Notes under the pieces: generated by a model
Seen by the model: the letters and a program-made list of their open reading frames with translations, nothing else
Told to the model about the DNA's origin: nothing
Databases searched by the model: none
IMG/VR virus record: IMGVR_UViG_640753025_000004
Location: 1 to 20,151 of that record
Reading direction: 5' to 3' (one strand)
Length of the DNA stretch: 20,151 bases
Origin: a virus
Lineage: Duplodnaviria; Heunggongvirae; Uroviricota; Caudoviricetes
Program-made: the position numbers and the translations under genes
Shown here: one piece after another, positions 1-20,151 of the stretch
How positions within the stretch are numbered: the stretch's first letter is position 1
Layout: every line of letters begins with the position of its first letter

Positions 1-393
1 TCATATTACTGGATAATCATCATCATCCTTCCCTATCCGATTGATAACGAATGTCACTACCCCGACAACTGTAACATCATCCAGGGCCTCACCTTCCAAC
101 GCTTCACCGTCTCGTGTAATAAATGCCCGGCCCATAATTTTTGCAAAATCAGTGCCGCCGCCGTATTGAATTAAAACGGTATCTCCTTGCTTTGGTTTTA
201 CGAAGCAATCCACTACGGCATAGCCGGTTTCTGTTTGTACTATCCGAGTATTGGGGCCGGTACCGCAGAGTGAATCAACGGTCAGACGCCGTTCAACATA
301 GTCAGCAGCTGGCGACGGAAATCCCACGTTATAGCCCTCCGTTTGGGTTGTATAACTGGAACGTGAGCTCATCGCCTTCCTGCGTTGAGACAT
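1..393 (-). CDS. UmuD-like S24-family (LexA/UmuD-type) SOS protein; gene runs to the window edge with stop at 1-3
   Basis: Translation contains GFPSPAADYVE, identical to the segment around the UmuD Cys24-Gly25 cleavage site, at the same distance from the N-terminus. C-terminal DDVTVVGVVTFVINRI resembles the UmuD C-terminus (DTLDVFGVVIHVVK) and a GDTVLI block matches GDLLIV. The canonical SG-x-SM serine motif is not evident (region reads TETGYAV). Alternative start at Met8 (about 372) has a better SD (AGGAAGG). Confidence 0.65.
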   Translation of the reverse strand: MSQRRKAMSSRSSYTTQTEGYNVGFPSPAADYVERRLTVDSLCGTGPNTRIVQTETGYAVVDCFVKPKQGDTVLIQYGGGTDFAKIMGRAFITRDGEALEGEALDDVTVVGVVTFVINRIGKDDDDYPVI

Positions 394-402
394 CCCGGAA
401 TG

Positions 403-561
403 TCAGTGCTCTATCCACTGGTTAGCCTGGCGCGGTGACCATATCCAGTTAACTTTTGCGAGTTCCCGGATAAAACCGGACGTTGTCACGGTGCGACGGC
501 CATTAGGCTCAATGACAATTGCCTGACGCCAGGCTATTTCGATATCTGAGTTTCGCGGCAT
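403..561 (-). CDS. small hypothetical protein (52 aa), first gene of the SOS-box operon
   Basis: ATG at 561 preceded by a strong SD (GGGAGGTGA, about 6 nt spacing). The track ORF 403-606 extends upstream but the internal ATG with SD is the likelier start. Stop lies 9 nt before the UmuD-like start. No recognisable family. Confidence 0.4.
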   Translation of the reverse strand: MPRNSDIEIAWRQAIVIEPNGRRTVTTSGFIRELAKVNWIWSPRQANQWIEH

Positions 562-579
562 AACTTCACCTCCCGAAAA

Positions 580-599
580 TACTGTTTTTATATACAGTA
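580..599 (-). promoter_or_regulatory. LexA binding site (SOS box)
   Basis: TACTGTTTTTATATACAGTA fits the E. coli SOS box consensus TACTGT-(AT)4-ACAGTA with both CTGT/ACAG half-sites perfect. It lies about 18 nt upstream of the 561 start codon and contains a TATATA -10-like element. Confidence 0.65.
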
Positions 600-771
600 G
601 ATTCATTAAGAGATCTGATCAATACAGGTTCCAGCTATCAATCAGGAACACTGAGGAGGAAACCAGTCACCTTTTAGCCTCTGATATTGGTTTCACTTAG
701 TGATTATGTTGTCTATGTGCCAACTATGAACTATCTTTTCTCAAAACCTGCTACTGCAAAATGGATATAAG

Positions 772-897
772 ATGTCACAGACGGACTTGCTGATTGTTGT
801 TTTTACTCTGGGCATTTTAGCCTTTGGCTATTCCATATGGTTCATTTCGAACAGAATACTTTGCTCTATATTTCATAGACTTACAAAGAATATATGA
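772..897 (+). CDS. candidate small hydrophobic peptide (41 aa, single predicted TM helix)
   Basis: ORF MSQTDLLIVVFTLGILAFGYSIWFISNRILCSIFHRLTKNI, too short for the track. A 14-aa upstream ORF (726-770) stops 1 nt before its ATG, and a 48-aa ORF (894-1040) starts in an ATGA overlap with its stop. A hairpin terminator follows at 1104-1137. Weak SD; AT-rich region. Confidence 0.25.
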   Translation: MSQTDLLIVVFTLGILAFGYSIWFISNRILCSIFHRLTKNI

Positions 898-1103
898 ATT
901 GGGATGGTATAGACCCAAATTCATGGTCATTGCCCCTCGACGTCGGAAGGTACTTACAGATCATCTTCGCTCTTAACCTATCACATCGGCACCTACTCCA
1001 TGATGTAACAGCTCAGACCAGAAATATCTGGAAGCTTTAGGCATATTCTTGGAAGATAGACGAGCGCAAAGACGCACACAGCAATGATGTTATGTAGTAT
1101 TTT

Positions 1104-1137
1104 CCCCTTGAGTGTGCCTGCTCAAGGGGGTTTTTAT
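1104..1137 (+). terminator. Rho-independent terminator-like hairpin
   Basis: CCCCTTGAG-TGTGCCTG-CTCAAGGGG stem-loop followed by GTTTTTAT. Confidence 0.5.
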
Positions 1138-1140
1138 CGC

Positions 1141-1216
1141 CGTATTGTACTGGCAAATATTTGTAAATAGTCTTCACCCCCACGCCTGTCACATCGGCCA
1201 CACGCGACTGGACAGG
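1141..1216 (-). pseudogene. remnant of serine DNA-invertase C-terminal HTH (copy A)
   Basis: Minus-strand translation reads QSRVADVTGVGVKTIYKYLP, matching the Hin/Gin/Pin C-terminal DNA-binding helix region. No upstream catalytic domain. About 75 percent DNA identity over about 55 bp to copy B at 1745-1800. Confidence 0.45.
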
Positions 1217-1219
1217 CGG

Positions 1220-1642
1220 TTAGTCCGGTATGTTTCTCGCGCTACTACTGCTTACGTTAACGTCTGGTAATGATCTAGCGGCGCGACGTAAAGCGGCGTT
1301 GAAAGCAATTATAGTGACCGGCCGGCATTGGTACTTCACACGGTTAGAATGGCTCTGAAATAAAAAAACATCTTCTGGATAGCGTTCTCTTCTACGAGCA
1401 ATGATCCCCTCCACTGGAGGGGTTGATTTAACACGTAGCTCCTTCAGGTGACCCTGTTTTCGTATCAGTATCAAGTCACCATCAATATCATCATATCGAA
1501 TACTCAGCAGCCTTCCAGCGCTTAAACCCGTGTGAAAAATTAACGCCCACAAGTCAGCCCATGTATCTGAGATGGAAACAAGATTGCTGTTAATAGTTAA
1601 AAATTGCTCAAAACTTATTGTTTTCTTACCGTTCACGAACAA
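1220..1642 (-). pseudogene. internal fragment of a tyrosine recombinase (phage-integrase/XerC-like)
   Basis: The segment TGLSAGRLLSIRYDDIDGDLILIRKQG and the following region align in pattern with the first half of the tyrosine-recombinase catalytic domain (first conserved Arg). The C-terminal H-x-x-R and Tyr region and the N-terminal domain are absent. ORF begins with TTG and contains no internal Met. Confidence 0.5.
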
Positions 1643-1719
1643 ACCAAACTGTTTTCAAAGCTGAATGAATTGATTAAGCCAAACGTAACATATCAGGAAA
1701 AGTAGTGAAATCTTTGCCT

Positions 1720-1932
1720 TCAAGTCGCCGGGAGGTACTTGTAGATTGTTTTCACGTCCACGCCTGTCACATCAGCCACCTGCTGCCGGGTAGCGCCGTT
1801 CTCCAGCATTCTGCGGCACCGCTCCACCACTTCTTCAGTCATTATCCGGCGGCGGCCGCCGACTCTCTCCTGCTCCATCGCTGCGGACCGACTCGGATGC
1901 ATTCGGCAAATTCTAGGCCGTGATTTTTCCAA
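1720..1932 (-). pseudogene. C-terminal remnant of a serine DNA invertase (Pin/Gin/Hin family), copy B
   Basis: GGRRRIMTEEVVERCRRMLENGATRQQVADVTGVDVKTIYKYLP parallels the Gin/Hin C-terminal HTH domain (GGRPPKLT...LYKKHP). The resolvase catalytic domain is missing; the ORF starts with TTG and overlaps the 3' end of the upstream 266-aa gene. Confidence 0.65.
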
Positions 1933-2713
1933 TCCTCTCCATCAGATATGCCAGGATGACATCCAGTGTGCTGGTCCCATATGCATATTTGCCGGGGAAA
2001 ACCAAACATTCTGACAAAACGGATGTTAACGGAGACACTGAACCATTGCCTGCTCCGCCAATACTCATTTTTTGAGACGGGCTATACGCTGGGATTGTAT
2101 AGCCCGTCACTTGTCGGCTGGTCACTGCAGACTGATCTGACCGCTGGTATGCAATTGCATAGGATCCAGCAGCCTTGTTAGAGCACATAACTACAGCGCA
2201 GAATAAAGATTGCCCTATATTGTTAGGAGTAAATGCCAGATCGGCCTCGATCCCTCCATTCAGAAAAATCGGGAATGAACCTGCTGACGTTGTACGAATG
2301 CCGACGCCATGAGGTGTGCTTTCCTGGGTTGCGATAACCGCTCTGTCCTGTGGCGTAGCCGGAAGCGCCCCACCTGGCAGCTGATAGATGAATGCAAAAG
2401 TATTGATGTTTGCGTCCATAACCACCGCCGTATCACCAGCCATGCCGGATGCACCGGAGAAATTAAGCCCCTGCAAAACAGAACCATTCAGCTTTGTGGA
2501 TGGCTCGAGGGTCTCCAGTGACTTGAAAAGTCCGCCATCTAATCGGTTAGAGATAGCTACTACTTTTGCACCAGACCCCATTTTTAGAAACTCTGTCTTC
2601 ACTGGTGTCCATACTGATGGGGATAGTTCTGAGATCGCTTTCTCTGCCGCTGTTTGTGAGTACACAGGGAGTAAGGGGTTATTCAGTCCAGTTAGTGTGT
2701 AAATCAGTCTCAT
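1913..2713 (-). CDS. hypothetical protein co-transcribed downstream of the tailspike (possible tail-associated or fibre-assembly protein)
   Basis: 266-aa ORF with an SD (GAGGA) upstream of ATG at 2713, 10 nt after the tailspike stop. No recognisable motif. Confidence 0.35.
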   Translation of the reverse strand: MRLIYTLTGLNNPLLPVYSQTAAEKAISELSPSVWTPVKTEFLKMGSGAKVVAISNRLDGGLFKSLETLEPSTKLNGSVLQGLNFSGASGMAGDTAVVMDANINTFAFIYQLPGGALPATPQDRAVIATQESTPHGVGIRTTSAGSFPIFLNGGIEADLAFTPNNIGQSLFCAVVMCSNKAAGSYAIAYQRSDQSAVTSRQVTGYTIPAYSPSQKMSIGGAGNGSVSPLTSVLSECLVFPGKYAYGTSTLDVILAYLMERIGKITA

Positions 2714-2722
2714 TTTTTATCC

Positions 2723-4786
2723 TCAGAAAACGTTAATACGAAAAGCGGGGAGCCAGTCGTAAAGAGTCACGGATGTGTCATACACCCATATGATTCCAGC
2801 GGAAGATCGAACACACCCTCTTGCACCAAGAGTCCGCCCGGAAGGTTTTACAGATGCGCCGCTCTGAAGTGGGTTTTCTGCTGTCGCATAGGAAACGCGC
2901 CCAAAACGTCCAGAGGGGGCGGTCGCCAGGTTAATCAGCACGCCCTTGCCGTCCGAGCTGATCGCGATGCTCGATATAGCAGGTGGAGCACCAGTCTCAT
3001 CCGTGTAGCTAAAGCCGTAATTGGCCAGACCGGAGGTGTTGATCGTAGTCGTGTCCAGCACCAGGTTCGTATACGCTGGGACATTGATTTGTATCTGCGT
3101 GGGTGAGTTCCACACGAAACTGGTCGGAACCATCCCTGACCAGCCGCTCGTAAACCACTCCTGGAGAAGCGCTCTCGCCACAGCTGCTCCGCGCCGGTTC
3201 TGGCCCGCACACGTCAAGTGCAGACCGTCTGAAATAAAATCGTACTGGTACAAACTATTGACCAGCCTGAATTGCTCTTTTCCGTGCAATCGCGTCGACG
3301 CCAGTCGCGCGTACTGGCCTGTAAATGCACCATGCCCGTCATTGACATACCCCAGCTGGGTAATGGCGATAATCGGCGGTTCGTTTTGACCCGTTCTTGC
3401 GATGATGTCGCTGGTGATTTGTCTCTGGTACTGCCTCATCCGTGATTCATACATTCCTTCTCGTAATCCTGACCAGTCCTCGTCGGACTCTCCCTGCATC
3501 CAGTCAACGCAGAGAACAATCGGCAGCCAGCCGCGTGCTTTACAGGCCGTTACGCAGTCTTCGATTGAATCGAGCAGATACTGATATACCTGGTTACCCC
3601 GTTTCTGGTACTCGTAAGCCTGACCAGACTGCGCACATACGATTGATAGCGTGCGCGGCATGATTCCGGTAGCTGCAGCCATATCGCGAATGAAGGTGTT
3701 CGCGAGGCCGCTTGCGGCCGTTTCTTTATCTGTCCCACTTACTGCCTCAACCAGTGGCACCAGAGTAGTGCTGCGTGTCCCTGTACGCCTAACCCCGCCG
3801 CTGAGCATGAAAGCGTTATCAGGATATATCGGCGTTGCTGCGACAATGGTTTGATCGGCGTCAGGACAATATCCTCGAGCGTTGGATTGCCCAGCAGTCA
3901 CAAAGATAAAACATACAGGCACTGTCTCTGAGTAGGGGTACACAGTAGACCCTGACAAATGAAGTCCATACTCAGGGAGCTGGTTGGCATCATCGTCGCC
4001 ACCACCACCGCCATTTCCGTTATTAACAGCTACCAGGCCACCGTCTGAGTAAATCCAGTGCTTCCCACCAACCGTATAAGCTTCAACGATCTGGTTTGTG
4101 GTTGAATCAACCGTCATCCGCCACACTTTTTCACCGCCAATAAACTGCGGTATAGAACCCTCCCGGCCCAGCGCATAGAGTTCGGATTCTTGTTGGGTTA
4201 AAAGTTCGTAATATTTTCCGTCAGGACCGATTTGAATTAATCTGCCGCTTGTATTTAAAAATGGAGCCACGCGGGAAGTCTCCGGATCATATGCTGCCAG
4301 GGTCACGCTGTCTGGCGATACCTGGTATGCGTAGTCGTCACGAACCATCCGCCGTCCGGTTGGCTGCAGCGTTCCAGCGAGGTTGATATACTCATCGGCC
4401 AGAGAGCTTCCGTCCTGACTGCGGACATAGGTTGTTGAACCTGCCGGAATATTCGCAATATCCGCCTGCGCCGCCGCCAGCGTCATGTACTGCCGGCTGA
4501 GAGGGATCAGGTTTTGGCGGGCTTCATCAATAACAGCGTCGGTAGCAGCTGCCATTTTTTTAGTAGCCCCAATTATCGTATCCTGGGCGTTACCAAAACG
4601 ATCTATAAAAGTATCGCTTTCGCTGTTCAGGAAATCATCGTACGCCAGGGCGTTATCATTCAGATCCTTCATGCTATTTGAAGGTCTTGGATTGCCGGTA
4701 TTATATCTTTTGTCCATACCTGTTCCTGTCTTCATCTTTTCAATGAAGCAATTAAGATTGACGCCCCGCCCCTTCAGGGCTAACAT
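2723..4786 (-). CDS. tailspike-like protein with a SASA/SGNH-type carbohydrate O-acetylesterase domain
   Basis: Long ORF with a central FIFVTAGQSNARGY motif, the GQSN(M)xG nucleophile motif of sialate-O-acetylesterase/DUF303-type esterases (as in prophage NanS-p and esterase tailspikes). A Gly-rich linker precedes it and a C-terminal beta-rich region follows. The true start is probably an internal ATG (about 4735 or 4717, the latter with an AGGA SD). Confidence 0.6.
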   Translation of the reverse strand: MLALKGRGVNLNCFIEKMKTGTGMDKRYNTGNPRPSNSMKDLNDNALAYDDFLNSESDTFIDRFGNAQDTIIGATKKMAAATDAVIDEARQNLIPLSRQYMTLAAAQADIANIPAGSTTYVRSQDGSSLADEYINLAGTLQPTGRRMVRDDYAYQVSPDSVTLAAYDPETSRVAPFLNTSGRLIQIGPDGKYYELLTQQESELYALGREGSIPQFIGGEKVWRMTVDSTTNQIVEAYTVGGKHWIYSDGGLVAVNNGNGGGGGDDDANQLPEYGLHLSGSTVYPYSETVPVCFIFVTAGQSNARGYCPDADQTIVAATPIYPDNAFMLSGGVRRTGTRSTTLVPLVEAVSGTDKETAASGLANTFIRDMAAATGIMPRTLSIVCAQSGQAYEYQKRGNQVYQYLLDSIEDCVTACKARGWLPIVLCVDWMQGESDEDWSGLREGMYESRMRQYQRQITSDIIARTGQNEPPIIAITQLGYVNDGHGAFTGQYARLASTRLHGKEQFRLVNSLYQYDFISDGLHLTCAGQNRRGAAVARALLQEWFTSGWSGMVPTSFVWNSPTQIQINVPAYTNLVLDTTTINTSGLANYGFSYTDETGAPPAISSIAISSDGKGVLINLATAPSGRFGRVSYATAENPLQSGASVKPSGRTLGARGCVRSSAGIIWVYDTSVTLYDWLPAFRINVF
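4757..4785 (+). promoter_or_regulatory. candidate sigma70 promoter for the moron operon
   Basis: TTGACG-N17-TAACAT just upstream of the HTH gene, in the divergent intergenic region. Confidence 0.3.
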
Positions 4787-4794
4787 CGCCTTAC

Positions 4795-5082
4795 GTGTTT
4801 AAACGGTTAAATAAGAGAATGATTTTAATAAATAAATACACCCCTCCAACGCAGGAAGATTTAGCCAGACTGAAATCCGCACTAAATTACTCCGGAAACC
4901 AAATGGCAGGGCTCGCAGGTGTAGCCAGCGATAGCCAATGGCGGAAATACACTGGCGGAGAGAGCCCCAGGGTAATGTCAAGACACATACTGTTTTATAT
5001 TGCAGCTCAGCTTGTTCTGTCTGATGAGCAACTTAACAATGTAATAAATAAAATGCGCGATATTGGCGCGGAGATAAAATAA
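4795..5082 (+). CDS. small HTH (Cro/XRE-like) protein, first gene of the moron
   Basis: The segment TQEDLARLKSALNYSGNQMAGLAGVASDSQWRKYTGGE has an HTH-like pattern. Track start is GTG; first ATG is at 4819. Stop overlaps the acyltransferase start (TAATG). AT-rich. Confidence 0.45.
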   Translation: MFKRLNKRMILINKYTPPTQEDLARLKSALNYSGNQMAGLAGVASDSQWRKYTGGESPRVMSRHILFYIAAQLVLSDEQLNNVINKMRDIGAEIK

Positions 5083-6173
5083 TGCTTGGCCTAATAAGGT
5101 TTTTTTTGGCATCGTGCGTCATTGCTTTTCACTTAACGGCTCGCATACCTGCACTTGGCAACTTTGCAGTGAATTGCTTCTATGTTATTAGTGGTTTTTT
5201 AATAACATACATTTTGCATGAAACATACAAGTTCAACTTCTCTATGTTTTGGAAAAATAGAATACTGAGGTTATTCCCGGCATATATATTTTTTCTCGTC
5301 ATGGGCTTTCTTATTATAAAATTAATTCCATCCGCAAAGGAATTCCACTCAAACTGGACAGGCAATTTCTTACCTGGAGATTTATTAGGAAACCTCTTAA
5401 TCTTCCCCTGGGCTTTCCTTTCTGATAATGCTGTAGCAAATCCATTCGGTGCCTTTTCATCCATTTATCACTTTGCTATTGATGGTAATAGATTCAGAAT
5501 AGTCACATCATCATGGTCAGTGGGTGTTGAGATAACATGTTATTTTTTATTGTGGCTTTTCATAGCCCGAAATAAATTTACAGCCATTACGTCGATTCTG
5601 CTTTCACTGCTTTATCATGCTTACGTATATGTAGTACACCATTCTTTTGATATGGCGTATTTCCCATTCCTTGCTGCAACACTTCCTTTTAGCATGGGTT
5701 CTCTGGGTTATTTTGCCCATAGAAAGTTCAAAGCTATGTATCTTTCTCCACACAAAGCTTTTTTAATAACATTTATTTGCATCGGGATTTTTATTACCAA
5801 TTGGCATTTATATACAATTAATCCATTAGGTCAGTACAACATAATACTTTACTACACCAATAATGTAATAGCATTGTTTACAACCCTGGTATTATTAAAA
5901 ATAAAGACAAACATACATCTTGAGAAAATACTCAAGTGGTTTGGTGACCTGGCCTATCCAATTTTTCTTTGTCAATATTTTGGTGGATTTCTAGCATGGC
6001 TTGCTATTGGTGGTGAAAATCGTGGCTTATCCATCTTTTTATTAGGCTACCCAATATCAATTGCACTTGGGATCGTTTGTGTAATATTAATAGACAAGCC
6101 ACTAATTAAAATTAGAGCAAAAATAAGGGCGGACGCTCAAAGCAAAAATAATCAGGAAAACTCTTCAAGGTAA
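5082..6173 (+). CDS. acyltransferase-3 family integral membrane O-acyltransferase (OafA/Oac-like)
   Basis: Multi-TM protein with family-typical N-terminal motifs (FHLTAR, FYVISGFLITY, WKNRILRLFPAY). Markedly AT-rich relative to flanking phage genes and on the opposite strand. Confidence 0.8.
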   Translation: MLGLIRFFLASCVIAFHLTARIPALGNFAVNCFYVISGFLITYILHETYKFNFSMFWKNRILRLFPAYIFFLVMGFLIIKLIPSAKEFHSNWTGNFLPGDLLGNLLIFPWAFLSDNAVANPFGAFSSIYHFAIDGNRFRIVTSSWSVGVEITCYFLLWLFIARNKFTAITSILLSLLYHAYVYVVHHSFDMAYFPFLAATLPFSMGSLGYFAHRKFKAMYLSPHKAFLITFICIGIFITNWHLYTINPLGQYNIILYYTNNVIALFTTLVLLKIKTNIHLEKILKWFGDLAYPIFLCQYFGGFLAWLAIGGENRGLSIFLLGYPISIALGIVCVILIDKPLIKIRAKIRADAQSKNNQENSSR

Positions 6174-6937
6174 ACTAAACCATTCGCTCCTTTTCCTGAT
6201 GAATAGTTACCATTCCCCCCGGCACCACCTGAGCCGGGGAAACCGCCATCATCGCCAGAACTACCGAAGTGGCCATTGCCACCCGTTGATGAAAATGCAG
6301 ATCCTCCAGCCCCGCCAATAAAAGCATCAGAACCATAATACAGACCACCTTGAGATATTCCGCCAGTAATATTTAAAATGTTCCCGCCACTTCCGATACC
6401 TCCAGCAGGAACTGTAGCCCCGCCACCACTCCCTCCAGTAGCTGAGATTAAACTCCCGAACCTTGTATCACCACCATTCCCGCCTTTAGACGAGACACCA
6501 GCAGCAACAGCACTGCCACCAGTACCTATCGTCACAGATATAGTTTCGTTATCAGAAATATTAAATAACCCTTCCGAAAATCCACCAGCACAACCTCCAG
6601 ATGCGCCCACACTAACTGGAGCATTCTGGCCACCTCCCCCCGCTCCCCAAACTTTCACCCGCACTCTTTTCGTCCCTTTAGTTGGAGTGTAAGTCCCTGA
6701 CTTAGTAAAGGTGACAATATTAAGCAGGCGACCGCCACCAATCGCTTTAAGAACCTGTGAATCATCATCAGGATCAAGCTCAAGCCCCGCGCCCTCAACA
6801 ACGTTTACCAGCTCACGCTGAAAGGTATTCATCATCTCAGCATTAATTATTGTCGGTGAAATACCATTAGCGACATTACCATTAGTGTATTCACCATTAG
6901 CATCAGCGGTGTCAGTTGTACTGCCAACTTTTCTCAT
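6152..6937 (-). CDS. tail fibre protein with glycine-rich C-terminal region
   Basis: N-terminus (DTADANGEYTNGNVANGISPTIINAEMMNTFQRELVNVVEGAGLE) resembles tail-fibre N-terminal attachment domains, followed by G-rich repeats. It lies directly after the baseplate genes, and its 3' end overlaps the convergent acyltransferase by about 22 nt. Confidence 0.55.
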   Translation of the reverse strand: MRKVGSTTDTADANGEYTNGNVANGISPTIINAEMMNTFQRELVNVVEGAGLELDPDDDSQVLKAIGGGRLLNIVTFTKSGTYTPTKGTKRVRVKVWGAGGGGQNAPVSVGASGGCAGGFSEGLFNISDNETISVTIGTGGSAVAAGVSSKGGNGGDTRFGSLISATGGSGGGATVPAGGIGSGGNILNITGGISQGGLYYGSDAFIGGAGGSAFSSTGGNGHFGSSGDDGGFPGSGGAGGNGNYSSGKGANGLVYLEEFS

Positions 6938-6963
6938 ATAAACCTTCTTTTTAAATGTCTGAA

Positions 6964-7638
6964 TTAAACGTAACCGGAAGCGATATCAAATATTTTGGCA
7001 AACTCAGGCGTGACTTCGTAAACCCCCTCATCGTTAAAACCGAAATAGATATAGCCGAATTTGACCAGGGTGTATGAGGGGGCGAGGGCATTAATCCGGC
7101 ATTCAAGCTGACGATTACCCCAGGAACGTAATGGATCGCCACAATAACTCAGACCTGCACGGGCATAAGTTATCGTTGTGTCTTCCGCCTCTACCAGCCA
7201 GACAAATGGCCAGTCATCCCCATTTAGCCCGTCACCACATACCGATAAGCCAGCACGCGCCTGCCGGTATTCCTTAATCGAAATCGTATAACCCATTGCT
7301 GCGGCAATACTGATGAAATAGCTCTTTGACTGCCCGCCGGTACTGATGAGTTTCGATACAATGTCAGACTGACGCTTCGCAATCGTATCCACTTCGCCAA
7401 TCGAGCAATCATCAGGTAAGCCGAGTGTTTTTTCCCACTCGGTGAGCATAATCGTCGCAGTTTTTGGAAAGGCACCGCGCAGCAATGCAAGTGCGTCGTT
7501 ATCACTTCGCTGGAAACTGGCCGCAATGGCCCGCAGTACAGCGGCCTGAACAGCTTTTGGATCCCGTGTCCACGCTCGGCCGGTGGGGATAAGCGCCTGC
7601 AGTGCCTTCTGATAATCGTCTGTTGAGAAAAGGCTCAT
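6964..7638 (-). CDS. baseplate protein, Mu gp48 / YmfQ-like (DUF2313)
   Basis: Position immediately after the J-like gene with a 4-nt overlap; sequence character of YmfQ-like proteins. Confidence 0.6.
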   Translation of the reverse strand: MSLFSTDDYQKALQALIPTGRAWTRDPKAVQAAVLRAIAASFQRSDNDALALLRGAFPKTATIMLTEWEKTLGLPDDCSIGEVDTIAKRQSDIVSKLISTGGQSKSYFISIAAAMGYTISIKEYRQARAGLSVCGDGLNGDDWPFVWLVEAEDTTITYARAGLSYCGDPLRSWGNRQLECRINALAPSYTLVKFGYIYFGFNDEGVYEVTPEFAKIFDIASGYV

Positions 7639-8783
7639 GTGTAGTTCACCTCACCACGAACAGCCAGCTCCCCAACTCCCGGCTCAATATTCGCAGAAGG
7701 CGACACAAGGATATAACCTGAAGTACCGGCAACATCCCCTATCGCACGGTTGAGATCTGAAAGGTAAATTTTCCCTGTGCCGAGCGGGTTAGCGGATTCA
7801 AACAATACCCCGTCAATCGCATCAGCAATGGCCGCAGTCGTTGCGCTGTCGGCATCAGATATCCCGCCTATTTCAAAATCGATAACGCGTTCGATGGGAG
7901 AGCAGACATAGTTAAGGGAAGTAACCGGCGCAAGCGGATACATATAATCGGCAACTCTCCCCTGATCCCCGGTGGCTTTTACAGCCCCCCACTCTTCCAG
8001 TTGAGAGACACCGTCAGTTCCTACAGGGAATCCATGATTGGTTTTATCATCGCCGTCGCACATGATGTAAATCACCACGGTACCCGGCCCCATCCCCCGG
8101 CGCCGTATCCATGCCCTGGTAATCCCCGACACGGATAAAGCCCAGCTTTTATAATCAGTGTCACTCCCGCCCTGCGGGGGATTCTGATACGCCAGCAGAC
8201 CACGTAATCGGAAATCCTCTTCACTTTCAATGTTGGCGCCGCCGGTGGCGGGCTCAATCAGCGTAACCGAGCTGTCTATGCCGGGGGCATTAGCATCCAG
8301 TGTAAGAATGGTGCCAGCATCGGCATTTCCGGAAGCGCCTCCTCCTGTCACATCGTCTGTGATATCCGGCAAAACCGCTGTTACAGCAACCGACGCACTG
8401 CCAGCAGTGTTTATCGTTATGGCATCATCGGTTGTGTACTGGTAACCATCATCACGGTTTAACACCGCCCCTTTTGACAGTGTTTTCCCCGGCGTTCCGG
8501 TAACGGTCGCCGCCGGAGAGCGTGCTGCCGTTGCGGCTTTTCGGTAAATCTGCTTTAGCGCCATCCATCCGGCAAGCCACTCATCGGTAGAGGTGAAAGG
8601 CGTGCTCTGACGGGCAATATAATCCAGGTAGGCGTAGTGCAGATGGGCCATGCCCGCATCCATATCAGCGAGCACCTTAAGGTTGCCAAACCGTAACAGC
8701 GCGCCAACACTTTCAAGCTCTGCCTGCATAAACTGGCGATTCTCCTGCCGGAGCTCGCTCAGTGTTTTCCGCTTAAATGGCAT
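7635..8783 (-). CDS. baseplate J-like protein (Mu gp47 / P2 gpJ family)
   Basis: 382-aa protein in conserved order after the GP46-like gene; overlapping stop and start. Confidence 0.7.
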   Translation of the reverse strand: MPFKRKTLSELRQENRQFMQAELESVGALLRFGNLKVLADMDAGMAHLHYAYLDYIARQSTPFTSTDEWLAGWMALKQIYRKAATAARSPAATVTGTPGKTLSKGAVLNRDDGYQYTTDDAITINTAGSASVAVTAVLPDITDDVTGGGASGNADAGTILTLDANAPGIDSSVTLIEPATGGANIESEEDFRLRGLLAYQNPPQGGSDTDYKSWALSVSGITRAWIRRRGMGPGTVVIYIMCDGDDKTNHGFPVGTDGVSQLEEWGAVKATGDQGRVADYMYPLAPVTSLNYVCSPIERVIDFEIGGISDADSATTAAIADAIDGVLFESANPLGTGKIYLSDLNRAIGDVAGTSGYILVSPSANIEPGVGELAVRGEVNYT

Positions 8784-9222
8784 TATTCAGTTGCTCCCAT
8801 AGCCAGAAGAATTTGAACTCCTGCCAGTCCCCCGCCGGCGGCAAATACCGGATGATGAGGTTCAGCCTATTCGGGAAAACAATCTCTGACTGAGCCTCTA
8901 TCGCTGCTGCAATACCATCCGACTTCATCCAGGCCAGAGCCTCTTCGGCATAATCTTCAGCTCTCATCGCCACTTCGCGCGTCAGTTTTTCACGCCGCAG
9001 TAGCCACAGCCTTGAGCCAATATTCCGGTCGTTGTCCAGATCCCCCCACCAGCCGCGGCGGTCAGTTCCTTCATAATCATCATCAGCGCGCGCCAGTCCG
9101 TCAGTAAACAAACTGATAATTATGGCCGTGTGCATATCATTCTCAGATGTCAGTACGCCGTTACCGGTTTGCCAGTCAGCATGAATGGCATCCACATCCC
9201 AGAATGAGGAAATATCACTCAT
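8773..9222 (-). CDS. phage GP46-family baseplate protein (gp25/W-like)
   Basis: 149-aa protein between the V-like and J-like genes, with 4-nt and 11-nt overlaps. Confidence 0.6.
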   Translation of the reverse strand: MSDISSFWDVDAIHADWQTGNGVLTSENDMHTAIIISLFTDGLARADDDYEGTDRRGWWGDLDNDRNIGSRLWLLRREKLTREVAMRAEDYAEEALAWMKSDGIAAAIEAQSEIVFPNRLNLIIRYLPPAGDWQEFKFFWLWEQLNNAI

Positions 9223-9800
9223 ACCTGACTCTCTGTTTTTTCGCTTATGATCGTGCTATCGCCGGACTGAACTTTTTTAACGTCATGGTCATGATCGTTG
9301 TGAGCATCCCGCAGCGCTTTGAGCGTTGAATTGTTCGTCTCGCAGTTATCGATGATGTCACCCGTCACCAGGAGTTTGGGGGTAACCAGCTTTACCTGTT
9401 CCGTTGCCGTCGCGGTGATGTTTCTGGCATTATTGATCTCTACATCTTTGCCTTTCGCATCAATGAAAATTCCCTCCTCGGTCAGATGAATATTCATCCC
9501 CTGCTGGTTATAGACCACGGTTTCGCCTGGCTTAAGCCCGGTATACCGGAAGCTTTGATGGTTAGAGGCAATGACGACAGGACTGGAGCGGTCCCCGCCG
9601 AGAAAGGCAATAAGCACATCCGATCCCGCCGGTAACCCCGATGAAAAACCAAAATCAGAGAGCCGTGGGGCGCTGGCCACTTCCAGCGGAGTCTGGTACT
9701 GGATTTCCTGCACAACCCCGCTATCTTTCTGCGTGGTAATACGGCCAATGCCCAGCATGCCGGCGATGCGCGTGGCCGATTTCTTTAAATTTTGATTCAT
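9219..9800 (-). CDS. baseplate assembly protein V (spike), Mu gp45 / P2 gpV-like
   Basis: 193-aa protein in canonical order after the hub gene, with a 4-nt overlap. Confidence 0.65.
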   Translation of the reverse strand: MNQNLKKSATRIAGMLGIGRITTQKDSGVVQEIQYQTPLEVASAPRLSDFGFSSGLPAGSDVLIAFLGGDRSSPVVIASNHQSFRYTGLKPGETVVYNQQGMNIHLTEEGIFIDAKGKDVEINNARNITATATEQVKLVTPKLLVTGDIIDNCETNNSTLKALRDAHNDHDHDVKKVQSGDSTIISEKTESQV

Positions 9801-10882
9801 TGGTTTAGTCCGGGTATTTGCTGGTAGAAAGCATAAGGCTGGACAGCGAAAGCCTCCGGGGGCATCAGATAAAGGCGCGCATGGGTGCCGTCACTGTCTC
9901 TGATATAAGTCACCTCTGCGATAAGCAATTCGGTGTCAGGCAGCTGCAGACTCGGGATGTTGACCGGGATAAGCGTATTCGGCTCCCATAATTTCCCGGA
10001 TTTATCGCGCCAGGAATCAATCGTCACCGTTAACTGACGGGAACGGCCGTATCGGCGGTTCATCTCCCAGTCAATCGCTCGCTGAGCCTGTTGTGAAGCC
10101 ATCAGTGTACTTTCAACAATAATGATCCGTTTTCGGTAACGCATACTGGCCGCCTCAGGATCGCGGGCCGTCGCCAGCGTCACCGAATCATAAGCCGTAT
10201 CTGGCGAGAATCCTGCAATCGGCGAAATGCTCATCGATACGCCGACGTAATCAGAAAAGCGGTCAGCCATCGAACGGCGGTAATAAGCCTGTTCGATATT
10301 TACCCCTTCTGCGATACCGCTGGCCGCGCGCTTTGTCCCCACCCGGGTCAGAAATAAGTTACCGTCAGGCTGATCGTAATAAAGCAATGCCGACCAGCGG
10401 GAGACACGATCAAGTATTTCCTGTGGCGATTCCCCCCAGTTCAGGGAAAATTGCGGAACTTTCACCAGATCATCAACGTCTGTACTTACGCCAATGTTGT
10501 AATGGGATGCGAGGCGGGAGGCTATATCAAGCGCATTACTGTTATTGATGACGTTATTTGGCCATTCAGCAGAGCAATCAACGAGATCTGCGCACTTACT
10601 GCGGCCTGAGGCTCTGACTTCATGGCGCGAACGGGAAATAGCAGGCGACCAGTCATCAACATACCCCGTCACTACCAGGTCGTTACCAAGCTTTACCTGA
10701 CAAGGCATCCCTTCCTTTACCAGCTGCTTCTGGTCACTTCCCGGAAAATAATCCATCAGTCCCAGGTCAAAATCGGAGGGAAAACGCTCAATGCCACGGG
10801 TCACCCGCACAGAGTCCCATCCTTCAATGATTTTTCCGCCCACTGTCAGGGAGACAATATCCTGATCATTATCCGTACTCAT
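9797..10882 (-). CDS. baseplate hub protein (phage late control D / Mu gp44-like)
   Basis: 361-aa protein at the head of the baseplate cluster; size and sequence character fit the GPD family. Confidence 0.6.
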   Translation of the reverse strand: MSTDNDQDIVSLTVGGKIIEGWDSVRVTRGIERFPSDFDLGLMDYFPGSDQKQLVKEGMPCQVKLGNDLVVTGYVDDWSPAISRSRHEVRASGRSKCADLVDCSAEWPNNVINNSNALDIASRLASHYNIGVSTDVDDLVKVPQFSLNWGESPQEILDRVSRWSALLYYDQPDGNLFLTRVGTKRAASGIAEGVNIEQAYYRRSMADRFSDYVGVSMSISPIAGFSPDTAYDSVTLATARDPEAASMRYRKRIIIVESTLMASQQAQRAIDWEMNRRYGRSRQLTVTIDSWRDKSGKLWEPNTLIPVNIPSLQLPDTELLIAEVTYIRDSDGTHARLYLMPPEAFAVQPYAFYQQIPGLNQ

Positions 10883-11265
10883 TGTCTCAACACCTTCATC
10901 GTCGTCGGCATAAATGCCGGATGCGGTACGCTGGCCTCCTGTATCAGTTCATTTGCCCGCGAGGCATCCTGATACAGGCGGTTGGCCAGTACCAGGGCAG
11001 GAACCGGCACCGCAGTATTGATTTGCATCAACTCACTCAGTCCGGATGAAGTCTGAGCCATGGTATTCAGAAAAGCGGTTCTCACGTCCATCAATGCCGT
11101 ATAAAGATCATCATCGCCACGGTCGCCCGCCAGTAGTAACGCGGTATCCAGTTGCCCGGCCACGCGTTGAGTGATTTCTTCGGCCTCATTACGACTGGTT
11201 GGGTTGTAATCTGCAGCAGCATCCGTCATGGCTCCGGTACATAGCACTACGATCAGCGTGTTCAT
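10879..11265 (-). pseudogene. probable C-terminal remnant of an upstream tail gene (possibly Mu gp43/N-like) at a deletion junction
   Basis: 128-aa ORF directly preceding the hub gene. Its 5' part overlaps the run-on 3' end of the D-like gene in another frame. No recognisable N-terminus. Confidence 0.3.
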
Positions 11266-11698
11266 GGTGCCAGCCAGTTGCTGGCTGCTTTCGGAACGCT
11301 GGTAAAGGTGCCTGGGCGCTGTCTTTCAGGAAGATGGCCAGCGGACGTAGTGCTGTTTTCAGTTCCGGCGCAGTCCAGGAATCGTCAAAAATAATATGAT
11401 TCTGGTTGAACTCGCCCATCAGGTACAGGCCGCCGGACTGATCGCCATGGGTGGAAGCGTCAACATCATCAACCAGAATGGCCGCTGGCGTCTCGCTACC
11501 ATCCGTTGCGGTTTTCACACTGGCTGTATATTTGCCACTGGCGGTGATCATGCCAAGCACAGTGCCACGCTTATACACACCGCCGGTGATCGTGCCGGTG
11601 TCAGTGACCAGTTGCAGCGTACCGGCAATTAACTGATCCGGCACAAACACTGAACTCTTCATGCCAGGTGCAAAGGCATTCTGACCAAATTGATCCAT
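11189..11698 (-). CDS. head decoration protein (lambda D-like) with aberrant 3' extension
   Basis: Position after the scaffold gene with TAATG coupling and SD AAGGAGAG. The first roughly 124 aa resemble D-like proteins in length and pattern; the ORF then continues about 45 codons beyond the expected end. Confidence 0.45.
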   Translation of the reverse strand: MDQFGQNAFAPGMKSSVFVPDQLIAGTLQLVTDTGTITGGVYKRGTVLGMITASGKYTASVKTATDGSETPAAILVDDVDASTHGDQSGGLYLMGEFNQNHIIFDDSWTAPELKTALRPLAIFLKDSAQAPLPAFRKQPATGWHHEHADRSAMYRSHDGCCCRLQPNQS

Positions 11699-12288
11699 TA
11701 TTTCTCTCCTTTAATGGAGTTGTAGAGGCCGGTCATCTGGTTTACCAGTGCCGATTTACCGTTCTCTTTCTTGCCGCCATCCGGATTCAGACGGACATCA
11801 TGGCTTTCCTGCATGCGCTGATCGAGAGAGCGCCCGCGCGTTGCCTTTGGTTGCAAGGCTGGCGCCGTGGATGCCAGAACATCGATAGCGGCGGTAGAGC
11901 TCATCCCGGTATTGAATGCGAGTGAAGCGGCCAGTGACGGATTCGCCGCAGCGTGCTTACTGCCGAAGATACGGGCGCAACGTTTACGCTCGGCGGCGCG
12001 GGCATTTTTCACCGCTTTGCTTTCTTTGCGGTCATCGTCGCCGTCATCTTCGGAATCGTCATCGTCTTCAGCCGCATCCAGGTCGTCACCGTCATCTTCA
12101 GCGTCATCATCACGATCGTCGTTTTCCGCGTCATCTTCGCGTTCATCGTCCCCGGCATCATCTTCGCGCTCATCCTCTTCCGCGCGACGGCCTTTCGCTT
12201 TTTTGGCCTTTTTGTCCTCTTCCTCTTCGGAAGCAGTCGCGCCACGGCCAATAAGATGAGCAAAACTAAAAGTCTTTTTCTTCGCCAT
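11698..12288 (-). CDS. scaffolding protein (Nu3-position) with long acidic tract
   Basis: ATG at 12288 with SD AGGAG, 1 nt after the protease stop. About 60-aa D/E-rich tract, then an Ala-rich C-terminal region. The track ORF start at 12372 is probably an over-extension. Confidence 0.5.
   Translation of the reverse strand: MAKKKTFSFAHLIGRGATASEEEEDKKAKKAKGRRAEEDEREDDAGDDEREDDAENDDRDDDAEDDGDDLDAAEDDDDSEDDGDDDRKESKAVKNARAAERKRCARIFGSKHAAANPSLAASLAFNTGMSSTAAIDVLASTAPALQPKATRGRSLDQRMQESHDVRLNPDGGKKENGKSALVNQMTGLYNSIKGEK
12000..12240. repeat. low-complexity degenerate GTCATC/GTCGTC repeat tract encoding the acidic scaffold segment
   Basis: Repeated gtcatcgtc/gtcatcttc units. They generate five overlapping spurious ORFs in the track on both strands. 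Confidence 0.6.
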
Positions 12289-12289
12289 T

Positions 12290-13156
12290 TCAGGCTCCTG
12301 TTTTTTCAAGTAAGTTTCTGAACGCAGCATCAGGAGGACACACCTCATCAGCCAGTCCAAGTTCCACACCATCAGCAGCCATAAAACAGGCAGCCTGAGT
12401 ACTTTTGATAACCTTTGCGCTAATCCCCCGATTTCTGGCGACGGTATTCACAAACAATTCGCCCATGGTGTTGATGTCCTGCTGAATAGCCGCCAGCGCT
12501 TCATCTGACAGCTCTCTCAGCGGTGCCCCCTCAGCCTTACGGGAACCGTAGGTGATGATGGTGACTTTGAGGCCGTCATCTTTTATCCGCTGGGTCCAGT
12601 CAAGGTGCATAGTGATCACACCAACTGAACCCACACCAGCGGTTCGGGGAACAGAAATCCGGTCCGCCGCACTGGCAATCGCATAGGCGGCGGAATAGGC
12701 GCTTTCCGTCAGAATGGCATGGATGGGCTTTTTCCCGCGGGCGCCATAAATGACATCGACCAGATCGAAACATCCGGCGACCTCGCCTCCTGGCGAATCA
12801 ATATCCAGGCAGATCCCTGTAATATCGGGGTCTTCCATCGCAGTCAGGAAGGCCTGACGAATGCCGTCATAGCCTGTCATGCCACTGTATGGGCGCAGGC
12901 TACCCAGCTTCTGCACCAGGGTCCCACATATCGGGATGACAGCGACGCCCAACACATTGTCATAACCCGGGTCGCTACGGGATTCCCGCCCCCTGTTATC
13001 GTCGTATCCATACCAGTCATCATCCATGGCAAGAGAGGATTCGATTTTACTGATGCCAAACCGGTCCATAACGGATGCCATGATGACTTCAGCTTTACTT
13101 GGGTGCAGCGCCAGCGGTGTATTAAAAAGGCGCTGGGCCAGATGAGGTAGATTCAC
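12290..13156 (-). CDS. head maturation protease / minor capsid protein C (S49 SppA/ClpP-like)
   Basis: The segment GICLDIDSPGGEVAGCFDLVDVIYGARGKKPIHAILTESAYSAAYAIASAADRI is typical of S49 peptidases; located after the portal gene. Confidence 0.8.
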   Translation of the reverse strand: MNLPHLAQRLFNTPLALHPSKAEVIMASVMDRFGISKIESSLAMDDDWYGYDDNRGRESRSDPGYDNVLGVAVIPICGTLVQKLGSLRPYSGMTGYDGIRQAFLTAMEDPDITGICLDIDSPGGEVAGCFDLVDVIYGARGKKPIHAILTESAYSAAYAIASAADRISVPRTAGVGSVGVITMHLDWTQRIKDDGLKVTIITYGSRKAEGAPLRELSDEALAAIQQDINTMGELFVNTVARNRGISAKVIKSTQAACFMAADGVELGLADEVCPPDAAFRNLLEKTGA

Positions 13157-14787
13157 TTTTCCTCCGGATCGGTAATTGTCTGGCTGGCGAACTGGTCCGC
13201 CTGCGCCCAGCTAGGTAATGGAAGTCCGCGCTTCAGGCAGGACTCAATTTCCCGCTGGCGCTGATCAAGTATCTCTTCCCAGTCCTCACCCACGTTTTCA
13301 CCCACTTCAATTTCGAGAGTGGAAAGGCCGGCATCGAGGCCGAGAATGGCGCCTTTTTTCTCTGCCACCGGATCAACCCATCCTCGCCCCGGCCCCATCC
13401 AGCGCGCACGGGAATACGCTGCCCGGGCATCAACAAAATCAGGGGCATCATTAGGTAGAGGTAAATCCTCGTTATCGTGAACTTCCTCCACAAAGGCCGT
13501 CAGAAGCGGCTGAGCGGTACCCATGGAGAAATCATCACGTCGGCGGGTGAGCGTTTTCCATGCCTCCAGCAAGGAAGATCGCGCAGAGCTGTAATTCACA
13601 TCAGACCAGTCCTGTGTAACCTGCTGAGGAGATAACCCCGTACCGGATGAGAAATTACGCAATACTGCAGACTCGAAAACCTCAAAGTTGCTGTAAGGGC
13701 GGGCAGCGTTGACCGTTGTTATTCTCTCCCCTGGATAAAGGATCGGCATACGGGCGCCATTCTGCAGCGTCAAACGGCGATCATTATGAAACTCTGCACG
13801 ACCATCCTGGTATGCTCCCAATCCCTCTTCGAAGTTTTCCCCCAGCGCGGACTGGATCATTTCGGGATCGTATGGAGACTCAATATACGCGGCGAAGATA
13901 GCATTCAGAATTGCTGCTTCCAGCTCGCTCTGGTCGTACTTCACCAGCATCTTCAGACGTTGCACTACTGGAGTCAGAATGCCATTCCCCCGATGCTGAG
14001 CTCCACGCTCATGGTCAAAGTCGTGCACAACGTGCGGGCGCCCCCATGCGGTTTCGCGCGGGATTCGTCGCCATGTCATTGTTTTGGCGCCACTCCACCA
14101 GTCACCGATATGTGCTTCACGTATGTGATAAGCCACAGGTGCGCCGTCAGCATCAATTTCAACGCCGCCGCGGATATTCGGCATATCAAAATTCTGCTGC
14201 GGGTTACTGAGTCTGTCGGGATCAACAACCTGCACCGTCGTGGCATAACGCCCCTTACCTGGTCCAAGGCGATCGGTGCGATACTGAAGCACCATCAGGG
14301 CATCGCCATCAATCAGCTTGTGGCGAAAGGCCAGACGCAACATTTGTGGAACGGTTAGCTTGCGCTCAACGTCACAATAACGGCCTGTGTCGTATGCCCA
14401 GGTTCTCCAGTGGGAAGCGAGTGCTTTTCCGTACTCTTCCGCCCATACTGCGTCAAAACTTTTATTACCTGTCATCATCCGTAATACACGATAGTCAGGC
14501 TTCATGATCGGACGGAAATTGGCGCCGACCGCATTATCAAGCAGGCGAGTTATGGCACCATTGGCCCATCCATCATTTCGGACCAGATCCCGCGCACGGG
14601 AAACTATACGGTCACGGTAGATATTAATTTCGTTATCCGGTGACCATAGTGCGGGCTGCCAGTTCGCCAGTTGATCGCTGAAGGAATCCCCGGCGTCATA
14701 TGGCACCCGGCTACCGCCCGTCAACATGCTGGGTTTTGGTGCCTGATAAGGTCTCCCGTCAGGACCAAGGATTTGCACTTTATTCAT
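13153..14787 (-). CDS. portal protein (lambda B-like)
   Basis: 544-aa protein between W and the protease; size and sequence character of lambda-family portal proteins. Confidence 0.85.
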   Translation of the reverse strand: MNKVQILGPDGRPYQAPKPSMLTGGSRVPYDAGDSFSDQLANWQPALWSPDNEINIYRDRIVSRARDLVRNDGWANGAITRLLDNAVGANFRPIMKPDYRVLRMMTGNKSFDAVWAEEYGKALASHWRTWAYDTGRYCDVERKLTVPQMLRLAFRHKLIDGDALMVLQYRTDRLGPGKGRYATTVQVVDPDRLSNPQQNFDMPNIRGGVEIDADGAPVAYHIREAHIGDWWSGAKTMTWRRIPRETAWGRPHVVHDFDHERGAQHRGNGILTPVVQRLKMLVKYDQSELEAAILNAIFAAYIESPYDPEMIQSALGENFEEGLGAYQDGRAEFHNDRRLTLQNGARMPILYPGERITTVNAARPYSNFEVFESAVLRNFSSGTGLSPQQVTQDWSDVNYSSARSSLLEAWKTLTRRRDDFSMGTAQPLLTAFVEEVHDNEDLPLPNDAPDFVDARAAYSRARWMGPGRGWVDPVAEKKGAILGLDAGLSTLEIEVGENVGEDWEEILDQRQREIESCLKRGLPLPSWAQADQFASQTITDPEEK

Positions 14788-15050
14788 CAGAATCTGAACC
14801 TCACTGGCTTCCGTGGCCGGGCGACAATTCCCAGTTGCGCCTGCAGCAACTGAATCAGCGCCAGCAGGTCGGCGAGAGAGCTTTGCTGATAGGAGACAGA
14901 GCGCGTCCCATCACCCTGCGTATAGGAGAATGAGACGCCACGGCTGCCGGTAGTCAGGTCGATATAAGCCTGCTGCGCTTTCTGCAGAGCGTCTCTGAGC
15001 TGCTCATCAGTCATCCCACCAGCAAGTAAGCTCGTGTTTCGGTTAAACAT
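14787..15050 (-). CDS. head-tail joining protein W-like
   Basis: Small protein between terminase and portal; its pattern parallels lambda gpW. Confidence 0.55.
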   Translation of the reverse strand: MFNRNTSLLAGGMTDEQLRDALQKAQQAYIDLTTGSRGVSFSYTQGDGTRSVSYQQSSLADLLALIQLLQAQLGIVARPRKPVRFRF

Positions 15051-15058
15051 GGTTTTCC

Positions 15059-17191
15059 TTATTGCGGCAGGAGTTTAGAAATGTTCTTACGCTTAACAGG
15101 AGCCATAGCCTCATCCACGATGGCACCCGGTAATTCGTAATTGATTTTTTCTTCTGGCTCGGCTGGCGCCGGCAGGAACTTATCGGGATCGGCCTGAAGG
15201 TTAGCGGCCCGAACATTGAGTTTTAATCCCATATGTTTCAGCCCACACAACGCGGCATAGCTGTAAACGAGGCAGTCGAGTGCTTCGTTCGCCCGTCCGG
15301 GGATAGGCTCCCAGACACTGAATCGCTGACCGGCCACCACTTTATAAACCAGTCGCTCGGCCAGCAGCTGGTTGAAATAGCCGAGGTCACGATCATCCGG
15401 GAAGTGCATATAGCCCGCACCGGCAGTACCTAAAGCTGGCGGTTCAAGATGCAGACGACCACGGACAACATCTTTCGCAGAGTTCACGCCAAGTATAATT
15501 GGCCTGAAGCTGGCTTTACTTTTTGATGTCGGTCGCTTGGTTGGCCAGACGGGGTTGCGTTTCCCACCCTGCGCAGATTCGCCCTTGATAGCCCAGACGC
15601 GGCGCCCAAGGCGATCTTTGCAGAACTCATAAACCTTTTGCGTGTGGTGACCGCCGGAGTCCATACATGCAGCCAGAATATTCAGCCCTCGCCCGTCGCC
15701 GCGTCGCCATATCTGTTTCAGGTACGCATCGAGGCGCTTCCAGGGTTCCTCAGTCTCCAGATCGCCATAAATGACGTCATGCGCAACTGACCACGATTCC
15801 TCGTCCCGCCCCCAGCCAGTGATCGTGATTTCGAATCGGTCATCCTGAGTATCGACGCCCGCAGTTAACAATGCCACGCCATCAGGAACGACGGCCGGGA
15901 AGACTTCACGGCGCGCCAGCAGGACATCAACCGGGAGCTGTTTCCCGTGGTTAGGCCGGTGCGGCAACCCCATCTGGGTGTTCCACCAGGCCTGTTCCTT
16001 ATCCGGATCCCCTTTCGCATCGAGGTATTTCTTTGCAATGTCCGATGGCTTGTCTTTTTGCCAGGGACTGAAGAGTTTTGACGCCTGGTACCCGGCGTGG
16101 TGATTATCCAGCGCCTCGGCCCCGCAGTCCGGGCAAATCGCCCGGTATACGGCATGCCGTTCCGACTCTGACCAGCGCCAGACGGCATCAACACTGCCCT
16201 CGTCTCCTTCATGCCATTTCTGGTCGTATTCCATTAATGGTGAATGGCGGGAACCACAACATTCAAACGGTTTGGTCTGATGCCAGCGGATTGTCTGTAA
16301 TGCCCGCAGACGCTCACCCTCTGACCAGCCAGCACCACAACATTCACAATGGATCATGGCCGCTTTGGTCAGGTGCTTATCACCTTCTTTTGGCCATTGA
16401 ACATGTTTGAAGAAATCAAGGAACTGTCGGTGCCCGCAATGGGGGCAAACTACAGAGGCCCGCCGCTGATCTGAATCTTCGTAACTGTCAGCAATCCGGC
16501 TTTCATCTTCGATCGTCGGCGAACAAGCCCGCACGGACAGCCAGTTAAGGCCAAATGTGGCGGTTCGCTCTTCCGCCAGAGCGATGGGATCGCCCTCACG
16601 GGTAATCGGATATTTATCCACCTCATCTGCCAGCAGAACACGGATCGGACGGCGCGCAAGGTTATCTGGACTACCGGCGCCGGCCAGCGCCAGAAATCCG
16701 CCGGTGAAAGCTTTATACAGAATGGTTTCTTTTGAACTCTTCTGCTTTGAGTCACCTATGATGTTACGCAGAACTGGCGTTACCCTAACCAGCGGGCTGA
16801 TGCGTTCTTTGGAAAACTGCTCAGCGGCCTCTTCCTTCGGCTGCAGGAGCAAAATCGGACATGGGTCGAGGTGCGCAAAATAACCAAACAGGTTTTCCAG
16901 CAGCGCGGTTTTCATTAACTGGGTACAGCACATCACGGTGATAATGTGGACGCCCGATTCCGTCGCGGCCAGCATAGGACCGCGGGCAATTTCAACCGTT
17001 GATGTTTCCCAGTTCCCGGAGGTACTGCCAGCTTCTTTCGCCAGCTTCCGGTAGTCATCGGCCCATTGCGGGACGCTGATCCGCGGCGGCGGTGTCCACC
17101 CTTTCCGGACACTCAGTTGAAGACGCTCAATCTTCCGCTGGGTTAAACTCTGGTTCTCCGAGGACTGAGATATGTTTGTGGACATGTTCAA
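15059..17191 (-). CDS. terminase large subunit (lambda gpA-like)
   Basis: 710-aa protein with an ATPase N-terminal region and a nuclease C-terminal region; overlaps the small-subunit gene by 65 nt as in lambda. Confidence 0.9.
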   Translation of the reverse strand: MNMSTNISQSSENQSLTQRKIERLQLSVRKGWTPPPRISVPQWADDYRKLAKEAGSTSGNWETSTVEIARGPMLAATESGVHIITVMCCTQLMKTALLENLFGYFAHLDPCPILLLQPKEEAAEQFSKERISPLVRVTPVLRNIIGDSKQKSSKETILYKAFTGGFLALAGAGSPDNLARRPIRVLLADEVDKYPITREGDPIALAEERTATFGLNWLSVRACSPTIEDESRIADSYEDSDQRRASVVCPHCGHRQFLDFFKHVQWPKEGDKHLTKAAMIHCECCGAGWSEGERLRALQTIRWHQTKPFECCGSRHSPLMEYDQKWHEGDEGSVDAVWRWSESERHAVYRAICPDCGAEALDNHHAGYQASKLFSPWQKDKPSDIAKKYLDAKGDPDKEQAWWNTQMGLPHRPNHGKQLPVDVLLARREVFPAVVPDGVALLTAGVDTQDDRFEITITGWGRDEESWSVAHDVIYGDLETEEPWKRLDAYLKQIWRRGDGRGLNILAACMDSGGHHTQKVYEFCKDRLGRRVWAIKGESAQGGKRNPVWPTKRPTSKSKASFRPIILGVNSAKDVVRGRLHLEPPALGTAGAGYMHFPDDRDLGYFNQLLAERLVYKVVAGQRFSVWEPIPGRANEALDCLVYSYAALCGLKHMGLKLNVRAANLQADPDKFLPAPAEPEEKINYELPGAIVDEAMAPVKRKNISKLLPQ

Positions 17192-17690
17192 TCAGCACCT
17201 CTGTCATCCTGTCCGCCGGCACATTCAGATCGGCGGCTATCAGCGGTGCCACGCGTGAAGGCCAGTTCAGCCAGGCATCACGCTGCTGGCGAAAGGCGTT
17301 AAACAGAACCTCCTCGGCGATGGCCAATTCAATTGTCTGGCCGCTGTCTTTTTCATACTGGAGCTTTGCCTGCAGGGCCATGTAATTTTCACGGATCCGC
17401 GCGGCCTCTTCCCTGGAAAGGACTGCACCTTCTGTAAGCATTATCTGGCGAACGGTTTCATCAATTTCATCGTCGCCATCATTCCGGGGTGCTGGGGCTT
17501 TTTTCTTCTTCGCGTTTGATGCCCGCGGATCTTTTCCATCACGGTTTTTCTTCAGCGCGGCATCGCTCGCCTCAACATCAATCAGGTCGCCATCCATGAC
17601 GATAAACCGACCAGCCTTGATCCATCGGCCAATAGTCTTGCGATCGACGCCTGAATGTTGCGCGTACTGACTCTGGTTCATCGTGGTCAT
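17127..17690 (-). CDS. terminase small subunit (Nu1-like, winged HTH N-terminus)
   Basis: N-terminus QYAQHSGVDRKTIGRWIKAGRF parallels the Nu1 DNA-binding domain; sits immediately downstream of the cos-like repeat array. Confidence 0.7.
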   Translation of the reverse strand: MTTMNQSQYAQHSGVDRKTIGRWIKAGRFIVMDGDLIDVEASDAALKKNRDGKDPRASNAKKKKAPAPRNDGDDEIDETVRQIMLTEGAVLSREEAARIRENYMALQAKLQYEKDSGQTIELAIAEEVLFNAFRQQRDAWLNWPSRVAPLIAADLNVPADRMTEVLIEHVHKHISVLGEPEFNPAED

Positions 17691-17840
17691 GGGACATCAC
17701 CTGGGACATTTTTGGGGTGGGACATTTACCTGGGACATTTTTTCAATGTCCCACACGAATGTCCCACTGGAATAAATGGAATAATCCGTGCTGGCTCTGG
17801 CGTGGCTGGCGATCCCTTGGGGTGGGACATGGGACACAAA
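17690..17840. promoter_or_regulatory. cos-region repeat array (candidate small-terminase binding sites, cosB-like)
   Basis: Four direct TGGGACAT copies at about 17690, 17703, 17718 and 17731 (13-15 bp spacing), two inverted ATGTCCCA copies at about 17746 and 17759, and a further TGGGACATGGGACA at about 17823-17837. Confidence 0.5.
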
Positions 17841-17937
17841 ATAAAAGTTTGTAGCTAGGAAAACACTGCGGCGCGCAATGCCCGTGCCTTACAAAAGTCT
17901 CAGGAAGGACCCAAACCCTATGGGGTAGGTATTCAGG

Positions 17938-18462
17938 TCATTTTGCCGTTCGAATCGCTTCCTCAATCGCCCTACTCAGCGCGCCGGGCATTAAGCCGGC
18001 TGCCATTGACCGTGAGCGGTTCATGTAGTCAAGCGTAGGCGTAACAGGTAGAGCATCACCAAACCTCACCAGCAGCTTAGGAGCACGCTGTTTCCGCTTT
18101 GGTCTGCGCGTACCATTCGCTGAGCGCCGGGCTCGTTTCTTTTTCGCCTTCTTCGGTTTACGCCTCTGCCAGACAGCATCAACACCATTGACCTCACCTA
18201 CGAACACATTCGGCTTCGCTTTCAACTGCGACAGCTTATTTCGCGGCATGTTGCCGTATTTGTTCAGTTTGATGTTCTTTGGATTGAGCAGCGCCTGGCT
18301 GTTCAGTTTATGTTCACCACCAAATTCAAAGGGTTCGAGATATTCAGCGGCGACATCGCGCACAAAGACTTTTGCGCGGAGGTTGTTCTTTCTGGCGCCA
18401 GCAGAGCCCACTGAGTTGACGGTGAACGGCGTCGGCGATTCCAGTTTTCGCCCCAGTGCCAC
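17938..18462 (-). CDS. hypothetical highly basic protein, possibly a 5'-truncated late gene
   Basis: ORF in head-gene orientation upstream of cos, with a Lys/Arg-rich tract (RRKPKKAKKKRARR...RRPKRKQR). Starts with GTG exactly where the integrase fragment begins on the other strand. Confidence 0.3.
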   Translation of the reverse strand: MALGRKLESPTPFTVNSVGSAGARKNNLRAKVFVRDVAAEYLEPFEFGGEHKLNSQALLNPKNIKLNKYGNMPRNKLSQLKAKPNVFVGEVNGVDAVWQRRKPKKAKKKRARRSANGTRRPKRKQRAPKLLVRFGDALPVTPTLDYMNRSRSMAAGLMPGALSRAIEEAIRTAK

Positions 18463-19058
18463 CTTTTGCGCTGCGGCGATATCAGCGTGGTTATGTACCA
18501 GGTAATCCGTGTGTTGGTGTCGATAAGTTTCCTAAACCCCAGCGCGACCGCTACATAACTGATGAAGAGTACATAGCTATCTTCACTCATGCGACACCTG
18601 CAGTTAAAGCCGCGATGGAAATTGCGTATCTTTGCGCTGCAAGGGTATCTGATGTTCTTAAAATGAACTGGAATCAGATTCTTGATAAAGGAATTTTCAT
18701 ACAGCAAGGTAAAACTGGTATTAAACAGATCAAAGCCTGGACTGAGCGTCTTAGTGCGGCTGTGGATATTTGCAGGGAATGGGGACAGGATGGCCCTGTT
18801 ATCAGGACAATGTATGGTGAGCGTTATTCATACAAGGGATTTAATGAAGCATGGAGAAAAGCGAGAAACGCGGCTTCTGAAGAACTTGGTAGGCCACTTG
18901 ATTGCACCTTCCATGATCTAAAGGCTAAAGGGATCTCAGACTATGAAGGATCTGGCAGGGATAAGCAAAAATTCAGTGGTCATAAGACAGAATCACAGGT
19001 ACTTGTTTACGACAGGAAAGTTAAAATCAGCCCAACGTTGAACAAGAAAATGAGATGA
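18456..19058 (+). pseudogene. 5'-truncated tyrosine integrase (lambda Int family), catalytic domain only
   Basis: Catalytic-domain pattern present (ARVSDVLKMNW, HDLKAKG, GHKTESQVLVYDR with the terminal Tyr). The roughly 170 N-terminal residues are missing; the ORF begins with GTG and the first in-frame ATG is about 54 codons in. Confidence 0.8.
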
Positions 19059-19065
19059 TTCTTTG

Positions 19066-19098
19066 GCGTCGGAGCATGCTTCGGCGCTAGAATTTTTC
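19066..19098 (+). terminator. Rho-independent terminator-like hairpin after the integrase fragment
   Basis: GCGTCGGAGC/GCTTCGGCGC stem (with G-U pairs) followed by AATTTTTCTC. Confidence 0.45.
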
Positions 19099-19170
19099 TC
19101 AGTGGATTTTCTCAATTTTTCTCATCGGGATGCAGGTCACTGAAAGGGAATGCTGTAAGTGTTTGAATAG

Positions 19171-19260
19171 TGGCGGAGAGAGGGGGATTTGAACCCCCGG
19201 TAGAGTTGCCCCTACTCCGGTTTTCGAGACCGGTCCGTTCAGCCGCTCCGGCATCTCTCC
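19171..19260 (-). tRNA. serU: tRNA-Ser, anticodon CGA
   Basis: Reverse complement reads GGAGAGATGCCGGAGCGGCTGAACGGACCGGTCTCGAAAACCGGAGTAGGGGCAACTCTACCGGGGGTTCAAATCCCCCTCTCTCCGCCA, a class II tRNA with long variable arm, CGA anticodon and encoded CCA. Its 3' end faces the integrase fragment. Confidence 0.9.
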
Positions 19261-19353
19261 GTTCAGATGGTTGCCATGATGCCAGGAAATTTGGCATTTT
19301 AACAGTCCCTGTCCGTGCAATTTTGTTCAAGTGACGAGTTTGCGAGCAAAACG

Positions 19354-20151
19354 ATGATTAAGTGGCCCTGGAAAGTACAAGAATCAGCACATCAAACTGC
19401 CCTTCCCTGGCAGGAAGCACTATCGATCCCCCTTTTAACGGGTCTGACGGAACAGGAACAAAGCAAATTAGTCACTCTTGCCGAACGTTTTTTACAGCAA
19501 AAGCGGCTTGTTCCTTTACAGGGCTTTGAACTGGATTCATTAAGAAGCTGCCGGATAGCACTTCTATTTTGCCTACCCGTTCTGGAGTTAGGACTGGAAT
19601 GGCTGGATGGTTTTCATGAAGTCTTAATTTATCCTGCGCCATTTGTGGTCGATGATGAATGGGAAGACGATATCGGTCTGGTGCATAACCAACGTATTGT
19701 TCAGTCAGGTCAGAGCTGGCAGCAAGGGCCTATCGTTTTGAACTGGTTGGATATACAAGATTCTTTTGATGCTTCTGGTTTTAACCTGATTATTCATGAA
19801 GTCGCTCATAAGCTGGACACCCGTAACGGCGATCGCGCCAGCGGAGTTCCCTTTATTCCGTTGCGTGAGGTTGCTGGCTGGGAACACGATCTTCATGCTG
19901 CAATGAACAACATTCAGGAAGAAATCGAATTGGTTGGCGAGAATGCGGCGAGCATTGATGCTTATGCTGCCAGTGATCCTGCTGAATGTTTTGCCGTACT
20001 TTCTGAATATTTCTTTAGCGCCCCAGAACTTTTTGCTCCTCGTTTCCCTTCATTGTGGCAACGTTTCTGCCAATTTTATCAACAAGATCCTTTGCAGAGA
20101 CTGCATCGCACTAATGATACAGACTCGTTTTCGGCGACGAATGTTCATTAA
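19354..20151 (+). CDS. mtfA: Mlc titration factor A (MtfA, zinc-dependent peptidase)
   Basis: Protein [28 protein letters not shown]... with HEVAHKLD zinc-binding motif. The track ORF begins at an upstream GTG (19315) but the ATG at 19354 is the likely start. Host core gene. Confidence 0.9.

Follow-up and report, generated by a model that had tools for sequence, protein, structure and literature searches.

Why does a prophage carry, behind a promoter of the SOS type, a gene for a UmuD-like protein with no polymerase gene beside it? The main SOS mutator in enterobacteria is DNA polymerase V (Pol V), and the moment of its activation is set by the cleavage of UmuD, a slow step that depends on RecA*. 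The locus considered here occupies the left end of a stretch of 20,151 nucleotides (the window), in which the original prediction had seen a LexA-controlled operon composed of a 52-aa ORF and a 130-aa UmuD-like protein apparently lacking its catalytic serine, and running off the left edge towards an expected umuC. The window corresponds with 100% identity to positions 2062900-2083050 of E. coli HS (NC_009800.1) and covers a defective lambdoid prophage of approximately 19 kb. The remnant keeps the genes from the terminase through the baseplate together with tail fibre genes and a truncated integrase, and no immunity, replication, early or lysis genes are present in it according to the E. coli HS annotation. 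It is bracketed on the right by an intact tRNA-Ser(cga) (window 19171-19260) and on the left by a partial 3′ copy of tRNA-Ser (locus L004 5669-5730), which is listed as 'tRNA-OTHER' in RefSeq and received no ARAGORN call. The two copies together mark the att sites of the prophage remnant.

The left flank settles what lies beyond the edge. The stop codon of the UmuD′-like gene is found at window positions 1-3, so that the operon ends within the window, and the flanking DNA of E. coli HS consists of about 195 nt, the partial tRNA-Ser copy and then the host genes yodB and zinT, with no umuC. The SOS module therefore forms the very end of the prophage remnant, beside the att site. Window 1-642 on the minus strand is best explained as the 'moron' at the end of a defective lambdoid prophage that integrated at tRNA-Ser. 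This moron is a derivative of an umuDC-type operon. Its SOS promoter is followed by a winged-helix gene and the gene for a pre-processed UmuD′ mimic, and a polymerase subunit is missing. Its features are as follows.

Positions 635-642, minus strand: octamer ATTGATAG, 12 nt upstream of the -35 hexamer.
Positions 617-622, minus strand: -35-like hexamer TTGATC, 17 nt upstream of TACTGT.
Positions 580-599, minus strand: LexA (SOS) box, TACTGTATATAAAAACAGTA on the coding strand, its left half doubling as the likely -10 region.
Positions 567-574, minus strand: Shine-Dalgarno sequence GGGAGGTG of the small gene, read from the sequence, preceding the ATG at 561.
Positions 403-561, minus strand: truncated 5′ part of the small gene, 52 codons plus TGA, phrog_3893 winged-helix family.
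Positions 329-402, minus strand: out-of-frame 3′ remnant of the small gene (…FRDVSTQEGDELTFQLYNPNGGL and a stop), original stop TAA at 329-331, within an ORF at 329-418.
Positions 335-340, minus strand: Shine-Dalgarno sequence GGAGGG of the UmuD′-like gene, invariant in the alignment and located inside the NGG codons of the small gene.
Positions 1-327, minus strand: UmuD′-like gene, 108 aa (M-GFPSPAADYVE…DDYPVI), GTG start at 325-327 and TGA stop at 1-3.

Several neighbouring features of the remnant were recorded alongside. Nothing from Pfam, NCBIfam, PADLOC or Rfam was detected in the region 600-1300. On the plus strand, approximately 170 nt from the SOS promoter and opposite to it, an ORF at 772-897 encodes 41 aa with a strongly hydrophobic core (MSQTDLLIVVFTLGILAFGYSIWFISNRILCSIFHRLTKNI); it had no match in Pfam, PADLOC or Rfam and could be a small membrane peptide. 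A strong terminator-like hairpin with a 12-bp stem followed by a T-run is located at 1103-1130 (plus strand). A 140-aa ORF without family at 1220-1642 (minus strand) has a counterpart in phage 733R5, which carries a 138-aa hypothetical gene at the equivalent position, and 1720-1932 (minus strand) is a remnant of a DNA-invertase HTH_7 domain of the type seen in invertible tail-fibre segments. Further inward, a tail spike/fibre protein with a sialate O-acetylesterase (SASA/SGNH) domain (2723-4786, minus strand) adjoins an Acyl_transf_3 acyltransferase gene (5082-6173, plus strand), and the two are plausible as a receptor-modifying or O-antigen-modifying pair. In phage 733R5, the same moron region between the tail genes and the SOS module contains an annotated retron-type reverse transcriptase (locus L007 4333-5817).

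The LexA box of the original prediction was confirmed. At 580-599, TACTGTTTTTATATACAGTA forms a perfect palindrome of the pattern TACTG-N10-CAGTA, and it is the single match in the 20 kb window when this pattern was scanned with at most one mismatch; since 0.24 matches are expected by chance per window, this alone is weak evidence. Among 47 homologous loci from phages and 40 bacterial species, however, a CTG-N10-CAG box was found in 42, placed 33-41 nt before the start codon of the small gene and 63 nt before it in two Citrobacter loci, and the operator of the umuDC operon of E. coli HS itself is identical to the box in the window. The TTGAT of the -35-like hexamer is invariant in an alignment of 13 promoters including that of the host umuDC and is widespread among the 47 loci. 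The octamer ATTGATAG recurs with unchanged spacing in the umuDC promoter of E. coli HS (locus L056 325-332) and in nine other small-gene promoters, those bearing it belonging to Raoultella, Dryocola, Franconibacter, Siccibacter and E. coli phages. We know of no regulator assigned to this octamer, a candidate UP-like element or binding site. The entire control region is thus collinear with the umuDC promoter, in the order octamer, 12 nt, TTGATC, 17 nt, box, approximately 20 nt and ATG. A simple promoter consensus scan did not call the SOS promoter because its -10 requirement was unmet, and the assignment rests on conservation and on collinearity with umuDC. Given the identity of the box and the collinear control region, we conclude that the module carries an umuDC-type SOS promoter. 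As in the SOS (LexA) regulon, a CTG-N10-CAG operator overlaps the promoter at 580-599, so that SOS control is supported as far as sequence goes, and LexA would be expected to bind at this site in vivo.

The first gene behind this promoter fared differently. The predicted 52-aa ORF at 403-561 and its Shine-Dalgarno sequence are indeed present, and a G-rich stretch, GGAGG-like in most loci, occupies the position of GGGAGGTG across the homologous loci, but the ORF is not a complete gene. It matches positions 1-52 of the 79 profile positions of phrog_3893 and then shifts frame. Alignment with E. coli SCU-308 (98% identical) and with phages 733R5 and P7641 revealed a 7-nt deletion in the HS allele that truncates the 79-aa protein, and the TGA at 403-405 spans the junction of this deletion. 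The segment lost from the frame, YVTTFRDVSTQEG…FNPNGGL, is the most conserved one of the family and amounts to a third of the 79 aa; the C-terminal TTFRDVSxxEG…NPNGG of the full-length phrog_3893 protein is accordingly missing from the window copy. RefSeq independently lists 329-561 (L004 6329-6561) as a frameshifted pseudogene. The 9-nt gap that had been noted in front of the UmuD-like gene is likewise a product of the frameshift, as the stop codon in intact relatives is 1-2 nt from the start codon or overlaps it. In 16 E. coli records the deleted allele occurs with 100% identity, and the gene is intact in other strains. What had been taken for a functional gene is hence a frameshifted pseudogene inside a defective prophage.

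This raises the possibility that the whole of 1-642 is a non-functional relic decaying together with the prophage, and that the intact UmuD′-like ORF has simply not yet been mutated. The frameshift in gene 1, the loss of early, immunity and lysis genes and the truncated integrase all fit such a view, as does the identity of the deleted allele in the 16 records, which is consistent with recent clonal spread. However, the promoter, the LexA box, the Shine-Dalgarno sequence and the 108-aa ORF are all intact, and this ORF differs from that of SCU-308 by only two synonymous changes and one non-synonymous change. We regard the relic explanation as possible though rather unlikely; it concerns the HS copy only and has no bearing on the function of the family. 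With gene 1 dead in a prophage remnant, the HS module may have kept part of its function at most, or its decay may simply be incomplete.

The homology of the second gene to UmuD was confirmed. The minus-strand ORF contains GFPSPAADYVE, and in its 130-aa version the match to the PHROG family "UmuD-like protein" starts at residue 23. The length of 130 aa did not stand, as the N-terminal extension consists of frameshifted remains of the small gene. Besides the longest ORF, starting with ATG at 391-393 (130 aa), RefSeq uses an ATG at 370-372 (123 aa), and the additional N-terminal residues of both versions are an out-of-frame translation of the 3′ end of the small gene. In intact alleles, the RefSeq CDS (window 1-372; L004 6001-6372) overlaps the small gene by 44 nt. 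In 27 species loci, a start codon directly precedes GFPSPA at a distance of -1 to +2 nt from the stop codon of the small gene; the upstream ATG is absent in phage 733R5, and the upstream region of phage P7641 is unrelated. The conserved start is therefore the GTG at 325-327 with GGAGGG at 335-340, and the product comprises 108 aa. In intact copies, the small gene and the UmuD′-like gene are read here as translationally coupled. UmuD is cleaved between Cys24 and Gly25 by means of the catalytic dyad S60/K97 (PMC9926225). The 108-aa protein begins at the residue corresponding to UmuD Gly25, which this cleavage exposes as the N-terminus of UmuD′, and the DNA homology to umuD likewise begins exactly at codon 25.

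No umuC was detected after the UmuD′-like gene in any of the 27 species loci when a UmuC query was used in tblastn, and in the phage relatives the next features are attP and the integrase gene. The window locus thus lacks the umuC immediately downstream that characterizes canonical umuDC. Carriers of such UmuD′ mimics are temperate phages of E. coli, Klebsiella, Enterobacter, Erwinia and Pantoea.

The protein has the C-terminal beta-fold (S24) of LexA and UmuD′, while no Pfam match (Peptidase_S24) was obtained at E ≤ 1 and the NCBIfam HumD model NF051876 scored 37 bits against a cut-off of 120, with only residues 1-27 matching. A phmmer comparison with PDB sequences aligned Ser60 of UmuD with Ala37 of the window protein. 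An alignment of 19 sequences, which took in UmuD, P1 HumD, N15 gp26 and both subfamilies, revealed an 11-residue deletion spanning the entire Ser60 loop, and GYAVVD…QGDTV of the window protein aligned with GDLLIVD…HGDIV of UmuD. In the column of Lys97, A, G or V is found, with K or R one position later. Among 35 sequences of the short subfamily, the alignment contains no invariant Ser outside GFPSPA and no invariant Lys. Both the Ser nucleophile and the Lys general base of a self-cleaving S24 peptidase are hence missing. The suggestion that the catalytic serine is lacking holds even more strongly than first stated, with one correction: the SG-x-SM motif is not replaced by TGYAV, as the loop was deleted outright and GYAVVD belongs opposite GDLLIVD. 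Without the nucleophile, the protein does not cleave itself. This had been seen as an anomaly, yet the protein starts at the post-cleavage N-terminus, like P1 HumD, and the missing nucleophile is to be expected because a protein made already "processed" needs no cleavage.

Residues that contact RecA in UmuD are replaced as well. The core residues Y52, F94, D91 and E93 of UmuD dock in the groove of the RecA filament (PMC9926225), and the same 19-sequence alignment places R, T, G and G, respectively, at these positions in the window protein, so that its interaction with RecA* may differ from that of UmuD or be lost. F26 and P29 of the UmuD GFPSPA arm also contact RecA; the GFPSPAxDY arm is invariant, and the GFPSPA arm probably represents a functionally constrained epitope. 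This combination might be read as the signature of an anti-mutagenesis or anti-SOS decoy, a dead UmuD′ mimic that heterodimerizes with host UmuD/UmuD′ or sequesters UmuC and thereby damps Pol V or the UmuD checkpoint. In line with this, the catalytic loop and the four RecA-groove contact residues have been lost and the arm has been strictly kept, the mimic falls short of HumD by about 20 residues and differs from it in the C-terminal half, and a cognate umuC never follows the UmuD′-like gene in the 27 species loci. However, the record of P1 HumD is annotated as complementing E. coli UmuD′, a positive action of the related class, and we consider a decoy function unlikely.

The small gene is not part of canonical umuDC, as originally proposed, and its product belongs to a winged-helix family. 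The family is kept in Enterobacterales: a word-indexed search yielded 118 clusters, and scanning 1.84 billion proteins in full with the HMM yielded 176 representatives, very few of which depart from a length of about 79 aa. The gene is under purifying selection (dN/dS 0.05-0.2). No Pfam, NCBIfam, PADLOC or Rfam family was found for the protein. Its AF2 model is a confident winged helix with the order H-E-H-H-E-E (pLDDT 89) and has generic structural neighbours only; the sequences and the model indicate a protein of nearly neutral charge whose wing is acidic, an unusual combination for winged helices that bind DNA. In RefSeq, the 79-aa protein goes by the name 'DNA polymerase V', for which no supporting homology was found. 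Both this name and the upstream start assigned to the UmuD′-like gene appear to be erroneous annotations that have spread widely. The literature searched contained no study of the small winged-helix protein, and neither the coupled family nor its systematic occurrence with Pol V genes seems to have been described there.

Other origins of the small protein were considered and rejected. A 'split UmuD', in which …TFQLYNPNGGL of the small protein would stem from …TFPLFSDLVQC of the UmuD arm, does not agree with a DNA homology that starts exactly at codon 25 of umuD with nothing alignable upstream of it; moreover, the TFQLYNPNGGL motif is strand β3 of the predicted winged helix, and members of the HK140 and P7641 types do not have it. 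Homology to the LexA N-terminal domain or to DinI received hhalign probabilities of 0.1-0.15%. As to fused ancestors, the few fusions among the 176 relatives are all singletons, of which at least one (P0349) is an out-of-frame read-through. In the predicted fusions P0316, P0263 and P0289, the partner of the small protein is a UmuD′-like domain (178 and 148 aa) or the N-terminus of UmuC (a 122-aa fragment); these fusions may be genuine or artefacts of assembly or frameshift.

The genomic company of the small gene points to Pol V. It adjoins a umuD′-like gene, umuC or umuDC in 34 of 40 species: a UmuD′-like gene of either subfamily follows immediately in 27 species loci, umuC in one (Pantoea allii), and a canonical umuDC is located 0.5-3.2 kb downstream of the LexA-boxed small gene on the same strand in six, whereas the remaining six have no umu genes within 8 kb downstream. 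The umuDC-linked loci L029, L031, L034, L035, L038 and L047 belong to Pantoea and Erwinia, L047 coming from a plasmid record. Only in L031 did an ORF translation point to a LexA box of its own in front of umuD, and among the few ORFs examined near L038 no phage genes were found. The Pantoea allii locus (L030 8001-9502, NZ_CP193910.1) consists of the small gene and a full-length umuC of 420 aa with IMS domains, which share a 1-nt stop/start overlap and have no umuD-type gene between them. This module forms the end of a prophage after the tail-fibre genes, and the ORF just downstream of its umuC looks like a translated tRNA gene.

At the same time, the small gene is found mainly in temperate phages next to attP, it is often divergently paired with dinI (HK140, HK225, Eeyore and Citrobacter prophages), and in HK225 it stands alone behind the LexA box without humD. 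P1 and N15 have humD behind a LexA box without the small gene, and the two genes are therefore separable. These features would also suit a LexA-controlled antirepressor module comparable to Gifsy GfoA/GftA with DinI or 186 Tum, in which the small protein would bind and inactivate the prophage repressor upon SOS induction and the UmuD′-like protein would merely modulate RecA filaments. Small LexA-controlled antirepressors co-transcribed with a RecA-filament-binding protein have a published precedent in Gifsy-type operons (PMC3121763). Nevertheless, we consider this explanation improbable, since CI of the carrier phage 733R5, the one carrier examined, has an HTH and an intact self-cleavage domain (Peptidase_S24, 3.2e-22) and thus needs no antirepressor, no Gifsy or 186 match was obtained by tblastn in 50,697 phage records, and the small gene also occurs near canonical umuDC in L038 or directly before umuC in L030.

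The reading that we favour on balance is a different one, namely that, once LexA repression is lifted, host UmuC and/or RecA are engaged by the 108-aa protein with no need for its cleavage, the winged-helix protein being active in this pathway too. In this model, a LexA-repressed promoter of the umuDC type would drive two translationally coupled genes, the first for the 79-aa winged-helix protein, inactivated in HS by the 7-nt deletion, and the second for the 108-aa UmuD′ mimic, in which the GFPSPAxDY arm and the S24 beta-fold are retained and both the Ser60 loop and the general base Lys97 are gone. DNA damage would lead to LexA cleavage and derepression of the promoter, and derepression to a ready-made UmuD′-like protein that requires no RecA*-dependent processing. 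By analogy to P1 HumD, this protein may pair with host UmuC and RecA, and the pairing would alter translesion synthesis or the timing of the SOS response to the benefit of the phage. For the winged-helix partner, the genomic ties to umuD′-like genes, umuC or umuDC make a role in the same Pol V/SOS pathway most likely. A more far-reaching version, which we put forward as speculative and rather doubtful, is that the 79-aa protein is an SOS-controlled accessory factor or regulator of Pol V working physically with UmuD′-type proteins and/or UmuC, that the dyad-less mimic of 105-108 aa is its dedicated partner, and that both together would constitute a phage-borne two-protein device re-programming host translesion synthesis without RecA*-dependent processing.

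The UmuD′ mimics of temperate phages described here are predicted to be LexA-controlled, pre-processed and catalytically dead, and are usually translationally coupled to a winged-helix protein. Should UmuC or RecA be targets of the pair, damage-induced mutagenesis could differ in lysogens, and with it the way in which hosts of clinical importance evolve antibiotic resistance. Annotation is affected too, as both the RefSeq name 'DNA polymerase V' and the upstream-extended UmuD′-like ORF look wrong. The part most worth following is the winged-helix family and its association with Pol V genes, for which E. coli SCU-308 and Klebsiella phage Kp4882-3 provide intact alleles.

Among known systems, the chromosomal umuDC operon of E. 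coli shares with the window an identical LexA operator and a collinear promoter, and its UmuD shares the fold and the homology from codon 25 onward. The window module differs by having no umuC, no cleavable arm of 24 residues and no Ser60/Lys97, and by a winged-helix gene as its first cistron. The LexA-controlled antirepressor operons (Gifsy dinI-gfoA/gftA-irsA, 186 tum and N15 antC), with which the small gene was compared, likewise place a small SOS-controlled phage protein together with a RecA-filament-interacting protein; in contrast to them, there is no detectable sequence relationship, the CI of the carrier phage is cleavable, and the small gene is tied to umuC or umuDC. In impCAB of plasmid TP110, the small ImpC, which is DinI-like, precedes the UmuD and UmuC homologues, so that the layout of a small extra first cistron behind a LexA box and ahead of a UmuD-family gene is common to both. 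Unlike ImpC, the small protein of the window has no DinI similarity (hhalign probability 0.1%) and is a predicted winged helix, and unlike impCAB, no UmuC homologue follows the UmuD-family gene.

The closest counterpart is the P1 HumD class (also N15 gp26, phiKO2 gp23 and HK140 gp28), stand-alone LexA-controlled UmuD′ homologues of temperate phages. P1 HumD and the window protein start with the same M-GFPSPA, the N-terminus of UmuD′, and both types of module have a LexA box upstream, no umuC after the gene and carriage by temperate phages, usually beside attP or at the genome end. The window protein is shorter, with 108 aa compared to 129 aa in HumD and 125-129 aa in the class (P1, N15 and HK140). 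HumD keeps the 11-residue loop with S/T at the position of Ser60 as well as Lys97 (RIKRY), whereas both are missing from the window protein, and the identity of approximately 30% is found mostly in the first 25 residues, the C-terminal half being different. In P1 and N15, no small gene is located between the LexA box and humD, in contrast to the window. By sequence, then, the UmuD′ mimic is a shorter, dyad-less variant of the HumD type.

Follow-up and report, generated by a model that had tools for sequence, protein, structure and literature searches.

A conserved short gene apparently derived from a tyrosine recombinase beside a decayed DNA invertase in a defective Escherichia coli prophage

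ORF140, a short gene of the phrog_19751 family

In this study, we analysed a 20,151-nucleotide stretch of tailed-phage DNA, referred to here as the window. The comparisons presented below show that ORF140, a short gene near one end of it (1220..1642, minus strand), is by all indications conserved under purifying selection and derived from a tyrosine recombinase, of which it lacks the nucleophile. We consider it likely that the window represents a defective prophage of HS-type E. coli, in which a Gin-like DNA invertase is dead, the repeated 3′ ends of invertase genes are inherited scars and ORF140 is maintained, presumably in an accessory role. A sequence-only reading had described positions 1140-1932 as a graveyard of recombinases, with two serine-invertase remnants flanking a fragment of a tyrosine recombinase. 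This description holds for the serine-invertase pieces; however, the tyrosine-recombinase piece is not a fragment but a complete member of phrog_19751, a family of 132–151 aa proteins with pairwise dN/dS values of 0.10–0.22 (for pairs without saturated synonymous sites). The same reading had named two observations that would speak against it, and while the ORF does indeed code for a complete protein that has its own family, the duplicated segments did not turn out to be unrelated to invertases.

Thirteen complete E. coli genomes, strain HS among them, carry the 1.2 kb around the region of interest (900-2100) at 100 % identity, and positions 1-2800 are 100 % identical to an HS-type E. coli record (L001). 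According to the RefSeq annotation, the window represents a whole defective prophage of approximately 19 kb, which extends from tRNA-Ser/mtfA to a partial tRNA next to yodB; its phage integrase is a pseudogene and its head genes directly abut baseplate genes. The right end of the prophage (1-1886) would be a mosaic module that is common to lambdoid-type prophages of Klebsiella and E. coli. All features that make up the finding are on the minus strand. The same strand carries ORF266 (2713-1913), part of the fibre module of a phage remnant of the baseplate-J/gp47 type, and the gene of a fibre protein (4786-2723; Pfam SASA, PHROG tail fibre) that has a sialate-O-acetylesterase domain. An unannotated 41 aa ORF (772-897) is on the opposite, plus strand, and positions 1-606 hold a UmuD-like gene together with a pol V fragment that has a frameshift. 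A search of positions 1-3000 for structured RNAs gave no Rfam match at E ≤ 1. Overall, the locus reflects mostly ordinary prophage mosaicism.

As had been remarked in the sequence-only reading, none of the window ORFs concerned has a catalytic domain or an ATG start. The start codon of ORF140 is TTG 1642 or GTG 1636, of which the latter is more likely and gives a protein of 138 aa; a GTG-AAC start is common to the Klebsiella relatives, and more distant relatives have an ATG. The gene ends with a TAA (1222-1220). ORF140 has no match in Pfam (E ≤ 1), NCBIfam or PADLOC. Its residues 7-137 match positions 5-135 of the 140 positions of the PHROGs profile phrog_19751 (E 5.3e-46), an entry of unknown function, and the general integrase profile phrog_1 gives a weaker match (2.4e-8). 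A search of 5.8 billion proteins returned 161 homologues from Klebsiella, Raoultella and E. coli, nearly all 136–144 aa long, and 1405, 699 and 515 sequences (more than 2,600 in total) are grouped in the three largest 90 % clusters. When one genome per species was scanned, 21 loci were found, down to 39 % identity, in Klebsiella, Raoultella, Superficieibacter, Kluyvera, Yokenella, Pseudocitrobacter, Scandinavium, Franconibacter and Enterobacter pulveris. Of these 21 loci from other species, in eight or more genera, 20 retain an intact reading frame with a length of 132–151 aa or, in two cases, 175 aa. The blocks SDTWxDLW, RRR, FQSHSNRVK, VTxIAFNxAL and SSxSAR are invariant in the family, and the features that mark its members, namely a full-length profile match, a length of 132–151 aa and an end just after SSxSAR, are all found in ORF140. 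The ORF is equally short beside an intact invertase and an intact invertible segment, and the presence of the same short gene directly after an intact invertase in Klebsiella prophages argues that it is a native neighbour rather than debris. The ORF140 family is a widespread and selected, non-catalytic recombinase derivative, of which there are thousands of copies in Klebsiella genomes. A literature search by protein accession, PHROG number and terms for inactive recombinases retrieved no paper that mentions the family, and PADLOC reported no known defence system for ORF140 and its neighbours.

The ancestry of the family is indicated by a search of 1.84 billion representatives with the family profile. 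Among the 155 matches, the short forms scored best and were followed by proteins of 183–192 aa (E 1e-16 to 1e-5), the first ~135 residues of which align to the ORF140 family. These longer proteins are single-domain tyrosine recombinases (PF00589 at 1e-17 to 1e-23) with the residue pattern R..K..HxxR..H..Y, carried by the motifs ALRxSD (Arg-I), a lysine in a hairpin, SxHSxRKT, LNHSS and xRYIG, and in many phages and plasmids of Firmicutes similarly sized relatives bear the annotation of site-specific recombinases. Compared with this template, ORF140 has a serine in place of Arg-I and no lysine, and its HxxR box reads SSSSAR, with the histidine replaced by serine. The protein ends four residues past this box and hence His-III and the tyrosine nucleophile do not exist. 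With both of these, the catalytic lysine and Arg-I missing, the window protein is unable to cut or rejoin DNA by itself. In agreement with this, ORF140 stays below the gathering score of PF00589 and lacks the complete active-site set of R, K, H-x-x-R, H/W and Tyr. Sequence searches with ORF140 or the family profile gave no meaningful match to solved structures and only the comparison of folds succeeded: the structure predicted for ORF140, of moderate confidence (pLDDT 61.5), shows the fold of a tyrosine-recombinase catalytic domain. We conclude that ORF140 derives from a single-domain tyrosine recombinase of ~185 aa, of which it lacks the last third of the catalytic domain. An intermediate of 175 aa with a degenerate C-terminus is found in Franconibacter and E. 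pulveris (L024, L025), and apart from these two loci no C-terminal remnant was detected downstream of the ORF, either in the window or at the other loci, by tblastn with the C-termini of full-length relatives. It was also considered that ORF140 could be one part of a split gene that is restored upon excision; this was rejected since the TAA lies inside the conserved unit, no C-terminus follows downstream and the ORF is located 1.2 kb from the prophage end.

Members of the family are always encoded near the right end of a prophage, often together with umuDC, DinI or a retron-type reverse transcriptase. ORF140 likewise occupies the usual place of the family in enterobacterial prophages, at the fibre/invertase end and beside the host junction or cargo genes. 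Approximately 37 nt upstream of GTG 1636 there is a weak sigma-70-like motif (TTTCCT, 16 nt, CTTAAT; 1673..1700, minus strand), the equivalent of which in other clades reads TTGCCT, N16, ATAATA. By eye, a block ~45 nt upstream of the start, which resembles a sigma-70 promoter, is conserved among L009-L014, L029 and the window. A consensus promoter scan of the window did not call the motif at 1673-1700; we infer that it may be a promoter of ORF140's own.

The invertase remnant and its intact relatives

Upstream of ORF140, positions 1720..1884 (minus strand) encode the remnant of a serine DNA invertase of the Gin/Hin type, which consists of 54 codons and a stop and comprises the end of helix E and the helix–turn–helix (HTH), equivalent to Gin residues 130-181. 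RefSeq labels this piece as a pseudogene with a missing N-terminus. The 54 codons are the last ones of a 70 aa ORF (1932-1720) and match Pfam HTH_7 (PF02796) at 1.9e-9, which is above the gathering score; they also align to Gin residues 130-181 and, at E 1.3e-6, to the DNA-binding domain of Hin, and the remnant aligns to aa 122-180 of intact invertases. No PF00239 match, and thus no resolvase-type catalytic domain with a serine nucleophile, was found in the window remnant.

The manner in which the invertase was truncated can be read from the homology to other prophages. In blastn comparisons, the homology to lambdoid-type right-end modules (L002, L003, L004 and L006) ends at 1884-1886, and blastn end points together with the annotation of the whole prophage place a junction with a different phage type at 1885..1912, with the 3′ end of ORF266 beginning at 1913. 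As the homology ends 27 nt from the stop of an ORF of a foreign phage type, the truncation is a mosaic junction and not a simple internal deletion. Recombination at 1885/1886 would have removed the first ~127 codons of the invertase, the enhancer region and the crossover site, and the loss of all three would leave the fibre genes fixed in one orientation. The first ~127 codons, in which the recombinational enhancer of this family is located, are absent from the window. As judged from the DNA, the window invertase is shown to be non-functional and the fibre genes appear to be fixed.

No trace of a residual inversion system was convincing either. The search for gix/hix-like crossover sites that had been proposed in the sequence-only reading returned three gix-like 26-bp matches in the window, with two to three mismatches and at a number that compares with 0.9 expected by chance; none of them is near the fibre genes or the remnant and we regard none as convincing. 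Inverted repeats were not found around the window fibre genes (1913-4786), nor was a crossover site found upstream of the fibre gene, and a residual inversion system in the window was rejected for lack of a convincing gix/hix-like site and of flanking inverted repeats. A pseudo-gix site within the 44-nt repeat described below was also discarded, as by eye it shows only a poor resemblance to a half-site.

The proposal of the sequence-only reading that this is a former tail-fibre inversion locus of the Gin type was, however, borne out by the relatives of the window. In L002, a lambdoid-type prophage of strain SCU-308, the DNA is 97.7 % identical to window positions 1-1884, beyond which comes a full-length invertase gene of 189 codons with an internal stop. 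L004, an e14-like prophage at icd, has an intact 189 aa invertase that matches Mu Gin over residues 1-182 (E 1e-71; PDB 3UJ3/4M6F). Gix-like sites, mostly of the form TTCGC...AAC.....GTTT...CGAA, are present 45–70 bp upstream of the intact invertase genes of L004, L010, L011, L029-L033 and L042, and in intact relatives fibre or tailspike genes in the opposite orientation adjoin the site. It is these sites and inverted fibre genes that identify the window locus as a former inversion module. In intact relatives, the order of the module is invertible fibre or tailspike genes, gix-like site, Gin-like invertase, a short ORF138-144 and the prophage end. In four Klebsiella prophages beside a PBP5-type gene (L029, L030, L032 and L033), a tailspike gene is followed by an inverted alternative tailspike gene, a gix-like site, the intact gene for a 183 aa invertase, a hairpin, ORF138 and a host gene; the gap of 370 bp between the invertase and ORF138 genes includes the hairpin, which is homologous to window positions 1150-1046. 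In K. pneumoniae CP040724 (L042), an intact gene for a 189 aa invertase stops 65 nt before ORF138, and the equivalent gap in the window is 78 nt. L042 was rejected as an intact counterpart of the window fibre genes, since the resemblance is confined to the architecture and there is no relationship between the two 266 aa ORFs.

The invertase upstream of the ORF140 gene is truncated at different points in different loci, at aa 109, 111, 118, 122-128 or 146. Since each locus has kept a different length of the invertase, erosion has happened several times while the ORF was retained. The scars of the serine invertase are ordinary prophage decay and matter mainly for annotation, although they also illustrate how temperate phages come to have rearranged right-end modules and how a fibre switch can end up locked.

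Repeated invertase 3′ ends and the 578-bp segment

The two direct copies of an invertase HTH segment that had been described from the sequence are present, and their identity is higher than the ~75 % estimated at the time. A repeat search gave a direct repeat of 44 nt (1158-1201 and 1736-1779) with 37 of the 44 nt shared (84 % identity) and a spacing of 578 nt, and the repeat stretches to ~50 nt (1152-1201, copy A; 1730-1779, copy B, which is part of the remnant described above). The local alignment of copies A and B scores 53, compared with 17 ± 2.1 and a maximum of 26 in 1000 shuffles, and every other 44-mer in the 20-kb window stays below 29/44. What the two copies encode is the recognition helix of an invertase of the Gin/Hin type, and the peptides of the two segments, VADVTGVGVKTIYKYLP and VADVTGVDVKTIYKYLP, are as reported before. 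That the segments are derived from an invertase, as had been claimed, is supported by the HTH_7, Hin and Gin 130-181 matches and by the full-length gene in L002 and L004.

Copy A (1152..1201, minus strand) was recognized by repeat search and alignments as an orphan invertase 3′ end that starts at approximately codon 163; by itself it has a weak match to HTH_7 positions 28-43 (Pfam, E 0.06). It lies 18 nt past the ORF140 stop and in the same frame, as had been noticed previously. This relation is absent in L007, where a TAG stands five codons past the stop, and as the frame is not conserved we read it as a coincidence and not as a sign of stop-codon readthrough from ORF140 into copy A. A clade of 76 % identity (L034-L037) has this junction of ORF140 and copy A as well, and there too copy A starts at invertase codon 161–164. 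Copy A continues into the native C-terminal tail of an A-type invertase (..PVQYGDKNP..) and a hairpin (1103..1151, minus strand); the same hairpin follows the intact invertase genes in L004, L011 and L029, and on the plus strand the hairpin at 1103-1130 has a T-run behind it and takes the form of an intrinsic terminator. The tails of the copies differ, copy A leading into the native PVQ(Y/C)GDK.. and copy B into AT*. A third invertase 3′ end, copy C (~941..1003, minus strand), was found by repeat search and shuffles; it is of the B-like KYLP type and has decayed through a frameshift and a stop, encoding ..GADVIG.. and ..KMICKYLPTS.. across the frameshift. Its alignment score is 29, with a maximum of 28 in 500 shuffles, and it is less decayed in L003, L005, L006 and L007.

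Ten E. coli genomes, L004 being one of them, have a single hybrid copy in place of copy B, ORF140 and copy A of the window. The difference amounts to 578 bp, with both boundaries within the 44–50-nt repeat. This polymorphism fits an insertion that brought a replacement 3′ end equally well as a deletion between the right-end units of two related phages, for example after tandem lysogeny or an unequal exchange. We favour inherited scars over the insertion of a cassette as the explanation for the arrangement of copy B, ORF140 and copy A, and we read copies A and C not as products of ongoing site-specific insertion; they would have been inherited as scars of earlier events, either unequal or illegitimate recombination or deletions, between the right-end units of related phages. 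The alternative, that the 578-bp segment, made up of ORF140 and one repeat, is or was a small integrative cassette that targets the 3′ end of invertase genes, supplies the replacement end ..KYLPAT* and displaces copy A, appears unlikely to us. It would account for the occupied and empty sites in homologous contexts with boundaries inside the repeat, for the native tail of the empty-site invertase following copy A and element-type sequence following copy B, and for the recombinase-derived protein that the segment encodes, and the third orphan copy (C) suggests repeated use of the site. However, this protein has no tyrosine nucleophile and could not catalyse its own integration or any other recombination. 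In addition, repeats flanking the gene are absent from every clade below 95 % identity, the 76 % clade, in which there is no upstream invertase, has the junction of ORF140 with copy A in common with the window, and L012, L014 and L042 have the tight arrangement of invertase and ORF without a downstream copy, all of which argues for scars. Near-isogenic pairs of occupied and empty sites were not found; the flanks are 90–94 % identical, and with differences of 6–10 % between occupied and empty loci no recent mobility is visible. Furthermore, both repeat boundaries are trivially explained by the truncation point of copy A and the point at which the invertase alleles diverge.

Possible roles of ORF140 and comparison with known systems

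ORF140 is probably the sole piece of the module that is still maintained by selection. It may be expressed from the putative promoter described above as an accessory gene of the prophage, and it would bind DNA or another recombinase without catalysis. The binding of DNA without cutting seems the most likely activity.

A more specific link to the inversion module is conceivable. According to this idea, ORF140 could be a partner of the Gin-like module or of another recombinase, which either binds at or close to the crossover sites or the enhancer and thereby biases or silences inversion, or poisons a full-length tyrosine recombinase through the formation of mixed complexes. More than half of the distinct contexts, including those of distant relatives such as L026 (40 % identity) and L022 (45 %), have an invertase gene or its remnant on the same strand no more than ~1 kb upstream, and the DNA-contacting N-terminal two-thirds of the recombinase fold have been retained. 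Many members, however, have no invertase nearby, the gene following tail-fibre assembly genes in Kluyvera and acyltransferase or beta-helix genes in L034-L041, and the window has retained ORF140 despite its dead invertase. As ORF140 and the invertase both occupy the right end of the prophage, the linkage may be merely positional, and we think a partnership rather improbable. It seems similarly improbable that the whole ORF138-144 family represents a domesticated, catalytically dead half of a tyrosine recombinase which temperate phages of enterobacteria retain as the standard companion of their Gin-like tail-fibre switch and which acts as a modulator of inversion or as a decoy against the tyrosine recombinases of competing elements; if true, this would be a functional pairing of serine and tyrosine recombinases without prior description.

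That all of 1140-1932, including the 140 aa ORF, is non-functional debris of several recombinase genes would fit a defective prophage with invertase and phage integrase pseudogenes and an ORF without an ATG, a Pfam match or catalytic residues, but it is very hard to reconcile with the dN/dS values of the family, the intact frame in 20 of 21 loci from other species, the full-length match to the phage protein family phrog_19751, the same short form beside intact invertases and the more than 2,600 members of the three largest clusters.

We therefore return to ORF140 as a maintained gene beside a dead invertase. Databases call members of its family "site-specific integrase" or "hypothetical protein", although they are neither integrases nor junk. 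What is new is a mis-annotated family of truncated pseudo-recombinases that is habitually found behind Gin-like invertases, and the novelty is modest.

Compared with known systems, the window remnant is the HTH_7 DNA-binding domain of the family that includes Gin of Mu, Pin of e14, Cin of P1 and Hin of Salmonella. At the same locus, the intact relatives encode invertases with ~60 % identity to Gin over 182 residues, and they have 26-bp gix-like sites and inverted alternative fibre genes. In contrast, the window has no catalytic domain, no enhancer region and neither of the two crossover sites, and consequently the system is unable to invert. To our knowledge, two extra orphan 3′ ends downstream are not part of the classical Gin, Pin, Cin and Hin systems. 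With the small PF00589 recombinases of 183–192 aa from phages of Streptococcus, Listeria and Clostridium and from plasmids of Bacillus and Enterococcus, ORF140 shares the RRRxxYPxDxxLFQSHSNR block and the fold; it differs from them in the absence of the catalytic lysine, His-III and the tyrosine, in the serine at Arg-I and in a score below the Pfam threshold. The arrangement is also reminiscent of integrative elements of the tRNA-gene type, in that direct repeats of a 3′ end bracket a recombinase-like gene and empty sites exist. However, the window segment has no active integrase, the repeats occur in one lineage (the clade above 95 % identity) and the junctions look inherited.

A precedent for the non-catalytic DNA binding proposed here is MrpR (YopR), the master repressor of SPbeta in B. 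subtilis, which has a tyrosine-recombinase fold, has lost most of the catalytic residues and acts by binding DNA (PMC10516654). MrpR has two domains, core-binding and catalytic, and represses lytic genes by way of a repeated operator to which it binds; in these respects ORF140 does not correspond to it. Should a regulatory or interfering function be established for ORF140, this would be, after MrpR, a further case of a recombinase fold recruited for DNA binding, and a systematic mis-annotation would be corrected.

Composition and cargo of the defective prophage

The whole window (1-20151) is essentially one defective prophage, which extends from tRNA-Ser/mtfA to a partial tRNA near yodB. An integrase pseudogene is located at 18480-19058, the head genes directly adjoin the baseplate genes, and the annotation of window 1-20151 shows no genes for lysogeny, replication, lysis, sheath or tube. 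An acyltransferase-family gene on the opposite strand (5082-6173, + strand) occupies the space separating the baseplate genes from the esterase-type fibre gene, and is probably a moron involved in surface-polysaccharide modification. At the other end, a gene for a UmuD-like S24 peptidase (1-393, - strand; phrog_3469, 7e-49) appears intact and is adjoined by a pol V-related ORF (403-606, - strand), which is annotated as frameshifted; complete umuDC pairs are found at the equivalent position in the relatives L004 (an E. coli prophage at icd) and L006.

A small hydrophobic ORF and a hairpin at the right end

We also observed an unannotated ORF at window 772-897 (+ strand), which encodes a strongly hydrophobic product of 41 aa, MSQTDLLIVVFTLGILAFGYSIWFISNRILCSIFHRLTKNI. 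This ORF is 100 % conserved in L004 and in L002, the related prophage of strain SCU-308, and 95 % conserved in the Klebsiella pneumoniae locus L036. After about 200 nt, the ORF is followed by a G+C-rich, terminator-like hairpin that has a T-run (1103-1130, + strand). The ORF may encode a small membrane protein or be a toxin-like moron, and its transcript would be antisense to copy C, the decayed third invertase 3' end.

Longer relatives and neighbours of ORF140

The closest full-length relative of the ORF140 family is a PF00589 protein of 187 aa encoded in locus L045 (5001-5564). Its gene sits at one end of an integrated element within a chromosome of 5.7 Mb, about 440 bp from the gene for a 470-aa integrase and with an 82-aa gene in between; no tail-fibre genes adjoin it. 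A 175-aa form of the family, found in Franconibacter helveticus and Enterobacter pulveris (L024, 3881-4498; L025, 3971-4498), retains a degenerate C-terminal segment, SSQSARKT...NHHDAAYTRAWLG, and appears to represent a stage between the complete recombinase and the truncated family.

In one Klebsiella chromosome (L031, 1194-4645), a beta-lactamase gene flanked on each side by an IS6-family (rve/DDE_Tnp_IS240) transposase gene takes the place of the invertase upstream of ORF138, and ORF138 and its upstream block are still intact. In several relatives the ORF140 module is adjoined by a gene for a retron-type reverse transcriptase (RVT_1), which has no counterpart in the window. This gene separates the module from tail/fibre genes in L003 (4333-5817) and from umuDC-like genes in L037 (5311-6798) and L043 (2089-3573). 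The prophage end carrying the ORF140 module appears to be a hot spot for cargo and defence genes.

Follow-up and report, generated by a model that had tools for sequence, protein, structure and literature searches.

The question raised by this locus is whether two genes of opposite predicted chemistry which lie side by side in the tail region of a prophage, one for an acyltransferase and one for an esterase-bearing tailspike, form a functional unit. The window, that is, the whole stretch of 20,151 nucleotides analyzed, derives from the genome of Escherichia coli HS, serotype O9:H4, a human commensal model strain in wide use. A preliminary description had proposed that the two enzymes are a paired writer and eraser of O-acyl groups on a surface polysaccharide, linked to lysogenic conversion. 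In the region concerned, the tailspike gene (minus strand) is followed by a moron of two plus-strand genes, an HTH gene and an acyltransferase-3 (AT3) gene, and by a glycine-rich fibre gene (minus strand). The features of the window are the following:

1913..2713, minus strand: gene of no known family (266 aa) that accompanies the esterase in its cassette and is always inherited with it
2723..4717, minus strand: tailspike or receptor-binding protein, 664 aa from M24 (PHROG 4201 'tail fiber', RefSeq WP_001565623)
2732..3121, minus strand: beta-sandwich domain at the C-terminus of the esterase module, all-beta, model residues 287-416
3152..3919, minus strand: predicted SASA/SGNH-fold carbohydrate O-acetylesterase domain (Pfam SASA, AF2, Foldseek, homologue conservation)
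4346..4717, minus strand: N-terminal tailspike adaptor, conserved across 8 cassette variants (aa 24-147, 687-aa numbering)
4758..4786, plus strand: sigma-70-like promoter match TTGACG-17-TAACAT, a consensus match only, upstream of the HTH gene
4819..5082, plus strand: 87-aa XRE-like HTH 'moron leader', with TAATG translational coupling to AT3
5082..6173, plus strand: AT3-only integral-membrane acyltransferase, 363 aa, GC 0.35 (Pfam PF01757, PHROG 3333)
6152..6937, minus strand: glycine-rich tail fibre, 261 aa (Pfam Gly_rich_2), receptor-binding tip at approximately 6152-6666
10879..11265, minus strand: deletion scar, a C-terminal stub of a DNA-circularisation protein adjoining a head-decoration gene (PHROG match)

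The moron is indeed AT-rich and oppositely oriented, with AT3 at a GC content of 0.35 and the HTH gene at 0.43, where the window averages 0.51, and it lies between the fibre gene 6152-6937(-) and the tailspike. The coupling of its two genes was likewise found as described; the ORF 4795-5082(+) ends in TAATG, which is the start of the ORF 5082-6173(+).

The second moron gene encodes an acyltransferase-3 membrane protein, as had been proposed. Pfam Acyl_transf_3 (PF01757) matches aa 4-336 (profile positions 6-323 of 326) with E=2e-15 and 57.1 bits, the curated Pfam cutoff being 31 bits, and PHROG 3333 'O-acetyltransferase' matches with E=5.8e-22. The motifs R/K-x10-H in TM1 and RxxR in the first cytoplasmic loop, which are essential in AT3 enzymes (PMC9558356), are both present as R6-x10-H17 and R60-x-x-R63; among 37 homologues, both arginines of RxxR (R60, R63) are invariant, conservation reaches at least 90% for R6 and H17, and the AT3 clade with its motifs is conserved across genera. 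The protein stops just past the AT3 domain, without a fused SGNH domain, and several separate strongly hydrophobic 19-mers were seen in a crude hydropathy scan.

The tailspike gene, located downstream of baseplate and fibre genes, has a longest ORF of 687 aa (2723-4786(-)), the length originally assigned to the protein. Most likely, translation would start at M24 (window 4717) and yield 664 aa, the sequence MDKRYNTG being found in 8/8 variant tailspikes and in the RefSeq protein. PHROG 4201 'tail fiber' matches the product with E=1.3e-66. Pfam SASA (PF03629) matches aa 294-542 (profile positions 4-226 of 226) with E=1.8e-11 and 44.6 bits, at a curated cutoff of 24.8 bits. The GQSN motif occupies aa 299-302, and the putative catalytic residues are S301 (GQSN, block I; codon 3884-3886) and H523 (DGLH, i.e., DxxH, block V), the codons of Asp520 and His523 lying within 3218-3229; the Q, S, and H residues are invariant in 80 diverse esterase homologues of 26-54% identity. 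In the AF2 model of the module (pLDDT 93.6, pTM 0.92), the SGNH/SASA fold, whose absence from the 687-aa protein had been named as speaking against the assignment, was recovered. Foldseek matches comprise the XAC1771 acetylesterase, SIAE, 1zmb, 2apj, and NanS (E 1e-12 to 3e-7) as well as the Pan3 tailspike, and none of the solved structures has a detectable sequence match to the HS esterase protein. The modelling confirms the module as a flavodoxin-like alpha/beta SGNH fold of a predicted Ser-His(-Asp) carbohydrate O-acetylesterase, in keeping with the original assignment of a GQSN esterase domain. Esterase and beta-sandwich domain are jointly conserved in 1284 representative proteins; the 266-aa partner has no Pfam or PHROG match.

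The HTH gene is predicted to start at ATG 4819 within the ORF 4795-5082(+) and to encode 87 aa, a length conserved in its homologues, which are 63-75% identical across Enterobacterales and annotated as XRE family in several sources. Matches to Pfam HTH_31 (E=0.05) and NCBIfam RstR (E=0.049) both stay below threshold. AF2 yields a five-helix bundle, with a pLDDT of 84 in the best model and of 51-58 in the other four. The top 50 Foldseek matches are almost all of XRE type, but weak (E 0.06 or higher), the best being the HTH domains of HigA, Aca, and C-proteins. The same leader precedes other cargo genes, for example a WaaZ-like Kdo transferase, and the intergenic region upstream of the HTH gene differs by 0-2 nt over 11 variants. 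The candidate promoter that had been attributed to the moron is well placed, but such matches number four here against 6.5 expected from shuffles.

Whether writer and eraser belong together can be judged from their neighbours in other genomes. The HTH-AT3 moron occurs at ≥98.5% nucleotide identity in 32 of 5426 complete E. coli genomes and is intact in all 32, apparently complete prophages among them. It adjoins eight unrelated tailspike cassette types, and the HS-type esterase is its neighbour in only 16/32 genomes. The other seven are two SGNH/GDSL types, two SASA-like types (hhalign probability 99.8% and 99.3%), a beta-helix, a beta-propeller, and a CotH type; at least four, probably five, of the eight types (26/32 genomes) are esterases, and a sixth has SGNH-like motifs. 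Across the eight variants, aa 24-147 of the tailspike are nearly invariant, similarity ceases past aa 147, and the C-termini are unrelated. From these alignments, the end of the N-terminal adaptor is the recombination junction for cassette swapping; the nucleotide homologies of the window to two Klebsiella phages overlap at 4398-4516.

The HS esterase cassette is, in turn, approximately 90% identical to a very common cassette of Klebsiella pneumoniae and also resides on five or more further phage backbones, in none of which an acyltransferase lies close to it. These carriers include Klebsiella siphophages, which are its commonest setting, phage ST16-OXA48phi5.2, the lytic phage AV124, and a second E. 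coli prophage. In ST16-OXA48phi5.2, AV124, another E. coli prophage, and the K. pneumoniae siphophages, the 266-aa gene directly follows the esterase.

A true writer/eraser pair, in which one surface polysaccharide would be acylated by AT3 and deacetylated by the tailspike esterase, is quite improbable in light of these distributions. The host would in that case bear a mark set by its prophage, which virions of this prophage or of its relatives could read or remove, be it for superinfection control or to counter acetyl-based exclusion. Both enzymes are credible by Pfam, AF2, Foldseek, and conserved motifs, esterases abound among the cassettes beside the moron, and the hosts of the E. coli copies of the esterase cassette, like the AT3-bearing genomes, are O9 strains whose K loci vary. 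However, AT3, itself constant, is paired with five or more highly dissimilar esterases and, in addition, with non-esterase tailspikes; the esterase does without an acyltransferase in its commonest setting; AT3 swaps with the fibre tip rather than with the tailspike; and the exact combination is a single event in a defective remnant. In related temperate phages, moreover, esterases are in any case the most frequent class of receptor-binding protein, and in Klebsiella prophages SGNH proteins are the most frequent receptor-binding enzymes (PMC13123978). The co-inheritance expected of a dedicated pair was not found, and since AT3 and esterase assort independently in related prophages, they do not constitute a dedicated write/erase pair; of the initial proposal, both enzyme assignments stand, whereas the functional pairing is not supported. 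The richness in esterase cassettes could still mean that acetyl groups are central to the receptor use of this lineage, which would link writer and eraser.

The partner with which AT3 travels appears to be the fibre. Over window positions 6667-11304, a Klebsiella prophage (L017) matches HS at 99.2% identity, and it encodes an identical HTH protein, yet positions 5279-6666, i.e., the AT3 body and the fibre tip, are replaced as a single block, leaving AT3 49% and the tip roughly 35-40% identical (read from the alignment). A prophage of unrelated backbone (L014) shares with HS only the HTH gene, AT3 (64%), and the fibre tip (75%). By these two comparisons, AT3 co-varies with the receptor-binding tip of the glycine-rich fibre and not with the tailspike. 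Physical adjacency alone could explain the co-transfer, because the 3' ends of the two genes overlap by 22 nt. AT3 relatives in other phages adjoin non-esterase fibres, and the last receptor-binding gene is their direct convergent neighbour in all phage contexts seen, six besides HS. The apparent co-transfer points to a possible rule by which a lysogenic-conversion enzyme fits the receptor-binding tip next to it.

A more far-reaching reading is unlikely. HTH leader, AT3, and fibre tip would be a portable reader-writer cassette, whose tip recognizes an LPS glycan of the host and whose AT3, in lysogens, acylates this very glycan, excluding kin phages; for the O9-restricted lineage, this would imply O-acylation, so far undescribed, of the O9 polymannan or core. 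The esterase richness would reflect an acetyl-centred arms race with erasers recruited repeatedly against such marks, and the 87-aa XRE leader would be an Enterobacterales-wide plug-in slot for LPS-modifying cargo such as AT3 or the WaaZ-like Kdo transferase.

The hosts bear on the nature of the substrate. Among the 32 moron-carrying records, 16 could be O-typed, and all 16 are O9, against a background of 285/5426 genomes; K loci differ among these typed hosts, and in one of them colanic acid takes the place of the group 1 K locus. A host range set by something besides AT3 or the fibre may underlie the O9 association. AT3-only enzymes act on many substrates, the enterobacterial common antigen (ECA; WecH) among them (PMC9558356). 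It is conceivable, albeit rather unlikely, that AT3 acts on a glycan unrelated to adsorption (ECA, peptidoglycan, colanic acid, or K antigen) and is kept for host benefit, namely serum, bile, or immune evasion, with no tie to fibre or tailspike. The same AT3 allele in hosts with different K loci, the moron still intact within a decaying prophage, and the use of the HTH leader ahead of other envelope-modifying cargo agree with this, whereas the constantly convergent position next to the final receptor-binding gene, the joint exchange of AT3 and fibre tip, and a strict O9 association, unexpected for a universal substrate such as ECA, argue against it.

All 16 E. coli genomes with the exact AT3-esterase pair carry one and the same prophage remnant, in copies 99.9-100% identical. 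Its records in HS and Res13 share their layout, have a truncated integrase, and are without capsid, sheath, tube, and tape-measure genes, which are carried by intact relatives with other cassettes. The scar at 10879..11265, where the PHROG match to the DNA-circularisation protein covers only positions 282-407 of 411, marks this loss, and the exact pairing is a single historical event kept in a defective remnant lineage. The esterase had been considered virion-associated; in HS, where the structural genes are absent, as in Res13, it cannot be virion-borne, and only AT3 could therefore still act there.

That both genes idle in E. coli HS as recent debris, their ORFs intact for want of decay time, is very doubtful. 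The decay of the remnant, a divergence among the 16 copies too small to show selection, and a promoter match at chance level would fit such a relic. Against it stand the intactness of the moron in 32/32 genomes, complete-looking prophages included, the conservation of the AT3 clade and motifs across genera, and the fact that AT3 requires no virion for its action. E. coli HS probably carries a prophage acyltransferase that is still functional.

Summarizing, the explanation that is favoured, and considered fairly probable, is that of two separately mobile host-surface modules in a defective prophage with a Mu-like baseplate, placed side by side through cassette shuffling. In the first module, the N-terminal adaptor would dock a deacetylating tailspike to the baseplate; the swapped C-terminal unit would consist of the SASA/SGNH esterase and the beta-sandwich, followed by the 266-aa partner gene. 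In a working virion, this tailspike would bind the host polysaccharide and strip O-acetyl groups without cutting the chain, as does G7C gp63.1 and as has been proposed for Klebsiella prophage SGNH fibres. The second module would be a lysogenic-conversion moron, with an AT3-only membrane acyltransferase behind a small regulator of XRE type. AT3 would, in the lysogen, transfer an acyl group from a cytoplasmic donor to an envelope glycan, most likely the one read by the adjacent glycine-rich fibre tip, because AT3 is exchanged together with that tip. In the O9-restricted lineage, this target would probably be LPS (O9 polymannan or core), and the adsorption of related phages would be blocked. We know of no O-acetylation of the O9 polymannan. 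The analysis shows the folds and motifs, the layout of the genes, their modular assortment, the co-variation of AT3 with the fibre tip, the O9 association, and the defective state of the prophage, whereas we infer the substrates, the exclusion effect, and that the lysogen expresses AT3. As to the proposed lysogenic conversion, the moron sits where such morons sit; its promoter is a consensus match at chance frequency.

For genome mining, it follows as a caution that, in the tail region of a prophage, cassette shuffling can place genes of opposing chemistry side by side without their being a functional unit. AT3 of HS could alter LPS or another envelope glycan, and hence phage sensitivity and antigenicity. 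E. coli O9 strains and K. pneumoniae swap whole receptor-binding modules, at 90-99% nucleotide identity, and such cross-genus exchange bears on phage host-range prediction and phage therapy.

Each of these parts has known counterparts. With the C-proteins of R-M systems, Aca1/2/10 (anti-CRISPR-associated), and HigA, the HS leader (87 aa, five helices in the model, two-gene operon) shares the position of a small HTH protein first in an operon; it differs in its weak fold matches (E 0.06 or higher) and in lacking a Pfam or NCBIfam match past threshold. The best structural match to esterase plus beta-sandwich is the tailspike of the cyanopodophage Pan3 (PDB 9vyh; Foldseek E=2e-23, TM 0.78, approximately 460 columns), which is about 20% identical to the HS module and belongs to a phage with a cyanobacterial host. 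G7C gp63.1, which deacetylates the host O antigen and does not depolymerise it, and two Klebsiella pneumoniae prophage SGNH fibres, which hydrolyse p-nitrophenyl acetate and for which capsule deacetylation has been proposed (PMC13123978), have an SGNH-superfamily enzymatic head in common with the HS tailspike, where it is predicted; the tailspike of HS falls into the SASA (PF03629) branch, its signature being GQSN/QGE/DxxH, and the copy in the window resides in a defective prophage. Sf6 Oac and other phage AT3-only O-antigen acetylases are, like AT3 of HS, AT3-only prophage morons with R/K-x10-H and RxxR, and from such morons serotype or lysogenic conversion hindering the adsorption of same-type phages is expected (PMC9558356). 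In comparison with Sf6 Oac, AT3 of HS is only distantly similar, at the family level (PHROG 3333), is led by a conserved XRE-like gene, is convergent to a glycine-rich fibre gene instead of lying near int/att, and has O9 E. coli as hosts. The parts are of known kinds, brought together by cassette shuffling.

The window is identical to about 2,062,900-2,083,050 of the chromosome of E. coli HS (NC_009800.1), a commensal of serotype O9:H4, where a prophage of ~19 kb adjoins tRNA-Ser and mtfA; O9:H10 pig isolates have the identical layout at the identical site. Terminase, portal, protease, decoration, and baseplate genes are kept, and none of the major capsid, sheath, tube, tail-assembly, and tape-measure genes present in intact relatives was found in the HS element; the prophages of ECCTRSRTH03 and 20KM2222 are examples of relatives that look intact. 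At the deletion scar, a 128-amino acid ORF abuts the head-decoration gene, and its match to a DNA-circularisation protein is confined to the C-terminus of the latter. Deletion has thus reduced the prophage to a remnant; with capsid, sheath, tube, and tape-measure genes missing and the integrase truncated, no virions are possible from it in HS. The left arm (38-4516) is 90-93% identical at the nucleotide level to a lambda-like siphophage of K. pneumoniae, and the baseplate arm (6667-11304) is 99.2% identical to a myovirus-type prophage of the same species. The remnant is a mosaic of two Klebsiella-type phages, which points to a recent exchange of phage genes between K. pneumoniae and O9 E. coli. 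At the left end (1-1642), a UmuD-like gene neighbors a DNA polymerase V gene flagged as frameshifted by RefSeq; a 140-amino acid integrase-like fragment (PHROG 19751) is found there as well as at the same position in a Klebsiella siphophage.

Features of the remnant and its host
1913-2713, partner gene of 266 amino acids, without family match
2723-4717, minus strand, tailspike with SASA domain
4819-5082, 87-amino acid XRE-like leader (homologue loci L033-L040)
5082-6173, plus strand, acyltransferase-3 gene (AT3; ECHS_RS10305)
6152-6937, minus strand, glycine-rich tail fibre, its tip at ~6152-6666
10879-11265, deletion scar ORF of 128 amino acids, DNA-circularisation protein stub (region 9797-11698)
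18456-19058, truncated integrase
NC_009800.1 2143116-2175000 (L013, outside the window), HS O9 polymannan cluster and group 1 capsule locus

All features listed in the preliminary description are present, and both of its enzyme assignments, esterase and acyltransferase, stand. The tailspike ORF (2723-4786, minus strand) matches Pfam SASA with 44.6 bits (cutoff 24.8) and also PHROG 4201 "tail fiber". The ORF had been described as a protein of 687 amino acids; its start is almost certainly M24 at 4717, which gives 664 amino acids, since MDKRYNTG is the N-terminus in RefSeq and in all eight variant tailspikes. PDB sequence searches gave no meaningful match for either the HS tailspike or the SGNH tailspike of ECCTRSRTH03, and structure prediction was therefore used. 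The AlphaFold model is confident (pLDDT 93.6, pTM 0.92) and contains an alpha/beta domain followed by a beta-sandwich. Its Foldseek matches in the PDB include the cyanophage tailspike 9vyh (E=2e-23, TM 0.78), the Xanthomonas carbohydrate acetylesterase XAC1771, mammalian sialate O-acetylesterase, an acetylxylan esterase, and NanS. A homologue search with amino acids 270-687 against 1.84 billion representative proteins returned 1284 relatives; most are proteins about as large as a tailspike that match over their last 400 residues and differ in their N-termini. Among 80 aligned relatives (26-54% identity), Gln-Ser of GQSN and His of DGLH never vary and Glu of QGESD hardly does; the esterase residues are S301, H523, and D520 in the 687-amino acid numbering. 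The protein therefore has both the fold and the catalytic residues expected of a carbohydrate O-acetylesterase, with activity being predicted; lack of an SGNH/SASA fold, which would have refuted the preliminary description, was not observed. The supplementary files of a Klebsiella GWAS paper held no match to HS esterase peptides.

The 266-amino acid partner follows the HS esterase in every backbone, and alternative tailspike cassettes each bring their own partner of 249-460 amino acids. One of these has a weak concanavalin-like lectin match, and that of the Klebsiella prophage L017 matches an arabinofuranosidase-B catalytic domain. The partner proteins may serve in assembly or as a second receptor-binding subunit.

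The moron is AT-rich, as described, with a GC content of 0.35 in AT3 and 0.43 in the upstream gene vs 0.51 in the window, and its two genes are coupled by TAATG, the first ORF ending at 5082. The second, of 363 amino acids, matches Acyl_transf_3 with 57.1 bits (cutoff 31) and has an AT3-only architecture. It contains R6-x10-H17 within the first hydrophobic segment and R60-x-x-R63; R-x10-H and RxxR are the two motif types called essential in a review of AT3 proteins (PMC9558356), and both are kept in 37 homologues, down to 26% identity. The upstream HTH gene is confirmed as an ORF, with its extent corrected to 87 amino acids from the ATG at 4819, a length conserved among homologues. Its assignment to the XRE type comes with sub-threshold matches at best in Pfam and NCBIfam. 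The protein models as a five-helix bundle; the top structural matches, at weak E-values, all belong to XRE-type HTH proteins (HigA, Aca1/2/10, restriction-modification C-proteins). Its homologues, 63-75% identical across Enterobacterales, often bear the name XRE family. The promoter candidate at 4758-4786 is well placed, and is a consensus match of a kind not more frequent than in shuffled sequence.

The 87-amino acid protein is a conserved "moron leader" across Enterobacterales. Its cargo varies by prophage, being AT3 in the window, a WaaZ-like Kdo-III transferase of 253 amino acids in Citrobacter P2-like prophages, and a 240-amino acid protein without assigned function in Salmonella; in these three cases the leader faces, in convergent orientation, a gene for a tail fibre or for fibre assembly. 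In a lambdoid prophage of Klebsiella oxytoca the leader has no cargo and lies between the Q antiterminator and lysis genes. An ORF of 57-58 amino acids often lies directly upstream of the leader; it is absent in the window.

The preliminary description had further proposed that AT3 and the esterase form a writer and eraser pair. The moron is found in 32 of 5426 complete E. coli genomes at no less than 98.5% nucleotide identity, always between the same glycine-rich fibre gene and an adaptor-bearing tailspike. The adaptor, comprising the first ~125 residues (amino acids 24-147 of the 687-amino acid ORF), is nearly invariant; beyond it the tailspikes are unrelated and fall into eight types.

Tailspike cassette types adjoining the moron in E. 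coli
HS SASA type, 16 genomes
SGNH/GDSL, 591 amino acids, about 7 genomes
SGNH/GDSL, 626 amino acids, 1 genome (30.2 bits, just below the 32.9 cutoff)
SASA-like, 727 amino acids, 1 genome (hhalign probability 99.8%; missed by Pfam)
SASA-like, 691 amino acids, 1 genome (hhalign probability 99.3%; missed by Pfam)
Right-handed beta-helix, 2 genomes
Beta-propeller protein, 3 genomes
CotH-domain protein, 1 genome

At least four, probably five, of the eight types are esterase cassettes, a share that is not clearly above background for such phages, because SGNH receptor-binding proteins are the most frequent class in Klebsiella prophages in general (PMC13123978). The beta-propeller cassette and the Klebsiella L017 tailspike were considered as hidden SASA esterases and rejected on testing. 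The "TolB family" tailspike of strain 22F46 (L006, 2815-3726, the C-terminal 304 amino acids) combines beta-propeller repeats with a C-terminal domain that is homologous (E=4e-48) to a solved, uncharacterised, and apparently unpublished tail spike (PDB 9sij/9sim; a literature search found no paper) and contains the SGNH-like motifs GHS, GRN, and D-x-LHP; it may represent a sixth esterase-type cassette. The tailspike of strain ES2 (L007, 2761-4923) joins the same adaptor to a domain resembling CotH kinases (Pfam E=3.6e-18), which is uncommon as the head of a receptor-binding protein.

The 16 E. coli genomes with the exact AT3 and SASA pair all share one defective remnant: the HS and Res13 records have it at the same chromosomal site and with the same deletion, and 10 others contain a further-truncated form. 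The pairing therefore goes back to a single event. The HS esterase and its partner also occur without a nearby acyltransferase in two kinds of K. pneumoniae lambda-like siphophage (92.9% nucleotide identity of one over 977-4516), in Klebsiella phage ST16-OXA48phi5.2, in the lytic Vequintavirinae phage AV124, and in a second E. coli prophage. Conversely, in several other backbones AT3 relatives (45-64% identity) converge on the final receptor-binding gene, which encodes a glycine-rich, Peptidase_S74, or Caudo_TAP/Gp53-like fibre, with no esterase among these neighbors. A substrate common to both enzymes is improbable. A dN/dS analysis of the moron was uninformative, with just 0-16 differences.

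AT3 would instead be linked to the tip of the fibre. The K. pneumoniae prophage L017 is 99.2% identical to the window from the fibre N-terminus to the baseplate hub (6667-11304). Identity is 88.7% over 4398-5278, where the tailspike adaptor, the HTH protein (the same in both), and the first 65 AT3 residues are encoded. The intervening 5279-6666, comprising the AT3 body and the glycine-rich C-terminal fibre tip, is replaced as a single block; identity is 49% for AT3 and, as read from the alignment, roughly 35-40% for the tip, vs about 98% for fibre residues 1-97. In an unrelated backbone (L014), the shared DNA is solely HTH, AT3, and fibre tip (68% nucleotide identity over 4887-6734); AT3 is 64% and the tip 75% identical, and here, too, the convergent genes overlap by 22 nt. 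These two comparisons suggest that AT3 co-varies with the fibre tip and not with the tailspike, a pattern that adjacency alone could produce. It does agree with the classical scheme of a conversion enzyme that alters the receptor recognised by the phage encoding it.

As for the target, 16 of the 32 moron records could be typed and all 16 are O9 (11 among the 60 O9 matches listed, 3 checked directly, 2 by name), so that the moron lineage is O9-restricted. O9 genes occur in 285 of 5426 genomes, and about 0.35 carriers would be expected by chance among the 60 matches listed, vs the 11 found; the typed hosts span at least six cassette and site lineages. In HS, the O9 cluster adjoins a Klebsiella-like group 1 K locus (wzc, wbaP, glycosyltransferases, wzy, wzx, gnd, rmlBADC, ugd), found in exact form in just 14 of 5426 genomes. 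K loci differ among the typed moron hosts, and a constant AT3 acting on a variable K antigen is unlikely; LPS (O9 polymannan or core) or another conserved glycan is the more likely target. A literature search found no report of O-acylation of the O9 antigen. An O9 association brought about by group 1 capsules is weakened by Ec1117, an O9 strain with a colanic-acid locus instead. A tie of the esterase to the HS capsule type was rejected, with no other esterase carrier among the 14 genomes and a differing K locus in PCN061; as the remnant is old, this rejection carries limited weight.

In summary, the best reading of the region is that of two modules which move independently. The first would be a tailspike cassette with deacetylating function that came in from a Klebsiella-type phage, and the second an HTH-led AT3 conversion moron matched to the adjoining fibre tip, of which AT3 alone could still function in HS. 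The more interesting leads are the unit of AT3 and fibre tip, the O9 restriction, and the reusable HTH leader. The tailspike cassette and the AT3 moron themselves both belong to already known kinds: esterase receptor-binding proteins are established for G7C gp63.1 and acetyltransferases are predicted in 5-30% of prophages (PMC13123978), and phage-borne, AT3-only O-antigen acetylases conferring superinfection immunity, such as Sf6 Oac, are textbook cases (PMC9558356).

Follow-up and report, generated by a model that had tools for sequence, protein, structure and literature searches.

The window, that is, the whole 20,151-bp stretch of DNA analyzed here, was 100% identical to three assemblies of Escherichia coli HS. 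In the RefSeq annotation of HS, the neighbors of the element are yodB/zinT on one flank and a tRNA-Ser gene (serU) and mtfA on the other. ARAGORN placed this tRNA-Ser(CGA) gene, the attachment site of the remnant, at positions 19171–19260 on the minus strand, and a copy of the att repeat was found at 19156–19237, matching the far end of the prophage in E. coli MIN9. The position of the HS region between yodB/zinT and serU/mtfA means that the window holds a prophage remnant integrated at serU in the HS chromosome. The element has an attachment site and has lost essential genes (integrase, early, lysis, capsid, and tail genes), as is characteristic of a defective (cryptic) prophage.

In terms of retained genes, two structural modules were identified, both on the minus strand and both composed entirely of full-length genes. 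The lambda-like packaging and head module (11698–17690), which was assigned with PHROGs, Pfam, and full-length tblastn, comprises the terminase small subunit (17127–17690), terminase large subunit (15059–17185), gpW (14787–15050), portal (13153–14787), S49 protease (12290–13156), and a scaffold-like protein (11698–12288). The Mu-like baseplate/fibre module (6152–10882), which was assigned with Pfam and full-length tblastn, comprises the gp44/P hub (9797–10882), gp45 (9219–9800), gp46 (8773–9222), gp47/J (7635–8783), gp48/YmfQ (6964–7638), and a Gly-rich fibre-like protein (6152–6937). All 13 retained structural ORFs were uninterrupted, with protein identities of 96–100% to the prophage of E. 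coli Ec1117, except for the mosaic N-terminus of the terminase small subunit (terS). The region between the two modules is occupied by two overlapping minus-strand ORFs, of 169 and 128 amino acids.

The 169-aa ORF (11189–11698) is a fusion that begins as a head decoration protein (D) and ends in foreign sequence. Its residues 20–121 matched HDPD (PF02924, lambda gpD) at profile positions 9–112 of 116 (80 bits, where the cut-off is 29.1), and its residues 5–131 matched the head decoration family phrog_49 at profile positions 10–143 of 147 (E = 1.4e-35). Homology ended near residue 131, and the C-terminal tail was non-homologous. Specifically, the ORF consists of D residues 1–132 (11303–11698), which are 100% identical to the D protein of Ec1117, followed by 37 out-of-frame codons of an N-like gene (11192–11302) and a stop codon (11189–11191). 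The intact D protein has 135 amino acids and ends in ...KDSAQAPLTTS before its stop; the HS sequence is identical through ...APL (residue 132) and then continues as PAFRKQPATGW.... Compared with a gpD-type protein of lambda, the HS product thus lacks the native C-terminus and stop, the last three codons and stop having been replaced, and it also lacks its cognate gpE-type capsid protein, the Phage_cap_E gene being missing from the window.

The 128-aa ORF (10879–11265), which starts at the first in-frame ATG (11265), lies within a 3' remnant of a Mu gp43/N-like DNA-circularization (baseplate) gene. This remnant, recognized with tblastn and PHROGs, spans 10879–11304 on the minus strand and corresponds to codons 326–466 of 466 plus the stop codon. 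When an intact N protein was used as the tblastn query, its residues 326–466 aligned with window positions 11304–10882, at 100% identity to Ec1117. Consistent with this, the 128-aa ORF matched only the C-terminal part of its PHROG profiles, namely positions 282–407 of 411 in phrog_184 (E = 1.4e-24) and the C-terminal end of phrog_17109 ("DNA circularization"). No Pfam family was matched by the 128-aa ORF or the remnant, because the sole Pfam domain of the family falls in the deleted N-terminal part: in the intact homologue, DNA_circ_N (PF07157) lies at residues 24–117 (108 bits), a region inside the HS deletion. The remnant therefore shows the C-terminal homology of a Mu gp43/N-like protein and its expected position upstream of the gp44/P hub, with its stop codon overlapping the start of the hub gene (10879–10882), and is missing the N-terminal DNA_circ_N domain. 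A sequence-only reading of this DNA had anticipated that the D-like ORF loses its stop and overlaps, out of frame, a 128-aa ORF left from the 3' end of a tail gene just before the hub gene. Loss of the stop was borne out, as was the overlap, which measures 77 nt between different frames, and the tail gene proved to be N-like; the read-on was estimated at about 45 codons and in fact covers 37 (11302 down to 11192).

The point at which D passes into N marks the junction of an internal deletion of approximately 7.8 kb, located at 11303–11304 by base-level three-way comparison. The references were the 99%-identical Ec1117 prophage and the same-site prophage of MIN9 (87–92% identical). In the blastn comparison, window positions 4353–11304 corresponded to positions 5241–12192 of the Ec1117 prophage locus (L001) at 98.9% identity, and positions 11300–17319 corresponded to L001 20001–26021 at 99.0% identity, so that 7,812 bp (L001 12193–20004) are absent from HS. 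At the base level, identity to the left parent extends up to position 11304 and identity to the right parent begins at 11303, and the two parents share a 2-bp TA microhomology at the junction, which sits within an imperfect TGGT(T)A similarity. The deletion-junction sequence is GGAACGCTGGTAAAGGTGCCTGGGCG. MIN9, used as a second, independent reference, placed the breakpoint at the identical window position, with 7,815 bp absent.

The approximately 1.9 kb surrounding the D/N junction was 100% identical in the three HS assemblies and 99.9% identical in two pig isolates of serotype O9:H10. At least 19 other E. coli genomes matched only the right-hand 58% of the query (>99% identity) and had a second match elsewhere, the pattern expected of the undeleted version. 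A megablast search with positions 10500–12400 returned no match in the phage collection, because even the closest phage isolates have diverged too far in nucleotide sequence for such a search.

The missing block consists of the last three codons and stop of D, nine whole genes, and codons 1–325 of the 466-codon N-like gene. In order, it runs from the end of D through the major capsid protein E, a hypothetical protein, an FII-like head–tail attachment protein, a second hypothetical protein, and a DUF2635 protein, followed by the sheath, tube, tail chaperone, tape measure, and N-like codons 1–325. When the corresponding Ec1117 genes were searched against Pfam, matches were obtained for the major capsid protein E (PF03864, Phage_cap_E), FII-like head–tail attachment protein (PF05354, Phage_attach), DUF2635, sheath (PF04984/PF17482, Phage_sheath_1), tube (PF10618, Tail_tube), and tail assembly chaperone (PF10109, Phage_TAC_7); the tape-measure-like protein gave a weak PF10145 match (19.6 bits), under the gathering cut-off of 33.2. 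In the annotation of the Ec1117 locus, a D protein of 135 amino acids, a tape-measure-like protein of 617, and a DNA circularization protein of 466 are followed by the hub.

These results agree with further proposals of the sequence-only reading. No capsid, sheath, tube, or tape-measure gene was found between D and the gp44/P-like hub in the HS window, whether by ORFs, Pfam, or PHROGs, and the large internal deletion proposed there corresponds to the clean gap seen against both intact relatives. The terminase, portal, protease, and baseplate/fibre genes described as intact are full length in tblastn, as are gpW and the scaffold-like protein. The 169- and 128-aa ORFs are not full-length homologues of genes in an intact phage, given that the relatives, including the Citrobacter phage phiNP, encode D proteins of 135 amino acids and N proteins of 466–467.

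A second deletion junction, with a 4-bp TATC microhomology, was located at 18480–18483 from a blastn alignment to MIN9 and inspection of the individual bases. It joins a 5'-truncated hypothetical late gene without its first 31 codons (17938–18483, minus strand) to a 5'-truncated integrase gene whose N-terminus is gone (18480–19058, plus strand), and PGAP annotates both as partial pseudogenes. Relative to MIN9, 14,521 bp are lost at this junction; the lost DNA comprises the 5' end of the integrase gene together with early, immunity, replication, and lysis genes. When longer repeats or IS elements were sought at both breakpoints, only the 2-bp (first junction) and 4-bp (second junction) exact microhomologies were found, and a simple scan of 17600–19400 detected no sigma-70-like promoter upstream of the residual late genes.

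With no capsid, joining, sheath, tube, chaperone, or tape-measure gene and no intact integrase, early, or lysis genes, the element would be unable to form particles, excise, or lyse its host. The sequence-only reading had likewise predicted a prophage unable to build particles, which the loss of the capsid-to-tape-measure genes makes probable, but the 14.5-kb deletion would cripple the element as well. The retained genes are probably not expressed; residual expression or use of some of them may occur, because the retained ORFs are full length and 96–100% identical to those of intact relatives.

The closest counterpart of the retained modules is the Ec1117 prophage (NZ_CP126602.1), which shares approximately 99% nucleotide identity with HS over the head and baseplate/fibre modules and encodes identical D (1–132), N (326–466), hub, and gpW proteins. 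Unlike HS, it has kept the 7.8 kb from capsid to N, and its early/lysis region is complete; it also sits at another chromosomal site, next to aspS/yecD, with L001 lying between yecD and the early region, and has a divergent terS N-terminus. The prophage of MIN9 (E. coli O176:H45; NZ_CP069682.1, L004) occupies the same tRNA-Ser site between mtfA and yodB and has an equal module order, an integrase 99% identical over the retained part, and structural genes that are 87–92% identical. Unlike the HS element, it is near full length (approximately 43 kb) and holds both of the segments lost from HS (7,815 and 14,521 bp), although decay has begun here too: rusA, the lysozyme gene, and gp46 contain internal stops.

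Among isolated phages, the closest to the intact N protein in a protein search was phiNP (OR565852.1; 67% identical over the full length), and Serratia BZS1 was 50% identical. The genome of phiNP shows the same combination of lambda-like terS, terL, W, portal, S49 protease, scaffold, D, and E genes, followed by Mu-like sheath, tube, tape-measure, N, and gp44–48 genes. In contrast to the HS element, it is a functional phage, with a 135-aa D, a 467-aa N, and ten annotated genes between them. This temperate myovirus of C. rodentium has been described as forming plaques, having a contractile tail, and integrating at ssrA (PMC6456863).

Other types of element were also considered for the HS window. 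It does not correspond to an R-type tailocin or contractile injection system, given that the sheath, tube, and tape-measure protein are absent and head and packaging genes are present, nor to a phage satellite (PICI or capsid-forming PICI), given that the integrase has no N-terminus and there is no regulatory, replication, or capsid gene. A GTA-like reading was ruled out on gene content. The genes flanking the first junction keep the order of a functional phiNP-like myovirus, but everything from the major capsid protein through the tape-measure protein is absent, indicating a deletion derivative of such a phage.

When the distribution of the deleted form was considered, the first junction was present in five of 5,426 complete E. 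coli genomes, three of which were HS itself. Both junctions were common to HS and the two pig O9:H10 isolates, and HS and a pig isolate differed by nine SNPs in 20,151 bp; the presence of both junctions at this distance indicates a real inherited allele rather than an assembly error. The deletions themselves appear to be recent, because the retained sequence is still nearly identical (99%) to that of intact prophages. In the retained structural genes, the differences between HS and the pig isolate were four nonsynonymous and one synonymous, whereas those between HS and the intact Ec1117 prophage were about 24 nonsynonymous and 49 synonymous. With five substitutions since the split and a Fisher p value of 0.053, this shift is only suggestive of relaxed constraint after inactivation.

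Taken as a whole, the window is almost certainly best explained as the serU remnant of a phiNP-type prophage that has decayed by two internal deletions. The starting point would have been a temperate myovirus of this type at serU, approximately 43 kb in length, with a lambda-like head and a Mu-like contractile tail. One event of illegitimate recombination or replication slippage, at two sites with only TA in common, would have deleted approximately 7.8 kb. With the D stop codon lost, the D frame now continues through 37 alien codons of the N remnant, and this remnant survives as a promoterless, start-less 3' fragment of 141 codons directly upstream of the hub gene. A second deletion, of 14.5 kb, took the 5' end of the integrase gene and the repressor, replication, antiterminator, and lysis genes, leaving a remnant of approximately 19.5 kb. 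The first deletion thus probably represents prophage decay by a microhomology-mediated or illegitimate-recombination process, of which a 2-bp microhomology is too short to name the pathway.

The same arrangement could also reflect selection for the deletion, instead of neutral loss, if the retained modules or the D fusion had been domesticated for a host function. The uninterrupted state of 13 of 13 retained structural ORFs and the maintenance of the element in both the HS and the pig O9:H10 lineage are what such a history would produce. However, the 99% identity to intact prophages implies a recent deletion, after which intact ORFs are expected without selection, so the uninterrupted ORFs are no evidence of selection. 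Moreover, the changes since the deletion were four nonsynonymous to one synonymous, no promoter-like site was found and the late-gene activator region has been deleted, and the junction is confined to five of the 5,426 complete genomes, three of them HS. To our knowledge, a baseplate without tube or sheath, or a portal and terminase without a capsid protein, matches no known machine. We therefore consider domestication very unlikely, and the same holds for the idea that the doubly deleted element as such is a domesticated gene set, with the junction as selected trimming. In one variant of this idea, the host would use the intact baseplate/fibre cluster and the adjacent acyltransferase and esterase genes, with read-through accounting for their expression; in another, the terminase, portal, and protease could aid packaging for a co-resident phage.

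The polarity of the change was also considered, because the short arrangement would be ancestral if the full-length prophages had gained the 7.8-kb capsid–tail block by insertion. Nothing beyond the existence of the two forms speaks for this order of events, whereas each breakpoint interrupts a gene: in HS, D is without the conserved C-terminal codons and stop found in Ec1117, MIN9, and phiNP, and the N remnant is without its start and DNA_circ_N domain. The truncation of both flanking genes means that the event was a deletion in HS, not an insertion in the relatives; furthermore, a capsid-less phage would be unable to spread, and the probability that the short form came first is negligible. 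An error of assembly or sequencing, with this part of HS collapsed, is just as implausible a source of the junction: the identical junction is present in three separately deposited HS assemblies and two independent pig isolates, and the breakpoints hold no repeat longer than 2–6 bp that might have caused such a collapse.

Decay of a phiNP-type prophage by two deletions places the HS element among well-known company. The cryptic prophages of E. coli K-12 consist of partial structural modules with truncated or fused genes after internal deletions. Among them, e14, Rac, DLP12, and CP4-57 (see also PMC3105296) are likewise internal-deletion remnants, but they are unrelated to the HS element, occupy other loci, are older and more eroded, and in some cases carry documented host-beneficial genes. 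For HS, a preprint from 2026 gives a count of "two prophage remnants" (bioRxiv 10.64898/2026.05.19.726188), and this general mention was all that our literature search for an earlier description of the HS junction or its breakpoints retrieved. The HS element is a real but ordinary case of prophage decay, a precisely mapped instance of a known process that raises no new biological question. Its value lies in the base-exact breakpoints of both deletions that turned a phiNP-like prophage of approximately 43 kb into the serU remnant of approximately 19.5 kb, and in being a clean, datable case of what is probably microhomology-mediated decay, given the nine SNPs that have accumulated since the HS and pig-isolate lineages split.

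The two ORFs at the first junction are carried in RefSeq without a pseudogene flag. The D fusion is listed by RefSeq/PGAP as WP_000371938.1 ("head decoration protein"), and the N remnant, for which PGAP places the start at 11229 (116 aa), is listed as WP_000128594.1 ("hypothetical protein"); in terms of annotation, both should count as pseudogenes.

The second deletion junction lies at window 18480-18483 (flanks 17938-19058), on a 4-bp TATC microhomology, and joins back-to-back a late gene that has lost its first 31 codons and an integrase without its N-terminus. Relative to the prophage of MIN9, an E. coli O176:H45 strain in which it occupies the same tRNA-Ser (serU) site, 14,521 bp of early, immunity, replication, and lysis genes are absent here. 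PGAP marked both genes at this junction as partial, unlike the D' fusion and the N remnant at the first junction (window 10879-11698; 2806414-2807233 in HS RefSeq NZ_CP185286.1), which were annotated as normal CDSs with no pseudogene flag: the D' fusion (WP_000371938.1, 169 aa) as "head decoration protein" and the N remnant (WP_000128594.1, 116 aa) as "hypothetical protein".

In the otherwise full-length MIN9 prophage (L004), internal stops were observed in rusA (11455-11832), lysozyme (14799-15329), and gp46 (34291-34740), showing that a different decay route, by point mutation, has been taken within the same prophage lineage as the HS remnant. Over the whole remnant, HS and the pig O9:H10 isolates differed at only nine positions (window 1-20151 against 502-20652 of the pig-isolate locus L005), and six of the seven coding changes were nonsynonymous, a pattern consistent with neutral decay.

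The MIN9 prophage does not share the host-range region (window 1873-7098), and the intact prophage of E. coli Ec1117 shares only part of it, from 4353; the distal end of the tail is thus mosaic. In this region, distal to the fibre genes, lie a large SGNH/GDSL "sialate O-acetylesterase" gene (window 2723-4786, minus strand) and a gene for a 266-aa hypothetical protein (1913-2713, minus strand). Among the fibre genes, an acyltransferase-family gene (363 aa; window 5082-6173, plus strand) has a low GC content of 34-37% and runs on the strand opposite to its neighbours. The Ec1117 prophage carries it too, at 99% identity. Its probable role is that of a cargo gene ("moron") for modifying the cell surface or O-antigen. 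A further mosaic stretch, at window 17320-17842, takes in the region upstream of the small terminase and the N-terminal half of that protein; here MIN9 showed approximately 92% nucleotide identity, whereas Ec1117 showed only 59% protein identity (small terminase N-terminal half). Everything downstream of this segment is approximately 99% identical to Ec1117. At the far, attR-proximal end, the remnant contains a frameshifted umuD-like ("DNA polymerase V") pseudogene (window 329-561, minus strand; 2830-3062 of locus L002) and a truncated HTH gene.

Follow-up and report, generated by a model that had tools for sequence, protein, structure and literature searches.

The segment at 17690-17912 of the window (the whole stretch of DNA analysed, 20,151 bases) is very probably the lambda-type cos site of a temperate phage with a gpA/Nu1-type terminase. 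Its sequence points to a minus-strand order of cosQ (17906-17912), cosN (17870-17881), cosB (17690-17837) and terS. The proposed assignments, with nucleotide (nt) numbers counted from the left end, are:

15059-17191, minus strand: terL, gpA-type large terminase (ATPase and cos endonuclease), Pfam GpA_ATPase 5.6e-66 and GpA_nuclease 3.4e-81
17127-17690, minus strand: terS, Nu1-family small terminase of 187 aa, phrog_57, with a predicted winged helix-turn-helix at residues 1-50
17690-17738, minus strand: four direct copies ATGTCCCA, nt 144-192, the last overlapping the terS start codon; putative R1 equivalent
17746-17766, plus strand: two opposite-orientation copies (TGGGACAT in the terS direction), nt 116-136; putative R2 equivalent
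17767-17822, no strand assigned: cosB spacer, at the position of lambda IHF site I1
17823-17837, minus strand: cosB proximal tandem pair GTGTCCCA-TGTCCCAC, nt 45-59; putative R3 equivalent
17838-17869, minus strand: conserved segment GCAGTGTTTTCCTAGCTACAAACTTTTATTTTGT, running from cosN to the first TerS sites, at the lambda I2 position
17870-17881, minus strand: candidate cosN, with the 12-nt cohesive end GCATTGCGCGCC, which is also the annotated cosL 1..12 in phage BZS1
17906-17912, minus strand: cosQ-like heptamer GGGTCCT, as GGGTCCTTCC (17903-17912), beginning 31 nt upstream of the predicted top-strand nick

The repeats occupy the 190 bp that separate cosN from the Nu1-family TerS gene. 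Eight TGGGACA cores, seven of them in exact copies of TGGGACAT, are held in 17690-17837, and just two more are found elsewhere in the 20 kb. The 7-mer thus occurs ten times in the window, eight times within the 147 bp at 17690-17836, whereas shuffled 20-kb windows contain it a mean of 2.44 times (maximum 8) and reach ten in none of 100 shuffles. Exact copies of TGGGACAT start at 17690, 17702, 17718, 17731 and 17823 on the plus strand and lie at 17746-17753 and 17759-17766 on the minus strand. The remaining copy, TGGGACAC at 17830-17837, has one mismatch and overlaps the 17823 copy by one base.

Followed from cosN, the array consists of the tandem pair, the spacer, two inverted copies and then four direct copies. 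Mapped as GTCCCA cores, with > for the terS-direction orientation and < for inverted sites, it reads 47>, 54>, 116<, 129<, 146>, 159>, 175> and 187>, with the terS ATG at 192. A repeat cluster at the cos region had been reported in the preliminary description of this DNA, and it is real. The four direct copies were correctly placed as running from the Nu1 start codon, since the first of them overlaps the first ATG of the small-terminase open reading frame (17690, minus strand) and reads ATGTCCC-ATG-ACC; however, their start-to-start spacing is 12, 16 and 13 bp and not the 13-15 bp given there. The inverted pair and the tandem pair said to follow it after about 60 bp are both present, and the tandem pair begins 57 bp past the last inverted copy. 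Within the spacer, the half beside the tandem pair (17787-17822) is variable and the half beside the inverted pair is a nearly invariant GATTATTCCATTTATTCCAG (17767-17786, minus strand). The conserved element in the spacer (17767-17822) is made up of two TTATTCCA units.

Homology to a mapped phage end supports the cosN candidate. Two isolated phages, Serratia phage vB_SspM_BZS1 (BZS1) and Citrobacter phage phiNP, share DNA with the region. The BZS1 record opens with GCATTGCGCGCC, annotated as the left cohesive end, and has the start of its Nu1-like gene at nt 75. The 12-nt 5′ overhang of BZS1 was obtained with PhageTerm, and was confirmed when the phage ends were sequenced and compared with a PCR product spanning the prophage cos (PMC7556043). 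In the window the 12-mer has one exact copy, and the minus strand there reads GGGTCCTTCCTGAGACTTTTGTAAGGCACGG, GCATTGCGCGCC and GCAGTGTTTTCCTAGCTACAA in succession. The flanks, CACGG before and GC after the 12-mer, are likewise conserved, and are the same at the BZS1 end junction and in phiNP. Comparison with the cos sites of related phages, which had been proposed as a check, supports the candidate at both the 12-mer and its flanks, and the 12-mer also occurs in most of the relatives that we fetched. The GC-rich segment earlier put forward as cosN does hold the 12-mer identical to the mapped BZS1 end, but that segment, CTGCGGCGCGCAATGCCCGTGCC, lies at 17866-17888 and not at 17868-17890. From the sequence, the nicks are predicted at 17882/17881 on the minus strand and at 17870/17869 on the plus strand, and would leave 5′ overhangs.

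Conservation across relatives points to the octamers themselves as the constrained part of the array. We collected 86 cos regions of the same TerS type (group A), 64 of them unique, from E. coli genomes, IMG/VR and species-representative genomes. Among the 64 unique regions the mean column entropy is 0.051 for the octamers and 0.055 for the cosN 12-mer, compared with 0.485 for the cosB spacers and 0.280 for the first 149 nt of terS. Conservation is thus equally strong in the octamer columns and in cosN, and it is the spacers that drift or have been exchanged. Relatives from Serratia, Yersinia, Salmonella diarizonae and Pantoea, with a TerS that is only 55-69% identical, have unrelated spacer sequences, and yet the tandem pair is kept at +47/48 and +54/55. 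They also have as many as three inverted copies, and between three and five direct ones that extend onto the ATG. Across relatives in general the direct copies number two to five, up to the ATG, and the spacers of distant relatives are either unrelated or AT-rich. A motif that is kept while its spacers diverge is the signature of a sequence-specific protein-binding motif.

The same alignments bear on whether the repeats are kept only as the stem of a hairpin or cruciform at 17717-17767, acting as a terS RNA leader or as a DNA structure. The inverted repeat has arms of 23 nt, and the corresponding RNA has a minimum free energy of -36.1 kcal/mol (z = -4.67), with none of 200 shuffles as stable; an Rfam scan of 17000-19400 returned only a tRNA and sub-threshold noise. 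However, neither the tandem pair nor the two outermost direct copies are part of the stem, and yet they are conserved to the same degree. In addition, a stem would tolerate compensatory changes, whereas the motif is invariant and is swapped wholesale between phage groups. The functional phage BZS1 and other relatives with a short cosB also lack inverted copies. We therefore regard a purely structural role as very unlikely, and return to the repeats as protein-binding sites.

A sister group (group B), including BZS1, phiNP and loci from Serratia, Yersinia, Xenorhabdus, Photorhabdus, Edwardsiella and Klebsiella, has retained cosQ and cosN along with the segment CTAGCTAnnAAnTTTTGAAATTT, and has GGTAACA at the equivalent positions. 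In the long form of the group B cosB, an AT-rich spacer separates the tandem pair from two inverted copies, and two to four direct copies follow; the short form (BZS1 and phiNP) is the tandem pair with a single further copy. Of the 11 loci mapped in groups A and B, 10 have the tandem pair at +47/+54 or +48/+55. Whichever motif they carry, loci with a long cosB have inverted copies within +116 to +149, although locus L143 has one copy and the group A locus L141 has no exact inverted copy and one exact proximal copy.

All 11 mapped loci of the two groups have GGGTCCT at -31, or in one case at -30, and it is found in most of the other loci checked. The right end of lambda, GGGTCCTttccggtgatccgacaggttacg, has GGGTCCTttcc at -30 from its nick, and we take this lambda heptamer to be cosQ. 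The cosQ element is 7 bp long and highly conserved among lambda-like phages (PMC4669245). By analogy, we infer a cosQ role in termination for the GGGTCCT of the window. The segment at 17838-17869, within which CTAGCTAnnAAnTTTTnAAATTT is common to groups A and B, may by the same kind of analogy play the part of I2 (PMC4669245).

The change of motif is matched by a change in the N-terminal domain of TerS. The N terminus reads MNQSDFAKLHGVSRKTVTxWKARGWLV in the GGTAACA group and MNQSQYAQHSGVDRKTIGRWIKAGRFIV in the TGGGACA group. The two differ chiefly in predicted helix 2 (residues 17-26 in the AF2 model), which is SRKTVTxWKARG in group B compared with DRKTIGRWIKAG in group A. All 99 loci with an A-type N terminus have at least three TGGGACA, and 34 of the 36 loci with a B-type N terminus have at least two GGTAACA. 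The latter include five natural chimeras that combine a B-type N terminus with an A-type C terminus (for example P0088 and P0115); these carry six to eight GGTAACA and no TGGGACA. A third helix-turn-helix is present in the more distant phrog_57 TerS of Acidithiobacillus phage AcaML1, in which three GTTTCCA (a tandem pair plus one) lie downstream of GGGTCCTCC and a GC-rich segment. No obvious repeats were seen upstream of the TerS homologue of Ralstonia phage YO163_3. That the motif tracks the TerS N-terminal domain is strong circumstantial evidence, though not proof, that this domain recognizes it. The repeats and the codons for the TerS N terminus lie within 250 bp of each other, and linkage could partly account for the co-variation.

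Such linkage is one argument for regarding the octamers instead as operators through which a late-gene regulator, the basic p72-like protein or a host nucleoid protein controls transcription of terS and terL. The array does overlap the ribosome-binding region and start codon of terS, and the gene for the p72-like protein, which has a very basic tract, always adjoins cos. Nevertheless, the motif goes with the TerS N-terminal domain in the chimeras, and the p72 proteins of BZS1 and of a group A phage share 68% identity even though the two phages carry different motifs. A host factor cannot explain two or three motifs in phages with overlapping host ranges, and the layout of the array mirrors lambda cosB. 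A scan of 17500-18100 for sigma-70 promoters and terminators found none. Control by operators is thus a quite unlikely account of the array, and TerS sites remain our preferred reading. The TerL protein is 49% identical overall to that of BZS1, with conservation strongest in the C-terminal nuclease region (about 80% identity, as read off the alignment). A nuclease region conserved between the groups, and a p72 that is a plain orthologue, fit a shared cosN and a swapped cosB.

The relation of TerS to Nu1 is seen at the level of profiles. Over its full length the protein matches phrog_57 ('terminase small subunit', E = 1.7e-34), a family that also takes in lambda Nu1 (E = 1.3e-76). BLASTP detects no significant similarity between TerS and lambda Nu1, a sequence-profile search of the PDB with TerS returned nothing significant, and neither TerS nor the p72-like protein falls in a Pfam family. 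In the AF2 model the N-terminal domain has the order strand-helix-turn-helix-strand-strand-helix (pLDDT about 80) and is followed by a disordered basic linker and then a helical C-terminal part. The best Foldseek matches of the domain in the PDB are mycobacteriophage Pukovnik Xis, BldC, RacA and the gpNu1 DNA-binding domain, all with E of at least 0.58 and none significant; the gpNu1 domain (1J9I) matches with a non-significant E of 2.2, a TM score of 0.51 and an rmsd of 2.7 Å over 55 columns. The model is compatible with a Nu1/Xis/MerR-type winged helix-turn-helix fold. The cosQ-like GGGTCCTTCC, the decayed-prophage setting (below) and the TerS–Nu1 relation, which holds only at profile level (phrog_57), go beyond the preliminary description.

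One weak fold match, at rank 15, is to a plasmid centromere-binding protein, and iterons and parS-type sites typically take the form of clustered short repeats, both direct and inverted. A replication origin or a centromere-like partition site is nevertheless extremely improbable here: the array sits between the late genes and the terminase and beside a mapped cohesive-end sequence, there are no rep or par genes nearby, and group A lacks a strongly AT-rich unwinding region.

The cosB-type arrangement suggested earlier is supported, at the level of sequence, by the position of the array, by the lambda-like order and distances of its sites, by constraint above that of the spacers and by the swap of motif with the TerS N terminus. 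By analogy with lambda, the N-terminal winged helix-turn-helix of TerS would bind the eight (A)TGTCCCA elements, and folding of the spacer would bring the oppositely oriented sites together. The gpA-type large terminase would be anchored on cosN, where nicks 12 bp apart would leave the 5′ overhang GCATTGCGCGCC. Packaging would then proceed towards terS and terL, and the GGGTCCT 31 bp upstream would act in termination at the next cos. For the phage of the window, the binding, the bending and the nick positions are those that we infer from this analogy.

The lambda cos site is alike in having a 12-nt 5′ overhang with GGGTCCT about 30 bp upstream, TerS sites in direct, inverted and direct orientation at about +50, +115 and +150, and a terS start at about +191 (the CGTTTCC cores of lambda are at 53>, 114< and 155>, with the ATG at 191). 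The lambda TerS is also in the Nu1 PHROG family, and its partner is a gpA-type TerL. Lambda cosB is composed of R3, R2 and R1; R2 is inverted and is separated from R3 by an IHF site, and lambda does not strictly require IHF (PMC4669245). The two sites differ in that GCATTGCGCGCC of the window matches the lambda cohesive end GGGCGGCGACCT at only 5 of 12 positions, and in that lambda has three sites of about 16 bp where the window has units of 7-8 bp in a 2 + 2 + 4 arrangement, with CGTTTCC in place of TGTCCCA. The window spacer (17767-17822) also lacks the IHF consensus WATCAANNNNTTR in a consensus scan allowing at most one mismatch, and the TerS of the window lacks pairwise similarity to Nu1. 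Feiss and Casjens reportedly reserve the term 'lambda-like phages' for those with cohesive ends similar to those of lambda. Going by its cohesive-end sequence the window is not a member of this narrow group, and its cos would nonetheless work like that of lambda.

The BZS1 and phiNP cos sites are closer. Their cosN 12-mer and its flanks are identical to those of the window, the cosQ-like element and I2-like segment are the same, the tandem pair is at +48/+55, and p72, terL and the portal gene are orthologous. They differ in having three GGTAACA sites in a 'simple' cosB with the ATG at +75, and a TerS that is about 30% identical to that of the window and carries another recognition helix; the window cosB contains no GGTAACA. 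On this sequence comparison, the window represents a sister specificity group to BZS1 and phiNP.

A swap of this kind has precedent. In lambda, 21, N15 and Monarch, cosQ and cosN are common, whereas the cosB R sites and the TerS recognition helix differ, and 'complex' and 'simple' cosB sites coexist under one specificity (PMC4669245). The long and short forms of group B have a parallel in the 'complex' and 'simple' cosB sites seen with Monarch and N15, and the exchange of motif between groups A and B follows the same pattern. For lambda, 21 and N15, specificity is known from helper-packaging genetics, whereas the lineage of the window has another cosN and its specificity is read from sequence alone. 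No isolated phage with the TGGGACA-motif TerS type was found in the phage collection. A full-text search for the motif together with cosB yielded only unrelated primer sequences, and in the BZS1 paper we found a 12-bp cos reported and no description of cosB sites (PMC7556043). With no isolated phage of this TerS type, no paper found that pairs the motif with cosB, and only the 12-bp cos given for BZS1, the TGGGACA-type cosB therefore appears to be an undescribed specificity in a textbook architecture.

Over the 1.4 kb compared, the window is 100% identical to the chromosome of E. coli HS. Downstream of cos the gene order is terS, gpA-type terL, gpW, portal and S49 protease. Upstream, a phiBZS1_p72 homologue is represented by its C-terminal part (17938-18462) and a tyrosine integrase by its C-terminal 200 aa (18456-19058, plus strand), with a tRNA-Ser(CGA) beyond the integrase at 19171-19260. 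The truncated integrase and p72 homologue abut, and RefSeq labels both as pseudogenes. The HS remnant is about 19.4 kb long, compared with 40-47 kb for most IMG/VR relatives, and it lacks early, lysis, capsid, sheath, tube and tape-measure genes. A phage-inducible chromosomal island or other satellite fits poorly with an element that has its own terminase, portal and protease and for which intact relatives of 40-47 kb exist.

The missing early, lysis and structural genes and the truncated integrase and p72 homologue make it fairly probable that the HS element is a dead relic, unable to excise, to replicate or to make capsids, with a cos sequence that has no current use, a reading that is compatible with its identity as cos. 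The query region also matches one place per HS genome, and no cognate helper is visible. Set against this, cosQ, cosN, the eight octamers, terS and terL are all intact and at the family consensus, and packaging could still be started here by a superinfecting relative of matching TerS specificity. The most likely state of the HS copy is that of a recent relic that is out of use.

BldC and Xis form cooperative head-to-tail filaments. The array, in contrast to the three sites of lambda, has eight short heptamers at uneven spacing that extend over the terS start codon. It is conceivable, though unlikely, that it does more than serve as a passive anchor, nucleating a cooperative head-to-tail TerS filament that positions TerL and acts as a roadblock to late transcription entering terS and terL, so that the terminase would limit its own synthesis. 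Separately, and as part of the same unlikely proposal, the intact HS cos with terS and terL might allow a superinfecting group A phage to package from serU and so mobilize the adjoining chromosome.

Reading the region as a lambda-type cos site provides a complete coordinate-level annotation (cosQ, cosN and cosB) for a widespread enterobacterial prophage family, whose small terminase is currently annotated as a 'hypothetical protein'. The annotation would aid the prediction of genome ends, the design of cos plasmids and helper packaging, and judgements on whether HS-like remnants can be mobilized. The family would also supply natural material on how TerS reads DNA, with two or three heptamer specificities that share one cosN/cosQ scaffold, N-terminal domain chimeras, and 'complex' and 'simple' versions of cosB.

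Two elements of the cos region lie outside the repeated small-terminase (TerS) motifs, and a p72-like gene, named after phiBZS1_p72 of Serratia phage vB_SspM_BZS1 (BZS1), adjoins cos (the L-numbers are cos loci of relatives):

17903-17912: cosQ-like element GGGTCCTTCC, 31 nt upstream of the predicted nick
17767-17786, minus strand: nearly invariant cosB spacer element GATTATTCCATTTATTCCAG, adjoining the inverted pair of cosB octamers
17938-18462 (L005 3839-4477; L001 2314-2958): p72-like gene
L009 3888-4391 and L010 3909-4415, opposite strand: extra ORF of 167-168 aa, between the p72-like gene and cosQ

From its sequence, GGGTCCTTCC is likely to be cosQ, because it is kept in both specificity groups (the TGGGACA motif of group A and the GGTAACA motif of group B) and contains a heptamer identical to the one that lies 30 nt upstream of the nick in lambda. 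The element is absent from the preliminary description of this region. Within the cosB spacer, GATTATTCCATTTATTCCAG contains two copies of TTATTCCA that are 9 bp apart, whereas the remainder of the spacer is variable, and a search of the spacer for the IHF consensus found no match.

Two group B loci from Photorhabdus (L099 and L111) have a degenerate cosB with a single GGTAACA, the other copies being replaced by TTAACAA or TTGACAA. These may be decaying prophages or may have a further shortened cosB. Natural mosaic TerS proteins (P0088, P0115 and P0120; loci L120-L124) join a BZS1-type N-terminal portion of about 50 aa to a C-terminal half that hardly differs from the E. coli HS type, with the recombination point falling within the basic linker.

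A conserved p72-like gene of about 212 codons is found directly upstream of cos in most relatives, and in BZS1, L009 and L010 small extra ORFs lie between the two. The p72-like protein shows 68% identity between the two cosB groups, contains a very basic tract (KKAKKKRARR) and matches phrog_1924 'minor tail protein', with no Pfam family assigned. The 167-168-aa ORF, carried by some E. coli relatives and likewise without a Pfam family in L009 and L010, may be a moron.

The prophage remnant of about 19.4 kb lies at tRNA-Ser(CGA) (19171-19260), between yodB and mtfA. Its two deletions are listed here with two of its retained genes:

18456-18462 (within 17938-19058): deletion junction, truncated integrase abutting truncated p72 homologue
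9797-11698: second, internal deletion, head-decoration gene followed almost directly by baseplate genes
2723-4786, minus strand: sialate O-acetylesterase-type tail-spike gene
5082-6173, plus strand, opposite to the tail-spike gene: acyltransferase-family gene

A tyrosine integrase reduced to its C-terminal 200 aa lies on the plus strand at the junction, next to the N-terminally truncated p72 homologue on the minus strand; RefSeq annotates both as pseudogenes. The early and lysis region is missing entirely, and the internal deletion leaves the remnant without major capsid, sheath, tube and tape-measure genes. The acyltransferase-family gene is possibly a lysogenic-conversion gene for O-antigen acetylation.
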